Shown: positions 1 to 64,000 of the stretch, piece by piece
How the letters are laid out: every line of letters begins with the position of its first letter
How positions within the stretch are numbered: the first letter of the stretch is position 1
Assembly (NCBI GenBank): GCA_052327205.1
Contig: CM126202.1
Location: 80,104,001-80,168,000, forward strand
DNA length: 64,000 nucleotides
Direction of reading: 5' to 3'
Source: Somniosus microcephalus
Lineage: Eukaryota
Made by a program: the position numbers and the translations under genes
Notes under the pieces: model-generated
What the model was told of the DNA's origin: nothing
The model's input: the letters and a program-made list of their open reading frames with translations, nothing else
Databases searched by the model: none

Positions 1-3000
1 ACAGAAAAAGCAGGCAATGGAACAACAATCACAGAGCGGGCAATGGAGCAACAGAGAAAGCGGGCAATGGAACAACAAACCGAGAGAGTGGGCAACGGAT
101 CAACAATCAGAGGGCGCAGGCAATGAAGGAACAAAAGCCAGAAGGAGCGGGCAACGGAACAACAATCAGGGAGAGTGGGCAACGGATCAACAATCAGAGA
201 GAGCATGCAATGGAACAACAATCAGGGACAGCGGGCAATGGAGCAACAATCAGAGAGAGCGGGCAATTGAGGAACAAAAACCAGAGGGAGTGTGCAATGG
301 ATCAACAATCAGAGAGAGCGGTCAATGGTACAACAATCAGAGAGAGCATGCAACAGAACAACAATCAGAGAGAGCATGCAATGGATCAACAATCCGAGAT
401 AGCGTGCAATGGAACAACAATCAGAGAGAGCAGGCAATGCAACAACGATCAGAGAGAGCGGGCAATTGAGGAACAAAATCTAGAAGAAGCGTGCAATGGA
501 TCAACAATCAGAGCGTGCGGGCAATGGAGGAATAAAAACCAGGGGGAGTGGGGCAATGGAACATCAATCAGGTAGAGTGGGCAATGGAGCAACAATCAGA
601 GAGAGCAGGCAACGGAAAAACAATCAGAGAGAGTGGGCAATGGAGGAACAAAAGCCAGAGGGAGCGGGCAACGGAACAACAATAAGGGGCGGCGGGCAAT
701 GGAGCAACAAGCAGAGAGAGCGGGAAATGGATGAACAAAAGCCAGAGAGAACGGACAAGGGAAAAACAATCACACAGAGAGCGGGCAATGGAGCAATAAT
801 CAGAGAGAGCGGGCAATGGAACAACAAGGAGAAAGAGCGGGCAATACAGCAACAGAGAAAGCGTGCAATGGACAACAATCAGAGAGAGCGGGTAACAGAG
901 CTACAATTAGAGATAGCAGGCAAGGGAAAAACAATCAGAGAGAGCATGCAACGGAACAACAATCAGCGACATGGGCCACGGAGCAAAAATCAGAGAGAGC
1001 GGGCAACTGAGGAACAAAAACCAAAGGGAGCGGGCAACAGAACAACAATCAGCGAGAGTGGGCAATGGATCAACAATCAGAGAGAGCAGCCGACGGAACA
1101 ACAATCAGAGAGAGCGGGCAATTGACGAACGAAAACCAGAGGGTGCGTTCAAGGGATCAACAGTCAGAGAGAGTGGGTAATGGAGGAACAAAAATCAGAG
1201 GGAGCGGGCAATGGAACAACAATCAGAGAGAGCGGCCAATGGAACAACAATCAGAGAGAGCGGGCAATGGAACGACAATCAGAGAGAGTGGGCAATGGAG
1301 CAATAATCAGTGAGAACGGAGAATGCAACAACAATCAGAAAGAGCGGACAATGGAACAACAATCAGTGAGAGTGGGCAATGAAAAAACAATCAGAGAGCG
1401 GGTAATGGAACAACTATCAGAGAGAGTGGGCAATGGAACAACAATCAGAGAGAGTGGGCAATGGAACAACAATCAGAGAGAGCGGGCAATGGAACAACAC
1501 CCAGAGAGAGTGGGCAATCGAACAACAATCAGAGAGAGTGGGCAATGGAACAACAATCAGAGAGAGAGGGCAATGGAGCAATAATCAGAGAGAGCGGGCA
1601 ATGGAACAACAATCAGAGAGAGTGGGCAATGGAACAACAATCAGAGAAAGCGGGCAATGGAACAACAATCAGAGAGAGCGGGCAATGGAACAACAATCAG
1701 AGAGAGCGGGCAATGGAACAACAATCAGAGAGAGCGGGCAATGGAGCAATAATCAGAGAGAGCGGGCAATGGAACAACAATCAGAGAGAGCGGGCAATGG
1801 AACACCAATCAGAGAGAGCGGGCAATGGAACAACAATCAGAGAGAGCATGCAATGGAACAACAATCAGGGACAGCGGGCAAAGGAGCAACAATCAGAGAG
1901 AGCGGGCAATTGAGGAACAAAAACCAGAGAGAGCGGGCAATGGAGGAACAAAAGCCAGAAGGAGTGGGCAACGGAACAACAATCAGAGAGAGCATGCAAT
2001 GGAACAACAACCAGGGACAGCGGGCAACAGAGCAACAATCAGAGACAGTGGGCAATTGAAGAACAAAAACCAGAGAGAGCGGGCAATGCATCAATAAGCA
2101 GAGAGAACGGGCAATGCAGCAACAATCAGAGCGAGCGGGCAACAGACCAACAAACAAGGAGAGCGGGCAATGGGGCAACAATCATACAGAGCAGGCAATG
2201 GAGCAACAGAAAAAGCAGGCAATGGAACAACAATCACAGAGCGGGCAATGGAGCAACAGAGAAAGCGGGCAATGGAACAACAAACAGAGAGAGTGGGCAA
2301 CGGCTCAACAATCAGAGAGCGGGCAATGGAGCCATAATCAGAGAGAGGGGGCAATGGAACAACAATCAGCGAGAGCGGACAATGGAATAACAATCAGAGA
2401 GAGCAGGCAATGGAACAACAATCACAGAGCAGGCAATGGAACAACAATCACAGAGCAGGCAATGGAGCAAGAGAGAAAGCGGGCAATAGAACAACAAACA
2501 GAGAGAGTGGGCAACAGCTCAACAATCAGAGAGCGTGGGCAATGAAGCAACAAAAGCCAGAAGGAGCGAGCAGCGGAACAACAATCAGGGAGAGTGGGCA
2601 ATGGATCAACAATCAGAGAGGGCAGGCAACGGAACAACAATCAGAGAGAGCATGCAATGGAACAACAATCAGGGACAGCGAGCAAAGGAGCAACAATCAG
2701 AGAGAGCGGGCAATTGAGGAACAAAAACCAGAGGGAGCGTGCAATGGATCAACAATCAGAGAGAGCGGTCAATGGAGGAACGAAAACCAGAGGGAGTGGG
2801 CAACGGAACAAACAGGGAGAGTGGGCAATGGATCAACAATCAGGGAGAGCAGGCAATGGTACAACAATGAGAGAGAGCATGCAACAGAATAACAATCAGG
2901 GACAGCGGGGAACGGAGCAATAATCAGAGAGAGTGGGTAATTGAAGAACAAAAATCAGAAGGAGCGTGCATTGGATCAACAATCAGAGAGCACAGGCAAT

Positions 3001-6000
3001 GGATCAACAATCAGAGAGAGCGGGCAATGGACAACAATCAGAGAGAGCGGGTTATGGAACAACAATCAGAGAGAGCGGGTAATAGAGCTACAATTAGAGA
3101 TAGCAGGCAAGGGAAAAACAATCAGAGAGAGCATGCAACGGAACAACAATCAGCGACATGGGCCACAGAGCAAAAATCAGAGAGAGCGGGCAATTAAGGA
3201 ACAAAAACCATAGGGAGCGGGCAACAGAACAACAATCAGGGAGAGTGGGCAATGGAAAAACAATCAGTGATAGTGGGCAACGGAACAACAATCAGAGAGC
3301 AGGCAATGGAACAACAATCAGTGAGAGTGGGCAATGGAAAAACAATCAGGTACAGCGGGCAACGGAACAATAATCAGGTACAGCGGGCAACGGAGCAACA
3401 ATCAGAGAGAGCGGGCAATTGAGGAACAAAAACCAGAGGGAGCGTGCAATGAATCAACAATCACGGAGAGTGGGCAACGGAACAACAATCAGAGAGAGTG
3501 GCAATGCAGCAACAGAGAAAGCGGGCAAAGGAACAACAATCAGAGGGAGCGGGCAATGGAACAACAATCAGAGAGAGCAGGCAATGGAACAACAATCAGA
3601 GAGAGCAGGCAATGGAACAACAATCAGGTGCAGCGGGCAATTGAGGAACAAAAACCAGAGGGAGCATGCAATGAATCAACAACCAGGGACAGCGGGCAAA
3701 AGAGCAACAATCAGAGACAGCGGGCAATTGAAGAACAAAAACCAGAGAGAGCGGGCAATGCATCAATAAGCAGAGAGAAAGGGCAATGCAGCAACAATCA
3801 GAGCGAGCAGACATCAGACCAACAAACAAAGAGAGCGGGCAATGGAGCAACAATCATACAGAGCAGGCAATGGAGCAACACAAAAAACCGGCAATGGAAC
3901 AACAATCACAGAGCGGGCAATGGAGCAACAGAGAAAGCGGGCAATGGAACAACAATCAGATACAGCGGGCAATGGAGCAACAATCAGAGAGAGCGAGCAA
4001 TTTAGGAACAAAAATCAGAGGGAGCGGGCAATGGAAATACAATCAGAGAGCGGGTAATGGAACAACTATCAGAGAGAGTGGGCAATGGAACAACAATCAG
4101 AGAGAGTGGGCAATGGAACAACAATCAGAGAGAGCAGGCTATTGAACAACAATCAGAGAGAGCGGGCAATCGAACAACAATCAGAGAGAGCGGGCAATGG
4201 AACGACAATCAGGGAGAGTGGGCAATGGAAATACAATCAGAGAGAGCGGGCAATGGAACAACAATCAGAGAGCGCGGGCAATGGAACGACAATCAGAGAG
4301 AGCGGGCAATGGAACAACAATCAGAGAGAGCGGGCAATGGAACAACAATCAGAGAGAGCGGGCAATGGAACAACAATCGGAGAGAGCAGGCAATGGAACA
4401 ACAATCAGAGAGTGTGGGCAATTGAGGAACAAAAACCAGAGGGAGCGTGCAATGGGTCAACAATCAGAGAGAGTGGGCAATGCAGCAACAGAGAAAGCGG
4501 GCAAAGGACAACAGTCAGAGAGCGGGTAATGGAGCTACAATCAGAGAGAGCGGGCAATGGAACAACAATCAGAGAGAGTGGGCAATGGAAAATCAATCAG
4601 TGAGTACGGGCAACGGAACAACAATCAGGTACAGCAGGCAATGGAGCAACATTCAGAGAGAGCCGGCTATTGAGCAACAAAAACCAGAGGGAGCGTGCAA
4701 TGAATCAACAATCAGGGAGAGTGGGCAATGGGGGATCATAAGCCAGAGGGAGCGGGCAAAGGAACAATAATCAGGGAGAGTGGACAACGGAACAACAATC
4801 AGGAACAGCGGGCAACGCAACAACAATCAGAGAGAGCGGGCAATTGAGGAACAAAAACCAGAGGGATCGGGCAACGGAACAAACAGGGAGAGTGGGCAAT
4901 GGGGGATCATAAGCCAGAGGGAGCGGGCATAGGAACAATAATCAGGGAGAGCAGGCACCGGAACAACAATCAGGGACAGCGGGCAACGGAGCAATAATCA
5001 GAGAGAGTGGGCAATTGAAGAAAAGAAACCAGAGGGAGCGTGCAATGGAGCAACAATCAGAGAGCACGGGCAATGGAACAACAATCAGAGAGAGCGGGAA
5101 AAGCAATGATAATAAGAGAGAGCGGGAAATGGAACAACTGACAGAGAGAGTGATCAACGGAACAACAATCAGAGAGAGCGGGCAATGGAACAGCAATCAG
5201 AGAGAGCGGGTAATGGAGCTGTAATCAGAGACAGTGAGCTACTGAACAAAATCAGGGGTAGTGGTCAATGGAACAACAATCCGAGATAGCGAGGAATGTA
5301 ATAAAAATCAGAGCGGTGGGCAATTGAGGAACAAATACCAGAGGGAGCGGGCAATGGAAAAACAATTAGGGACAGCGGGCAACAGAGCAACAATCAGAGA
5401 CAGCAGGCAATTCAGGAACAAAAATCAGAGAGAGCAGGCAATGCAACCAAAGTCAGAGAGAGCAGGCAACAGAACAACAATCAGAGAGAGCCAGCAATGG
5501 ACCTACATTCAGAGAGAGCAGGCAATGGAACAACAATCACAGAGCAGGCAATGGAGCAACAGAGAAAGCGGGCAATGGAACAACAAACAGAGAGAGTGGG
5601 CAACAGATCAACAATCAGAGAGCGCGGGCAATGAAGCAACAAAAGCCAGAAGGAGCGAGCAGCGGAACAACAATCAGGGAGAGTGGGCAATGGATCAACA
5701 ATCAGAGAGGGCAGGCAACGGAACAACAATCAGAGAGAGCATGCAATGGAACAACAATCAGGGACAGCGGGCAAAGGAGCAACAATCAGAGAGAGCGATC
5801 AATGGAGGAACAAAAACCAGAGGGAGCGGGCAACAGAACAAACAGGGAGAGTGGGCAATGGATCAATAATCAGGGAGAGCAGGCAATGGTACAACAATCA
5901 GAGAGAGCGGGTTATGGAACAACAAGCAGAAAGAGCGGGTAATAGAGCTACAATTAGAGATAGCAGGCAAGGGAAAAACAATCAGAGAGAGCATGCAACG

Positions 6001-9000
6001 GAACAACAATCAGCGACATGAGCCACGGAGCAAAAATCAGAGAGAGCGGGCAATTAAGGCACAAAAACCATAGGGAGCGGGCAACAGAACAACAATCAGG
6101 GAGAGTGGGCAATGGAAAAACAATCAGTGATAGCGGGCAAAGGAACAACAGTCAGAGAGAGTGGGCAATGGAACAACAATCAGAGAGAGTGGGCAATGGA
6201 ACAATAATCAGAGAGATCGGGCAACGGTTCAAAAACCAAAGAGAGCGGGCAAAGGAACAACAGTCAGAGAGAGTGGGCAAAGGAACAACAATCAGAGCGA
6301 GCGAGCAATGGAAAAACAATCAGAGAGAGTGGGCAATGGAGCAATAATCAGAGAGAGCAGGCAATGGAACAACAGTCAGAGATGCCGGCATTGGAGCAAT
6401 AATCAGAGAGAGCAGGCAATGGAACAACAGTGGGCAATGGAACAGCAATCAGGGGTAGCGGTCAATGGAACAACAATCCGAGATAGCGAGGAATGGAACA
6501 GCAATCAGAGAGCGGGCAGCAGCGCAACAATCAGAGAGAGCGGGTAATGGAATAAAAATCAGAGCGTGTGGACAATTGAGGAACAAAAACCAGAGGGAGC
6601 GGGCAATGGATCAACAATCAGAAAGCATGGGCAACAGAACAATAATCAGAGAGAGCCGGCAATGGAACAACAATCAGAGAGAGCAGGGAATGGAACAACA
6701 GTCAGTGAGAGCGGGCAATGGAACAACAATCAGAGAGAGCGGGCAATGGAACAACAATCAGAGAGAGCGGGCAGCAGAACAACAATCAGAGAGAGCAGAC
6801 AACGGAACAACAATCGCAGAGAGCGGGCAATGGAAAAACAATCAGAGAGAGCGCGCGATGGAACAACAATCAGAGAGAGCGGGCAGTGGAACAATAATCA
6901 GTGAGAGCAGGCAACGGAACAACAAACAAGGAGAGCGGGCAATGGAGCAACAATCATACAGAGCGGGCAATGGAGCAACAGAAAAAGCAGGCAATGGAAC
7001 AACAATCACAGAGCGAGCAGCGGCGCAGCAATCAGAGAGAGCGGGCAATGGAACAACAATCAGTGAGAGTGGGCAATGGAACGATAATCGGGGAGAGCGG
7101 GCAATGGAACAACAATCAGAGAGAGCGGGCAATGGAGCAATAATCAGAGAGAGCAGGCAATGGAACAACAATCAGAGATAGCGGGCAATGCAACAACAAT
7201 CACAGAGCGGGCAATGGAGCAACAAAGAAAGCGGGCAATGGAACAACAAACAGAGCGAGTGGGCAACGGAACAACAATCAGGGAGAGCGGGCAACAGAGC
7301 AACAATCAGAGACAGCGGGCAATTGAAGAACAAAAACCAGAGAGAGCGGGCAACGCATCAATAAGCAGAGAGAACGGGGAATGCAGCAACAATCAGAGCG
7401 AGCGGGCAACAGACCAACAAACAAAGAGAGCGGGCAATGGAGCAACAATCATACAGAGCAGGCAATGGAGCAACAGAAAAAGCAGGCAATGGAACAACAA
7501 TCACAGAGCGGGCAACGGAGCAACAGAGAAAGCGGGCAATGGAACAACAAACAGAGAGAGTGGGCAACGGAACAACAATCAGAGAGCGCGGGCAATGGAA
7601 CAACAATCAGGGAGAGTGGGCAATGGAAATACAATCAGAGAGAGCAGGCAATGCACCAACAGAGAAAGCGGGCAATGGAACAACAAACAGAGGGAGCGGG
7701 CAACGGATCAACAATCAGAGAGCGGGTAATGGAACAACAATCAGTGAGAGTGGGCAATGGAACGATAATCGGGGAGAGCGGGCAATGGAACAACAATCAG
7801 AGAGAGCGGGCAATGCACCAACAGAGAAGGGGGGAATGGACAACAATCAGAGAGCGCGGGTAATGGACCTACATTCAGAGAGAGTGGGCTATGGAAATAC
7901 AATCAGAGAGCGGGTAATGGAACAACTATCAGAGAGCGGGCAGCGGCGCAGCAATCAGTGAGAGCGGGCAATGGAACAACAATCAGAGAGCACGGGCAAT
8001 GGAGCAACAATCAGATAGAGCGGGCAATGGAGGAACAAAAACTAGAGGGAGCGGGCAACGGAACAAACAGGCAGAGTGGGCAATGGATCAACAATCAGGG
8101 AGAGCGGGCAATGGTACAACAATCAGAGACAGCGGGGAATGGAGCAATAATCAGAGTGAGCGGGCAATTGAGCAACAATCAGGGAGAGTGGGGAACGGAG
8201 CAACAATCAGAGAGAGTGGGCAATGGATCAACAATCAGAGAGAGCATGCAATGGAACAACAATCAGGGACAGCGGGCAAAGGAGCAACAATCAGAGAGAG
8301 CGGGCAATTGAGGAACAAAAACCAGAGAGAGCGGGCAATGGAGGAACAAAAGCCAGAGGGAGTGGGCAATGGAACAACAGTCAGTGAGAGCAGGCAATGC
8401 CACCAAAGTCAGAGAGAGCAGGCAACAGAACAACAATCAGTGAGAGCAGGCAATGGAGCAATAATCAGAGAGCGCGGGCAATGGAACTACAGAGAAAGCG
8501 GGCAATGGAACAACAGTCAGAGGGATCAGGCAATGGAACAACAATCAGAGAGCGCGGGCAATGGAACTACAGAGAAAGCGGGCAATGGAACAACAGTCAG
8601 AGAGAGCCGGCAACTGAACAACAATCAGAGAGCGCAGGCAATGGAACAACAATCAGAGAGAGCCGGCAACTGAACAACAATCAGAGGGAGCAGGCAATGG
8701 AACAACAATCAGAGAGCACGGGCAATGGAACTACAGAGAAAGCGGGCAATGGAACAACAGTCAGAGAGAGCGGGCAATGGTGCAACAATCAGAGAGAGCT
8801 GGCAACTGAACAACAGTCAGAGAGAGCGGGCAATGGTGCAACAATCAGAGAGAGCGGGCAATGGTGCAACAATCAGAGAGAGCGGGCAATGGAACAACAA
8901 TCAGAGAGAGCGGGCAATGGAACAACAATCAGAGAGAGCGGGCAATGGTGCAACAATCAGAGAGAGTGGGCAATGGAACAACAATCAGAGAGAGCGGGCA

Positions 9001-9200
9001 ATGGTGCAACAATCAGAGAGAGCTGGCAACTGAACAACAATCAGAGAGAGCGGGCAATGGTGCAACAATCAGAGAGAGCGGGCAATGGAGCAACAATCAG
9101 AGAGAGCGGGCAATGGAGCAACAATCAGAGAGTGCAGGCAACGGAACAACAATCAGAGAGAGCGGGCAACGGAACAACAATCAGAGAAATGGCAATAGAA
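1..9200. repeat. Complex satellite, ~28-bp unit GGGCAATGGAACAACAATCAGAGAGAGC, with higher-order blocks
   Basis: Unit is visible continuously from base 1 to ~9200. It is purine-rich on +, and all long ORFs here are repeat translations (MEQQSERAGNGTTIRESGQWNNNQRERA). Confidence 0.97.
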
Positions 9201-9425
9201 TAATAACAATAATAACAACTTGCATTTGCATAACATCGTGAAACAGCGCAAGGCTTCACAAGGGTATTATCAAACAAAATTTGACACTGAGCCACATAAG
9301 GGAGTTTTAGGCCAGTTGCTTGGTCAAAGAGATATGTTGTAAGGAGTGTCTTAAAGGAGGATAGAGAGGTAGAGAGGTGGAAATCTATAGGGAGGGAATT
9401 CCAGAGTTTAGGGCCTTGGCAGCTT
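9201..9425 (-). mobile_element. L2-clade LINE 3' fragment
   Basis: Minus translation SCQGPKLWNSLP...SLSSFKTLL.TYLF matches the ORF2 C-terminus also seen at 27135-27485. Tail is (aac/aat)n followed by ACTTGCATT. Confidence 0.8.
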
Positions 9426-11671
9426 AACACTAATTCAAGAGAGTGGACAATTGAGCTACAATCCAAGAGAGCGGGTGGGAGGACTGCATGTCGACTTGTT
9501 GGAATTGTACTGCTTTACATCAGAACCAGGCTGCACATTTTGTTGGATACATTAGGACACTTACAAATGTGGGGATTCAAAAGGCTGGGTACAGAGGCAC
9601 AGGAGCGCAGATTATCAAGGTTTAATATTTTCAGAGTCCCAGTATGGTGCACCATGCTGTTGGGAAGAGGTCGGGCGGGGAGGCAGCTGGAACCAAATTC
9701 ATGGGCAAGTGTGTTTTTTTATTGCTGCTGATTTTTTCATGTGTTTGATTTTAATTTGAAGTTAGTACTTGGGTGCCTCAATCTCGGAAAATACTTTCTG
9801 CTGGAATGTGACAGTGCAATATTTTTGGTGGCGTGCAATTGGGGAGGAAAATCGAAATTAGGGGGAAAGTTACATGCAATATGATTGGTGAATGAGAGCA
9901 GGAAATAAGCAGTTAAAATGAAGAAAATCTGATTTAAATATTTAACCAATGGGGAAGAAAATTGACATTGACTCACAGCCCTGATAAAGACTATAGACCA
10001 AAAATATTATCAAGCTGTGTACATACATTGACAATTTTGTATTTTTTTATAGTATGGTTCTCAGAGAGAGAAATCAAAGGGCAGTTGTCACAGACAATTG
10101 CGGATCACATCTTTTAGATACTAGAAAAGATTTGTGCAAGCAAAGAATAAACAAAAAACTTAACTTTTGTCATTTTTCTTATGACCACTCATTTTCTGAA
10201 CTTTTAGAAAAAGGAAGTGTTTTTATAGATTTTTTTGATTTCTGCCATTTACATGAAGTAATGATAAGGAGCGCTGACGAGCAGCAGCCCCAATGATGTG
10301 ATTCATCAAAAAAGTGTTTGGTTTACACAGAGATTAAACAAATGCCCCAGTTTCAGCACATTCAGCAGTCGTGCGGGCATATGGAACTGAAGCAAGAGAA
10401 TAAAATGTTACCAAATAGCTTGGGTTCCGCTTAAGCCTGCAGTTTTAGAAAAGCCAATTTAACGCTCCCACCGTTTTTGAAATTTATGTTTCAAATGATA
10501 TGCTAAAAAGTCCTGAAAGAAGAGACAGATCAGCCCCTCATCGCCAGACACCACTTTGCTTCCCATGTTACATTTACAATAGATTACCGGTATCTATATA
10601 TTTATTTCATTGAAGAGAAACTATTTCAGATCCTTTCAAATGATTAAGTGCATCATGTTAAAGTAACCAAAAATCATAGGGCTGGATTTCCGTATCCAGC
10701 ATTGGAACAATGCTAATAACGTTTGTAAAGGCATTTGTGAACAAGACTCACACTGAATATTAGACACGAATTGGAAACCAGCACCACTGTGTGAATGCTC
10801 AAACGATACTAACACTGAAGGCCTTTAGTTCAAGTGTCTCAGTGACAGATTTTTTGTTGCATGCTTGGTTGGAATTGCCACACGTGGCACAGGGAGTTTA
10901 AAAGGACATCCCCTCATGTGAGCAATTCCAAAATATACTTTTAAAGCTTGCAGTGGGACAGGCTGTTCAGCTCCCTGACATCATTAGGGACAGAAGCGCA
11001 CACTTTAGTAAAATAATCTGTGAAGTGTGGCATCCTGCCATTACTACATTGTCTCCAGAGTGGAGTTATTGGCTGCCGACCGCAGTGCCAATTCAGAAGG
11101 AGCCGAACGCAGTGCCAATTACTTTTTTTTAATTTTCTGCCACTTGACATAACCCATTAATGGAACTGGTCCTGTCCCACCCCGCCTCAGTGTTACAGCA
11201 TGGTGCAGTGCACAGACCCTACGGAGCCACAGTTGTGATTTCAGATCTGCGGCTTTGTAAATTAGCATGATTGTGGTGCCAATGTGGAGATGGTGTGCCT
11301 GTAAAATAAGTTTGCCTGAAATGTTTGTGTTAGTTTGTAGCAGCTGATGTGCCAAGGCTCCTTTGCACAGAATAAGTAGTATCACCGACAGGACTATCAC
11401 TGACAACACCAGGAAAGGGAGCCCACAGTTCATGTCAGATTTTTCCCCTGATCCTGGCCATCAGCAGTAGGAAACTGGTCATCAAGACCCAATTTTTCCC
11501 TTTCTTCATTTTTTTTCTGCCATCAGAGATGAGGTTGGGTAGAAGGAAGTCACCTTCTCTGTGACACCACCCAAAGCACACTGCTCCCTAGGAGTCCAGA
11601 AAACCAATTAGGTTAGGCCCACTGGAATCTGTTGTGGACACTAAACAAAAACAAAAGTTTCTGTACAAATG

Positions 11672-12722
11672 ACACTTGAGCACAAAAATCCAGGCTGACA
11701 CTCAAATGCAATATTGAGGGAGTGCTGCACTGTCAGAGGTGCCGTTTTTGGGATGATGCGTTAAACCAAGGCCCTGTCTGTCCTCTCAGGTGAATGTAAA
11801 AGATCCCATGGCACTATTTCGAAAAAGAGCTGGGGAGTTACCCCCGGTGTCCTGGCCAATATTTATCCCTCAATCAACATCATTAAAACAGATGGGCCTA
11901 GAAATTGGGTTTTGGCGCAGCAACGGCTTTAGCGCCGGAAGTTAGTGCCGGAGCTAAGTCGCGCTGGTCGGGCCAAAAATTCACTACTTCTGCGCCCAAA
12001 CGGCTGCCGGCGCTGCTGAAAGCTGTTAGCGCCTGAAAACTGGCGCTATGCGCTGAATTTCGGCGCTATTCCGGCGCTGCGGCGCCCGCTGCGGTGCGGC
12101 AGGTTCGGAAAGTGCAGGCCTCCTCCTTCCCTTAAGGAGGACCTGCCTGCACCCGGCCGCGGCCCGCGATAATCTTATTAAAAATGAGCCCGGCACCTCG
12201 GACAAGTGCCGGGCTTGCTTCTGTTCCGAGGGGGGGGGGGGAAGTCCGGGGAGGGAGCTGCGGCCAGGCGGGCGGCGGGAAAGCGGCCGGCCGCCGCGGG
12301 GCCTTTAATGCGCCGGCGCAAACTTGTGCAAGGCACCTCTGCCAGAACGTTGCTTGCGGCTGCCACGGGCGAGGCGGCCGCAAGTCAATTTCCCAGTTCG
12401 GGCGGGTTACCATGGCAACCGGGACGCTGCGCACACCGATGACGTCATCGGTGCCGGCGCAGCGCTACCGGTCTACCGCGGCGGAAGGGCCCCAGGCAAT
12501 TTAGGCGCCGGCGCCAATTGCAGCGCTAGGCCCTCTAGCGCCGCAAAATCGGCGCTAAGGGCACTGAATTTCTAGGCCATGATCTGGTCATTAACACATT
12601 GCTGTTTGTCTGTCGCATTCCCTACATTACAACAGTGACTGCACTTCAAAAAAGTACTTAATTGTATGTAAAGCACTTTGGGACGTCCTAAGGTCATGAA
12701 AGGTGCTATATACATGCAAGTT
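11672..12722 (+). mobile_element. Deu-domain SINE (SacSINE1/AmnSINE1-like) split by a MITE
   Basis: Deu core GAGGGAGTGCTGCACTGTCAGAGGTGCCG...AAAGATCCCATGGCACTATTTCG at 11716-11821. It resumes at 12579 (ATCTGGTCATT...) and ends in an L2-like tail GGTGCTATATACATGCAAG. Family name recalled from consensus, not searched. Confidence 0.8.
11895..12578. mobile_element. GC-rich non-autonomous DNA transposon (MITE) copy 1
   Basis: TIRs GGCCTAGAAATT...AATTTCTAGGCC with a 3-bp direct repeat ATG on both sides. 684 bp, interrupting a SINE. Confidence 0.88.
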
Positions 12723-12753
12723 CATTCCTTTCCTTTTCCTCATGAAATTCCAA

Positions 12754-13441
12754 GGCCTAGAAATTCAGTGGCCTGCGCCACCAGTTTGCGCCCAAAGAGG
12801 GCTTTTGCGCCAGTCTGCAAACTTCAGGCGAAATTCAGCAGGGCGCTAATGGCGGCGTTAGGCTGTAGCGCTGCGCCGCCACCGATGACGTCATCGGTGT
12901 GCGCAGCGCCCCGTTTCCGCGAAGAACGCCATATTAAGTCGCGCCCGCCTCTTCAGCGCCGGCCGCAAACAGCGACCGGTACACAGGGCCTACCTGTGGC
13001 GGTAGTGGCGGTAATTAAAGTGGAGGTGCGGCCGGCCGCTTTTTCGGCGGCCGCCTGCCCGCACCTCCTTCCCCGGCCTCCTCCACCCTCCCCCCCGCGG
13101 CATTGCCGGCTGCTTTCCGGGAGCCCGGCACTTCTCCGTTCTGCCGGGCTCTTTTGCCGGCACTCGCGATCGGGGCTCCGGCTGCTGCAGGCACCTCCCC
13201 CTTAAGAGAGGGAGGAAGGCCTGCAGTACCGCAGCCTGCCGCTCCGCTGCGGGTGGCGCTGCGGCCACTAGCGCGCCGATAATCAGTTTCAGCGCCCAAG
13301 CGGGGCGCCGAAACCCCTGTTTAGCGGCCGCCTTCCACTTGGTGCGCTGACACTGAATATCCCGCTTGCGCAAGTGGATCCGCGCGCAGCGGTAATTCCG
13401 GCGCCAGGCGAGCTGGGCGCCCCATAATGAATTTCTAGGCC
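12754..13441. mobile_element. GC-rich MITE copy 2, inverted relative to copy 1
   Basis: Same TIRs, 3-bp direct repeat CAA, 688 bp. Shares the internal palindrome and its flanks with copy 1 in reverse orientation. Confidence 0.88.
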
Positions 13442-15029
13442 CAAGTGTCCAATATACTCTTTATCACTCGTCTCTATACCTTTACAGAGCAATGACACCC
13501 TTCCTTTCAATAAGTGGTCAAAACAACACACATCTGCAGTATTTTCCTACACAGTTTATAGAGATGTGAAACTACATATCTGTTCAAGTAAAATGCAGGA
13601 ATTGTATCTTGCACCTCTTGGCCGGGGGGGAGCGGGGTCAGTTCTGGTATACCCCAGAAGAAACATTGAGCACAGCGAAAATCACTGCAGTTAAACATTT
13701 CAAATAGATTGTGCCTCAAGCAGATGGACTTGCCAATTCCTCGGCGTAGAGGGTTCAATTATCTTTTGGTCTCTCAGGAAAGTATTCACCGGATGGATCC
13801 TCATTGTCTAACTGCCCCCGGCAGCATCAGTGAGCGGGAACAAACACTCGAGGAGATCAGAGTAACAGCAACGCAACTCAGAGCGAGATCTTGGTCTACC
13901 ACCCAGTTGTTCATGCAGCAACCACGGTCCTTGAACAATGAATGAACCTCTGCCAATGTTTATATCACCCCAAAACTTCATTATCTATTAATCAGCCCTT
14001 TACAAATCCCGACCCTGAGGCAAACAAAGCTCTATTCATAAGCTCTGACCGGCTACGCTGGGTCAAAGGGAAGGACGTTGTCCCTACGTGTGCCCCAATA
14101 TTTCAAGCAGGTGATTAACGACAAAGTGAAGCTTCACCTCGAGCCCTCTAGTGATTGAATCTGAATGATAGAAACCGCGGACACGATAAGTGTTGTGCTG
14201 TGCTGTGACAAGCCTTCTCGCGTGCCGCAGGGATCCTGTTCAAAGTCAAAGGCACTTTGTATGTTTTTTGTAAAATAAACTTTCAGTCGGGCTTACAGTC
14301 CGTGTCGTCAGAGAGTGCAAGTGAGACTGTTTTATGGAACCAAAGGGTTTCTAATCATGCTGATATATTTATAATGGTGAAATGTAGAAGAGAGAACTTC
14401 TGTAGTCACTCAGATAGTCAGGGGTAAATAGCTTGCATTAATCAGCATATAACTCCCATCAAGTCCCTTCCAAAGTCCCTCCTCCCTTTAAGCTGCGAGA
14501 TGAGGAGTGAAGCCCCCCCCCCTCCCTCCTTTGTAGAACAATCCACGACAGATGTCCTTGTGCTAAGACTCAGCAACAGATCTCCCACCAAGGCACAACA
14601 TCTGCTCCAAGTCCATTTACTCCAGGAAACAGAGGGGAGAAAATTGCTCTTTAATTCATGCAAAAAACCTACAGACGTTGCCTTCGGTTTATCCCTGTCG
14701 ACCAATGTTATATGACCCACTGGGTTAAACGTGAAGCTAATCTGCTAACCATCAAGTGCAAGTAAATACAGAAAAAGCAACAGTGGATTTTTTTTAATCA
14801 CTCCAGCTCCTCCAGGTCAAGCCTCGCGGGGTAGGAACAAACTGAGATTCTGCAGATCAGATGGAACTGGTGAATATGAATATTCTGTGAATATAGGACC
14901 AGCACCACTGCAGGTGACAATAACAAAGCTGCACTATCAAAAGTACAAAGTCCAGAAGCAAGCCAACTGCTGTCCTGATGTAACATGTTCTAATTCCTGC
15001 ACTATATCTCAGGTCTGTATTGGAAAGAT

Positions 15030-15395
15030 CTTCCATTTATATAGCACTACCCACCTCCTCAGGACATTCCCAAGTTCTTCACAGCCACTGAATTGCTGCT
15101 TTTTTAACGAGCATTTTGTAGGCAAACATAGCAGCCAATTGCACACAGCAAGGGCTCACAAACAACAATGAGATAAATGATCAGTTAATCTATTATTCTT
15201 TCAAATAGTGTCATGGGATATTTTACATCCACCTGAGAGGCAGATGGGGCCTCAGTTTAACATCTCATCCAAAGGACGGCACCTCCAACACTGTAGCACT
15301 CCCTCAGTACTGCACTGGAGCATCAGCCTAAATTATGTGCTCAAATCCTGGAGTGGGACTTGAACCCACAACCTTTTGAATCAAAGGTGAGCATG
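15030..15395 (-). mobile_element. Deu-domain tRNA-derived SINE
   Basis: Reverse complement of the Deu core (GGCACCTCC...GCACTCCCTCAGTACTGCACTGGAG), a B-box-like GGGTTCAAGTCCC on minus, and an L2-like tail at ~15030. Confidence 0.8.
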
Positions 15396-15894
15396 CTGAT
15401 ACTATTGTTACAGGGCTAAGACTGTTCCACACTGAATGCAAAATGTGCAAGAGCAAACTGATACACTCACTTGCAAGTATATCACTAGAAAATTTTCACT
15501 TCCTTTGACATTCGAGCTATTCATTAGGATTCTGGTCTCTACATTTTTGTTATTCCCAATGCAGAGCAAACAAACATCTACAAGGGATGCTGAATTTCTT
15601 TGTAGTCAGCTGCAGATTATTCCTTGATAAATCTACAGTACTGGCATCACAAGACATTATTAACCTTTTGTGAATGTCACTACACATCAAGGATATGGCG
15701 TGCACACTGACAGCTGCTGCAAGCACACGGGGAAAGCAGGGCTAATATTAAACATTAAACATGTACATATGCAGGGTATCCAAAAAAGAATGAAAAACCA
15801 AGGAGTCAGTTTCAAGGAATAATCTGAGATTTTCAGACATCATTAACCACTAAAGTAAAACCTTCTCAGTCACGGGCAATCGTTCACTCTTTTC

Positions 15895-16200
15895 CTGCCT
15901 TTCTTCCCTCTCCTGAAAATGGTGACTCCTGCTGAGCTATCGTTTCACCCACACCAGCAGTTCTCCAATGCAGCCATTCTTTATGCGAGCGCTAGCAGCC
16001 TATTCGACTGTGGGAGCATCACAGCCCCAGCCCCCGATCCTGTCCTCATGCATGTGTGCAGTTTCCAGGAGGGATTCGCTGGTAAGCGAACTGGGAGTGG
16101 AAAAGCTGGTGAGTGTTTCCCATTCCTAGCCGAGTTAAATTATAGTGGCTCCTATCATTGCCCTGATAGATTATCGTATATTTCATACTCCCTTGGAACA
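15895..16200 (-). mobile_element. LF-SINE-like element
   Basis: Minus strand reads TGAGGACAGGATCGGG..GCTGTGATGC..ACAGTCGAATAGG..GAGTCACCATTTTCAGGAGAGGG, resembling the LF-SINE body and 3' end as recalled. Confidence 0.65.
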
Positions 16201-16239
16201 AATGAAAGCACACAGAATTGGAGGTAGCCTTTTGACTTA

Positions 16240-17225
16240 GGTTGGAAATTGGTTGGGAGGTAGGAGACAGTGCGGATAAAGGGTAGGTACTCTGACTGGC
16301 AGGATTTGGCAAGTGGTGATCCCCAGGGATCTGTTCTGGGGCCTCAACTTTTCACCATATTTATTAATGACTTGCATGAAGGAATAGAGAGTCGTATATC
16401 CAAGCTTGCAGATGGCACTAAGTTAGGAGGCATAGTAAGTAGTGTAGATGGGAGCAGGAAGTTGCAAAGGGACATAGACAGATTAAGTGAGTGGGCAAAA
16501 CTATGACAGATGGCGTTTAATGATGGCAAGTGTGAGGTCATCCACTTTGGACCTAAGAAAGATAAATCGGAATATTTTCTAAATGGTGAAAAATTAGGAC
16601 CTGCAGAGGAGCAAAGAGATTTGGGATTCCAAGTACACAAATCATTTAAAGATAGCAGACAGGTACAAAAGGCAATCAAACAGGCTAATGGAATGTTGGC
16701 CTTTATCTCTAGGGGGCTGGATTACAAAGGGGTAGAAGTTATGCTTCAGTTGTGCAGAGCCTGGATCAGACCTCATCTAGAGTTCTGTGTTCAGTTTTGG
16801 GCACCGTGCCTCAGGAAGGATATATTGGCCTTGGACGGGGTGCAGCGCAGATTCACCAGAATGATACCGGGGCTTAAAGGCTTGTATTCCCTTGAGTATA
16901 TTGAGGTGTTTAAAATGTTAAAAGGAATCAATAGGGTAGATAGAGAGACATTATTTCCTCTGATGAGGGAATCAAGAAAAATTAGAGCAAGACCATTGAG
17001 GAGGGAAATCTAAAAGCACTTTTTCACACAAAAAATAGCAGAAATCCAGAATTCTCTGCCCAAAAAACCTTTGGATGCTAGGGAAATTGGAGCTTATAAG
17101 ACTGAGCTCACTAATATTTGTTGGGTAAGGGTTGTCAAGGGATATGGAGTTGAGGTACATATCAGCCATGATCTAATTGAATGAAAGAGCGGGCTCAAGG
17201 GGCTAAATGGCCTACTCCAGTCCCT
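16240..17225 (+). mobile_element. CR1 LINE 3' fragment (degenerate RT)
   Basis: PQGSVLGPQLFTIFINDL...KLADGTKLGG, KCEVIHFG and RPHLEFCVQFWAP motifs with an in-frame stop. CR1 3' UTR ATCAGCCATGATCTAATTGAATG. Confidence 0.92.
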
Positions 17226-17595
17226 GTGTTTCTTCTTTTGAAAATAGGCACTTGGAGTCCACATTTAACACATTAAAGAAAAGATTTTATATGTGGTGGT
17301 TAATGAGCTATGAGCTCATTAGATTGTACAGGAGGTTCAGAGTCCCTGAGGTTATTTAGATTACAGCCTGCTTTTACAATACCCTGGACTCAGAACGCCT
17401 GCACTGTTTGTAAATGTTACTTACTGATATTGTAAAGCTGTCTCGGGCAGCGATAACAAAGTTCATTAAAATCTTACGCTTCCTCTGATAAAGTCCAAGT
17501 GTATATGAGGAAAGTTGTTAGTAAAAAAATCCTAATCTGAATAACGGAGTTGGAATAAATCGAGACCGTCTCGTTTGGTCAAACATGAGTTTTAA

Positions 17596-20500
17596 TTCTC
17601 ACTGCTCATCAACCTGAGTCCATTAAAACTTCCAACCAGCAAGCTAGTTATTCTATTTCAACCTACGGTTTTCTCCCCACCCCCACCCAGCCCCCACCCC
17701 CACCTGAAGGTGCTGACTCTCTCCTCCCCTGAAGGTGCTGAATCCCTCCCCCCTCCCCGAAGGTGCTGACTCTCTCCCCCTCCCCTGAAGGTGCTGGCTT
17801 TCTCCCCCCTCCCCAAAGGTGCTGACTCTCTCCCCCTCCCCTGAAGGTGCTGACTCTCTCTCTCCTCCCCTGAAGGTGCTGACTCTCTCCGCCCCTGAAG
17901 GTGCTGACTCCCTCCCCCCTCCCCGAAGGTGCTGACTCTCTCCCCCTCCCCTGAAGGTGCTGACTCTCTCTCTCCTCCCCTGAAGGTGCTGACTCTCTCC
18001 CCCTCCCCTGAAGGTGCTGACTCTCTCTCTCCTCCCCTGAAGGTGCTGACTCTCTCCGCCCCTGAAGGTGCTGACTCCCTCCCCCCTCCCTGTAGGTGCT
18101 GACTCTCTCCCCCTCCCCTGAAGGTGCTGACTCTCTCCCCCTCCCCTGAAGGTGCTGACTCTCTCCCCCTCCCCTGAAGGTGCTGACTCTCTCCCCCTCC
18201 CCTGAAGGTGCTGACTCTACCCCCTCCCCTGAAGGTGCTGACTCTCTCCCCCTCCCCTGAAGGTGCTGACTCTCTCCCCCTCCCCTGAAGTTGCTGACTC
18301 TACCCCCTCCCCTGAAGGTGCTGACTCTCTCCCCCTCCCCTGAAGGTGCTGACTCTCTCACCCTCCCCTGAAGGTGCTGACTCTACCCCCTCCCCTGAAG
18401 GTGCTGACTCTCTCCCCGTCTCCTGAAGGTGCTGACTCTACCCCCCTCTCCTGAAGGTGCTGACTCTCTCCCCCTCCCCTGAAGGTGCTGACTCTCTCCC
18501 CCTCCCCTGAAGTTGCTGACTCTACCCCGTCCCCTGAAGGTGCTGACTCTCTCCCCCTCCCCTGAAGGTGCTGACTCTCCCTCCTCCCCTGAAGGTGCTG
18601 ACTCTACCCCCTCCCCTGAAGGTGCTGACTCTCTCCCCGTCTCCTGAAGGTGCTGACTCTCTCCCCCTCTCCTGAAGGTGCTGACTCTCTCCCCCTCCCC
18701 TGAAGGTGCTGACTCTCTCTCCCCTCCCCTGAAGGTGCTGACTCTCTCTCTCCTCCCCTGAAGGTGCTAACTCTACCCCCTCCCCTGAAGGTGCTGACTC
18801 TCTCCCCGTCTCCTGAAGGTGCTGACTCTCTCCCCCTCCCCTGAAGGTGCTGACTCTACCCCCCTCCCCTGAAGGTGCTGACTCGCTCCCCCTCTCCTGA
18901 AGGTGCTGACTCTCTCCCCCTCCCCTGAAGGTGCTGACTCTCTCCCTCCCAGCACCTTCAGCAGAGGGCAAAAGAGTCAGCACCTTCAGGGAAGAAGAGA
19001 GTCAGCACCTTCAGGGGAGGGGAGCGAGTCAGCACCTTCAGGGGAGGAGAGAGAGAGTCAGCACCTTCAGGGGAGGGGAGAGTGTCAGCACCTTCAGGGG
19101 AGGGGGAGAGAGTCAGCACCTTCAGGGGAGGGGAGAGTGTCAGCACCTTCAGGGGAGGGGGAGAGAGTCAGCACCTTCAGGGGAGGAGAGAGACAGTCAG
19201 CACCTTCAGGGGAGGAGAGAGACAGTCAGCACCTTCAGGGGAGGAGAGAGAGAGAGTCAGCACCTTCAGGAGAGGGGGAGAGAGTCAACACCTTCAGGGG
19301 AGGAGAGAGACAGTCAGCACCTTCAGGGGAGGAGAGAGAGTCAGCACCTTCAGGGGAGGAGAGAGACAGTCAGCACCTTCAGGGGAGGAGAGAGAGAGAG
19401 TCAGCACCTTCAGGGGAGGAGAGAGAGAGTCAGCACCTTCAGGGGAGGAGAGAGAGAGTCAGCACCTTCAGGGGAGGGGAGAGTGTCAGCACCTTCAGGG
19501 GAGGGGTAGAGAGTCAGCACCTTCAGGGGAGGGGGAGAGAGTCAGCACCTTCAGGGGAGGAGAGAGAGAGAGTCAGCACCTTCAGGGGAGGGGGAGAGAG
19601 TCAGCACCTTCAGGGGAGGAGAGAGAGAGTCAGCACCTTCAGGGGAGGAGAGAGAGAGTCAGCACCTTCAGGGGAGGGGAGAGTGTCAGCACCTTCAGGG
19701 GAGGGGGAGAGAGTCAGCACCTTCAGGGGAGGGGGAGAGAGTCAGCACCTTCAGGGGAGGAGAGAGTCAGCACCTTCAGGGGAGGAGAGAGAGAGTCAGC
19801 ACCTTCAGGGGAGGGGGAGTGTGTCAGCACCTTCAGGGGGGAGAGAGAGAGTCAGCACCTTTAGGAGAGGGGGAAAGAGTCAGCACCTTCAGGGGAGGGG
19901 GAGAAAGTCAGCACCTTCAGGGGAGGGGGAGAGAGTCAGCACCTTCAGGGGAGGAGAGAGAGAGTCAGCACCTTCAGGGGAGGGGGAGTGTGTCAGCACC
20001 TTCAGGGGAGGAGAGAGAGAGTCAGCACCTTCAGGGGAGGGGGAGAGAGTCAGCACCTTCAGGGGAGGGGAGAGAGTCAGCACCTTCAGGGGAGGAGAGA
20101 GAGTCAGCACCTTCAGGGGAGGGGAGAGAGTCAGCACCTTCAGGGGAGGGGGAGAAAGTCAGCACCTTCAGGGGAGGGGGAGAGAGTCAGCACCTTCAGG
20201 GGAGGAGAGAGAGTCAGCACCTTCAGGGGAGGGGGAGAGAGTCAGCACCTTCAGGGGAGGGGAGAGAGTCAGCACCTTCAGGGGAGGGGGAGAGAGTCAG
20301 CACCTTCAGGGGAGGAGCGACTGAGTCAGCACCTTCAGGAGAGGGGGAGAGAGTCAGCACCTTCAGGGGAGGGGAGAGAGTCAGCACCTTCAGGAGAGGG
20401 GGAGAGAGTCAGCACCTTCAGGGGAGGGGGAGAGAGTCAGCACCTTCAGGGGAGGGGGAGAGAGTCAGCACCTTCAGGGGAGGGGAGAGAGTCAGCACCT

Positions 20501-21082
20501 TCAGGGGAGGGGGAGAAAGTCAGCACCTTCAGGAGAGGGGGAGAGAGACAGCACCTTCAGGGGAGGGGGAGAGAGTCAGCACCTTCAGGGGAGGAGAGAG
20601 AGAGTCAGCACCTTCAGGGGAGGAGCGACTGAGTCAGCACCTTCAGGAGAGGGGGAGAGAGTCAACAACTTCAGGGGAGGAGAGAGAGAGACAGCACCTT
20701 CAGGGAAGGGGGAGAGAGTCAGCACCTTCAGGGGAGGAAAGAGAGAGAGTCAGCACCTTCAGGGGAGGAGAGAGAGAGAGTCAGCACCTTCAGGGGAGGA
20801 GAGAGAGAGTCAGCACCTTCAGGGGAGGGGGAGAGAGTCAGCACCTTCAGGGGAGGGGAGAGAGTCAGCACCTTCAGCGGGGGAGAGAGAGTCAGCACCT
20901 TCAGGGGAGGGGGAGAAAGTCAGCACCTTCAGGAGAGGGGGAGAGAGACAGCACCTTTAGGGAAGGAGAGAGAAAATGAGTACCTTCAGGAGAGTGGGTG
21001 GGGGGAAAACCAGAGGTTGAAATAGAATAACTAGCTTGCTGGTTGGAAGTTTTAATGGACTCAGGTTGATGAGCAGTGAGAA
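17596..21082. repeat. ~3.5-kb foldback: 69-bp perfect inverted arms enclosing two opposed 28-bp minisatellite arrays
   Basis: 17596-17664 is the exact reverse complement of 21014-21082. Unit CCCCTGAAGGTGCTGACTCTCTCCCCCT runs to ~18949, then flips to its reverse complement up to ~20990. Confidence 0.93.
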
Positions 21083-21334
21083 CACTTGGTTTCCCACTGT
21101 AAAGTAATGATATCCAAACTGTTCCAACACATTATACAGCGCAGCTCACCTACAAACAATTCTCAAGATCAAACTCCTCCTTAAAAAGCAAATTTTGAGA
21201 CAGCACAGTCTCGGATTTTTATGTATTGTCATTCAGCATATGACTTTTCCTGAACCTGGCATCATCTTTATTTACCATACCGAGCTTTACCTGAAAGCAC
21301 AATCCTTAATCACATAACCTGTTTGATTGTAAAG

Positions 21335-21436
21335 AAAGTCTTGCATTTATATAGCACCTTTCATGACTTCAGTACATCCCAAAGTGCTTTACAGTCAATG
21401 AAGTACTTTTGAAGTGTAATCACTGTTGTAATGTAA
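21335..21436 (-). mobile_element. Deu-SINE/L2-type 3' tail fragment
   Basis: CTTGCATTTATATAGCACCTTTCATGAC...CCCAAAGTGCTTTACAG...AAGTACTTTTGAAGTG is the reverse complement of the tail at 12630-12720. Confidence 0.7.
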
Positions 21437-21524
21437 GAAGAGTATATAGTCTCAATTTGTCTCCTATTATTTTCTAGGAAAATATTAACATGCTAAATTA
21501 CATGTGTTTACATGCATAAACATA

Positions 21525-21860
21525 AAGTTCAGCTGGTAAATGCAGTGTGTTGCTGAGTTTTACAGAAGAGAAGGTCTCAGGATTGGTGCTGAATGAACTG
21601 ATCTCAGCCAGGATGGAAGTAGCAATACAACAATCAGCTTGGCCCCGGCATTCCCGGCGAGGGAGAGGGAACATACCCAGGATCACTAGCAAGTGGGCTT
21701 TGCTGCCCACATGTGAGGGGAGGCCAGAGTCACTCACTGCCTAGGTGCATACTGGATGAAGAATGGCCACTTTGGTTAGCTGGCAGATGGTGAACAGCAG
21801 CCGTGGAAGTGTTCCCCAGTAGCAGTCAACATCTTTAGGACAAGGGGAGTGGGGAAAATT
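21525..21860 (+). mobile_element. LF-SINE-like element (degenerate)
   Basis: CTGATCTCAGC, CACTCACTGCCTAGG, ATGAAGAATGGCCAC and CCGTGGAAGTGTTCCCCAG...AGTCAACATCTTTAGGA occur in LF-SINE order. Confidence 0.65.
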
Positions 21861-23195
21861 GGAAAAAGAAAGAACTAGGATTTGTAGCAAGAAAATAGCT
21901 GGTAAAATTATATCCGTTCGTCACATTGATTCCCACACTCCACTAGTTGGCATTCCTGACCTGACCAACACCAATAAATCACCCCTGACCTGAGAGAAAT
22001 AGCGTCATTTGAAAAATGCCAAAACTTCAGAGATAAAGCAATTCAGAAGTAAAGCATTAAATTTTCTCTCTGAGTGCTCAATGCTGTTACATTACCCTCT
22101 TTAAGGCCTTTGGAGAAAATATTTCTAGCAAATGTAGAAAATGCTTTGTATAGATTGTTCTGCAAATAAAGTTACAGCTAACAGATTGGTTAGAATCTTA
22201 GTCACTAGTGGGAATAGAAAGGACACAGCAGATGGAGCTAAGCTCCTGACCCACAACAGCAACATGATGTGAACTAAATATTACTGAAGGATTATAGACA
22301 CCTTCCCTTCAATTCACTCAAAAATTGAATTTTTCTATATCACTAAAATGCCACTGGGAAGCTGCATTTTTTAAAACATTGTGCTTGTGACACACTGTAA
22401 TTGTAATATTTATGCAAACAACTGCCTTTCCTCTCTATAAGACAGCGAATCAGAGTTTGGTAACTTAGTTGGGAGAGGGTCTATTGGTAAGCAGGCTCTT
22501 GGGGTATAGTTGGAATGTTATTGGAAAGTATGTACCCCACTTTGTTATAGATCTTGGGCTGGACAGTACTCCAAATTCAGACTGTCAAATGTTTCTTTGT
22601 GTAATGAAATGTAAAAAAAACAATTTTCAACATTAGGGCAGCTGTGAGTGGTGTGCCTTTATCTTAAATGTTACAGTGAAGGGTTATTGTGCAATAGGAA
22701 TGTGTTACACTTTGCAGTACTGTATCACCAATCATTAGGACGTTCATTGTGGGTACAGGGAACATCACATAACAGCCCGAATAAGGTTCCATAACACAGA
22801 AAGCTGCAAAAGCAGCACCTCAGAAAAACATCACATGCCACAAGCACTGTATAAAGTGGTTACCCTTCCAATATTGACTGGAATTGAACAGCATATCATC
22901 TTCCCTCTCCCAATCTTCAACATTTCAGTAAACAGGACCACAGCTGGAGGTCTCTGCCCTGTGATCACCGTCAACCTATTAACTCCTGCCTACAGCAGTC
23001 TTTCAATTAACTGGCAGTGCAAACAATGTCACAGCGAATGTGCCTGGGGGTCGCCTCTGTTACGGCAAAATACTTTCCAAACTTTACACATTATAAAAGC
23101 TCGCACAGCACAACCAGGGAAAGTAAAAGGCAGAGGGCCTGAAAAAACATTTGGTTTTGTACTTCAGTAATAAAACAAGATAATTAAAAAAGCAG

Positions 23196-23354
23196 TAATA
23201 CGATAGCAAAATACTGCGGATGCTGGAAATCCGAAATAACAACAGAAAACGCTGGAAAAACTCAGCAGGCCAGGCAACATCCGTGGAGAGAGAAACAGAG
23301 TTAAAGTTTCAGGTCGAAACCCTTCTGCTGAGTTTTTCCAGCGTTTTCTGTTGT
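23196..23354. mobile_element. Short Penelope-like element remnant with inverted segment and 15-bp TSD
   Basis: TAATTAAAAAAGCAG is duplicated at 23181-23195 and 23355-23369. The internal AACAACAGAAAACGCTGGAAAAACTCAGCAG is present with its exact inverted copy. Confidence 0.75.
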
Positions 23355-23962
23355 TAATTAAAAAAGCAGAATGTCCAGAGCTAGTCACATTTCATCCTGC
23401 CTCCAATATACAACCAAACATGGAATTAACAAGAATATCAGCAAGCTTTCTATTGAGGTTAATTTGCGTCACACTTAGTTATACTTAAACTCTATGTACG
23501 TAGCTCACTAAGCAAAATACTAAATATAGTGAGACAATTGCATTAAATTGCAAAATATAGATTGGCAGAAAATATTTTACACTTCAAAACAGCCATTAAT
23601 TTTAGCATAAGTAACATAACAGCCTAACCCTGTTAACTGCAGTTGAAAAACAAGTGCTTGTCTTTTATAAATTAGAAGAAATTTTAAATTATTTATATCC
23701 AATTCGATTTATATTTTTAACATCATCTATCACAGATTATGTTCCATCATTCACAGTGCTAACCAGTTCCAGGCATTATTTTTTGGGCTCTGTCCATTCT
23801 GCTGTACTTCATACCAGTGAAGAGTTTGGATTCAATTACAAAAGCATAACCTTCTGCCTTGTACAAGGAGAAAAGTGTTTGCATTTCTCTCAGTGATATT
23901 GTAACATTCTTCTTAGTTCCCCAAAAGCAAGTTTTCTTTCAATCCGTTGTTCCTGCACTTAC

Positions 23963-24094
23963 CTTCATCACGTTTCCTCTTGTTATTCTCAGCACTGGAC
24001 GGTGTGATCCCCAGAATGCCACTGATGGAGTAGGAAGATCCTGCAGGGTCCGTGGCGGCAGAAGGAACTTGAGTCACTGGCACGGTGCTCGGTG
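23963..24094 (-). CDS. PAX5: PAX5 exon 5 (octapeptide, basic NKRKR motif)
   Basis: ccccacag|CACCG...GAAG|gtaagt, 132 bp, phase 1/1. Encodes [45 protein letters not shown]; YSISGILG is the PAX5-type octapeptide. Confidence 0.96.
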
Positions 24095-24399
24095 CTGTGG
24101 GGAAATAACGACAGCCAGGTTTAGATAGCATAGAGAAACAACGAGCCAAGATCTGAGACTTTCTCATGTGAAAAGCTGATCCAGCACAGTCAATGCTGGC
24201 TTCCTGACCAGGATTGAGTTTCAAGGATGAGCACCACACAAAGCCACCTGCCACTCTTAGGATGAACATAATTAATTCTTGACTAGGATTGTGGGCGTTC
24301 GATACCAGGGGAGGGAAGAACTAACCCTGAGCTGCAGCCATGGAGGCAATTTCAACTCTAATCAAAATTTCCATTGGTTCGCAGTCAAGTCCATTGAAC

Positions 24400-24550
24400 C
24401 CAGATTTTTGAATATTAAGGGAATCAAGGAATATGGGGATAGTGCAGGAAAATGGAGATGAGGTAGATGATCAGCCATGATCTTATTGAATGGCGGAGCA
24501 GGCTCAAAGGGCCAAATGGCCTTCTCCTGCCCCTATTTCTTATGTTCTAT
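24400..24550 (+). mobile_element. CR1 3' end fragment
   Basis: AAGGGAATCAAGGAATATGGGG...GATCAGCCATGATCTTATTGAATGGCGGAGCAGGCTC...TTCTTATGTTCT. Confidence 0.8.
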
Positions 24551-24884
24551 ACATCTGTCCTTCCTTACACATTAAGTAGACAATAATAAGAGTAATGTTT
24601 TTTCCAGGGTCATCGCCGGAGTTCACAGGCTGAGGTCACAGGTCCCAGCACTTACGATAGGACCGATGGCCCATAGATTTTCAGAGTCCAGTTTTCTCAC
24701 CTCAGTGAAAGAGCAGCCAGACCACTCATAGGAAAACAGGTGAAAGTCAAACAATTAGCATAACTGGCTCCACAGTCCCCGTATAATTGATTTTGGAGCT
24801 AAAGTCCGTAGCTGTTTGATTTTGGCCCCAATAGTTCAGCTTGGCCACTACAGCAGTCCCTGCGTTTCATTGTCTCAACTAGTT

Positions 24885-25032
24885 CTTAAGGCTAAAGGGA
24901 TCAAGGGATATGGGGAGAAGGCAGGGACAGGGTACTGCATTTGGATGATCAGCCATGATCTCATTGAATGGCGGAGCAGGCTCGAAGGGCCGAATGGCCT
25001 ACTCCTGCTCCTATCTTCTATCTATCTATCTA
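24885..25032 (+). mobile_element. CR1 3' end fragment
   Basis: AAGGGATCAAGGGATATGGGG...GATCAGCCATGATCTCATTGAATGGCGGAGCAGGCTCGAAGGGCCGAATGGCCTACTCCTG followed by a (ctat)n tail. Confidence 0.8.
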
Positions 25033-25069
25033 GTTAAACACCTAGCTCCCAACTTAAAAGTCCTGATTT

Positions 25070-25722
25070 GGAAGCATACATATATTAGTCTACTGAACTC
25101 ATTAGAAGTGTACAGATATTTGGTCCATTGAACCCATTAGAAGCCTATGGAATAAAAACAGAAAATGCTGGAAATACTCAGCCGGTCAGGCAGCATCTGT
25201 GGAGCGAGAAACAGAGTTAACGTTTCAGGTCGATGACCTTGCGTCCAAACCTGCTGAGTATTTCCAACATTTTCTGTTTTTATTTCAGATTTCCAGCATC
25301 CGCAATATTTTGCTTTTGTAAAAGCCTATGGATATTGTTCCATTGAACCCATTAGAAGCCTATGGATATTGTTCCATTGAACCCATTAGAAGCCTATGGA
25401 TATTGTTCCATTGAACCCATTAGAAGCCTATGGATATTGTTCAATTGAACCCATTAGAAGCCTATGGATATTGGTCCATTGAACCCATTAGAAGCCTATG
25501 GATATTGGTCCATTGAACCCATTAGAAGCCTATGGATATTGTTCCATTGAACCCATTAGAAGCCTATGGATATTGTTCAATTGAACCCATTAGAAGCCTA
25601 TGGATATTGTTCAATTGAACCCATTAGAAGCCTATGGATATTGTTCAATTGAACCCATTAGAAGCCTATGGATATTGGTCCATTGAACCCAGTAGCAGCC
25701 TATGCATATTTGTCCACTGAAC
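25070..25722. repeat. 34-bp tandem repeat AAGCCTATGGATATTGTTCCATTGAACCCATTAG, interrupted at 25152-25321
   Basis: Period of 34 (25322, 25356, ...), about 11 copies right of the insertion and 2-3 degenerate copies to the left. Confidence 0.92.
25152..25321. mobile_element. Penelope-like element remnant with inverted arms
   Basis: AAAACAGAAAATGCTGGAAATACTCAG...GAAACAGAGTTAACGTTTCAGGTCGATGACC followed by inverted CTGCTGAGTATTTCCAACATTTTCTG. AAGCCTATGGA flanks both sides. Confidence 0.72.
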
Positions 25723-25879
25723 TAATTTCTTTGCTTGGGCTGCTTTTGTCAGTCCCTAAACAGGTCACTAGATAAAGTACCATGTGGATCTAAGTCATTC
25801 TATTGAAATGAATGAACTACACTTACTAGCTTACCCCTAGTCAATAACATAGTGTGATGCTGCCTATAGGTAAATAATC

Positions 25880-26000
25880 TGCTAAAACTCACTGTCCAAG
25901 CTGGCACATGAAGAATAGATGCTCAACTGAGGTACTGGTGATCTCACTACCTGTGGAACTGTACCCCAGCATGAGACACTGTCTTCAGGAAAGGCAAGGA
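25880..26000 (+). mobile_element. LF-SINE-like 3' fragment
   Basis: ACTCACTGTCCAAGCT..CACATGAAGAAT..GAGGTACTGG..CTGTGGAACTGTACCCCAGCATGAG..CTTCAGGA. Confidence 0.65.
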
Positions 26001-27067
26001 CAATGTCGGGGGTCGGGGTGGGGGCTAAACATAAACATCAGCACAGGAAGACATTGAACAGAGCGAGCAAGAATTGGCTTCTGCACACCCTTACTAGTTG
26101 AGCTACAAACATTGCCTCTGTATTGTGTATTGTTAATAACTCAGGTGCAAAGAGAAAGTCCTTCAAAGAAACCTTCATTGCTTTCAGACCGAGTTTTTGA
26201 AAAGTACTGTAGTGCCTAAAATCCCCACTTTAGCACCACAGTCAGTACAGAGCCTGGCAGTCGATAGTCCATCTGTACTGTAAATCACAAACATACACAA
26301 GCACTGAGGGTTATGACAATTTAGAAAAAAAAGCTCCATTTTAATAGAAATCTGAATCACATGCTGCAAACTGCAAAGACACAATCAACATAGAATGAGA
26401 AACCGAGGAACGGGAATTAAAAGAAAAGAAAAAAACTTTCATAACTCCTTAGTGCCTAATGATGCAGAAAATGTAATGAATAGTCCCCTTTGTGGATTTA
26501 TTACTTTAATTACATCACATTCTATGGCCATTCTATTGCCGCTTTAAATTTTAGATTTCAATTTTGTATTACAATGTGAAATCTTTTTATCATAATAAGC
26601 GTCAGACTTCAGAAACCAAGTTATATCGGTGAATTTCATTTGAAGAATTAAGTTGCTTAGAAATACAGAGGCAGTGGAGAAGTTGAAGCATCCTGATTGT
26701 TAGACAGAAAAACCCAACCGTAATAACAATCAGGTTACGTTTCAGTTATTGCCCAAACGAGTAGTAACTAATTAGAGGTTAATCCTCCTATCATGCTTTG
26801 AGATCAGCTGTAATCTGATCAAGGATGAATACAATAGTGGCCTGATGTATATTCATACCAAGGCTAGGCATGACCAGGAGCAGGAGATGAGTTTTAACCA
26901 AGTTATTTCATGCTCTTTTTGTTCAGTAAGTATATAAAAAGATGTGACCCTTTGATATATGGACAGATTCAAAGTTACCAAACTCAAAAAGGAATGGTGA
27001 AATCATTATGATTTAGATCACCCCTCCTCAAATATAATCCTTGAATGAATCATACAAAAGGTGCAGA

Positions 27068-27875
27068 GAACAACAACAACAGCTTGTAGTAAAACGTCCC
27101 ACAGGAGTGTTATAAAACAAAATTGGAGACTGAGCTACATAAGGAGGAATGAGGGCAGATGACCAAAAGCTTGGTCAGTGAGGTAGGTTTTAAGGAGTGT
27201 CTTAAAGGAGGAAAGAGAAGTAGAGAGGCGGAGAGGTTTAGTGAGGGAATTCCAGAGCTTAGGTCCTTGGCAGCTGAAGGCACGGCCACCAATGGTTGAG
27301 CGATTAAAATCAGGAATGTTCAAGAGACCAGAATTAGTGGAGCACAGATATCTCGGATGGTTGTGGGGCTGGAGGAGATTACAGAGATAGGGAGGGGCGA
27401 GGCCATGGAGAGATTTGAAAACAAGGATGAGAATTTTGAAATCGAGGTGTTGCTTAACCGGCAGCCAATGTAGGTCAGCGAGCACAGAGGTGATGGGTGA
27501 ACGGGACTCGGCTTAGGACACAGGAAGCCGAGTTTTGGATGACCTCAAGTTTACGTAGGGAGGCCAGCCAGGAGTGCATTGGAATAGTCAGGTTTAGAGG
27601 TAATAAAGGCATAGATGAGGGTTTCAGCAGCAGATGAGCTGAGGTAGGGGCAGAGATGGGCAATGTTACAGAGGTAGAAATAGGCAGTCTTAGTTATGGT
27701 GCGGATATGTGGTCAGAAGCTCATTTCAGGGTCAAATATGACACCAAGGTTGCAAACAGTCTGGTTCAGCCTCAGACCGATGCTAGGGAGAGGGATGGAG
27801 TCGGTGGCTAGGGGATGGAGTTTGTGGTGGGGACTGAAGTCAATGGCTTTGGTTGGAGGAAATTTCTGCTCATCC
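27068..27875 (-). mobile_element. L2-clade LINE 3' fragment
   Basis: Minus ORFs NLGVIFDPEMSF and LADLHWLPVKQHLDFKILILVFKSLHGLAPPYL...GGRAFSCQGPKLWNSL, with an (aac)n tail. Confidence 0.92.
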
Positions 27876-28353
27876 AGTACAGAATCAGGTGCTGAAATCA
27901 GTTCACTAAGAATCAATTAAATTCAGGCTATACTGTATTCCATTTAATTGAGGGAAGAGCACAAAGTCTGTGAGATGCACAACAAATATCAGGGCCTTTG
28001 GGTATATTTGCAGATCCTAAGTGTCTACAGATCTGTTCTCAGTGTTCCCAGAACAGCTCCTTATCCTGAAGCACCGGCCTAGCTCACATTGGAAGAATGG
28101 GCACTCTCCGTGAAACTGTACACCAGAATGAGTAACTGTCGTCAGGAAAGGCAAAGCAGAATATGGGAGTGGGGGGGGGGGTCACAAACAACAGCACAGG
28201 AAGGGGGTGGACAGAGAGCAAGAATGAACTTCTACACAGATACGGAGTTGTTGTAGATATAATTACTCGCCAGATAGAACATCAGATTTCTCCAAGATTT
28301 AGAGCAATGTCTCTCTTACAGAGGTGAAGCAGCAGTGTAGGAATGACTCTCAC

Positions 28354-28418
28354 CTATAGTATGGGATGAGACCGGCGATTGCTGGTTTGGAGGCTGCTGC
28401 ACCTTTGTTCGAATAATC
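28354..28418 (-). CDS. PAX5: PAX5 exon 4
   Basis: ttttattcag|GATTATTCGA...ACTATAG|gtgaga, 65 bp. Encodes (R)IIRTKVQQPPNQQSPVSSHTI. Confidence 0.96.
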
Positions 28419-29267
28419 CTGAATAAAAGTAAAATTAAAGAAAGAAAATCAATTTTCAAAAATATATTGTTAAAAGAAAAATAAATCATTGCCCCTTAAT
28501 TGGTCATTTTCTGCTAGCTCTTTCAATACCTTATTTCTCTTTTGAGTTACATATGAAATTCCTATCACATAATAATATTTGCAAAATAAATAGCCTATAT
28601 GTGTGTTTCAAGGAGTTAAGTTACTTTGTGTTTCTCTCCCCTTCCCTTTTGCCATGTGTCATGTCCCAGCCAAGAGAAATGGAGCCCACCAGCTCCCAGA
28701 CTCCTTTCTATGGTACATAGCGATGCTTCCTGGTGTTACTTTTCTTTAATAATAGTGTTTATTGTAATTTGATGCACACATAAATAATCCAGTATTAAGG
28801 TCAGCGCAACACAAAGCATGGCCCATTAATGCTGCCACGCAATATAGCTTCTATTCCATTTATGGATGTTAATACACAGCCAGTTTTATACTGCTACTAA
28901 TGTATAGTTTGATTTTTTTTTTAATTATTACAGGAGAATTATAATGGTGAATCCTATTCCTGCCTTCATCAGTGGTCCAAGTATGGAGCTTACATTCAAT
29001 GTGTATTCTACCTCTTTGTATCTAACCACTTTAACATTGGATTTTTTTTTCAAATGACACTCAACTGATGTAACTTTTCTTGTAGATTTTAATCATTTCT
29101 ACCTTTTCTCAGTTTGCCTTTTGGTCATTGAAGTGTGTCTAACCTGGTGCATTTATGGTGGCTGAGATTTCTATACCAAGTAGATTGATAATACAAATTT
29201 AAAACTTTCAATTATGTAGAGGGCTCCATGTTAGTGCAGATCATTATTTTATTTTAAAAAGATCTAG

Positions 29268-29580
29268 TTTGAGCTCCCTGATAGCTTAGCTAGTTAAAGC
29301 AGGAAATGAATGTGCCAAACAGAGCTGTTTGGTCCTTGGTTTGATTCCCTGTCAATGCTGAATTAGCAAGGATATTGGTGTAGGTGCTACAATTGTTGTC
29401 AGTCCTGGGATGGGGAGAGGAAAGTACACTAAATGTACACTCTAGGGAGCCGCAAGCCTACATTTCGTTGTACTGCACTTGTGCACTAACAATGACAATA
29501 AAGTTGATTATTATTATTATTATTATTATTCAGTAACCTATGTTGGAATTTCACATGTGTGGATGAATTCCAGGTTTTGT
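29268..29580 (+). mobile_element. LF-SINE-like 5' portion interrupted by a LINE tail and (TTA)n
   Basis: TAGCTTAGCTAG..GGTTTGATTCCC..TGCTGAATTAGC..GGTGCTACAATTG, then the insert ATTTCGTTGTAC..AATGACAATAAAG(TTA)n at ~29460-29530, then CAGTAACC..TGTGTGGATG. Confidence 0.5.
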
Positions 29581-29715
29581 CTGATTACACCCCTGTAAGG
29601 CACCTTGGTACATTTTACTATGTTAAAGGTGCTATATAAATGCAAGTTGTTGTTGTTTCTGAGGACTATTGTTTCTCTAACATAAGAAAGCAAAATGTGG
29701 GACCTAGGCCCATCT

Positions 29716-29912
29716 CAAACAACAACTTACATTTATATAGCGCCTTTAACATAAATAAAAATGTCCCGAGGCACTTCACAGATGTGTAATCAAAAAAAAA
29801 ATGAATGCCAATCCAGAGCATGAGATATTAGGAGGGGTGGTTAAAGAGGTGAGTTTTACGGAGGGTCTTAAAGGAGGAGAAGAAAATGGTGAGGCAAACG
29901 AGTTTAGGGAGA
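29716..29912 (-). mobile_element. L2-clade LINE 3' fragment
   Basis: AACAACAACTTACATTTATATAGCGCCTTTAAC...GGGTCTTAAAGGAGGAGA...TTTAGGGAGA, similar to 9201-9425. Confidence 0.7.
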
Positions 29913-31152
29913 GAAAGCAGTAAAAAACATAAAATTAGATAAATTAGAAAGGAGCAATTAAGTGATCCCAAGATTGGATTTTAAAAGCCTTAAAGATATA
30001 GGAGGAGGAAAGATCTGAGGGATGTAACAATTTCACAGTTCTGAGGAACCAGGAAAGAATCATTCAGAGAAGTAGACCCTGTAGAATCAGTTAGTTAAGT
30101 AGACTGCGCAATACATCTTTAATTTCACTGCAGTGCCAATGTAGGCAGGTGGAAGTGTATTTAGGATGGTCTATTTGCAGCTTAGAAAAAAAGTAAAGAG
30201 GAAAGGAGAACTGACCATAGTAGTATGGATAAAATAGAGAGAGAGAGAAGTTGAAGGCTAAATGTGAGAGAGGGATTGTATCCTGTCTAGGATTGGAGTG
30301 TGAGAAAGAGGCTTTTGGAGCAGTAGTCAAGTCTTTGAACAGACTTGGGCAGCTGAGAGTAAAGAGTTGTGATGAAAAAGTGTTTGCCATGAAAGGGAAA
30401 ACTAGGCTTATTGGAGGCAACTTCAGCAATGGAAAAGTGTGTTTCATTTGAGGTCACGGCAGATAATTTGGCCATAAATGTGAAGAAGAACTATGCATGG
30501 AACCAAAGGTTGGACATGGGAACTGTTGTTTGGATTTGTGACAGATACGAAGAAAATGTGTCTTAGAAGATTTAAAAGAAACTACATTTTATGGACCCTA
30601 TAATGAAAGGCACGTGGGAGATAAAGATATAATGATCCAGACATTGTACAATAAGAGGGTGACAGCTGTTAATGCTGAGAGCAATCAATTTGAAGGAAGC
30701 TGATAAATATAGGAGGAAAAGAGCCAGCAGGGTTGGGTGATGAGAGAGGAGTTACTGATATAAAGAAGGAACAGAGTAGGAGAGAGGACAGTGCCATGGA
30801 AAGCCACTGTGTAAAAGGAAAGAGTCGCAGAATGAGGAATAACCACTTGGGTCGAATGTCAGAATGGTCAATCACCTGTAGAGCTGTACCTCAGTTAGGA
30901 GTTTGACGCTTCAGAAAATGAGATGGGAATGAGGGGGACATTAAATATAACTTTTAAAATATAAATTTATATATACATATATATCATCAACCAAAACCCT
31001 CAGAGAGTTAGTGCTATGTGTTTTTGCTTTTTCTCTTGTCTATCTATTCCAGATGTTCTTTACAAATTGCAAAAACAGAATAAAGCTGTTGTGTTATGTA
31101 GACTGAGGGTCAAGTGTCGGTTAATGTTGGACAGTGCACCCCCTATGGGTCA

Positions 31153-31356
<204 letters not shown>

Positions 31357-34300
31357 TTAAAAAGAAAAGGAGAAAGAGATTGTAAGGCATTACTTGAGAT
31401 TGGGCACAATCTTGGAAAATCAAAATTAATCCGCAAACAGAATTCATTTAAAGGGTTAATGCCAATCATTTTTGTCTGGTATATATGACTGACACTCAAG
31501 ACAGAGTTTCATGTCCCATTAGAGTGATGGTGAAGTAGTACTCCAAGAAGTAGAAAAACTTTTCCTTAATTGTAAAAACAATAAAGCATTTGCTCTCTTT
31601 TTGGTAATATTTAAAATGAAGGTTTGGATGAGCAGAACCGATTTGTATGTACGTGTGTGTGTGGTGTATACATGTGCTTGGATGCGTAAACGTTCGTGTG
31701 TTGGTGTATACTGTGTGTGAATTTAGTATGTGCATGTGTGTATAATGTGTGTGTGTATGCATGCTTATACTTGTGGGGGGGGGTGTGGGTGTGTGTGTAT
31801 GTGCCTACGTGTTGCACGAGAGAGACCGTTTTAGCTCAGTGATCTCCTTACTAATGAAATTACAAGTTAATCACTTGCAAAGTGGCCACTTCCAGCACAC
31901 AGCGGGTTTCTTGAGGGTGAAAAAGACTGTTTTTGTTAAAACATTACCTGACAGTGATCTCATACTCGTGATAGTACACGGGCTCGTTTTCCTTTGGATT
32001 TTCACCGTAAAAGTTCAAGAACAACATAATGCAATTTTCAGTTTTGATATTATCAGGTTTTTTAAAATCTATTATCATGAAATAATGGGAGCAGATGGTT
32101 AAGGGGATAAACATCCAGATTCGGAACATCGTGAAATGCTTTGCCTGGAGTACCTTAAATAAACTATAGGCATTTCAAAAACCTTATTGCCGTATTTTGA
32201 CTTAGCATCTACTTTTCCATCACGCATCAATTATTTTCTGTTTTTTTTTATTTTGGGTTATTTCTGTTAGCTGCCAGTTCAATTTTGTAATTATACTGTA
32301 CTTAATATTTTACTTAATGTTTTACTTTTAATGTTTCTAATGCATTTATGTCTTTTGTTTTTATTCAACCTTCCCATATATTTTAATCTTTGCTTGCACA
32401 TCTCTACCACAGCAAGTATCAAAAGACCACAAAGAATGAGAAAAAGGGAGACAGAATGCTGTGGTGTCAGAAGGAAACCAGGCTGCAAGTGCAACAAAGG
32501 GAGAGAGAAAAGAGAATGAAAGCAGCCGGGACAGAAGCCGGGGGAGAGGAAGAAAGAAGATACAACGGAGGCTGAAGCGAAGGGAAAAGCAGCTTAGACT
32601 GAGATTGAATGGAGAGGGAAAACAAGGCCATGAAAGCGGGACAAGGCACAGAATGGTTGCAAGAAGAGTGTGGAAAAAAATCAGAAGACCATACAGTGAC
32701 AGGGAGAAAAGTCTTAATAAACTCCCTGCGTCAGTACACCGAAACAATAATAGATGGATAGACTGACAGAGATATTAATATTTCCAATACCAAGTTCATT
32801 CAGGTACATTAAATTATCTCCATAACAACAGTGAATGCACTTCAAAGCAGGTTATTGCCTGTGAAGCATTTTGGGACATTTCTGAGCGATGTGATAAACT
32901 GCTTTATAAATCCAAATCTTTTTTTTCTGCTTTTTGTAGATTTGTAGAAGGTACTGTCTAGTCCAATTGACTCTCGAGAGTTCATTCGCTCAGTCTCAGT
33001 TTCAGTGATCTCTCAGCTGATTATAACTTTTGGGAGAGAGAGATATCAAAACTAATATTACTACAATGCCTGGGGTCAATGTACATGATGTGACAGTTAA
33101 CCCCAGTAGCATCAGCATGTTCCTTTCTAAACTCCAGCTGAGTCTTGGCAATATCTGCTAAAAAGGAAACCTCAATACAAACTTTGTGCTGTTAAGATTT
33201 AATTTTGTATATTTAATGTATTTTCTTACATAAAATAGTGAACATTAATCTCCCATTTCGGGTGTTCTAGACAGGCTGTTACACCAGTTAAATGCATAGA
33301 GTACTGTGTCTTAGGGAAGCCATTGCCAAACTTAACACTACTGCTTGTACGTTTTCTGCTTTAATTATTTGTGTCAAACGGGAAACAATGTAAATCCGGG
33401 AGAGGGACAGAAGGAGATTAACTTTATTCCAAAAAAAAAATCTATGGCCAGAATATACAGGGGCCCATTAAAATTAGCTACTGTTTTAACCTCGAATCAT
33501 CATAGAAATAAATCCAGATGCGAGCCAGGTTTTGACCAAGATGCCAAGTAACCAATATCCTCGTCTATCAAGAAACCTCGGTATAATGTAACTCGTAGAA
33601 AGTACGAAAACAAGGTATCTGAAGGCTCAACCCATGGTGCCACTGGTTCATTGACCAGTCTGCTGTCTTGTGGAATCACACACCGTAGATTTCCAGCCTC
33701 AATCCCACACGGCCAGATCCCAGTTATAGAGTTTCCTGCAAACATCGCCCTCCATTGCCAGGATGAATGGGACAACGTGAGGCCAAGTTACCCCGGTTTT
33801 TCCTATGATCTAGTTTTACACACTGATATGTTTAATGGTAGTTAGGAGGAGGAAAAGCAAAGACAGGCAGTCTGATCCATAGGGTCCACAAACTGGGACA
33901 GGAGCTGCAACTTAAACGTTGTTCATCAGGTGTTAAAGAACCGTCAAAAATAGGGGGTGAGGACATTTCGATTTTTCTGGCAAACTCCAAAAATGTTCTA
34001 TTATACAATATGTCAAAGGAGGTCAGAGGTCAATTCTCACTCTCGTTTAAAAGCAAAGAAAGTTTGAACTCCCTACTTGTCTTCTGTTTGTCCCTGACAC
34101 CCTCTTCTCATTGTGTAGACAATTTACTAGTGAGGTTTTAGAGTTGTCTTAGACTTTTGATTCATATAAATGCAAGTTGTTGTTGTTGATTCCCCCCCAC
34201 TTTCCTCATATCTCAAACCGACTTCCTGTCCGACCCCGAACAGTGAAAGAATCAAAGATAAAGGATTAGAGTAAAATGGAAAGTCTGATGAATAAGAAAG

Positions 34301-37300
34301 TGGGAACTATTTAATTGGAGATAGTGAGTGTGTGAAAGGAAAAATGAAGGAAACAGAAAATAAGAAGCAGACACCACTACTGAAGCGTGGACAAGTCCTT
34401 TCTGTGCAGTAGCAACATCCAAGTGAGAGGTGAAATTACTAACCTCCTTTAATGCGTATCAATCTTTTGGCTCACTTTTTTAATTAAAAAAAGCATAATT
34501 AGTTTCATGACTGCACAGTCCTCTCTTGCTGTCTCCCCCTCTCTGGTTTTGTTTTTATCCCTTTCAGCTTGCACTTTTTTCGTTATAATTACCCGCGCCG
34601 GGCATGCCGGATCCTGTCACCTCTGGTTAGTTTTGTCTCTGTATTTGATTTTTTTAATCTATTTTTTGGATCCTGCGTCTTCTGTGAGTTTGTCGGCACT
34701 GATGGCAGCGATGTGGCGCCAATCTGTGCGACTGTCCGAAAGATACTGTTGATCTCGGCCCTTTGCCCATCGGTGTGCGCTCGACATTCTCACAGCTTCA
34801 GGACAAAACTGCACAATCAGGAACAGCGGCCAAGAGCCCCTATCCTTGGTCCTGAACGTGGTGGGATAGATTCCAGTTAGAACACAGAGAAAGGGAGAGA
34901 GAGGGACTCAAAGGTAGAAAACTGAGTCACAGACCGAGAAACTCCCGTAAAAGACAGAAAAATGAATAGACAGACAGAATGAGAGTGAAAGAGATAGAGA
35001 AAGAGAGTGAAAAGGAGTGAAACAGATAGAGAGGGAGACAGAGGGAGAGAGAGAAAGGCCGAGAGATGGACAGGGAGTGGGAGACGAAGGTGAAAAATTA
35101 ATCAATGCAGATTGCCGTCTGCACCTTCCCATTCAGAACTGCAGGTTAACCGCAGGGTCAAGAATACAGAATGTAGAGTTATCAATACCCTTGTAGCCAA
35201 GGCTTGCATGGCAGTTATTTTGGCACCCAGAAAACGTGTTTTCCCCCTGGTTTTTGTTGTTTATTCCTGGCGTTGGAAGCAGAGCTGTGAACCTCCACAA
35301 GGGGCTGAAACATCTCCAGAAGACTCATGGCTGACTGGAGAGACAACTCGCCAAACAGAGACACCTTCAGGATGCTCCTGTTACTGACTTACTGCAAGTG
35401 CATCTCAGACCAAGCCAGGTGTCTGTTAGAAACTCTGGCCTTAGCATGCAGATCCGTGCAAGCAGCCAGCTCTGTAGGACAGCACATGACATCCATCCAG
35501 TCACTTCCGGCAAAAACGATCCATCCCCGTCCAAACACTCCTTTTAAACCGGGATGGAACAAGTTGGCTAAAGAAGGTCTTCTCATCATATTTCTCTCTC
35601 TATCTCTTTCTGTCTCTCTTTCACTCTCTCTCTGTCACTTTCTGTCTCTCTCTTCCTGTCTCTCTCTTTCTCTTATTTCAAGGTCAAGCTTATTCTCTAT
35701 GAAACACTGTCCAAGGACGGGTTTCCGTGTTACTGATGGTAATAAGTCGGCAGTGAAGGGTCTTACACCGAAACCCCTGCTGTGTAATGGGAGGGGGTGG
35801 GGGCCGATACCCTTTGAATCCCCCCAGCCTGCTGACAGATCCCAAAATGAAACAAATTAGCTCTGAATTAGTGGCCTATGTTTGGCAAGCGAGGTAATTC
35901 GAAATAAAATGATCCTTAAGAAGCCCTCTCATTGAAACGCCAGCAAAATAAATAAAAAGAAAACACTTTAGCCTCTGAGTGACGAGGTGAGGCAAGCGGC
36001 AAAACTGCTGGGTGAATCAAAAGAGTGAAAGTTTTTGAAGTGAAGCTTTAAACAGCGAGGGCGGTTTTGCGTTATTGAACCGATTAACTACAGTGCACTT
36101 CACACAGGGTAATACACCTACACTGGGAAATAGATCAATAAATCACCAACTATTTCAGATAAAAGAACAATTACAGTTTAATTCGAAATGATGTAGCCCG
36201 CCTAAACAGGCACCAAGAGGCAAAAACACTTACATATAAACTCCTATTTCTGTTAGATACGATTGGAGTGGATCTTGCGATCGGTTGATCTGTTGGAGTG
36301 GAATTGAATGCAATAGCATCGTGATTCTCTTAAACAAACCTTGCAGGGAATAAATGCGTGCGATGGAGAAGGTGGAGAGAGTGACTGGTGGCAACCCTGG
36401 ACTGCTGGATGTGTTTAAAGCTCAGTCAGTGGGGACCTGAATGTTAATCCCTGCTTCACTGCGCTCCGACCGCCTTTCCCTCCACACGCTTTTCTTTTTC
36501 CTCAACAACATTTATTTTTTCTTTCCTTGAACGTGCGGCTGCCGCGGAGGCTGATCTGAACCCAACATCTTTCCATTATTGCTGAGTCCAATCGGTAGAA
36601 GTTAGTGGCGGCGAGGGGCTGGGAAATTAGAGAATTGACGGAGTTTTTTGTCCAAACGGATTATTTTTGCTTGCAGATGGAGCGTGAAAGTTGGCTCGGA
36701 ACACATCAGATTTCCATTAACAGGAAAGGCAATTGGTGACTATTAGTTAATTATTAAATTAATTAGTAAATGACAGCCTTTCTAAAGTCGTGTCAGATTC
36801 ATTGAGATTAATAACTCGAATGAAGCCGATAGGAAATGTAAGGGAAGTCATGACTATTGCAATGTTGCAGTGATTTGTTCATGTAATTGGAGTTTATTCT
36901 GACGCCTGCCTGTTTAAACGCTCCCCGACACCATACCTCCAAACAAGCAGCGTTCTGCCCTGACTTGTAACCTTCTTGTTTAGAAAGTGTTTCATTATTC
37001 GTTTGACCAACTTTCAAGCCTGGCACGGGGTTCAAATGAAGCATCTGCAATTTAATTAGGCATCGATTGGCCTGTTGTAAATTATACAAGAACAAAGAAA
37101 ATGTACAAAAAGGGTGCACGGTACAATGGGCACTGCGACTCGCTTTCACCGGCGCAGAAACTGTCGCATTCACCAAGTGCGATCAACTATCCAGGGCCTG
37201 ATCTCCAACCATAGTTTGAACCCAACGCGATTTATCAGATCCAAGGACTTCCAAAAACGACTGGAACAGGTTTCTCCAACATTTCGTTTAATTTGTATAA

Positions 37301-39341
37301 TTATTGGCCATTGTATGACCCCCCCCCCTAAAAATTTAGTTTTTAAACCCAAACTCCCACTCTCGAATCTCCAGTATGTCAATTAATTTTTAAAGCAATG
37401 TTTCCCCGCCGCGGGCCTGAAATGGGTCAGCCCGGCTTGTTTTGGGGGAAAACGTCCCTTTCGTGGTCGTTTACAGATTTTAAATGTAGTGAAACGCTAT
37501 TCGAACAGGCCTGGTTTCCTTGCTCTGATGGTCCAGGCGAGTTCCTCCTCGTGCGCCAGGTCCAAAGACAGCTCGGGACTCCTCACGATTTGGTACAGAC
37601 TTCTCATCGATAGAACAGGGTCACGGAGGATCCTCTGAAAATAATATGGAGCGCCTCCAGATGTATAGGGAAATAGGAATTAACTAAAGCAAAAAAAAGT
37701 TTTCAGATGATCACTGACCCGAGCGCTGGCAGAGTAGCAATAAAAAAAGTTCATCACCTGCCTGTGTTTTCATAGATATATCTGACACGGGTAATGACGA
37801 CCCTCTGTATCCCAGCCCCAGGGTTCATGCACATATAATCGCTATTATAAATCGTGGTATTATAATCTAATCTGCCCAAGTCTCATGCAGCTCCTCCAAT
37901 AATACCTCCCCGCTATATGATGGATACCCCTCTCCCATCCCGGAAGGATGAACTATGAACTCTACCAATTTGATTTCCTAACATTAATAGTGAGGCAATT
38001 AATTTCTAAAGGAAATTAAGTTACTTTAATGTGGAATGTGGACGACTTCCTGTAACAAAATGCGACACCACAAAAATATATGAAATATGAATGTAAATAT
38101 ATCTAATTAAACCGAGTGCCAGGGTGTAAGAGAAAAAGAAATATAAAGTGCCTTGTTTAGATTGATCCATTTGAGTTGTGAATTTGTATACGTCAGTATC
38201 CTTTCCGTCGGTGTAAATATGCAGCGGTTAGCTTGTGGTGTTCACGTGGGGTTGAGTGCCGCGTGTACAGATGTTCACGTTTGTGTTACTTGGCATAGTT
38301 TAATTTCAGTGTGGTTGGGTATTGGGTGCATAGAACCCAGTTAGAAATATTTGTGTCTGTGTATACGTGTAATGCTACATGTTTGTGTACACTTGTGACC
38401 CTGTAGGTACACGGCTCTATACGCTCAGGAGCCTGCTTTCGTTGCCCTCGTCCATATTACCAGGCTGTGTGGGTATCGGTCCGTCTAAAGGTAGGGCAGC
38501 GATCAGGGCTGCCGTTTGCAGTGAGAGGGTAGGATGTGCTAAGTGACCAGACTGCCTCTCCCTGTCACCCTAAACAGCACACTGTCTCTGCTAAAAAGCT
38601 GACGGTGAGATTGACGCTGAAACAGCAACGGTGCCTGCCGTCACTGCCCTGTGTTAACTGTGTCTATACGTTTCCTAGGCATTTCTGAGTGTTTATCTGT
38701 GTACCTACAAGGTGTTTACTGCCAGTACCGGAAGGGTTCACATACATTGAAGGATTATGTTGCTTTCTTATAACCTAAGGATTTTTTTCTGTATTATGCG
38801 TGGCTTTTACATGCTGGGGTTTTGGTGAATCGTTTTCTGCTATTCTCTGATATCTGATTCTCTTAATTTAAGGATTACCTTGTTGTCATATCCTTTCTGA
38901 TGGATTACCTGCAGGAAAGGCTTTGTCTGGGATATGTCGCTCTTGGATTATTTCTGCTCCTCATATCTGTAATGTTAGGTTTGAATTACTTCCGATTCTC
39001 TTGCCTCTAACACTATTTCCTATTATTACTCTCTTGCCTGTAAGATTGTTTCTATTATTAATATTCCGCCGAATTACACAGCCCGATGATCAACGTCTTC
39101 CTGTTTACACTATAATTTCTGATTTATTTTGACTTTTTGATACATGCTCGGGATTTGGCCTTCAACCCCAAAGTATTATTTCTGTATAATTTTAAATTCA
39201 GTTACTCTATCCAATTCCTTTTATCCGTGTTAACTTGTATCTAAAAGATGATTGTTGCAGACCTGTAATTGTCAGTTTGAACCCCGTTTGGTTCCAGGCA
39301 GATACCCTGTGTGACATTCCTCTCTTCCTCTTGCTTCTTAC

Positions 39342-39507
39342 CTGCCCAGAATTTTGCTGACGCAGCCGTGGCTCACCCTGAGCTGCCTGGAGATGTCACA
39401 GGGTCTCACCCCTTGGTGGGCCAGTTCCACGATCCGCTGCCGGACAACATCAGGAAGAGGGCGGCCATTCACAAAGACCCCTCCGAGCTGATTCACCCCG
39501 CCATGCC
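39342..39507 (-). CDS. PAX5: PAX5 exon 2 (paired domain N-terminal part)
   Basis: gtatacag|GGCATGGC...CTGGGCAG|gtaaga, 166 bp. Encodes [55 protein letters not shown]. Confidence 0.98.
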
Positions 39508-42003
39508 CTGTATACAACATACAAAACAGAGAGAGAGAAAAGAAACACTGCAGCCACACAGTAGAATTCCAACACTCAGTCTGCATCTCCCAGCTAGATT
39601 TATCGGTAACATACAGGGCCAGCAGAAATATGGGGGGGGCGGGGAGAGGAGGACAGAACCCCCTCCTCTGCACTAAGAGACTTTCCACAGTCATGGGGGC
39701 GGTGGTGGGGTGGGGGGACAACAGGGTGGGGATATACTGCAGCAGACCGGGTAGTGAAGAGAAAACCAGGAGGATGAACACACCGCAATGTGTTAAAGAA
39801 GGGAACATTTTTCAAACATGGGCTCCTGCATCAGCATGTCCAGGGACACAGCAGCTTCCTGGAATACCCCTCATAGCAACTGGACCTCAGGACAGGGACA
39901 GGGTTATACCCCAGTGCATTGTAAAAATTTATATAATATAGATCAACACTAGCTCCAGTAGCCAGACTTAAAAATATATATGAATGATGATTACTGCTGT
40001 GAGCTAGAGACACACATGAGTCGTTCACTGAAAGCGAAAGTGATCCACTGAATTCGGAACAGAAAACGAACCCCTTTCGGTGAAACTTCAGCTTCCTGTA
40101 AAAAAAAGTAGTCGCTCGGAGATTTGTGGACGGATTTCAGTCGCGCTCACAACCTTCTGGGACCAAGACGTGTTCCTTTTGAGTAATCGGCTGATGAATT
40201 GCGAGCGGCTCGATTCTCACACCCAATGTGACACGATTTTTAGATGTTTACTAGGCTGTCCCAGACAGCTCGTGGGTTATCTTGCTAAAACAAAATAGTA
40301 TTTTTTTCTCCAAATGTGGTAGTAATTGTCTACAAGTCTTTCAAGAAAACGAATGGTGAAGTGAATGATAAATCCTAACTCAAAACGATAATTAGATTTG
40401 TTTTTGTAAAAATCATTCCAAATTGAAATCAAAGCAATGGGATCGATATTCAGATCTATATTCAGAAATAAAATACAGCGCCTCAACATGACAAGTGTTA
40501 ATAAATGCAGATCAGTTACAATATTGTAACATTGCAAAAGCTGGGAGTGTTTGAGATAAATCGTCTCATTTAAATCTCCAGGGTTTTTTATTAGTCTGTG
40601 TCACAGCCGGAGGGAAGGAAAGTTATAACGGGAACGGATTGATACCTGCAGCAGAGGGGTAATCGGCGCCGGCAGATACTTAGCCTCTTTCGTTGCTACT
40701 TTTACTGGTTTTAGTAATAAGTGAAATTAACGTTTTGCTAATGAGCCAAAAATGATGCATTACTTCCGTTTTTTTCAGCGAGTTGCTATCTCATTTCAGT
40801 CTCTGGAGCAGAACATTACTAACTAGATTAGTTCATTTTTTAAAAATACCATCAGATTTCACGCCGGGTCCGTTTAAATTCCCTTTCATTTCCTAGTTTG
40901 ATTCGGAGATTTTGGTCCTTTTTTTAAAAAAAATAAAGCCGCGATTATTTACTATTAAAACGGGCCCTAATGAGTATACGTACAATTCAAACCCGGAACG
41001 GAGAAATACGGAATAGGATTATAAAAATATACATGACTTTGATAATAAGAACTGTTTTTAAAAATCAATAATGTGTGTTTCGATTTGAAAGTTTGTGCGC
41101 GCGCGTTTACTCCACATCACTGTGTTGTGACAATTTTAAATCGATACATATTTTTGGAGACGGAAGGGGAAACTCCAGCCTGATTTACACTCAATAAACC
41201 TGGTCAACGAGGTGCGATTCCTAAAGTGTGTTTAGTCCCCACTACAATATGATTAGTTCGAGTTGATAAAGCATCTGTTTACAAGCTGTAGGTATAATAA
41301 CTCTTAACACACCGTGATAGGATGTGTCATTTCACATAACACCGACCAAATGGACAAGTCCCAGCCAACTCTGTCAACCAAAACAAACGTGCTGGAGATT
41401 TCTGCGCGGTCCAAGACCATCAGAGCGGACTTTCACTGCTTTACATCAGCTTAATCCTCGTCGTTTACTCACAAAAGTAAATACAATCGGAGAAAGCAAA
41501 ATCAAACAGTTACACGTCAACCTTATTTAATCCCCTAGTTAATGCTCTTTTGCAATTTACAGGCAACTAGATTATTTTTTTGTTTTGTTCACAAATTTTA
41601 ATGATGCATCTATTAATGCAACTGACTTTTACTAACAAACGATGCTCGACACAGAAAGCAACAATATCGCATCCCATTTCGTAGTAAAAGTATTAGTAAT
41701 TAAGATGATATTGCAACTATGTCCGCGAATGTTGTCGTTTTCTGTTTAATTGTGGGAATTAAGAAATCGTTTAATTAACTCGTTTTTAATTCGGGAAAAT
41801 CGGGGATGATATTAAAATTAGCAGTGCACGTGTGACTCGGCCGTGCCTTTCTGCAAAAAGGGCTCCCTTTCAAAGACTTCGCGTTGCTCCAGCTCTAGGG
41901 CCATCTGATCATCAGCTTGTGGAACCGGGTGCTCCAGCACTCCTTACACACTCTCACTCACTAGGAACCGCCAGACAAGCCAGGGAAGGAGCTGCCTACT
42001 TAC

Positions 42004-42046
42004 TATGCATTGCTGCAAACGGGTCGTGCTTACAGTGGATTTCCAT
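42004..42046 (-). CDS. PAX5: PAX5 exon 1B coding part
   Basis: ATGGAAATCCACTGTAAGCACGACCCGTTTGCAGCAATGCATA|gtaagt encodes MEIHCKHDPFAAMH(R). Phase 1 matches exon 2. Confidence 0.96.
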
Positions 42047-42499
42047 GAAAAGGCGCAGCCGGTCTTCAACTCGGAGAAAACCTCGATTTCCTGGTCTGGA
42101 TTTAACCCCTTCACCTATACTCCCAAAAACAAAAGAGGCGTGAGCAGCACCCCACGCAAACCCAGAAGAAGATCTCGATGTCAGCCACTAATTGCAGGTC
42201 CTGCGTCTTTGTGATCCTCAAGGTTTCGGACGGATTGTGTAAGGAACGTAAAAGTTAAGTTTGTCAAATGCAATGCATTGCCCCCAAAAAACGGATCCAA
42301 TTACTACCCAGTGACAGCAGTGAATTTTAACTTCGAAATCGTTCACACCCGGAAAAAAATCCTTTTATGAATTCCAGCTTCTTTTTTTGGCGTTTTCCTG
42401 TGCAATTTGTCCGCTGTGTGTGTGAAGGCGGGTTCCCGTTTCCCCGGAGTGCGCTGGCCCCCTGCTCTGTATTCAGTCGCGCTCACTCTCCTCCATAGT

Positions 42500-42865
42500 G
42501 TTTAAATGTGGCTGAGCCCGCGGTGATTCGGCGCTGATTCGCCCGAAGCTCAGCCCTGCGGGGACGGCGCACAGCTCCGGCCGCTGTCAATCACACCACC
42601 ACCAGCCAATCAAGGAACAGTCGCCATTCTCGATGACCAATCGCGCCCAGCAGCCGAGCGCGCTGACCAATCCCCGGGCGAGCTACTGACTCATTCACCA
42701 ATGACACCCCCGTCTAAGAGAATTGACCAATCGCACGGACCTCATTTTTAACATTCACCAATGATGTGCAGGTCTTAGAGATGCAAGAGGCGGTCTCTTT
42801 GCTAATTGGTTATCTCATACTGCACCCTGATTGGCTCACACTGCTAAACCCTAGGGGCGGGCCTC
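42500..42865 (-). promoter_or_regulatory. PAX5 exon 1B TATA-less promoter (CCAAT array, GC box, PBX/PREP decamer)
   Basis: CCAAT at 42606, 42637, 42667, 42698, 42727, 42758; ATTGG at 42805, 42830; GGGGCGGG ~42854; CTGTCAATCA 42584-42593. CpG-rich and ~0.5-0.8 kb upstream of the 1B ATG. Confidence 0.75.
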
Positions 42866-43785
42866 TCTATTAAAGGGAATTCATTCACATGTTCAAAAAT
42901 GAATTTAATTTTTCATTTGAATAATTTTAGACAATAATTTTCCATAGCAAATCCTTTGGCTTCTTTTTTATATATGAATAAGTCCTTCACTTCTACTCTA
43001 AGTTAAAGAGCCTGTATGAAATTCTAGTTTCTGACTTTAGTGCTAATACCAGTTTTAGAGAAAGTGGTGCAGAAGTTGACACTAAACAAATGAGTCATGT
43101 TAGATGGTTAGAAAAATACATTGCAGTACAACAAAATTAAGACATTGTTGGAAATTTTATTTACAAAACAGTTCTTGGGAAGGACTAAATGCAAAGCTGT
43201 TAATAGTGAAGGGTCGATTTGTATGCCAGTTTATATTGACTATACATAAAAGGTCTTGGGGCTTTTACCTTATTTGAGGAGTGATCACCTGCAGCGTTAA
43301 ATAAACGTGTAGACAGAGAACGGTCATCTTTTGGCCAGTTAACAGGTGTCAAATGTTCACAGCTTGCTGACCATTACATTTGATTTTAAACTTTATTTAG
43401 CTTAACTGTAGGGGAAAGTGCATTAAATACTGTGCTAAATATTTAACACTAATTGAGCTTAAAATATTTATCCTACTAAGGTACGAAGGGAAAACGTTAA
43501 CATTTCAACTCCGTAGATTTGGAAATAATGAAAAAAATCTGCCCACTGCGAGTTAATCCTCTAAGCCAATAAATCACTCCTTTTTAATTTTTCAAAAATC
43601 TTACTGGTCACTTACACAGGCTTAATTGTAATCGTGGTCAGTCCAATTTGAAGGGCATGTCGTTTCGTCTCATTTTCATTGCTAACTCTCCACCTGCTGC
43701 TGGAGATCACCTGGCTGCTGAAATTTGCTCTTTTCTGCACGACTTCACAGTACTCGCACACAGACCTGTATTTCCACACACAGAT

Positions 43786-44393
43786 NNNNNNNNNNNNNNN
43801 NNNNNNNNNNNNNNNNNNNNNNNNNNNNNNNNNNNNNNNNNNNNNNNNNNNNNNNNNNNNNNNNNNNNNNNNNNNNNNNNNNNNNNNNNNNNNNNNNNNN
43901 NNNNNNNNNNNNNNNNNNNNNNNNNNNNNNNNNNNNNNNNNNNNNNNNNNNNNNNNNNNNNNNNNNNNNNNNNNNNNNNNNNNNNNNNNNNNNNNNNNNN
44001 NNNNNNNNNNNNNNNNNNNNNNNNNNNNNNNNNNNNNNNNNNNNNNNNNNNNNNNNNNNNNNNNNNNNNNNNNNNNNNNNNNNNNNNNNNNNNNNNNNNN
44101 NNNNNNNNNNNNNNNNNNNNNNNNNNNNNNNNNNNNNNNNNNNNNNNNNNNNNNNNNNNNNNNNNNNNNNNNNNNNNNNNNNNNNNNNNNNNNNNNNNNN
44201 NNNNNNNNNNNNNNNNNNNNNNNNNNNNNNNNNNNNNNNNNNNNNNNNNNNNNNNNNNNNNNNNNNNNNNNNNNNNNNNNNNNNNNNNNNNNNNNNNNNN
44301 NNNNNNNNNNNNNNNNNNNNNNNNNNNNNNNNNNNNNNNNNNNNNNNNNNNNNNNNNNNNNNNNNNNNNNNNNNNNNNNNNNNNNNNNNNNNN
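43786..44393. other. Assembly gap (608 N)
   Basis: Run of N. Both flanks share ACCTGTATTTCCACA in CA-rich context, suggesting an unresolved tandem repeat. Confidence 0.99.
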
Positions 44394-46039
44394 ACACACA
44401 TATACACCTGTATTTCCACAATACGCATATACTTGTATTTGCACACACACATATATTTTTGTTTTTTGCATAAATATATTTGCATCGGAACTATTTATCA
44501 TTTTTGTGGACAATTGTGTTTTATTCAATAATACAGTAAACTTCCACGACTACTTAACACTGGATAAGTATTATGTGTTATAGCCAACATTTCAAATGGA
44601 CAACAGCAATAACACATCAATACATAGATAGCATACTGTTTAATTCTGTAACCTCAGAATATCTTGCCTCCCAGAATTACAGAAACAAATCGCCTCACTG
44701 TTTTATTCGGAAGATCAGTAAAGAATTGAAAAGCGTTTTCAAAGTAAAAGTCACGAATTTCACATCTATAAAACACATTTGATGTTCCAAATCAAAACTT
44801 AATTTGGATTTCAAATGCCACTAATTACAATTATATTTTATTTTTTGGCATACAACAGCTTTAATACCTATATTGAAATGTCCACAGATACACGTTAATA
44901 GAGTTTAGCAATTGCTATTTTTATAAGTACGTTACAATGTTAATGTAAGAGAAATAAAATGTCATCGTTATTTATAGTAACCTGTTTGATAACTTACTAT
45001 TTTCAATCAAATGTTTCCACCATTCTAAGAAACCTGGGGCCTTTATTATCTTTATAAACGAAAATCCAAACCCGTATTTTATTATTTCAACGTAAGGCTC
45101 GGGTTATAGAAAGTGTTATAGGAGCAGATACTTGGTCAGCAGGTTGAATTTCATGGCGTTAAAATTCTAATTGGATTGATATGGATGTGGTGAATTTTCG
45201 AAGGTGGACTGAACTGAGGGCAAATGATAGTTGGTCGCACTTTTTAAATATAAATAAAATGCCTTTGGTGGGATATTAAGAATAAGCACCCAGTAACTGC
45301 AGCCCTATTGGTACAATTCAGCATCTTTTCCTTAATCTAGCCCAGCTTTCGCGCGCCGGGGTCTTGACAAATTTCCGCCCCCACCCCCCCCCCCCCCCCA
45401 ATTTTAGTGCTGTCACTGAACCCGCTGTTTAGTTATCCCCTGCGGCTGTGCCTAAATGATTTCCAAGATATGACTTTGTTTTCACATCAGCAAGCTCATA
45501 GTTTCCTGTCTAGGAGCTAGCTGACTCTATAGATAATGCATTGCTGCACGGGGTAAAATATGTCGACAGTCTCTGATAATTTGAACTTCTCTAAAGTTAT
45601 ACTTTACGAAGGATTGCAGAATTCTTTTCCTGTGGGTACAGCTTTATCAAATCAAACAGTTGTTATTTCTAGTTGTGAAATGCGGCTTTCAAGTTCTCCA
45701 ACTGGCCCAAAATGGGGCTTCGAACTAAATGAGGCTTAAACTGGGGCCTTGCTCACCAAGCCAGTTTTCAAATACACCGGCTTGGGACTATTAAAGGACA
45801 CCCTTTCCGTTTTACTGACATTTACACCCCGAGGTGTTGCTAATATGTTGCAAACTCTTCATGCAAGGACACCGCAGAGATCTGCTCACAGCAATTCATT
45901 CCTCTCCGCAATAGTGAAGTGTCCTCATGCTACAAGCCAAGTAATGGCGATGTATCTCCATCCAAGCAAAGCGGGTAATGTCCTCTATAAAAGCCTGCGT
46001 GGTAGCAAAAGTAAACAAACAGGGCCTTCCTATCCCGTC

Positions 46040-46420
46040 CTAACTTCCTTCCCCTATTCTATTATGTAAAGAAGCAGCTCCTCAATTTCTGACTACACTT
46101 CAGCCCAACGCTCATGCTCTGTGGCCAACCGGTGCCAGCCGGTGCATAGGGGGACGGGGCAGGATGGAGAATCTCCTCGAGGGGCTGCCCTTGGGTCTGA
46201 CCAAAACCATCATCCATTGGTCCAGAATGCGTGAGATCCACCGGGAGGGTCGCTCTGACCGTTTGCCTCTCGTCCGCGGACTTGTGATGGCCTTGGAGAG
46301 GGACGGCGTGGTGTCAACCGTGGCTCAAGTGTTCCACGACCTGTGGGCACCGTGGGACATTAATTGGATAATTGATGGGGCAAACCAAATTATGATTTAG
46401 TTTTACTTATTATTTTTATA
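46040..46420 (+). mobile_element. Tx1-clade LINE ORF2 C-terminal fragment
   Basis: Translation LLNF*LHFSPTLML...LGLTKTIIHWSR...LPLVRG...LERDGVVST...FHDLWAP resembles the Tx1/L1-Tx1 ORF2 end. Recalled, not searched. Confidence 0.6.
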
Positions 46421-47431
46421 TCTCAGTTGGAATAGACCATGTGAGGGTATTACCTTAGCGGTGATCTCTTCCTGAGGGGACACTTGCAATGATGCTGCTG
46501 TTTAGATGGCTCTGGAATGTCATTGCCATCCTACTGGTCTATCTCACAATATTCCGGCGCAGATTGCCTCTTTATAAAAGGCAAGAACGTCAAAAATAAT
46601 GCTTTTTTCTAACATTCTTGACGTTTTCACATGTTCGAAACCCTTTAAGCTTCAATAATTTTCTAAAAATGCCAATTCAGTTAATCGAACTAAACTGCAC
46701 GTTTATTTAAGCAAACTTCCTGAAGTTTAGTTGTGACCCCTCTCACCTATCAAATGTAATGAACGCACCCTCTAAACTACGCAATAGTCATTAGTTAGAA
46801 ACGCTAACTAACTAAAGACTCAAACCTATAATTTCCGATGCTGAAGCATCTCGAACAATAAGCCACGGGGTGTTGGATCATTGTGGGGTGTCATGTTTAA
46901 AGGCAATAGATCATTCCGCTTCTTACTGGCCCATCTCAGCCTCAACAGAAGAGAAAATTACTCTCCAACTCGAAGCTATTTGGGATCTTTTCATCACCCG
47001 TCCTAAAACCTAATACAATATCTGATTCACTCTAATTTCACAAAGACCTTGCACAAAACTTCATTTATCGAAGAATCCTTAACTGTAAGGAATTCTTAGC
47101 ATCGAAACAACAGCGAACAAGAGGTGTCTGCGGAAGACGCGCCAGCTGTGGCGGCAAAAAGGGGAGAGGTAGGGGTAATCCAGGTGTACACAGAAATCTG
47201 CGGGAGACCAATTACCGCACCACGATACCGATTTTGCGGCAGAGTGGTGTGTGTATACGAGATACTCACCATGAAGGATAGGTAAGAAGGAGTCGGCAGA
47301 AAGCACAGCCAGGGCTGTCAGTGTGGAAACATTCTGCTCTAGAAATATATGTGCTCGGGCCTTGTGATTAGATCTGCCATGAAAGGTCAGCGCATGTTAA
47401 GATAGCCTTTGCTTTTGGGAAGTTATGATTT

Positions 47432-47775
47432 TGTTCATTCTCAGGATGTGGGTGTTGCTGGCAAGGCCGGAATTTATTGCTCACCCATAACAACTGAGTG
47501 GCTTGCTAGGCCACTTCAGAGAGCAATTAAATGTCAGCCCTATTGGTGTGGAACTGGAGTCGCATATAGGCCTTACGGGTAAGGATGGCAGGTTTCCTTC
47601 TTTAAAGGACGTTAGTGAACCAGTTGGGATTTTATGACAATCCGACAGCTTCTTGATCACTTTTGCTGATTTTTACTTCTAGATTTTTAAAAACTGAATT
47701 CAAACCGCCATGGTTTCTGGATTATTACTCCAAGCCGCTGGATTTCTAGTCCAGTAGCATAACCACTACACTATC
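47432..47775 (-). mobile_element. tRNA-derived SINE
   Basis: Minus-strand head TAGTGTAGTGGTTATGCTACTGGACTAG is tRNA-like. The 3' end (TCATTCTCAGGATGTGGGTGTTGCTGGCAAGGCC on +) recurs at 63963-64000. Confidence 0.7.
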
Positions 47776-50700
47776 TACCCATAAACCCATGCTAATTCTC
47801 AACGCTCACCATCAAAGGCTGCATTTACACTGCGTCAAAGCAAAAATTAGTTTTTAATGGTTTGGGCCCACAAAAGCGGCAGTATAACTCAAGGAGGCGG
47901 CGTCAGACCGTCTTGACCTCCCAAAGGTGCTGTCTAAATTCAGCCGAGAGTTATTCTACTCCGCACAACTAACTGTCTTGGGTTAACAAATGGATGGAAC
48001 TATTTCAGTCAACTTCCACCTTAACTTCGTTCTAGTGACGGCTTAGTGCATGTGCATCGCCAGGTTAGCACTGGCTGGAAAGTAGTGTCAAGTGTGCATG
48101 GCGCTAAAATGTTGGATAATTCAGGAGTCAGATCAACCATCTGACTCCCAAAGGTACTAAAGCAAGAGTTGTGAACCCCTCTCAAGCAGATTAGGCACAG
48201 GGGAAGTATAACTCCAAGCCCCATTTTAAAAGTGCGGTCAATTGGAGTCACTATGAACTTTACAAACTTATCATTGGCTTTTAATGCTGCAATTCCTACG
48301 TTCTCTCTCGTGGTATTAAAATGAGCGCCTTGGGGAGCAAAGACCCACGTAGGTGACCAAACACCTATACACAGAGGCTATTTGTTGCTAAACTCACCAA
48401 CAGGGGCAGTGTGCAGTATAACTGCGGTCTGCGGTCTGGAAGTTGTACTGTAAACATACCAGTCTAAGGAGGTAGTATAACTGCAGCCTCAAATTACACA
48501 GATTATAATCCATGGCATATAAACAGAATTCCTATGTGCGGGGCTTTCGAAACTTGTCCCAGTGTAGTGTGCCCACAGAAGGAAACTGCAGCCACTCCCC
48601 CCACTGAACTGGACCAGTCTCAGTGCACACCCCGGTGTAGATGTGGTCATTGCGTGCACCATTCTACAGAATGAGTGGGACGGTTCTTGCGCCACTTCCG
48701 CTTCCAGTTTGGATCCACGGATCGAACGGGTCCTCTCGGATTTTCCTTTAAAATCCCGCTTAATCGCCCACACTGGGGGAGGGAGCAGAGTGAGATCGTT
48801 GTGAAGATTACAGCGTTTGTGCAGAGCTGTACATTGGAACCTTCGACAGAGGGCACCAACTCTCACCAACTACTGCTTGTCACTTTCTCCTTCACCAGCA
48901 CCACTTCCCCCTCTCTTCGTTCCCCTGGACACCTCTATTCTTCGGAGTGCAATTTTAACTTTTTTTTTCTATTTCCATTTGCCTATTGTCTGTATAATTT
49001 CGCATTTCCCCAATATATTCATTCATTCCCTCGTCTCTAATAGTTGCTTGCATTAAATTTGCTTTAACTGTTTGTCTTTGAAATGTTGCTCGGCCGCGTT
49101 ATTATCTTGGGGATGGCTTCTGAACCCCTAGTGGAGCAAACTAATCGCTTCTTACGCCTTCACTTAACAGTCCGAAGATTAGTGACGGTAACACTGGAAC
49201 TAAACGGCCATGGCCGCTGTCAACTAATTAGAGTCGCGATAATTTTGAAACAATTTACGTCTAAGAAAATTTTAAATCCAATGATTGGGACGATTCATAA
49301 TCAAATATAAATACTAAATTTATAAGTAATATATTACATTTCGGCAACTGATGTTGCTATATTCATTATTCACAGAGCGACTACAAATGTCAACTGCTAG
49401 GTTTTAAATGTGATGCCTGATGGTATTTGCATATCAGCACACGGTAATATAACCTGAATTTAAACACAGACTGTTTCAGTAGTGTAATTCACCTCCCGGG
49501 TCGGAAATGAGTCTAACTGGTCAATATGAGCATTACCGTCCAGTGAGTGTGTGTCCTTCCTCCTGAAATTCTCCTTAACTGGAACATTTTCTGTGAAATT
49601 AATCGAGAGGCTTTATTTTCACTCAAAGAATTCCAATGTCAAAGTAGGGATCGGCGGCTGCCGGTACAATCTACGCCAAAATAAACCCGCTCTAGTAATC
49701 AGGTATTGCTGGCAATTCCAGAACTCGGGTCGGGCTTTGGACGATGCCGGTGAACATTGGTTTCACTTGTTATTTGTTTTCTGATGCAACATTGTCTCCG
49801 AACAAACTCACAATGTTGCGTTGCAACGGGATCATCTTTAAACGGTAAGCCTTCCAACTTTACCAGTGAAAATGACAAAAGTCCTTTTGCAAGTGACTGG
49901 TCACTCAGCTCTGACAGTGCAACTTGCTTCCAGTAGTCCTGTAACTCACTCAAATCTACACGGGATGCAAGATGTGAAGGGCAGGTTGTTTCAATCACCA
50001 GTGTGTATCTTTACATGCCGCTATAGGCACTGTACTATATGGGTCTGATGTTAGATCTCTGATCTACTGTGGTGTCAGCCACCCACTATTTACAATATTT
50101 CATATTGGGATTCAGTGGAACAGATACAGAGGATGAATTATGGAAAGAATTGTGACGGAAGATAATACATCTATCGATTCTCCTTGTATAATATACAGCG
50201 CACTTCTAAAGGTCTGGCTTACTCTCGTGTTTCCCTGCAGCTTGACAGGTGACTGACACTTGCGACCTGGCAAATCTAATCTTTCTACATCAAGAAACAT
50301 ATGAAGGCCATTGATTTAAGGGAGACATTTTAGAAGGGGCTCGAAATTATCTGTGAGCGTGAAGGTGGATAAAAATGTGATTGTTGTCAAGTCAGGAAGA
50401 GCAAGGAGGCTGGGCTGTGCTGGAATCCTCAACTCTCAACACACTTGACCATTTCACAAGTCTGACTTTATCCTCTCACCTTCCGTCACTACAGTTCGTA
50501 ATAGCTGAATCTCCCTATGATTAAAATAACAATTTAAAATAATAGCGAACAATCCATAATTTGCTCCAGAATTTCCAGGTGAAGCATCCCCTCCCCTCCC
50601 TTCACCCCTCCGCTCTGCTCTGTGGTTTTAGCCGTGCCGGTACAGAACCTTCTTCAATGGGGTGAGGGGCAGGTCAGTGCGCTTCTATCTTAAGAGCAAC

Positions 50701-53700
50701 TGCTGCTCGTTTCTTTGCTACTTTTTTATTTGGGGGTGGGGGGACTCCTGTGCTAGGCGGGCTTTTCACTTCGGTGAATGGCTTTTCTCCTTACAGCCTC
50801 TGGAGGACAATCCTGCTGCAGGTTTTCTGAACCGGAAACGTGCCAGTCGGAAGCCCAGTGAGTCTAGTCTGACAGAGATGTGAGGTGTGTGTTTTATTTC
50901 CCCAAACCCTCTAATAGGAATTGATCTCCAATGTGTCATGTGGGACTCTCAATCACACTTGTCCAGCATATTTAAAATGCATCATTGTAAAACTAGACTG
51001 GATCCATTCAAAAGGCATTTGTCCTGTTAAGTGGACACTTTCAACAGCTGCTCCTCCGGCGTGAATTCGGCGTTTGGAAATCTTGGTATTTATTTTTCAA
51101 AAATGTCCTAAAAGTTTGAAGTAAAGGCCAGGATCCACCAACGGAATGCAGTGACTGTAAATTGTAACTGTGCTTTCAAAAGCTTTTTTCCTTTGGCCCA
51201 GGAAGCGCTGCTCCCTTGAAAGTCTGCACCGTTTAAACAGTGTGTGTGTGTGTGTAAATAGAGCGTGGCACATAGTCGGGAAGGGCTTATTTAACACGAA
51301 TATACACGCAGATGATGTAAAGTTCATCACCAGAAGGGCAACTAATTAACAAGAGGCAGCACCTTAAAACAGGCCCGACCATACCGAACAAGCGTGGCTC
51401 GCACGTGCTGATACAAAGGATTTCGACACTGTCATCTGTCAGCTCGGAAGCTGAAAGTAAACAATGATATAGATTATTTCACGGGTCACAGACAGGAAAA
51501 GCAGTTAATGTCCCAGAATGGCACAAATTCATTCTTGTGTCAAGCTCGGCAACTGGAGCCCTTTATGATCAATAACTGGGCAGGATCCTTTCGAAAGTTG
51601 AACTGGGGAAGGGTGGAGGGGTCAGTTAATCTGTCAGGGAGTGAAGAGCACAGGAACCCACACTCCCTCTCTTTGTTTTCAGTGATTCCACGTGAACTAT
51701 GTGACGGATTTCAAATTAATACGCTGATGAATACTGGAGGCCAACATGTTTTTCTTTAAAATAAAACCATTTGAGATCCTATTCTGGAAATCGTTTTCAT
51801 GATTCTTTTATTTCTAACACGTTGTCATTGAAACGAACAACAAAACGCCCTGTTAAAAGAGCGCCCGGTAAAAGCAACCGGACTGCAGACGGCTCTCTGT
51901 GTTGTTCTAAATAGAAAAAAGGGGTAATGGGCAAAGCTGCAAGTCTAAGAATGCTAACGCTTGCGAGCTGGGTCGTTATTAGACTTTCTGCTTTAGGAAG
52001 CTCGGGATTGAGTTTCATTGAATTACCTCTTTCCTACGATATAAACCATTATATATAGCCGGATTTAATTTTTTAAAAGAGGCGGGAGGGGTGGGGTGGG
52101 AGGGGGTAGAGAGTAGTAAGAAACGTTAAGGATGGTCCGCCGATCTGAACCATGAACAAGAGAAGCAATGGGCTTTTTAATTGGTATTGGCGAGTAGACT
52201 GCTCAACAGACCTGTTGAATTAATTTTTATAGAAGAAAATAAAAGTCCCTTGAATTTTCCAGAACACACATGGCATCCCCTGCTATTCGCCGCTCACTCT
52301 GCAACCTGTTTCTCCCTTACTGTTCTCAAAAGCAAGATCTCAGCGCCTGGTTCCACCGTGTTCGGTGTGTCACGGCGATTGGTGTGGTACAGCTTAAAAT
52401 GGGCCGACGCTAATCAATGGCGATTGTTGTGTTGTTTTATAATCAGTTGGGTCCACAGGTTGTGTTTTGAAATGCAGGAGGATATAAAACAAAATGGAAC
52501 CACATTTCACACTGTACGCACAGAAGAAAGAAATCACAATAAAAGTTTCTGATTTCATATTTTCAGGCTTATGTCCCTGGCCCTGGACTATATCCGGACA
52601 CCGGAGATTTTAAAAAGTACTTTGAGGTTGCGCCCTTCAAACCAATAGTGCGTCACCTTTGCCTGTTGAATTGCATTTTTAATCTGAAATATCGATAAGC
52701 AAAATCGTGTGGACTTATCGGGGGGAACCGGGATCGGCTGGGTGTTGTGTTGATACACTGATCAGAGGACGGTTCAGGAGCGTGTCTTTCCCGGAAGGTT
52801 CAGTACGTGTCGGTGTTGTACCGACAAACCCAGCAGGAGACATTTCTGTTGCAGTTTAAAACACACGATTAAAACCCCCGCACTCGCATTCAACGCGTAT
52901 TCACAATTAAGTATGTGTAAAAATTGTTTTAACTTGCCGATGAAACGTGTTGTTCAATTTTTTTTGTCAGAATTAGTCAAACAGCAGGCGTTCACCAAAA
53001 AGAATAGGGTCGAGTGAAAATCCAAAATAGGTTTTAACTTAGTTCCATTTGACTATAGCGGCACTTGTCCCGTACAAAAAGGGCATAAAACTAAAAGGTC
53101 AAAGGTATTTTTTAGCAGAGGAGCTGGGCCCGCAGATCCCCAGAGCAGTCTGTAGGGTTTTTTTACCACTTCTCTTTTTTTTCGCTTTTTGAAGTTTCAT
53201 TTGCAAGTTTTATATCAATGTTTGTCAACAAAATTGAACAGGGTCGGTTAATTTCCGGTCGTTACAGAGGCCCCCACGCCTGATTTCAAATTCAGTGTTC
53301 TTGTTTCAGAAGTAACGGGAGACGGTTATTTCAAAACAGTTCTGGGGGAGATTTTCACCAACAGGTTAATCAGGGACATTTTGAAATAATCTCCTAACCC
53401 GAAACCAGAACGCGCAGTGTCCAATATAGCACACGCCTGCAGCACGTCTATCCAACTGTATCGATACTCACTTAAAAACCAATCGAGATGCGCAAATAAA
53501 TATAACATTCATAGGGCACCGAAATCTGCCATTATTCACATTTTAGCTATTTTTATATTGTAAAACAGCAAAAAATAGAACTCTATAAACACCCCTAATC
53601 AACTCACACACAGACACATACTCAGACAGACACAGACACACAGACAGACACTCAGACAGACACAGACACAGACACACAGACACACAACCAGGGGCGATAA

Positions 53701-54398
53701 CCAGTCTCACCCTCTCGCACATGAAAGCGGAGGTTTGCGGAGTAACTGCAGTTTTTTGCCGGTTTTTCCCCCCCCAGCGCTTTCAGCTGAAGACCTGATT
53801 TCTACAGTTCCCCGTTGTACAGTGTGACAGCCGTCACCTTGTAAATATTAAATGGAAACCAAACGACTTTTGAACTTAAACGTGAAATAATTGTACTTTT
53901 TAAATTATTTAACCGATTGAACCTCAGAAGTGACCATTGGTCTCTCTTGTGAATCAGTGATCGCCAGCGGCGTTTTAGTGCAATCGGAATTCGCTACAAA
54001 GCATGAAAAAGTTACCACGTTCAGTTCTGAGGGGGAAACTACACTGAAATCAACCAGATGCCTTCTACCAACCTGTTCATTTCAGGCAGGGCAAGCACCG
54101 AAATTCACGCACGGAGATACATTTCCGCTTTGTTTGTTTACGCTGAATATTCATTTTAAGTTTTCAAAGTGCATTAAATTTGCTTTAAATATTCCCCAAG
54201 ACTTGAACGGCCATTAAACCCCACTTAGCTATTTAAAATACCTTGCTTTTTAAAACAAAGTGTCTGAACTCTTAATAGATTTTTATACTACTGAATACTG
54301 TTTAATTCTACAAATAAACACGAGGCTGTCACCAATGCGGCCGCTTCATGCTTTCTGATTACTTGTATTTTTTTTCACAGAAAGGTTTTAAAACCTAC

Positions 54399-54438
54399 CT
54401 GATCGGACACTCCTGAGCGCGCTGCCGTTTGTTTCCAT
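54399..54438 (-). CDS. PAX5: PAX5 exon 1A-like coding part
   Basis: ATGGAAACAAACGGCAGCGCGCTCAGGAGTGTCCGATCAG|gtaggt encodes METNGSALRSVRS(G), phase 1, in frame with exon 2. Its end resembles mammalian ...RTSRT(G)|gtagg, and the upstream AAAAAGGGAAACTTTTC resembles the mammalian 1A 5' UTR as recalled. Confidence 0.75.
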
Positions 54439-54488
54439 ACTAGCTCTGGGATTTCGAGTCCTTTGTGAAAAGATTGGAAGAAAAGTTT

Positions 54489-54524
54489 CCCTTTTTCGGT
54501 GTGTGTGTGTGTGTGTGTGTGTGT
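54489..54524. repeat. (GT)n microsatellite, probably in the exon 1A 5' UTR
   Basis: Pure GT run about 50 bp upstream of the 1A ATG. Confidence 0.9.
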
Positions 54525-57500
54525 TTTGTCGGCTCCGGATAATTTGACTCTTCCGCTACCCCGTCGCGTCTTTGGTGCTGCCCATTGATCCGAAACTAAA
54601 CGTTTTAGGTGGAGAAAAGGCTCTGAACAAACCGTGAAATGATTAAGGAACTAAAAGAGCTCGCTACATGTGAGATCATGTCCTGTTCGCTTTAAAAAAA
54701 ATCGCAAAGTCCCTCGACACAGCGAAAAGAAAGTAAAACTCTCACATCTGCCGGACAAATCACTCCCACCTATGGCTGTTGGTAACTTTGGTGTTGTCTC
54801 TCTCGCCTCCTATCCTCCTGATTCCAGCCTGCGAATCTGGCTGTTTACAATGCCTGGCATCTGCAAACACTTGCACCATAGGCTCAGTGTGAGGATAGAG
54901 ACTCTGAAACACAGCATCACACGCCGATCAAAGCATTACTCTCTAACATTCTGAATAATTAAAGCCTTTCTCATCGCTTCACTCTCTGTCCAACCCTCCC
55001 TCCTCAATTTGCCTCAAGAAATGTACCAAATAGGTTTACCTACAGCCCAGGGACAGTAATGGAAAACAAGTCAGCCCCCTCCCCCGAAACGAGGAAGTTC
55101 GGTGCACTTTTTGCTAGCTTTCGGTTTATTCCTTAAACATAGCGCGAAGGTTGTTTACAAATTGTACCGAATTGATTCTCCTTTCATGGGAGGGAGAGCT
55201 ATCTTAACAACTGAATGCTCGCCCCCCCCTTCTCACACAAATAGTGACATATGCAAACCGGATACCTTTTTTAATATAAAAAAAACATTTCTTGGTATGG
55301 TCACATTCTATAAGAAACTGCTGACTGATTACTTTACCTACAGATAGAAAGAGAAATAATTCGCGGAGCGGGGGGACTCAGCCGTACTTCTGACTTCAAC
55401 CCTTTCTGAAGTGGTGTCAATATTGGGGGGATGTGAGAGTGTTGTAGTAGTTGCTCGAACAGGTAATTGCACTTGTTCCACAGACAGTTCGGAAGTACAG
55501 CTCCCGCCGCACTTGACCGTTAACCGGTGACCGCCGTACAACTTTAAGGAAGTTTTAAATACGAATTCATTCGAGTCAATGGGACGGTCTCACTACAACT
55601 CAAATACCAACAACAGTCCGTGCACTTTTACACATCCCCGTCTCTCTGTTATATAACAAGCCTGGATTTATTTGGGTATGTTTACATCGCCCTGCAAAAG
55701 CACAAATGCCAGTGATTTCAGTTAAATATAAACTGAAGTTACTGAAACCTGGATCACATTGACAGCGCTCGCTGCTTTCCTGTGTTCGGTATATTTTACA
55801 TATTTAACCCCATAACACAACGCAAAATCAAACTCACTATATATCAACAATACTCAGATAAAGCGCCTTAGCTGGGTATAACCTCATGGGCAAGCTCAAA
55901 GCACGTTTTCTAGGATAAATCCACCAACGTTCTTCGATTCATATTGCCATGACAGTTTATCTTTACATTGTTTACTTTATGTTAAAAAGGGCCAAACAGC
56001 TCGCCAGAAATGTTTATGAACAAAAACGGTATTTTTTAAGTATACAAACCCAAAGGACTGTAGTTCAGAACATGGACTATCCGTTTTGCAAAGATTTGCG
56101 GGTGGGCTCTATCATTGATTCAACGAGTCTGTGAAGTGCAATCGGTTTACAGGTAAAATGCAAGGCATCCGCTCTGAAATAGCCTAGATCAAGAGTAGCC
56201 TAAAGAAAGGACCGTGTCGCCTATATTTCGGCGTTTTAATATATTATTATTGTAGCCTAAAATACTTCCGTTGATGCGTCTTAATTGTGAATTTAAATTT
56301 TTGTATTCATCAATAAACTGAAACAGGTGGGTTTAGACAGGATCGTCGTTTAAATCCGGATCACCTAAAAAAACATCTTTTTGTTTAATTTAAAGAAAAT
56401 TATTACACTCTTCACCGAATAATCCAAAATAATTATTAGGCAATTGTCACAGAATCACAGTGTTTGAACGTTTATGAAACAATAACCGTAAAATATATGT
56501 AATAGGCCAAACCAAACACAGATTCTGATCACTGGTTGTTTTATAACAACCTGATCAGGAAATGCTTACAAATGAGAAGTACGGCTAAACTTTATTAAAC
56601 TTACGCTGTTAAAAGTTGAAAATAATCCTTCCTAAAAGATCGGAAAGGAGTTACATGCCCTTTATTTTGGGGTCATTCACGTTTACACAATGCTATTAAT
56701 ATTATAAAAACTAGCATCATTGCTGAAGACAGCCGGGAGTTTACTTCCTGACAAGTGAAGGGACGATTTAATGAAGGGTAAAAATAAAGTTGATGTACAA
56801 GTTGTATTGGAACCTTCGGAGCTAACTCCGAACACAAGAAAGAAATAATTGTGCCTGCTGCCATTTTATTTGTGAATCAATTACAAATTGTTTCTCCACA
56901 GTTTGACATTCACACAGAGTACAGATCCTGCTTCCCAACGGCTTCTAGATTTTTGGTTCTGCCCAAGATCACAACATATGGAAATTCACTCGATCAAGTG
57001 AACACATCTCTTTTTTAAAACACAATTCATATGAATATAGTTAATATTAGGGCTTCAAAAAGTTACTCAATTCCAAGATCCTCACAGTTAATTTGTATTT
57101 TGATATTCAATGTGCGAGTGAAATGTCTCCCGCTATAAACTGTGATCACCTGTTTTAAACAAGTATTCAAAAATATATAATTGCTTTGTAATTATCTGGA
57201 ATATGATTAGTAGTGAGTTGTGCATCATTAGCCCACACCACATTAAAATGTATTGTGTTTACTTTCCTCACTGATATCAGCCCACAGTAATTACATGAAC
57301 CCACTGCCCTCGCTGCTCCTTTTTATTCATTAACAACAGGCAGTTGTATGAAGCGGGACAAAAGGGTTAAGACACTTTACTGTGCCCAGAACTAATCTTT
57401 GCAATCATTATTTATCAGTGTATCAATGACACTGGAGTAAATCACGCGTTGTCCCTGTCTCACATACCAGGTGTTCCGCTATCGATATAAAAAACAAACT

Positions 57501-60073
57501 TTTTCTGCTTTCAGCGTTTCTCCAAAGCACCACACGGTTTACAGCTTCCATACCCTGAGAGGTTTATTCAAGACTTTAAACGGGCATCGCTGAAAACAAT
57601 GATCCAACTCACAACTTGGCTATATTAGAATTTTCAAAAGTGGCCATATGATAATTATCATTTTCAATAAGCTGTTTAAATTTGTGAAGAACTTGGCACC
57701 CGTCAGGCCCTCGGTATTAATCAGCTGTCCAGGTTATTCTCTCAGCTGTGTGGCCTTGGTCATTAGTTCCTCTGTAATGCCCCAGCTAACAGTGCAGGGA
57801 TATGGAAATGCATTTATCTGTCATTCCTTTTGAAAATCTGGGTGTACTCACATTTTGCCCGTTGTGCAGCTGATCAAATTAAAGCCGAAATGTCAGCCCA
57901 AGTGTCACCAGATTTCACTTTTACCTGATGGAGTTCGTTGATTCCAAATGCTGACGATTGAATGGCCTCTTTGGGAGGTTTGGAAAAGCTAAGCGGGACT
58001 GAAAAATATCAGGGCTGTTGGTCTAGGTCCAGCAATTGAGGGGAAAATGTGGCCGATTTATGTGAGTCCGCGAAGTACTAAATTCAAGGGTTGACATCCG
58101 ACGAGGTTCACTTGGACTGTAACTGTCCCATTTGCCTCGAATGCGCACCTATCACCCAAACCTTCAGCAGTATTCACAAGATCGCACCGATCTCTATCCC
58201 GCTAGCTTTAGTAGAAAGTTTCAGGAGAAAACTCCTTTTATTTAAAAAACATAATTGGACCACTGATGTGACTTTTGATCTGCTGCAGTGTTTCCATTGG
58301 GGGTTTTCTTGACGGGGGACTGAGAACAGAACCAGAGGTGATGATGAGAAGTGGAATATATAGATTTACATCGTTCTGCAAAAGAAGAGTAATGAACCGA
58401 GTCACCTGGAGAGCATAGCTGGAATAATCTCTTGCACCTAGTCAATAAACAGCAAGGGAAACATGGCGGTCGCATTTTTAATGGTGATTTGCAGTAGCGT
58501 GAAGGCAAACCTGTCGGGATAACCCGCTCAGTTTGTTTTAATATGAGCACCCTACATTTGGAATGTCTCCATTTTGCACTGTGAGCAAGCAGCGCTAAAA
58601 GGCGACATTTACAGACCTTAACGTTTCATTATCTTTGATTTACAATGAAATATATAGACACAACGAATATTCATAAATATGCAGCTGATGGGTTACACCT
58701 TTTATTTTGGTCAAATTCAATACATGATGTAGAAAGATGTTAAAATCCATTTTTCTACATATGATATATGCAACCCTACTTTCCCACAAGACTTTCACCC
58801 AAACTAAATGTTTCAGTGTGGTTACATCTCTACAGTAAGCGATGTTTCATTATGATCAGAACATTGCACCAAGTAATCATTGGCCTGCGTCCTCTTTGGG
58901 ACCAGAATTGAAACGGAGTTCTAAGATGAACAACGTCTTTGTATTAAGCTCAGAACATCTCAGTGCTCTCCAATAAGCAGTAGGTCCAAGATCAATTATA
59001 TATATTTATGATGATTTCATCAACAGATGAATATATTTTCCAAAATATAAAGTTAAATTATATTTTTTAAACTTTGGCCCTGTACACATATTATAAGTTA
59101 CGTTCTCTCCCTATCAAAATAGAGGCCATTTAGATATCCTATTCCCTGGCCTCAGGTGATGCTGCTCTGGAGATATGCATCCCTCAGTCGGCCTAGCTCA
59201 AGCTAATAACTCGTTATGTGGAAATCAATGGAGAAGAGTCAAATCACATGTTTATGTTTGGATTTGTTGCTTTTCCATTATAACATTAATTAACATACAT
59301 ACAGCGACTAGTCACTGATTTGTTAGACATATTATGATGTAACAGTATGAAAGAGTGAAATGACCTTCCATAAATGGCTCTGAAATCTTGCACTCTGTAG
59401 TGAGACAACAAATGAAACTAATTTGTTCTCTGACAAGAACTATTAATTCAGATTTAAATACAATGTGTTTAAAAAAGATTTTGCCTGTCCATCACAGTCA
59501 AAAAAACAAAGCTACCTGACAGATCAAATATGCAACAAACATAATTGTAGAATAAAATATAGGGTAAAGGTCATTCACTCAGCGATGACATTCCTACAAA
59601 AAGGAAATGCCATATAGATAAAGTAGATGGACAAATAATAAGATTAAACATAGATGTTAAATAAACAGACTAGCACAAGAGCATTCAAATTAAGATTTTG
59701 GACTAGGAAGTGACCCGGCAGCTATCAAAGAACATAATGCCATAGACTAGAAAGAAAAACACAGCTTAGAAACAGCAGATAGGCTGATGGAAAATAAGTT
59801 TTAATTTTGTGTTTTAAATCTGCGTATAGGAAAATGGACCTACCTAGTCAAAATATCTAGAAAAAATATGAACAGAAGAAGTTGAATCCCCTTCACTGTG
59901 GAAAGTAAGTCCATACCAAGGAGTTACCTGAAATTGTCCTAAGGTGACCTTTTCTTTTATTTCCTTCCTCCTTATGCAGAATCACCAGACCTCTGCTTAG
60001 TATCTTTTTGTAGTGGCATGGCTAAGATTAAGAATTCATTGTGAGAGCAAGCATGGGCTCATCTCCATTTCTT

Positions 60074-61268
60074 AACATAAGAACATAAGAAATAGGAGCA
60101 GGAGTAGGCCATTTGGCCCTTTGAGCGTGCTCTGCCATTCAATAAGATCATGGCTGATCTTCTACCTCATCTCCCCATATCCCTTGATTCCCTTAATATT
60201 CAAAAATCTATTGATCTCTGACTTGAATATACTCAACAACTGAGCCTCCACAGCCCTCTGGGATAGAGAATTCCAAAGATTCACCACCCTCTGAGTGAAG
60301 AAACTTCTCCTAATCTCAGTCCTAAATGGCCGACCCCTTATTCTGAGACTGGGGGAAACATCCTCCCTGCATCTACCCTGTCAAGCCCTCTATGAATTTT
60401 GTACGTTTCAATGAGATCACCTCTCATTCTTCTAAACTCTAGAGAATATCGGCTTAGTCTTCTCAATCTCTCCTCATAGGACAATCCCCCCATACCAGGA
60501 ACCAGTCTGGTGAACCTTCATTGCACTCCCTCTATGGCAAGTATATCCTTCCTTAGGTAAGGAGACCAAAACTGTACACAATACTTCAGGTGTGGTCTCA
60601 CCATGATGCTATATAATTGCAGTAAGACATCTTTACTCTCATACTCAAATCCTCTTGTAATAAAGGCCAACATACCATTTGCTTTCCTAATTGCTTGCTG
60701 TACCTGCATGTTAACTTTCAGTGATTCATGTACAAGGACATCCAGGTCCCTCTGAACACCAACATTTCCCAATCTCTCACCATTTAAAAAATACTCTGCT
60801 TTTCTATTTTTCCTACCAAAGTGGATAACTTCACACTTCTACACATTATATTGAATTTTACCATGTTCTTGCCCACTCACTTAGCCTGTCTGTATCCCCT
60901 TGAAGCCTCCTTACATCCTCCTCACAACTTACATTCCCACCCAGCTTTGTATCATCAGCAAACTTGGGTATATTACATTTGGTCCCCTCATCCAAATCAT
61001 TGATGTAGATTGTAAATAGCTGAGGCCCAAGCACTGATCCTTGCGATACCCCACTAGTTACAGCCTGCCAACCCGAAAATGACCCGTTTATTCCTACTCT
61101 CTGTTTTCTGTCCGTTAACCAATCCTCAATCCATGCTAGTATATTACCCCCAATCCCATGAGACCTAATTTTGTTTAATAACCTCTTGTGTGGCACCTTA
61201 TCGAATGCCTTCTGAAAATGCAAATACACCACATCCACTGGTTCGTCCTTATCTATTCTGCTAGTTAC
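60074..61268 (-). mobile_element. CR1 LINE 3' fragment (RT domain)
   Basis: DVVYLHFQKAFDKVPHKRLL...GVSQGSVLGPQLFTIYINDLD...KFADDTKLGG and RPHLKYCVQFWSPYL, with an (aacataag)n tail at 60074. Confidence 0.95.
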
Positions 61269-62699
61269 AACCTTGGAGCAGTGCAGTAGGTATACAATCA
61301 AACCATCCTGAACAACAAATAATCTTTTCCCTTCTTGCTCTATGTTGCATAATGTGAGTCGCTGAAACTTTCTCTCTTAGAATGATCACCTTCCTGTTGA
61401 ATTTATGATCAATATCTATTAGATGTTCAGGTACTTCTGACATTACAGAAAAAGGTGCAAGATCTGGAAAGCTGAAATAAACAGAGAACAGAAGTTTGAA
61501 CATTATATATAGAACACTGATTTTATTAGTCTTTCTTAGACATTTAGTCTAAATTATATATAATTAGCAATTTGTTGGAATAATGACCATTACAACATAC
61601 AGTAATCCCTCACTAGAACAGTTTCTGATGTACATGATATAGAACACAATGTTTATGGCTGCATCAGTAGCAAAAAAATCATATAGTGCACCTTTACTAT
61701 ATCATATTTCATATAGATTCTCTAAACTATTATAGAGATGGTGTATGCTGCACACAAGAAGAGTAAGGTTTACTATATCTACATTATGTGATAATGACTC
61801 CCTGTTTTTCAGTTATTTTCTCTCCTTCCATGATTCCCTATTCAACTCATCACTCATGGCTAAAAGGCTGGGTAGGCAATTTGCTTCCTGGCAAATGCCA
61901 ATGCCATTCTGAACCAGCCACTAGGAGATGGACAAGACTACCCAAAGCTGACTTTCCTCTGAATTTTCTCTCCTTTCATGTGTGGAAGTGCCTACCATCT
62001 CCAGTGTGTTGTGGCAAGTCAGTGCATTGGGGATGGTGGGATCAAACTGACAGACCACCACTTCATAGCATCGGTATTGGTGCTCCACCGTGCTGCCTGC
62101 AGTTTCAGTATGATAACATCTTAATAAAAAATGTAACGAAAAATGGACAAAGGTAACATTTTCTTGAGTTCAGCAGTAAAGTCGTTAATATTCGCACATG
62201 TACGCACAAGGTCATCCTGTATGACCAGTGTCTCTGCCCTTTACAAAAAGTCCAATAAATAAACATTTTGAAATCTTACCGACCAAGGAATTTCAGTGGA
62301 GTGTGCTATGAATTCATCCCAAGCCTATAAGCTTCAATGAGCACAGAAAGTATATTTCACAAATATTTATTATGTAACCGATTTGAATTTATTTTGGGAA
62401 AAATATTTTGTTAAGTTCACAGCATATTCTGTACATGATTTGGTTTATGTCACAATTGGCTGGAAAACTAAATCAAAATAGTTCCAGTGGTTGACTTTTG
62501 ACCTGTGAGTGAAACACGGTTTTTTTTGCACTATACAGACAGCCATTTATAAACCTAATACAAATATAACACTTCATTACTATTGACTGTTAACCAAATT
62601 GCCAACTAAGGATGATTATCCCTATTTTGCACACTGGAAGACAAAGAACAATTGATACTGGATATGATAACAGTGGAGTAATCTTATCAAAGGGGTTCA

Positions 62700-63050
62700 T
62701 GTTGTTGTTTTCATATCTTCAGACTCTTTCCTTGGAGAATAGTGTGATGTTGAGGAAGGATTCGCAGGCTGATTAACAGTCTGACAGGCCGCGACATGAA
62801 CGCTCCTTCTATGGCCGTAACCATCTTTATACCAGTCAATAGGGTGGTTAGTCCTATACGTCAGGAGGGTATTATGGGCTCTCACAACACATACAATGAA
62901 GGGGGCCACCCACACCCACCAGATGCAAGTATCCCACCGGATGTCAACCCAGAATTCAGAGCCGGAGCTCCGGTCTCTGCTCATCGGGACTGTCTGCACC
63001 TTCTGACTCAGGGCGGAAATGGTACCACTAAGCTAAAGGGTCACTCCAAG
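62700..63050 (-). mobile_element. Possible tRNA-headed SINE
   Basis: Minus strand begins TTTAGCTTAGTGGTACCATTTCCGCCCTGAGTCAGAAGG (A-box-like) and GC content rises locally. Family not recognised. Confidence 0.3.
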
Positions 63051-63401
63051 GGTCAGGTGATGCCACAAATAACAACAGCCAAGTTTTGAGCAGTTCACAA
63101 ACACCATCTGACACCTAAGGTGAGGTTACATCCTTAAAATAGCTCTTGTGCATCCATTTTTTAATAATTATATACTGTGGAGTTAGTGGAGGAAGCTTTA
63201 TTTAATTTTTGTTCTTTCTTTGTTGATGATGAGGAACATGTGAGATGTTGATGACCATGGAGTTCCATACAGTTCCTTGAAGACATCTTCAATGAAGGAT
63301 GAACTGTAACATTATCCTTGGGAAGTCTGTTAAAGTACAAACCAGCTTATAAGCTGGGTAGAATTTATTATAGAAATTGAAGCCAAACACGAACGCTTTA
63401 T

Positions 63402-63482
63402 GTTAACTCTGCTGCCCGTATCCTAACTCGCAACAATTCCCATCACCCCTGTGCTCGCTGACCTACATTGGCTCCCTGTTCA
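63402..63482 (+). mobile_element. L2 ORF2 fragment
   Basis: AACTCTGCTGCCCGTATCCTAAC...CCCATCACCCCTGTGCTCGCTGACCTACATTGGCTCCC (PITPVLADLHWL). Confidence 0.7.
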
Positions 63483-63529
63483 TCAGCCAGCCAGCACAGA
63501 TTGGCAAAACAAGTTGACAAATTAATTGA

Positions 63530-63625
63530 AGTAAAAACAGAAAATGCTGGAAACAGTCAGCAGCTCAGGCAGCATTTGTGGAGAGAGAAACAGTTAAAGT
63601 TCCAGGATGATGGCCTTTCATCAAA
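63530..63625. mobile_element. Penelope-like element remnant
   Basis: AAAAACAGAAAATGCTGGAAA..TCAGCAG..GGCAGCATTTGTGGAGAGAGAAACAG, the same family as 23196 and 25152. Confidence 0.65.
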
Positions 63626-63629
63626 ACCC

Positions 63630-63880
63630 AAATTTACTGGAGTCCTTTGAGGAAATAATGGAGTCTATTGATAAAGGAAATGCAGTTAAGGTTGTGCATA
63701 TGGATTTTCAAAAGGCATTTGATAAAGTGCCTTGTGGGAGGCTTGTTGATAACATTAAGGCACATGGTATTAAAGGGAATGAGACATCATAAATTGGAAG
63801 TTGGCTAAAGGACAGAAAACAGTGAGTAGTCACTAATGGATGTTTTTTGGATTGGAAGGATGTAAACAATGGTGTCCTTT
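63630..63880 (+). mobile_element. CR1 RT fragment
   Basis: LLESFEEIMESIDKGNAVKVVHMDFQKAFDKVP. Confidence 0.85.
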
Positions 63881-64000
63881 AAAAATAGGGACATGGAAAG
63901 GAACAGTAGAGATAATGTAAAACCTAATATAAATCAATGTTTAGAACACAGATTTTAAAAAATCATTCTCGGGACATGGGCATCACTAGCAAGGCCAGCA

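Follow-up and report, generated by a model that had tools for sequence, protein, structure and literature searches.

A near-palindrome of opposed minisatellite arrays in shark PAX5 intron 5, with a probable origin by inversion in place

A near-palindrome of 3.5 kb at positions 17596–21082 is a real feature of the Somniosus microcephalus DNA analysed here (64,000 nucleotides in all, hereafter the window), where it lies in intron 5 of PAX5. We consider it probable that a native 69-bp segment and the minisatellite array beside it were inverted in place in a single event that duplicated one end, and that the two arrays have since evolved separately. The observed share of this account consists of the structure itself, its restriction to one locus, the doubled arm in related organisms, and the distribution of shared and private array variants.

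Results

Architecture of the near-palindrome

The outer arms are reverse complements identical at 69/69 positions, as the first-pass annotation had claimed, and outside them the similarity ends sharply. The interior is occupied by opposed minisatellite arrays, first annotated as roughly 45 and 70 units. TRF reported a 28-bp unit in 44.8 copies at 17703–18946 and in 72.8 copies at 18950–20998, in opposite orientations, and unit parsing gave 45 units on the left (+) and 73 on the right (−). A 16-nt motif of the unit has 117 matches in the window, compared with a shuffle mean of 0.06. The parts of the element are as follows.

17596–17664, + strand: left arm, 69 bp, single-locus intron DNA, likely in its native position (genome searches; an outgroup contig crosses the junction)
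17665–17706, + strand: C-rich linker inside the left arm, showing remodelling when set against the right linker (arm comparison, relatives' contigs)
17707–18949, + strand: left minisatellite array, 45 units of ~28 bp, the final unit truncated (TRF, unit parsing)
18925–18961, no strand: symmetry centre, 12-bp stem and 13-nt loop, strand flip at 18949/18950 (sequence)
18950–20986, − strand: right minisatellite array of 73 units with degenerate units at each end, probably the original array in flipped form (TRF, unit parsing)
20987–21013, − strand: right inner linker, 27 bp, nearer than the left linker to the outgroup sequence (by-eye comparison)
21014–21082, − strand: right arm, 69 bp, exact inverted copy of the left arm (arm comparison, genome search)

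The flip had been described as free of any spacer; its position is as annotated, but the stem and loop at the centre mean that this is not a zero-loop palindrome. The remodelling of the left linker agrees with the earlier remark that the sequences just inside the arms differ. Across aligned columns the two arrays are about 94% alike (1188 matches, 76 mismatches).

The doubled arm in related organisms

Short-read contigs from four runs (X1, X2, X4 and X10) were compared over the left flank and arm. In X1 (organism A), which may be the source sample of the window, the arm forms a separate 69-nt contig with a depth of 8.1, against 4.2 and 4.0 alongside, and the bin depths imply that more contigs join and leave the arm node. 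In X2 (organism B, from the same study as A) and in X4 (organism C), the flank contig stops at 17625 and another begins at 17596, which indicates a branch at the outer end of the arm. X10 (organism D) has two arm-bearing contigs with different substitutions (17612 and 17630), one carrying the left flank and the other running into different sequence. C and D belong to other studies, and the doubled arm is thus present in four organisms from three studies. Beyond the arm, the contigs of B, C and D cease to align at 17684, while A matches up to 17702; the left contig of D continues unbroken for 182 letters past 17684, and that of A breaks 30 letters past 17702. The sole arm contig of X4, a run of which 55% was read, carries T>G at 17631, which could reflect a change in both arms together, by conversion, or a collapsed bubble.

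An assembly or read artefact, whether a hairpin or chimeric read or a false joining of the arrays at the centre, is extremely doubtful. The centre junction, the unit counts and the array lengths come from the assembly alone, and X1 is possibly the same sample as the window. However, a hairpin read would be expected to give a mirror copy, yet the arrays differ in their variants; short-read contigs from the separate samples B, C and D have the doubled arm; and the PAX5 exons are collinear on either side of the element. Since the arm is doubled in B, C and D as well, the near-palindrome is not a hairpin-read artefact.

An outgroup contig and the age of the duplication

In a second comparison of contigs from four runs, one was informative (X20, organism I, ~6% diverged); the matches of X14 and X19 were confined to C-rich 31-mers and the coverage of X13 to 17314–17497, so that these three say nothing about the element. 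A single X20 contig spans 17506–17661, crossing the left junction and the arm with 14 differences. The first 30 of the 189 further letters of this contig were compared and are linker-like, 20/30 matching the right linker and 12/30 the left when aligned by eye with one gap. The arm in X20 has at least 4 differences in 66 sites, similar to the flank, and the depth of this run, which is possibly RNA, is only about 5; it yielded no second arm contig. The orthologous locus, to which the first-pass annotation had pointed as informative, has the doubled arm in B, C and D, while in the outgroup the left flank runs straight through one arm. The arm is likely to be native to the left flank, judging from this contig.

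Expected differences between the arms amount to ~4.3 sites at the A–I divergence of 6.2%, with a probability of 0.014 of finding none, and to 0.8 at the A–D divergence of 1.1%, with a corresponding probability of 0.46. By this comparison the duplication likely followed the A/I split (~6%) and, with the doubled arm shared by D, likely preceded the A/D split (~1%). Perfect identity of the arms needs no selection, because it lies within chance expectation at the A–D divergence. Dating by arm identity fails if conversion has homogenised the arms; those of D are not homogenised, and C is ambiguous.

Searches for a mobile family

A DNA search of the 6.45-Gb genome with the arm returned two matches, both at the locus, and a 26-nt terminal pattern allowing 3 mismatches recovered the same two only, although arm copies well beyond ~10–15% divergence might escape such searches. 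The arms had been annotated as unique, with a single locus pointing to a local rearrangement, and the searches fall on that side. Left and right flanks are each single copy in the genome, and when arms and flanks were compared with 40 stretches by BLAST, the outcome was a single weak, C-rich match. No direct repeat of 3–12 bp flanks the element at boundary shifts of −3 to +5, in keeping with the original failure to see a target-site duplication (TSD). Terminal CACT[AG] and a TSD of 2–3 bp are hallmarks of CACTA/CMC MITEs; here a 2–3 bp TSD outside CACTG...CAGTG is absent, and the letters flanking CACTG (17600) are, by eye, inverted rather than direct.

The first-pass annotation had left the choice between a Foldback-type element and a template-switch inverted duplication. 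Like Foldback or Mutator-like elements, this one has long modular terminal inverted repeats (TIRs) with internal tandem repeats; an 8–10 bp TSD is missing, and several copies with the same termini were found neither in the genome searches nor at ten other array loci. Judged by its sequence, the element is a Foldback in shape only and falls outside the group. It might nevertheless be the sole survivor of an old non-autonomous Foldback/Mutator-like transposon that predates the A/I split, its TIR consisting of the 69-bp flanking domain plus tandem repeats, and we think this improbable. Its layout of flanking domain followed by tandem-repeat domain resembles that described for Foldback TIRs (PMC4079207), the unit is spread over several chromosomes, and the arm at the left junction in X20 is compatible with native DNA and with an older insertion alike, since an insertion before the A/I split would also give continuity of flank and arm. 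Against this stand the lack of a TSD, the lack of a second locus with the arm, and the ten other array loci, none of them paired or arm-bearing; moreover, given the divergence of the arm from the outgroup, identical arms of that age would be a 0.014 event unless conversion intervened, and the arms of D are not homogenised. Of the two original options, then, the Foldback was not supported (single locus, no TSD, outgroup arm continuous with the left flank), and the local inverted duplication with arrays expanding separately was (relatives, variants, single locus).

The minisatellite family and other flips

The 28-bp unit is dispersed, with 382 exact 43-nt matches in the genome, 25 of them at the locus, and further arrays on other contigs. 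A further ten loci with 28/29-bp arrays were examined (one cluster in 9 of 13 stretches); every one of them has a single orientation and none has the arm. The unit is one member of a broader family with a common core and unit lengths of 33, 43, 54 and 63 bp. This family (28/29-, 33-, 43-, 54- and 63-bp units; L113–L132, L034–L044) occurs on at least six contigs; its largest arrays reach ~37 kb (C1:321.6 Mb), and many array ends adjoin SINE/LINE-like tails.

Junctions from + to − of the unit within 30 nt occur at 13 loci, and reverse-order flips at none. The PAX5 locus holds the only flip in a 28-bp array among it and 11 of the 12 other matches, which were viewed with the one on C19 left out. 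In 63-bp arrays that share the unit core (L074, L076, L078, L079, L080; G000:C4, 29.9–147.6 Mb), inversions of one or two units lie inside the array. These have a near-identical junction at five distant loci (six matches), some beside sequence that by eye is zinc-finger-like, and probably go back to a single event that duplication or conversion then spread. They show that the repeat family does flip locally. Near-perfect inverted pairs in retroelement-like fragments, with no TSD seen, are present at L116:1694–2279 and L081:5660–7363, so foldbacks without a TSD are not unique to the PAX5 locus in this genome. We rejected the arm as a decayed 63-bp unit, its score being at shuffle level (reached by 1047 of 2000 shuffles); right arm plus linker was likewise rejected, with 80 of 2000 shuffles reaching its score and composition confounding the comparison.

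Variants and turnover in the arrays

The side-specific variant units noted at the outset were confirmed by counts: the CTACC-type variant occurs in 8 left units and no right unit, the GACAC-type in none and 6, and GACTGT in none and 4. A 29-bp variant unit is found 4 times on the left and 10 times on the right, and is absent from 2,753 units of the ten other arrays; a looser 17-nt motif of this variant has 5 left and 23 right matches, against 3 elsewhere. The sharing of this locus-typical unit argues that both array copies come from one local source. Beyond the common unit, left and right have only 3 variant types in common. Import of the left array from elsewhere was rejected, each other array sharing 0–2 of 20 variant types with it compared with 3 for the right array.

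Alignment of left to right is no better than that of shuffled arrays (matched by 7 of 60 shuffles of unit order). The longest exact match between sides is 90 nt, compared with 108 and 113 nt within them, and repeated blocks are present in the array of each side. At the ends of the right array, the outer unit carries 6 edits and the innermost two full units, which are degenerate, carry 4 and 5; on the left, the two full units nearest the flip have 2 and 0. This end degeneracy at most hints that the right array is the old array in flipped form, other arrays being variable in this respect.

Turnover within direct arrays is established behaviour of minisatellites. Abutting opposed arrays of one minisatellite constitute a small natural experiment, and since these share almost no later variants, the comparison points to turnover by slippage of direct repeats or by unequal exchange, and away from conversion across the hairpin.

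Host gene and position

Placement in intron 5 of PAX5, as first annotated, was upheld by the protein matches. For exon 3 the best match is the solved paired domain of PAX5, and of 13 matches to the exon-5 peptide, 10 are named PAX5, 1 is named only as a paired-domain protein and 2 are hypothetical; the top matches are shark proteins (95%), and the top named ones are all PAX5.

23963–24094, − strand: PAX5 exon 5 (octapeptide exon), mapped by a shark PAX5 protein to window positions 23949–24098

The same protein puts exon 6 ~232 kb beyond exon 5; the 100 kb to the left of the window contains no exon 6. The element thus lies in intron 5, 2.9 kb from the exon-5 donor, in a numbering that presumes one first coding exon. 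The coding exons extend over 487 kb or more (G000:C1:79.66–80.14 Mb), of which intron 5 makes up 232 kb.

Other repeats lie nearby. Window positions 1–9187 hold a different 28-bp satellite of 329 copies, and its 12-nt motif recurs in patches across the 100 kb to the left, inside intron 5. A MITE-like G+C-rich element at 12053–13286 has inverted arms of ~560 bp with 67% identity, and a 34-bp minisatellite occupies 25322–25722 in intron 4 (11.8 copies, 96% matches). An Rfam search of 9000–30000 gave no matches, and among the records listed in literature searches none concerns this PAX5 locus or shark minisatellites in opposed orientation.

Predicted folding and possible function

The pre-mRNA is predicted to fold with 1,470 pairs, 1,310 of them across the centre, in uninterrupted helices of up to 79 bp, which would amount to a duplex of ~1.3 kb and make the transcript a possible ADAR substrate, as the first-pass annotation proposed. 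The central DNA (18880–19020, 141 nt) gives a fold of −53 kcal/mol (z −9.4). Neither is a sign of function, because any opposed repeat folds in this way. Cruciform and G4 structures had been suggested for the DNA. Extrusion of a cruciform is plausible, though the centre is imperfect; the canonical G4 potential is weak, with 0–1 short-loop motifs per array (none on the right, and a single one on the left when loops of up to 12 nt are allowed).

It is most likely that the element is neutral and tolerated. We give little credence to the view that, from the same origin, a lineage-fixed kilobase hairpin has been retained by selection, its duplex RNA (edited or diced) or DNA structure tuning the splicing or expression of a B-cell master regulator. 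The doubled arm persists in four organisms from three studies, the predicted cross-centre pairing is extensive, the exon-5 donor is close by, and mouse Pax5 intron 5, itself scarcely conserved with respect to chicken, is described as containing enhancers (PMC5737561). However, nothing ties the element to an intron 5 enhancer, arm substitutions accrue at about the flank rate and independently in D, and the arrays lack covariation. Were such selection real, the hairpin would act on PAX5 across a 232-kb intron in these sharks; otherwise the element is a local curiosity. In model systems, long arms of high similarity separated by short spacers promote recombination (PMC7999016), which lends the survival of the element mild interest: it is a clean natural example of a kilobase near-palindrome, usually a fragile structure, that has a 13-nt loop and appears to have outlasted several speciations in an essential immune gene.

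Discussion

A local inverted duplication, by template switch or staggered break, is supported by the sequence comparisons. As would apply to a template switch, the duplicated segment is single-locus DNA that appears native to the site, and the locus-typical variant unit suggests one local source for both array copies. We infer the ancestral state, the switch mechanism and neutrality. The ancestor would have had the order left flank, arm, linker, one array and right flank. Replication would have passed through the arm into the array, changed to the opposite strand on reaching the array's far end, run back across array and arm as far as 17596, and then returned to forward synthesis, giving the order 3-1-2-4 in the four-point template-switch model. 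A staggered-break inversion is an alternative route to the same product and would be indistinguishable here. Later slippage or unequal exchange in each direct array would have spread variants on one side only.

Several observations weigh against this single inversion in place. The outgroup comparison covers only 30 letters past the arm, and the single-array ancestor and the right-flank join lie outside them; X20 is shallow and perhaps RNA, so its missing second arm is no proof. The left array lacks the predicted degenerate outermost unit, for which later remodelling has to be assumed, microhomology at the centre is at most 1 nt, and end degeneracy, variable as it is among other arrays, is weak alone. 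The T>G of X4 could be conversion of both arms, and the four-point scheme was designed for short events. A return like that of DUP-TRP/INV-DUP, with the right flank as re-copied linker, was tried and rejected, 1203 of 3341 window 45-mers scoring equally.

It is also conceivable, if rather unlikely, that the element formed locally in two steps, only arm and linker being duplicated with the inversion and the left array arising later from the right by hairpin-guided template switching or conversion. The left array without its degenerate outer unit, the remodelled left linker, and the left contig of D continuing unbroken where that of A breaks would suit such a course, and the common variant unit is compatible with any local copying. 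However, two events are required, and no long mirror-exact tract is present, the longest left–right match being shorter than those within sides.

The inversion in place can be compared with known systems. A 3-1-2-4 template switch is described as yielding an inverted repeat whose spacer is inverted too (PMC5453318), and the PAX5 element likewise lacks a TSD and has an inverted segment and a perfect inverted repeat made of native sequence; the events known from that work are short mutation clusters, whereas the inverted part here is ~2.1 kb and contains a turned-over minisatellite. In Drosophila, staggered-break inversions leave inverted duplications with a median of 321 bp and a maximum of ~1.9 kb (PMC1885836). 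As in the PAX5 element, the DNA that is duplicated and inverted is non-repetitive, and often just one breakpoint is affected, but the Drosophila inversions are of chromosome scale, while the PAX5 one is intronic and measures kilobases, so that its duplicates meet as a near-palindrome. Tetris Foldback elements, described with TSDs of 8–10 bp and several copies (PMC4079207), share with it a unique outer domain followed by tandem repeats and unequal arm lengths; in contrast, the PAX5 element has no TSD, no middle domain and no family, and its repeats occur elsewhere independently of the arm. Finally, it resembles the long genomic quasi-palindromes described as fragile sites (PMC7999016) in its long arms, short central loop and capacity to form a hairpin, and differs from them in that its arms are ~94% alike, G+C-rich and out of register.

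Follow-up and report, generated by a model that had tools for sequence, protein, structure and literature searches.

A 3.5-kb minisatellite palindrome in the Pax5 region of Somniosus microcephalus, with a unit probably derived from the tail of an old SINE-like family

The stretch of DNA analysed here (the window) comprises 64,000 nucleotides of Somniosus microcephalus (assembly GCA_052327205.1, contig CM126202.1, positions 80,104,001 to 80,168,000 of the forward strand). A tblastn search with a shark Pax-5 protein located five exons, all on the minus strand between 42046 and ~23950, which account for residues 1-206 of 389. Two exons of the window encode a paired box (Pfam PAX), and the octapeptide exon is 96% identical to shark proteins labelled Pax-5 by their sources. 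No later Pax5 exons were found in the window by tblastn. As the octapeptide exon is the last one found before the palindrome described below, the palindrome would lie within the next Pax5 intron. A run of 608 N (43786-44393) is located upstream of the first Pax5 exon found.

The palindrome is a 3.5-kb mirror repeat spanning 17596-21082 (3487 bases). It consists of two period-28 arrays (Tandem Repeats Finder) which are reverse complements of each other, each reading outward from the centre, and which meet back to back at ~18948. Its parts and the nearest exon are as follows.

17596..17682, minus strand: left one of the two flank copies, exact over 69 bp and identical at 84 of 87 positions with the inner extension
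17683..17702, minus strand: linker from the outermost left unit to the flank, G-rich on the minus strand and longer than that of the right arm when the outer ends are aligned
17703..18946, minus strand: left minisatellite arm, 44.8 copies, 45 cores, units of 25-29 bp
18947..18990, no strand: centre, at which the arms are joined directly and without a spacer element, as given by the assembly alone
18950..20998, plus strand: right minisatellite arm, 72.8 copies, 73 cores, units of 25-31 bp
20996..21082, plus strand: right copy of the duplicated flank, running on into unique sequence from 21083
23958..24095, minus strand: Pax5 octapeptide exon

The exact 69-bp inverted flank is formed by 17596-17664 and 21014-21082, and the 84 of 87 identities are obtained when the alignment is extended inward. 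Each unit of ~28 bp is made up of a 17-base core and a purine run. Complete head-to-tail units number 44 in the left arm and 72 in the right, so that both contain the at least four internal monomers characteristic of a SINE-derived tandem repeat; the copy numbers, like the join at the centre, are those of the assembly and not of reads. The apex is slightly asymmetric, since the left arm ends at the centre in ordinary units and the right arm begins with degenerate ones. In total, the right arm is degenerate at both ends and the left arm at its outer end only, as if an array had been cut internally. The degenerate outermost right unit lies at ~20976-20998. Several candidate features of the centre were set aside: Rfam matches to miRNA and snoRNA models were below the gathering scores and reflect the hairpin alone, and the folding z-score of -15.5 is caused by the palindrome. 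Canonical G-quadruplex patterns, with loops of up to 7, were absent.

Read contigs of four runs (X13, X15, X17 and X1; four organisms from three studies) were compared with 17240-17722. X13 and X15 belong to one study, X13 is possibly the assembled sample itself, and runs with a word share below 0.2 were left out; by word share the organisms are related at about 95-99.9%, with X17 at ~95%. Contigs entering the duplicate from the unique sequence on its left were present in all four runs, with an overlap of 89 letters in X17 and of 30 letters in X13, X15 and X1, the latter being one below the 31-letter bridging rule and thus read as a probable branch of the assembly graph. Loose ends leading from the duplicate into the right unique flank were recognized by eye in two of the four runs (30 of 30 letters in X15 and 25 of 30 in X17). 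X13 has a separate contig for the 69 bases, at a depth of 8.1 where the unique flank has 4.2, and this contig is followed by both inner versions; in X17 the two flank copies are separate contigs with one private change each (17612 and 17630). The depth in X13 and X1 implies a third overlapping contig, and the summed contig depth over the C-rich stretch was not taken as a copy number. The outermost right unit is present also in contigs of X15 and X17, and the right flank copy of X17 runs into this same degenerate unit and a unit-like purine spacer. As the flank is two-copy in the reads of four organisms, it is not an artefact of one assembly; it is very likely present in two copies. The single-copy state preceding the duplication was not found in any of the four organisms compared, all of which already carry the duplication. 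The duplication is therefore older than the split of the sampled organisms, and an array probably predates this split as well.

Concerning the unit itself, the preliminary description had pointed out look-alike motifs at 15928 (minus strand), 21823 and 25973, which were confirmed at these places; a fourth was added at 28130. They are located at the ends of decayed copies of an interspersed family.

15883..16156, minus strand: decayed copy with the tail motif closest to the unit (15928) and weaker body homology
21510..21870, plus strand: decayed copy, the longest in the window, with tail motif 21823 and a candidate tRNA-like head
25841..26000, plus strand: decayed copy with tail motif 25973
28040..28190, plus strand: decayed copy with tail motif 28130, absent from the preliminary description
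29270..29430: candidate 5' part (head and start of the body) of the same SINE-like family, with a marginal alignment to 21510-21680

In the order 15928, 21823, 25973 and 28130, the motifs share 14, 13, 12 and 11 of the 17 core bases with the unit. When the four were combined into a profile, the unit was outscored by none of the 119288 other window positions and by none of 20000 shuffles. When the closest copy was left out of the profile, the score of the unit was reached by 0 of 20000 shuffles over 17 columns and by 1 of 20000 over 22 columns, and the sole window position above the unit was that left-out copy. After removal of the motif, the preceding 110 bases still aligned among copies 21823, 25973 and 28130 at levels reached in at most 3 of 2000 trials under either null; for copy 15928 the corresponding figure was 4-18 of 2000 with two partners, and the alignment with the third was not significant. 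Of five candidate copies, leave-one-out profiles without the tail recovered two clearly (E 1e-5 and 1e-4) and one weakly (0.15; the copy at 15883-16156), and failed to recover the other two (28130 and ~30892). Support was also obtained from outside the window: a 2346-nt contig of X15, which belongs to another locus, matches the core and, running on from it, agrees with window 25951-25966 at all 16 bases. As that segment directly precedes tail motif 25973, the contig carries the core in tail register. Loose ends of X13 and X17 resemble this contig by eye.

Both the window statistics and the read contigs from other loci support the earlier proposal in so far as the unit would come from the 3' end of an old SINE-like family. 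The unit is homologous to part of an interspersed family and very probably represents its end, the match to the family tail spanning only 17-22 bases. The outermost right unit, on the other hand, does not appear to be an unamplified SINE end as had been suggested, because three bases are missing from its core and, judged on the 10 bases that follow the core, it falls outside the best 16 of the 118 units. In general, SINE likeness is not greatest in the terminal units of the arrays. No profile match to the SINE body was obtained at E<=10 in 17230-21340, and accordingly the extended terminal unit leading into the rest of the SINE, which is usual in the SINE-derived satellites (sSat) of squamates, is absent over the same interval and threshold.

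From its size, dispersion and purine-rich end, the family would seem to be a SINE. A tRNA head was searched for with ARAGORN (0 genes) and Rfam (no tRNA match at E<=10); the candidate heads at 21510-21580 and 29270-29430 align with a score of 60, which is marginal against the best of 500 shuffles (58). Rfam includes an RNA family model derived from LF-SINE, and a search of 14500-31500 against Rfam gave 15 matches at E<=10, none of them SINE-derived. LF-SINE, the name used in the preliminary description, is known from coelacanth and tetrapods, and we take it to be a doubtful identity for the family. Nothing found supports the name: motif searches of papers and supplements yielded no LF-SINE sequence, and alignments may be held in further supplements. 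The likeness, compared by description only, lies in being an old short interspersed family that is possibly tRNA-headed. LF-SINE (LFSINE_Vert) is listed as a tRNA SINE (PMC5753468; PMC13063735). The shark SINEs named in the portions of the literature consulted are SacSINE1 and HE1 (PMC5499810; PMC3747384; PMC10468316), and these portions contain no placement of LF-SINE in sharks.

A Deu-SINE identity (SacSINE1 or AmnSINE1), which had been our initial guess, was dropped for a family lacking matches to the L2-like ends of the window. SacSINE1 Deu-SINEs are similar in being old SINEs of cartilaginous fishes with copies 70-75% like the consensus, as given in the consulted part of their description, but SacSINE1 has a 3' end in common with an L2 LINE (PMC5499810), whereas the unit's family matches no L2-like or CR1-like end among the LINEs of this one window. 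Because a second SINE-like family does match such ends here, SacSINE1 is an unlikely identity for the family of the unit. Copies of the second family occur at 11650-11900 with 12580-12740, 15020-15346 (minus strand), 21338-21439 (minus strand) and 32814-32917, and it is their 3' end that matches the L2-like ends in the window; this second family is presumably the better candidate for a SacSINE1-type Deu-SINE. It is interrupted by one (~11895-12580) of two related GC-rich and CpG-rich elements of ~690 bp in opposite orientation, the other being at ~12750-13440, both of which are MITE-like by eye. Decayed LINE fragments are present at 16200-17235 (plus strand), 27060-27880 (minus strand) and 60060-61270 (minus strand). 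The one directly left of the palindrome has a weak reverse transcriptase match (E 2.8e-6) and is taken by us to be CR1-like, and the 27-kb fragment is presumably L2-like.

The two arms differ in their unit variants. There are 20 variant types among the 44 complete units of the left arm and 25 among the 72 of the right arm, and only 3 of 42 types are common to both. Units belonging to multi-copy types private to one arm number 42 compared to 10.8 expected (0 of 10000 permutations), a figure to which strand-specific sequencing errors could add. The small number of shared variants indicates that the arms evolve separately, and unit turnover occurs within arms. The flank copies, with 3 differences in 87 positions, fit neutral decay at 1-5% divergence. 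At 17631, the whole of the listed depth in X1 shows a different base, resembling a change common to both arms. Gene conversion between the arms was considered on this ground and rejected, as the contig depth of 10.6 is nearer to the 12.0 of a popped bubble than to the 17.0 of full collapse; likewise, 0 differences in 69 positions are unremarkable at 1-2% divergence.

The preliminary description proposed that a SINE tail together with its flank was inverted-duplicated and the tail motif amplified. The derivation of the unit from the family tail and the inverted duplication of tail and flank hold up, whereas the SINE at this site is conjectural, no body having been detected. We favour, as a reasonably likely explanation, that a SINE-tail minisatellite and its flank were inverted-duplicated with loss of the SINE body, and that neutral growth of each arm followed. 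An old SINE-like copy in the Pax5 intron would have had its 3' end adjoining the flank of 69-87 bp, and its last ~28 bases, the 17-base core plus a slippery purine run, would have been duplicated head to tail. A template switch in replication, or fold-back repair, may then have copied the tail or array and the flank backwards and rejoined them upstream, the inverted copy taking the place of the SINE body. Two template switches would be involved: synthesis would proceed through flank and tail, fold back over tail and flank, and return upstream with loss of the stretch between, presumably the SINE body. The observed order of unique sequence, inverted flank, inverted array, array, flank and unique sequence is the one that two such switches give, and a new junction links the inverted copy with the unique DNA upstream of it, as in template switching. 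The inversion would have taken place before the four sampled organisms split. Each arm would subsequently have grown and turned over internally by slippage or unequal exchange, and the shifting register and asymmetric centre could keep the palindrome imperfect enough to last. That a SINE was present here, that a template switch occurred, that sequence was deleted and in what order the array grew and was inverted are all steps which we infer; most likely, the palindrome is neutral.

Another possible origin, which we regard as rather unlikely, is that the unit came from a SINE tail elsewhere, so that a dispersed minisatellite array was imported and later inverted-duplicated. The absence of a detectable SINE body at the locus, terminal units that are not specially SINE-like, and joints in X17 that carry unplaced tandem units would all be consistent with importation. 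However, Tandem Repeats Finder detected no other array of the unit within the window, and among the contigs listed those from other loci with the core run on as SINE-like sequence and not as arrays. Moreover, a G-rich and then A-rich stretch follows the last unit of the palindrome, which resembles the ends of the family copies in the window and speaks against importation.

Alternatively, the direct join at the centre could be an assembly collapse hiding a spacer, e.g., two SINE bodies back to back. Long repeats assemble poorly, and the centre is known from the assembly alone. Nevertheless, this is improbable: there is no N at the centre, the right arm opens with three unit variants unique in the arrays, as a true array end would, and a hidden spacer would leave the duplicated outer flank unexplained.

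Selection on the palindrome is likewise given only a small probability. It might act on a double-stranded hairpin of ~1.3 kb in the Pax5 pre-mRNA (through editing, small RNA or splicing) or on structured intronic DNA. Long palindromes are called unstable and rare in the consulted part of one report (PMC10766186), and this one is present in four of four organisms compared; 1247 of the 1333 aligned left-arm bases are complementary to the right arm, and 1316 inter-arm pairs are predicted, with a longest helix of 79 bp. However, pairing is an automatic consequence of the repeat, the two arms have diverged by drift, the difference between the flank copies is that expected of unconstrained sequence, and the organisms are close to each other. 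The about 1300 inter-arm pairs predicted on folding the Pax5 sense strand are thus attributable to the repeat and are no evidence of function. In its most developed form, to which we give the same slight chance, the palindrome would be kept because its pre-mRNA duplex, tuned by repeat number and edited or processed, affects Pax5 output in shark B cells, and other tails of the family may have formed such arrays elsewhere.

Foldback (FB-type) transposons have long inverted arms of tandem units, and the form of the palindrome, with inverted tandem arms, unequal copy number and identical ends, fits a non-autonomous DNA transposon of this type whose long terminal inverted repeats would consist of the 69-bp end and tandem sub-repeats. 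The likeness ends there, as no target-site duplication of more than 2 bases was found at 31 symmetric boundaries and none at the true boundary, and the 69-bp end occurs in only two contexts among the contigs listed (at 85% likeness), with about double depth, so that dispersed termini are lacking. The absence of a target-site duplication and of further flank copies among the contigs listed argues against such an element, which is considered very improbable. That the likeness of the unit to the SINE tail is due to chance, the array having arisen from ordinary intron sequence, is hardly credible. In its favour, the match is short and three of the four copies were originally chosen for their resemblance to the unit, but the leave-one-out and shuffle tests and the other-locus contig in tail register speak against it.

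SINE-derived tandem repeats are already well known; the back-to-back arrangement across species is the new part. In the portions consulted, previous studies showed that the sSat of squamate reptiles likewise have a unit that is part of a SINE, occur in tens of copies and are internally homogeneous, but their units are of 70-290 nt compared to 28 nt here, and they usually keep an extended terminal unit reaching the SINE end, whereas no SINE remnant is left in the present case (PMC10702118). The available text of that paper contains none of the words inverted, palindrome, head-to-head and shark, and here two arms stand back to back. In human, at least 7276 tandem repeats, or 23% of mini- and satellites, were reported to be transposon-derived and to grow by local duplication; the parts consulted describe single arrays, in contrast to the inverted pair with duplicated flank found here (PMC3389668). 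Inverted duplication with deletion by template switching (ODIRA or INV-DUP-DEL) has also been described, and as far as the consulted text goes it is similar in the inverted copy beside a new junction and in a palindromic centre that later becomes asymmetric; those are kb-to-Mb events in patients or yeast, while the present one is small, old, shared across species and has minisatellite arms (PMC10766186). A comparable locus, with back-to-back arrays and a duplicated flank across species, was not found in a thin search of parts of the literature.

What is less usual is that a spacer-free 3.5-kb palindrome of two minisatellite arms, situated in a vertebrate gene of development and B cells, has persisted through several species splits. 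The palindrome offers a small natural case for palindrome persistence through register shifts, central asymmetry and drift of the arms, and it may serve as a length-polymorphic marker. It also predicts a long intronic RNA duplex, which can be checked for editing.

Further repeats accompany the palindrome in the window. A satellite of at least 9.2 kb (1-9187; ~28-bp period, 329 copies, 75% matches, strong strand skew) lies in the same Pax5 intron, and its unit is unrelated to that of the palindrome. A 34-bp minisatellite at 25322-25722 (11.8 copies at 96%) is separated by a short repeat insertion from its older single copies at 25085-25151. A short palindromic repeat family is represented at 23209-23359, 25151-25290 and 63500-63620, the arms of the 23.2-kb copy folding on themselves. 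The minus strand of 62754-62828, which precedes the first Pax5 exon found by about 20 kb, strongly matches the Rfam model of the CPEB3 (HDV-like) ribozyme over its full length, with 56.7 bits where the gathering score is 35. By eye, the 5' strand of its first helix and the partner strand deviate from the model in step, and the match could possibly represent a retrotransposon-borne or ancient HDV-like ribozyme.

Follow-up and report, generated by a model that had tools for sequence, protein, structure and literature searches.

The PAX5 locus and its two first exons

The window, by which we mean the whole analysed stretch of 64,000 nucleotides, carries a Pax gene on its minus strand. Exon 2 (39342..39507) encodes the first half of the paired domain and is identical in 55/55 residues to Pax5 in PDB entry 1k78. 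The second half lies in exon 3 (31157..31354), which, like exon 4 (28354..28418), was assigned from its frame and borders, and exon 5 (23963..24094) contains the octapeptide region, is PAX5-specific and is closest to shark Pax5. These four exons were the only ones found in the window by tblastn, and all of their borders carry AG/GT. A query with exon 5 returned 13 proteins, all of them Pax5 or unnamed, with shark Pax5 as the best match (95%), and over the peptide of exons 4 and 5 the identity is 60–62/65 residues to sharks, 56–60/65 to rays and 58/65 to the chimaera. On these sequence matches the host gene is PAX5, not PAX2 or PAX8, of a shark, which agrees with the assignment to PAX5 of a cartilaginous fish made in the preliminary description.

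Upstream of exon 2, the segment 54399..54438 (minus strand) is read, from its frame and peptide homology, as the coding portion of exon 1A of PAX5. Its ATG at 54438-54436 opens 13 codons encoding METNGSALRSVRS, followed by a single G at 54399 and then by the phase-1 splice donor GTAGGT (54393..54398, minus strand), each of these being read directly from the sequence. The acceptor of exon 2 (...TACAG| at 39507) receives this exon in frame, the G of exon 1A and the GG of exon 2 forming a glycine codon, and on reading from exon 1A into the paired domain the frame stays open through exons 2–5 with no stop. The 40-bp ATG-to-donor segment with a phase-1 GTAGGT that had been proposed earlier is real and in frame with exon 2, and its proposed position 12.4 kb upstream of exon 1B is borne out by the 12,395 nt measured between the donors of exon 1A and exon 1B (the latter at 42004), a distance that includes an assembly gap of 608 N (43786-44393) between the two exons. 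Among sequencing runs guessed to be RNA, which bear no tissue labels, 14 contain a share of 0.05–0.17 of the words of the interval 53900-55400 and three contain practically none, shares to which we give no weight as evidence.

The 3′ part of exon 1B (42004..42114, minus strand) has its ATG at 42046 (MEIHCKHDPFAAMH/R) and its main donor after 42004, and encodes the peptide given for fish 1B in Table 1 of PMC6132355. An in-frame acceptor lies inside the leader of this exon at 42114 (minus strand), and exon 1A joined to the 111 nt from that acceptor reproduces the 51-residue start of the catshark models X4/X5 (P0018/P0027), residue 3 excepted. The stretch 42114-42047 (minus strand) forms an open frame of 22 codons that is identical in the catshark models fusing 1A with 1B and one residue off a Chiloscyllium model; it is to be read as a genuine third isoform or as a leader that has been conserved. 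Searching the region with residues 1–40 of the fused catshark model gave three candidates and no hit. An alternative donor after 42034 (minus strand) in exon 1B gives MEIHW and is found in models of Heterodontus, Mobula birostris and the catshark. The intron end at 39508-39520 (minus strand) reads MLYTG in frame, and the Heptranchias RefSeq model P0023 begins there, its first exon having probably been missed.

Upstream of exon 1B, six reverse CCAAT boxes (ATTGG) spaced by 29–31 nt occupy positions 42606..42762 (minus strand) and presumably mark the 1B promoter; four overlapping triplets are seen in this array against 0.03 expected. Arrays of ATTGG are typical of NF-Y promoters. The median ratio of observed to expected CpG is 0.76 at 41–57 kb, as against 0.36 and 0.29 in the flanks.

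Conservation and age of exon 1A

Among the matches listed, a 1A-type start is found in RefSeq models of 13 of the 18 chondrichthyan species seen. These comprise the sharks Chiloscyllium punctatum, Scyliorhinus canicula, S. torazame, Heterodontus, Stegostoma and Cetorhinus, the batoids Amblyraja, Hypanus, Pristis, Mobula birostris, Hemitrygon and Narcine, and the chimaera Callorhinchus. Among these matches, in which the main cluster is represented by 15 of its 32 members, Carcharodon, Hemiscyllium, Heptranchias, Leucoraja and Mobula hypostoma lacked a 1A model. The 1A-type models all begin at the 1A ATG and share 8–12 of the 13 residues with the window, in which the threonine at position 3 is a variant of its own, and in several species they stand beside 1B models. 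As examples of the same exon we cite XP_038660476.1 (Scyliorhinus canicula X3), XP_072445745.1 (Chiloscyllium punctatum X2) and XP_042192453.1 (Callorhinchus milii X1). All of this support consists of predicted RefSeq models, of which later ones may be seeded by earlier ones; they were made automatically and are named only as ‘isoform X’, with no exon 1A in the names shown. The shark exon 1A is a known exon that is already present, unnamed, in the automatic annotation of relatives. Conservation of the ATG in other chondrichthyans was a check named beforehand in the preliminary description, and both ATG and peptide are kept in sharks, rays and the chimaera. Exon 1A has 13 codons in sharks and rays and 15 in the chimaera and the bony vertebrates, the first two codons being those that are missing in the former. 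Since the chimaera has the mammalian length, parsimony suggests that two N-terminal codons were probably lost in sharks and rays.

The comparison with bony vertebrates relied on a profile of 39 distinct 1A peptides, anchored at the donor and trained without cartilaginous fishes; 40 sixteen-residue bony N-termini had been found, from which medaka P0103, apparently an intron read-through, was removed by hand. With this profile the 13-mer of the window scores 11.9 bits, the highest value among 3,587 GT-anchored phase-1 candidates (runner-up 8.5 bits), among 646 minus-strand candidates upstream of exon 2 (runner-up 3.5) and among the 69,089 six-frame 13-mers of the window, while 7/100,000 shuffles reached its score. 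Sixteen-residue N-termini ending in R-x-x-R-x-G occur in bichirs, sturgeon, paddlefish, eels, osteoglossomorphs, cyprinids, acanthomorphs, frogs, reptiles, birds and mammals. That of sturgeon and paddlefish reads MELEKNNPTHRTGRSG, and BAG66241.1 from Carassius langsdorfii, apparently a direct submission from the form of its accession, has a 1A-type start as well. In 16/16 aligned 1A proteins, which range from the chimaera to mammals, two positions of the 15-codon form (11 and 14) are always arginine. The matches listed, which did not include zebrafish or Fugu, held no 1A model for gar, coelacanth, axolotl or Xenopus tropicalis.

The human and mouse exon 1A (PAX5A, BSAP; MDLEKNYPTPRTSRT/G) is likewise a distal first coding exon with a phase-1 donor to exon 2, and its two invariant arginines, as well as an E and an N, are in register with the shark peptide. 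The identity between the human-type and the shark peptide is nevertheless 4/13, the shark exon is two codons shorter (13 versus 15), and the distance from 1A to 1B is 12.4 kb in the shark versus 7 kb in the mouse, differences that might be expected if the cartilaginous fishes had gained by convergence an upstream exon of their own that resembles 1A. Such a convergence is at odds with the 15-codon form of the chimaera and with the peptides of bichir and paddlefish, which bridge the sequences, and it is largely refuted by the profile ranks and by the nucleotide agreement with the start site of chicken 1A described below; we consider it highly improbable. The probability of a chance ATG-donor pair without function is smaller still, indeed negligible. 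The bare pattern is not rare, with 13 ATG-to-phase-1-GTRRG segments of ≤91 nt upstream of exon 2 (counting 1A and two forms of 1B), but the 1A peptide is kept in models of 13 species and tops all nulls, and chance is effectively excluded by this conservation; it is because of its homology that exon 1A stands above chance. We regard 54438-54399 as almost certainly the coding end of a PAX5 exon 1A that jawed vertebrates inherited from their common ancestor. The earlier reading of the segment as a divergent ortholog of exon 1A is upheld by its top rank with the bony-vertebrate profile and by the match of the chicken start-site primers upstream of it.

Exon 1A is shared by chimaera, elasmobranchs and bony vertebrates and is therefore no younger than the last ancestor common to the jawed vertebrates, and judging from the sequences compared, two alternative PAX5 first exons would have existed at least as early as that ancestor. 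The two-start layout that the preliminary description had placed at the base of jawed vertebrates agrees with the two first exons of the window and with the retention of 1A in sharks, rays, the chimaera and bony vertebrates. A later date has been published: according to the Discussion and Table 1 of PMC6132355, PAX5A ‘appears later, with mammals’, Xenopus, zebrafish and Fugu having yielded no hits. The 1A starts predicted for the chimaera, for sharks and rays, and for bichirs, sturgeons, teleosts and frogs contradict this dating, the three species of that table not being themselves among those in which 1A was seen. Among the best 150 representatives at 50% identity, 118 had readable paired-domain starts, and the seven high scorers were all PAX5-like; none of the ten representatives checked by name was a lamprey or hagfish.

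In the literature searched, which was mainly non-subscription, no description of a shark or fish exon 1A was found beyond the negative table of PMC6132355; the available portions of PMC4034164 and PMC12985389 contain nothing on exon 1A, and that of PMC4488758 concerns other PAX5 splicing events. Our claim is limited by the presence of the exon in automatic annotations and by the near interchangeability of the two proteins in the mouse. Older papers on the cloning of skate, Fugu and trout Pax5 may already describe a fish 1A, which would lower the novelty.

The presumed start-site block and leader of exon 1A

The match to the chicken is nucleotide evidence and is independent of the peptide evidence. 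The two ends of a block at 54590..54689 (minus strand) match, in the right order and orientation, the primers of the chicken Pax5 1A ‘TSS’ amplicon as given in PMC5737561 Table S1 and PMC4301804 Table S2. One primer matches in 20/22 positions at 54668-54689 and the other in 24/26 at 54590-54615, each match being unique in the window and found in 0/100 shuffles. The primers face each other over 100 bp from end to end, 152–251 nt upstream of the 1A ATG, and we interpret the interval as a conserved start-site and leader block of exon 1A. The other two of the four chicken oligos tested, a guide target lying 0.1 kb upstream of the TSS and a primer over the 1A ATG, were without a match at ≤3 mismatches. 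In the chicken 1A promoter, as presented for DT40 cells in the accessible parts of PMC4301804 and PMC5737561, the distance from TSS to ATG seems longer than in the shark. By eye, the chicken ‘+1.2k’ reverse primer (PMC4301804 Table S2) is the reverse complement of a 1A-type start, even though the text of that paper, so far as available, ties +1.2k to exon 1B. With the chicken 1A ATG primer labelled +1.2 kb from the TSS and the shark block lying 152–251 nt from the ATG, the structure of the leader differs between the two species.

An upstream ORF of 24 codons (54605..54679, minus strand), which we offer as a lead, has its ATG in one of the two conserved primer blocks and its TAA in the other. 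By eye, this ATG and TAA also lie within the chicken primers, and the two chicken differences inside the ORF fall on third codon positions, a hint that comes from two bases only. Among the matches listed, no title in the upstream-ORF literature concerned the leader of PAX5 itself. A second upstream ORF, of nine codons (54556..54585, minus strand), is in the frame of the main ATG and stops before it, and the presumed 1A leader also contains an (AC)13 microsatellite read by eye (54499..54524, minus strand). The motif GGAAACTTTTC (54480..54490, minus strand), which the preliminary description had singled out for alignment to tetrapod exon 1A, occurs once in the window, and 7/100 shuffles likewise yield one occurrence; it matched no tetrapod sequence in the Pax5 literature texts and supplements searched, and GGAAACTTTT was absent from the main text and supplements of the Pax5 papers searched. 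The better conserved block lies some 100–200 nt further upstream than GGAAACTTTTC.

A scan restricted to the strict consensus TATA[AT]A gave no match in 54399-55500, the shark TSS being unmapped. The EBF consensus TCCCNNGGGA had no match at ≤1 mismatch at 46.3–61.1 kb, the interval of 54.4–61.1 kb included, in a kind of scan that misses degenerate sites. The human 1A promoter is reported to contain a TATA box (PMC2504290, in part), and in the mouse an EBF1 site lies ~1.1 kb upstream of 1A according to the available part of PMC4301804; the latter is a mouse feature that does not define exon 1A, and the consensus scan did not find it in the shark. This lack of an EBF consensus and of a strict TATA box near the 1A promoter, along with the rescue of mouse B-cell development by both isoforms (PMC6132355, Discussion), would suit an exon 1A that is orthologous but that served a general or neural promoter in sharks and became restricted to lymphoid cells later. 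We think such a late restriction rather unlikely: the start-site block has its counterpart in the B-cell promoter studied in chicken DT40 cells, mammalian 1A is B-cell-restricted (PMC6132355, PMC9456430), and degenerate sites escape consensus scans. By analogy with mammals and chicken only, the shark 1A promoter would probably be lymphoid, with a B-cell bias.

Use and origin of the two starts

PAX5 fixes B-cell identity. The use of two promoters and two first exons is established in human and mouse (PMC6132355, PMC9456430, PMC2504290) and in chicken (PMC4301804, PMC5737561), and in mammals 1A is B-cell-restricted while 1B is used also in the CNS and in the testis (PMC6132355, PMC9456430), as far as the available sections of these papers go. 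In the nurse shark, B-cell clusters express Pax5, the isoforms not being distinguished in the part of PMC10529500 available. For the shark of the window, the chicken match suggests that transcription would start at an upstream promoter at ~54.6–54.7 kb; translation would begin at ATG 54438, and the transcript would be spliced in phase 1 to exon 2 past exon 1B, the frame being read from the sequence and the splicing suggested by the models of relatives. Exon 1B would be under its own promoter with the phased CCAAT array, of which the sequence is observed and the function presumed, and splicing from 1A to the acceptor at 42114 in the 1B leader may provide a third route. The 1A and 1B proteins differ in 14–15 N-terminal residues only, so that the main effect of the arrangement would be regulatory, with two promoters for one transcription factor; since both proteins rescue B cells in the mouse, the arrangement would mainly set the level of PAX5 by tissue.

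The type of exon may be older than B cells. According to this suggestion, a short MPH...RSG coding exon of the ancestral Pax2/5/8 gene was joined in phase 1 to the paired box; this exon would survive as the start of PAX8 and, in some Pax2 genes, as an alternative start, and would have been extended at its 5′ end in exon 1A of PAX5, the promoter being recruited to B cells later. An older origin of this kind is compatible with the identification of the shark exon as an ancestral 1A, and competes only with a dating by which the exon arose with B cells. The peptides in question are MPHNSIRSG (PAX8-type by sequence: P0286, P0318), MPHSLGRSG (Pax2a of Osmerus mordax, P0284) and MPHSGRSG (the hemichordate Glandiceps talaboti, P0293, P0404). 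Split by the intron as MPHNSIRS/G, MPHSLGRS/G and MPHSGRS/G, they are like 1A in being short, in standing directly before the paired domain and in ending in R-S-G. When scored with the 1A profile over positions −8 to −3, the MPH...RSG tails rank 1, 3, 4 and 8 of 91 distinct non-1A tails, and 0.04–1.3% of 4,771 nulls from the window reach their scores. SIRSG is common to ray 1A and PAX8, and the histidine of the paddlefish, sturgeon and eel 1A peptides is in register with MPH.

Several points weigh against this older origin. The putative homology was suggested post hoc and concerns 8–9 residues, which lack the M-D/E-x-E-K start of 1A, and the score comes mostly from Gly-Arg. All of the MPH...RSG peptides lack the first invariant arginine, the training set of the profile having been selected on the two arginines. 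The CAG|GT donor consensus tends to yield S/T/A-G as the last two residues, and arginine at −3 occurs in 14/91 tails, including those of unnamed distant proteins ending in SRSG. The support from Pax2 is one model only. The PAX8 start itself lies in the second exon, behind a non-coding first exon. A starfish model (P0410) ends in QMPHGSC within an MDLH-type start, and with MPH placed inside a 1B-like start the hemichordate peptide may likewise derive from a 1B-like exon. Given the shortness of the peptides, the missing first arginine and the starfish model, we treat the older origin as a tentative lead that is more doubtful than probable.

If this lead is followed to its end, the ‘B-cell’ exon would not be a vertebrate invention. 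We offer as speculation, and as improbable in its entirety, that a deuterostome Pax2/5/8 ancestor had two alternative coding starts (MPH...RSG and MD.HCK), that once the genome duplications had taken place PAX8 retained the former, PAX2 for the most part the latter and PAX5 the pair, and that in jawed vertebrates the old upstream promoter was rewired to serve B cells, the block of 100 bp conserved from shark to chicken and spanned by the 24-codon ORF being the core of the B-cell switch and a dosage control. What makes the locus of interest is the corrected published dating, the conserved start-site block and the choice between an exon that arose with B cells and one that existed long before them. 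Whether a dedicated lymphoid PAX5 promoter arose together with immunoglobulin-bearing B cells becomes a testable question, the 100-bp element shared from shark to chicken can be used in reporter tests, and 1A and 1B provide isoform-specific markers for the B cells of fishes.

Some features of the surrounding introns may be added. At ~12000-13400 in intron 5 lies a GC-rich stretch (58% in 12–14 kb) with two related segments sharing CCGATGACGTCATCGGT; it came into question as a further promoter, and has the appearance of an interspersed repeat. Introns 5 and 4 contain long tandem arrays, strongly skewed between the strands, at 1-9200, 17700-21000 and 25300-25700. Three decayed segments at ~16250-17000, 27130-27860 and 60200-61260 read, by eye from the ORF translations, like the reverse transcriptase of non-LTR retroelements.
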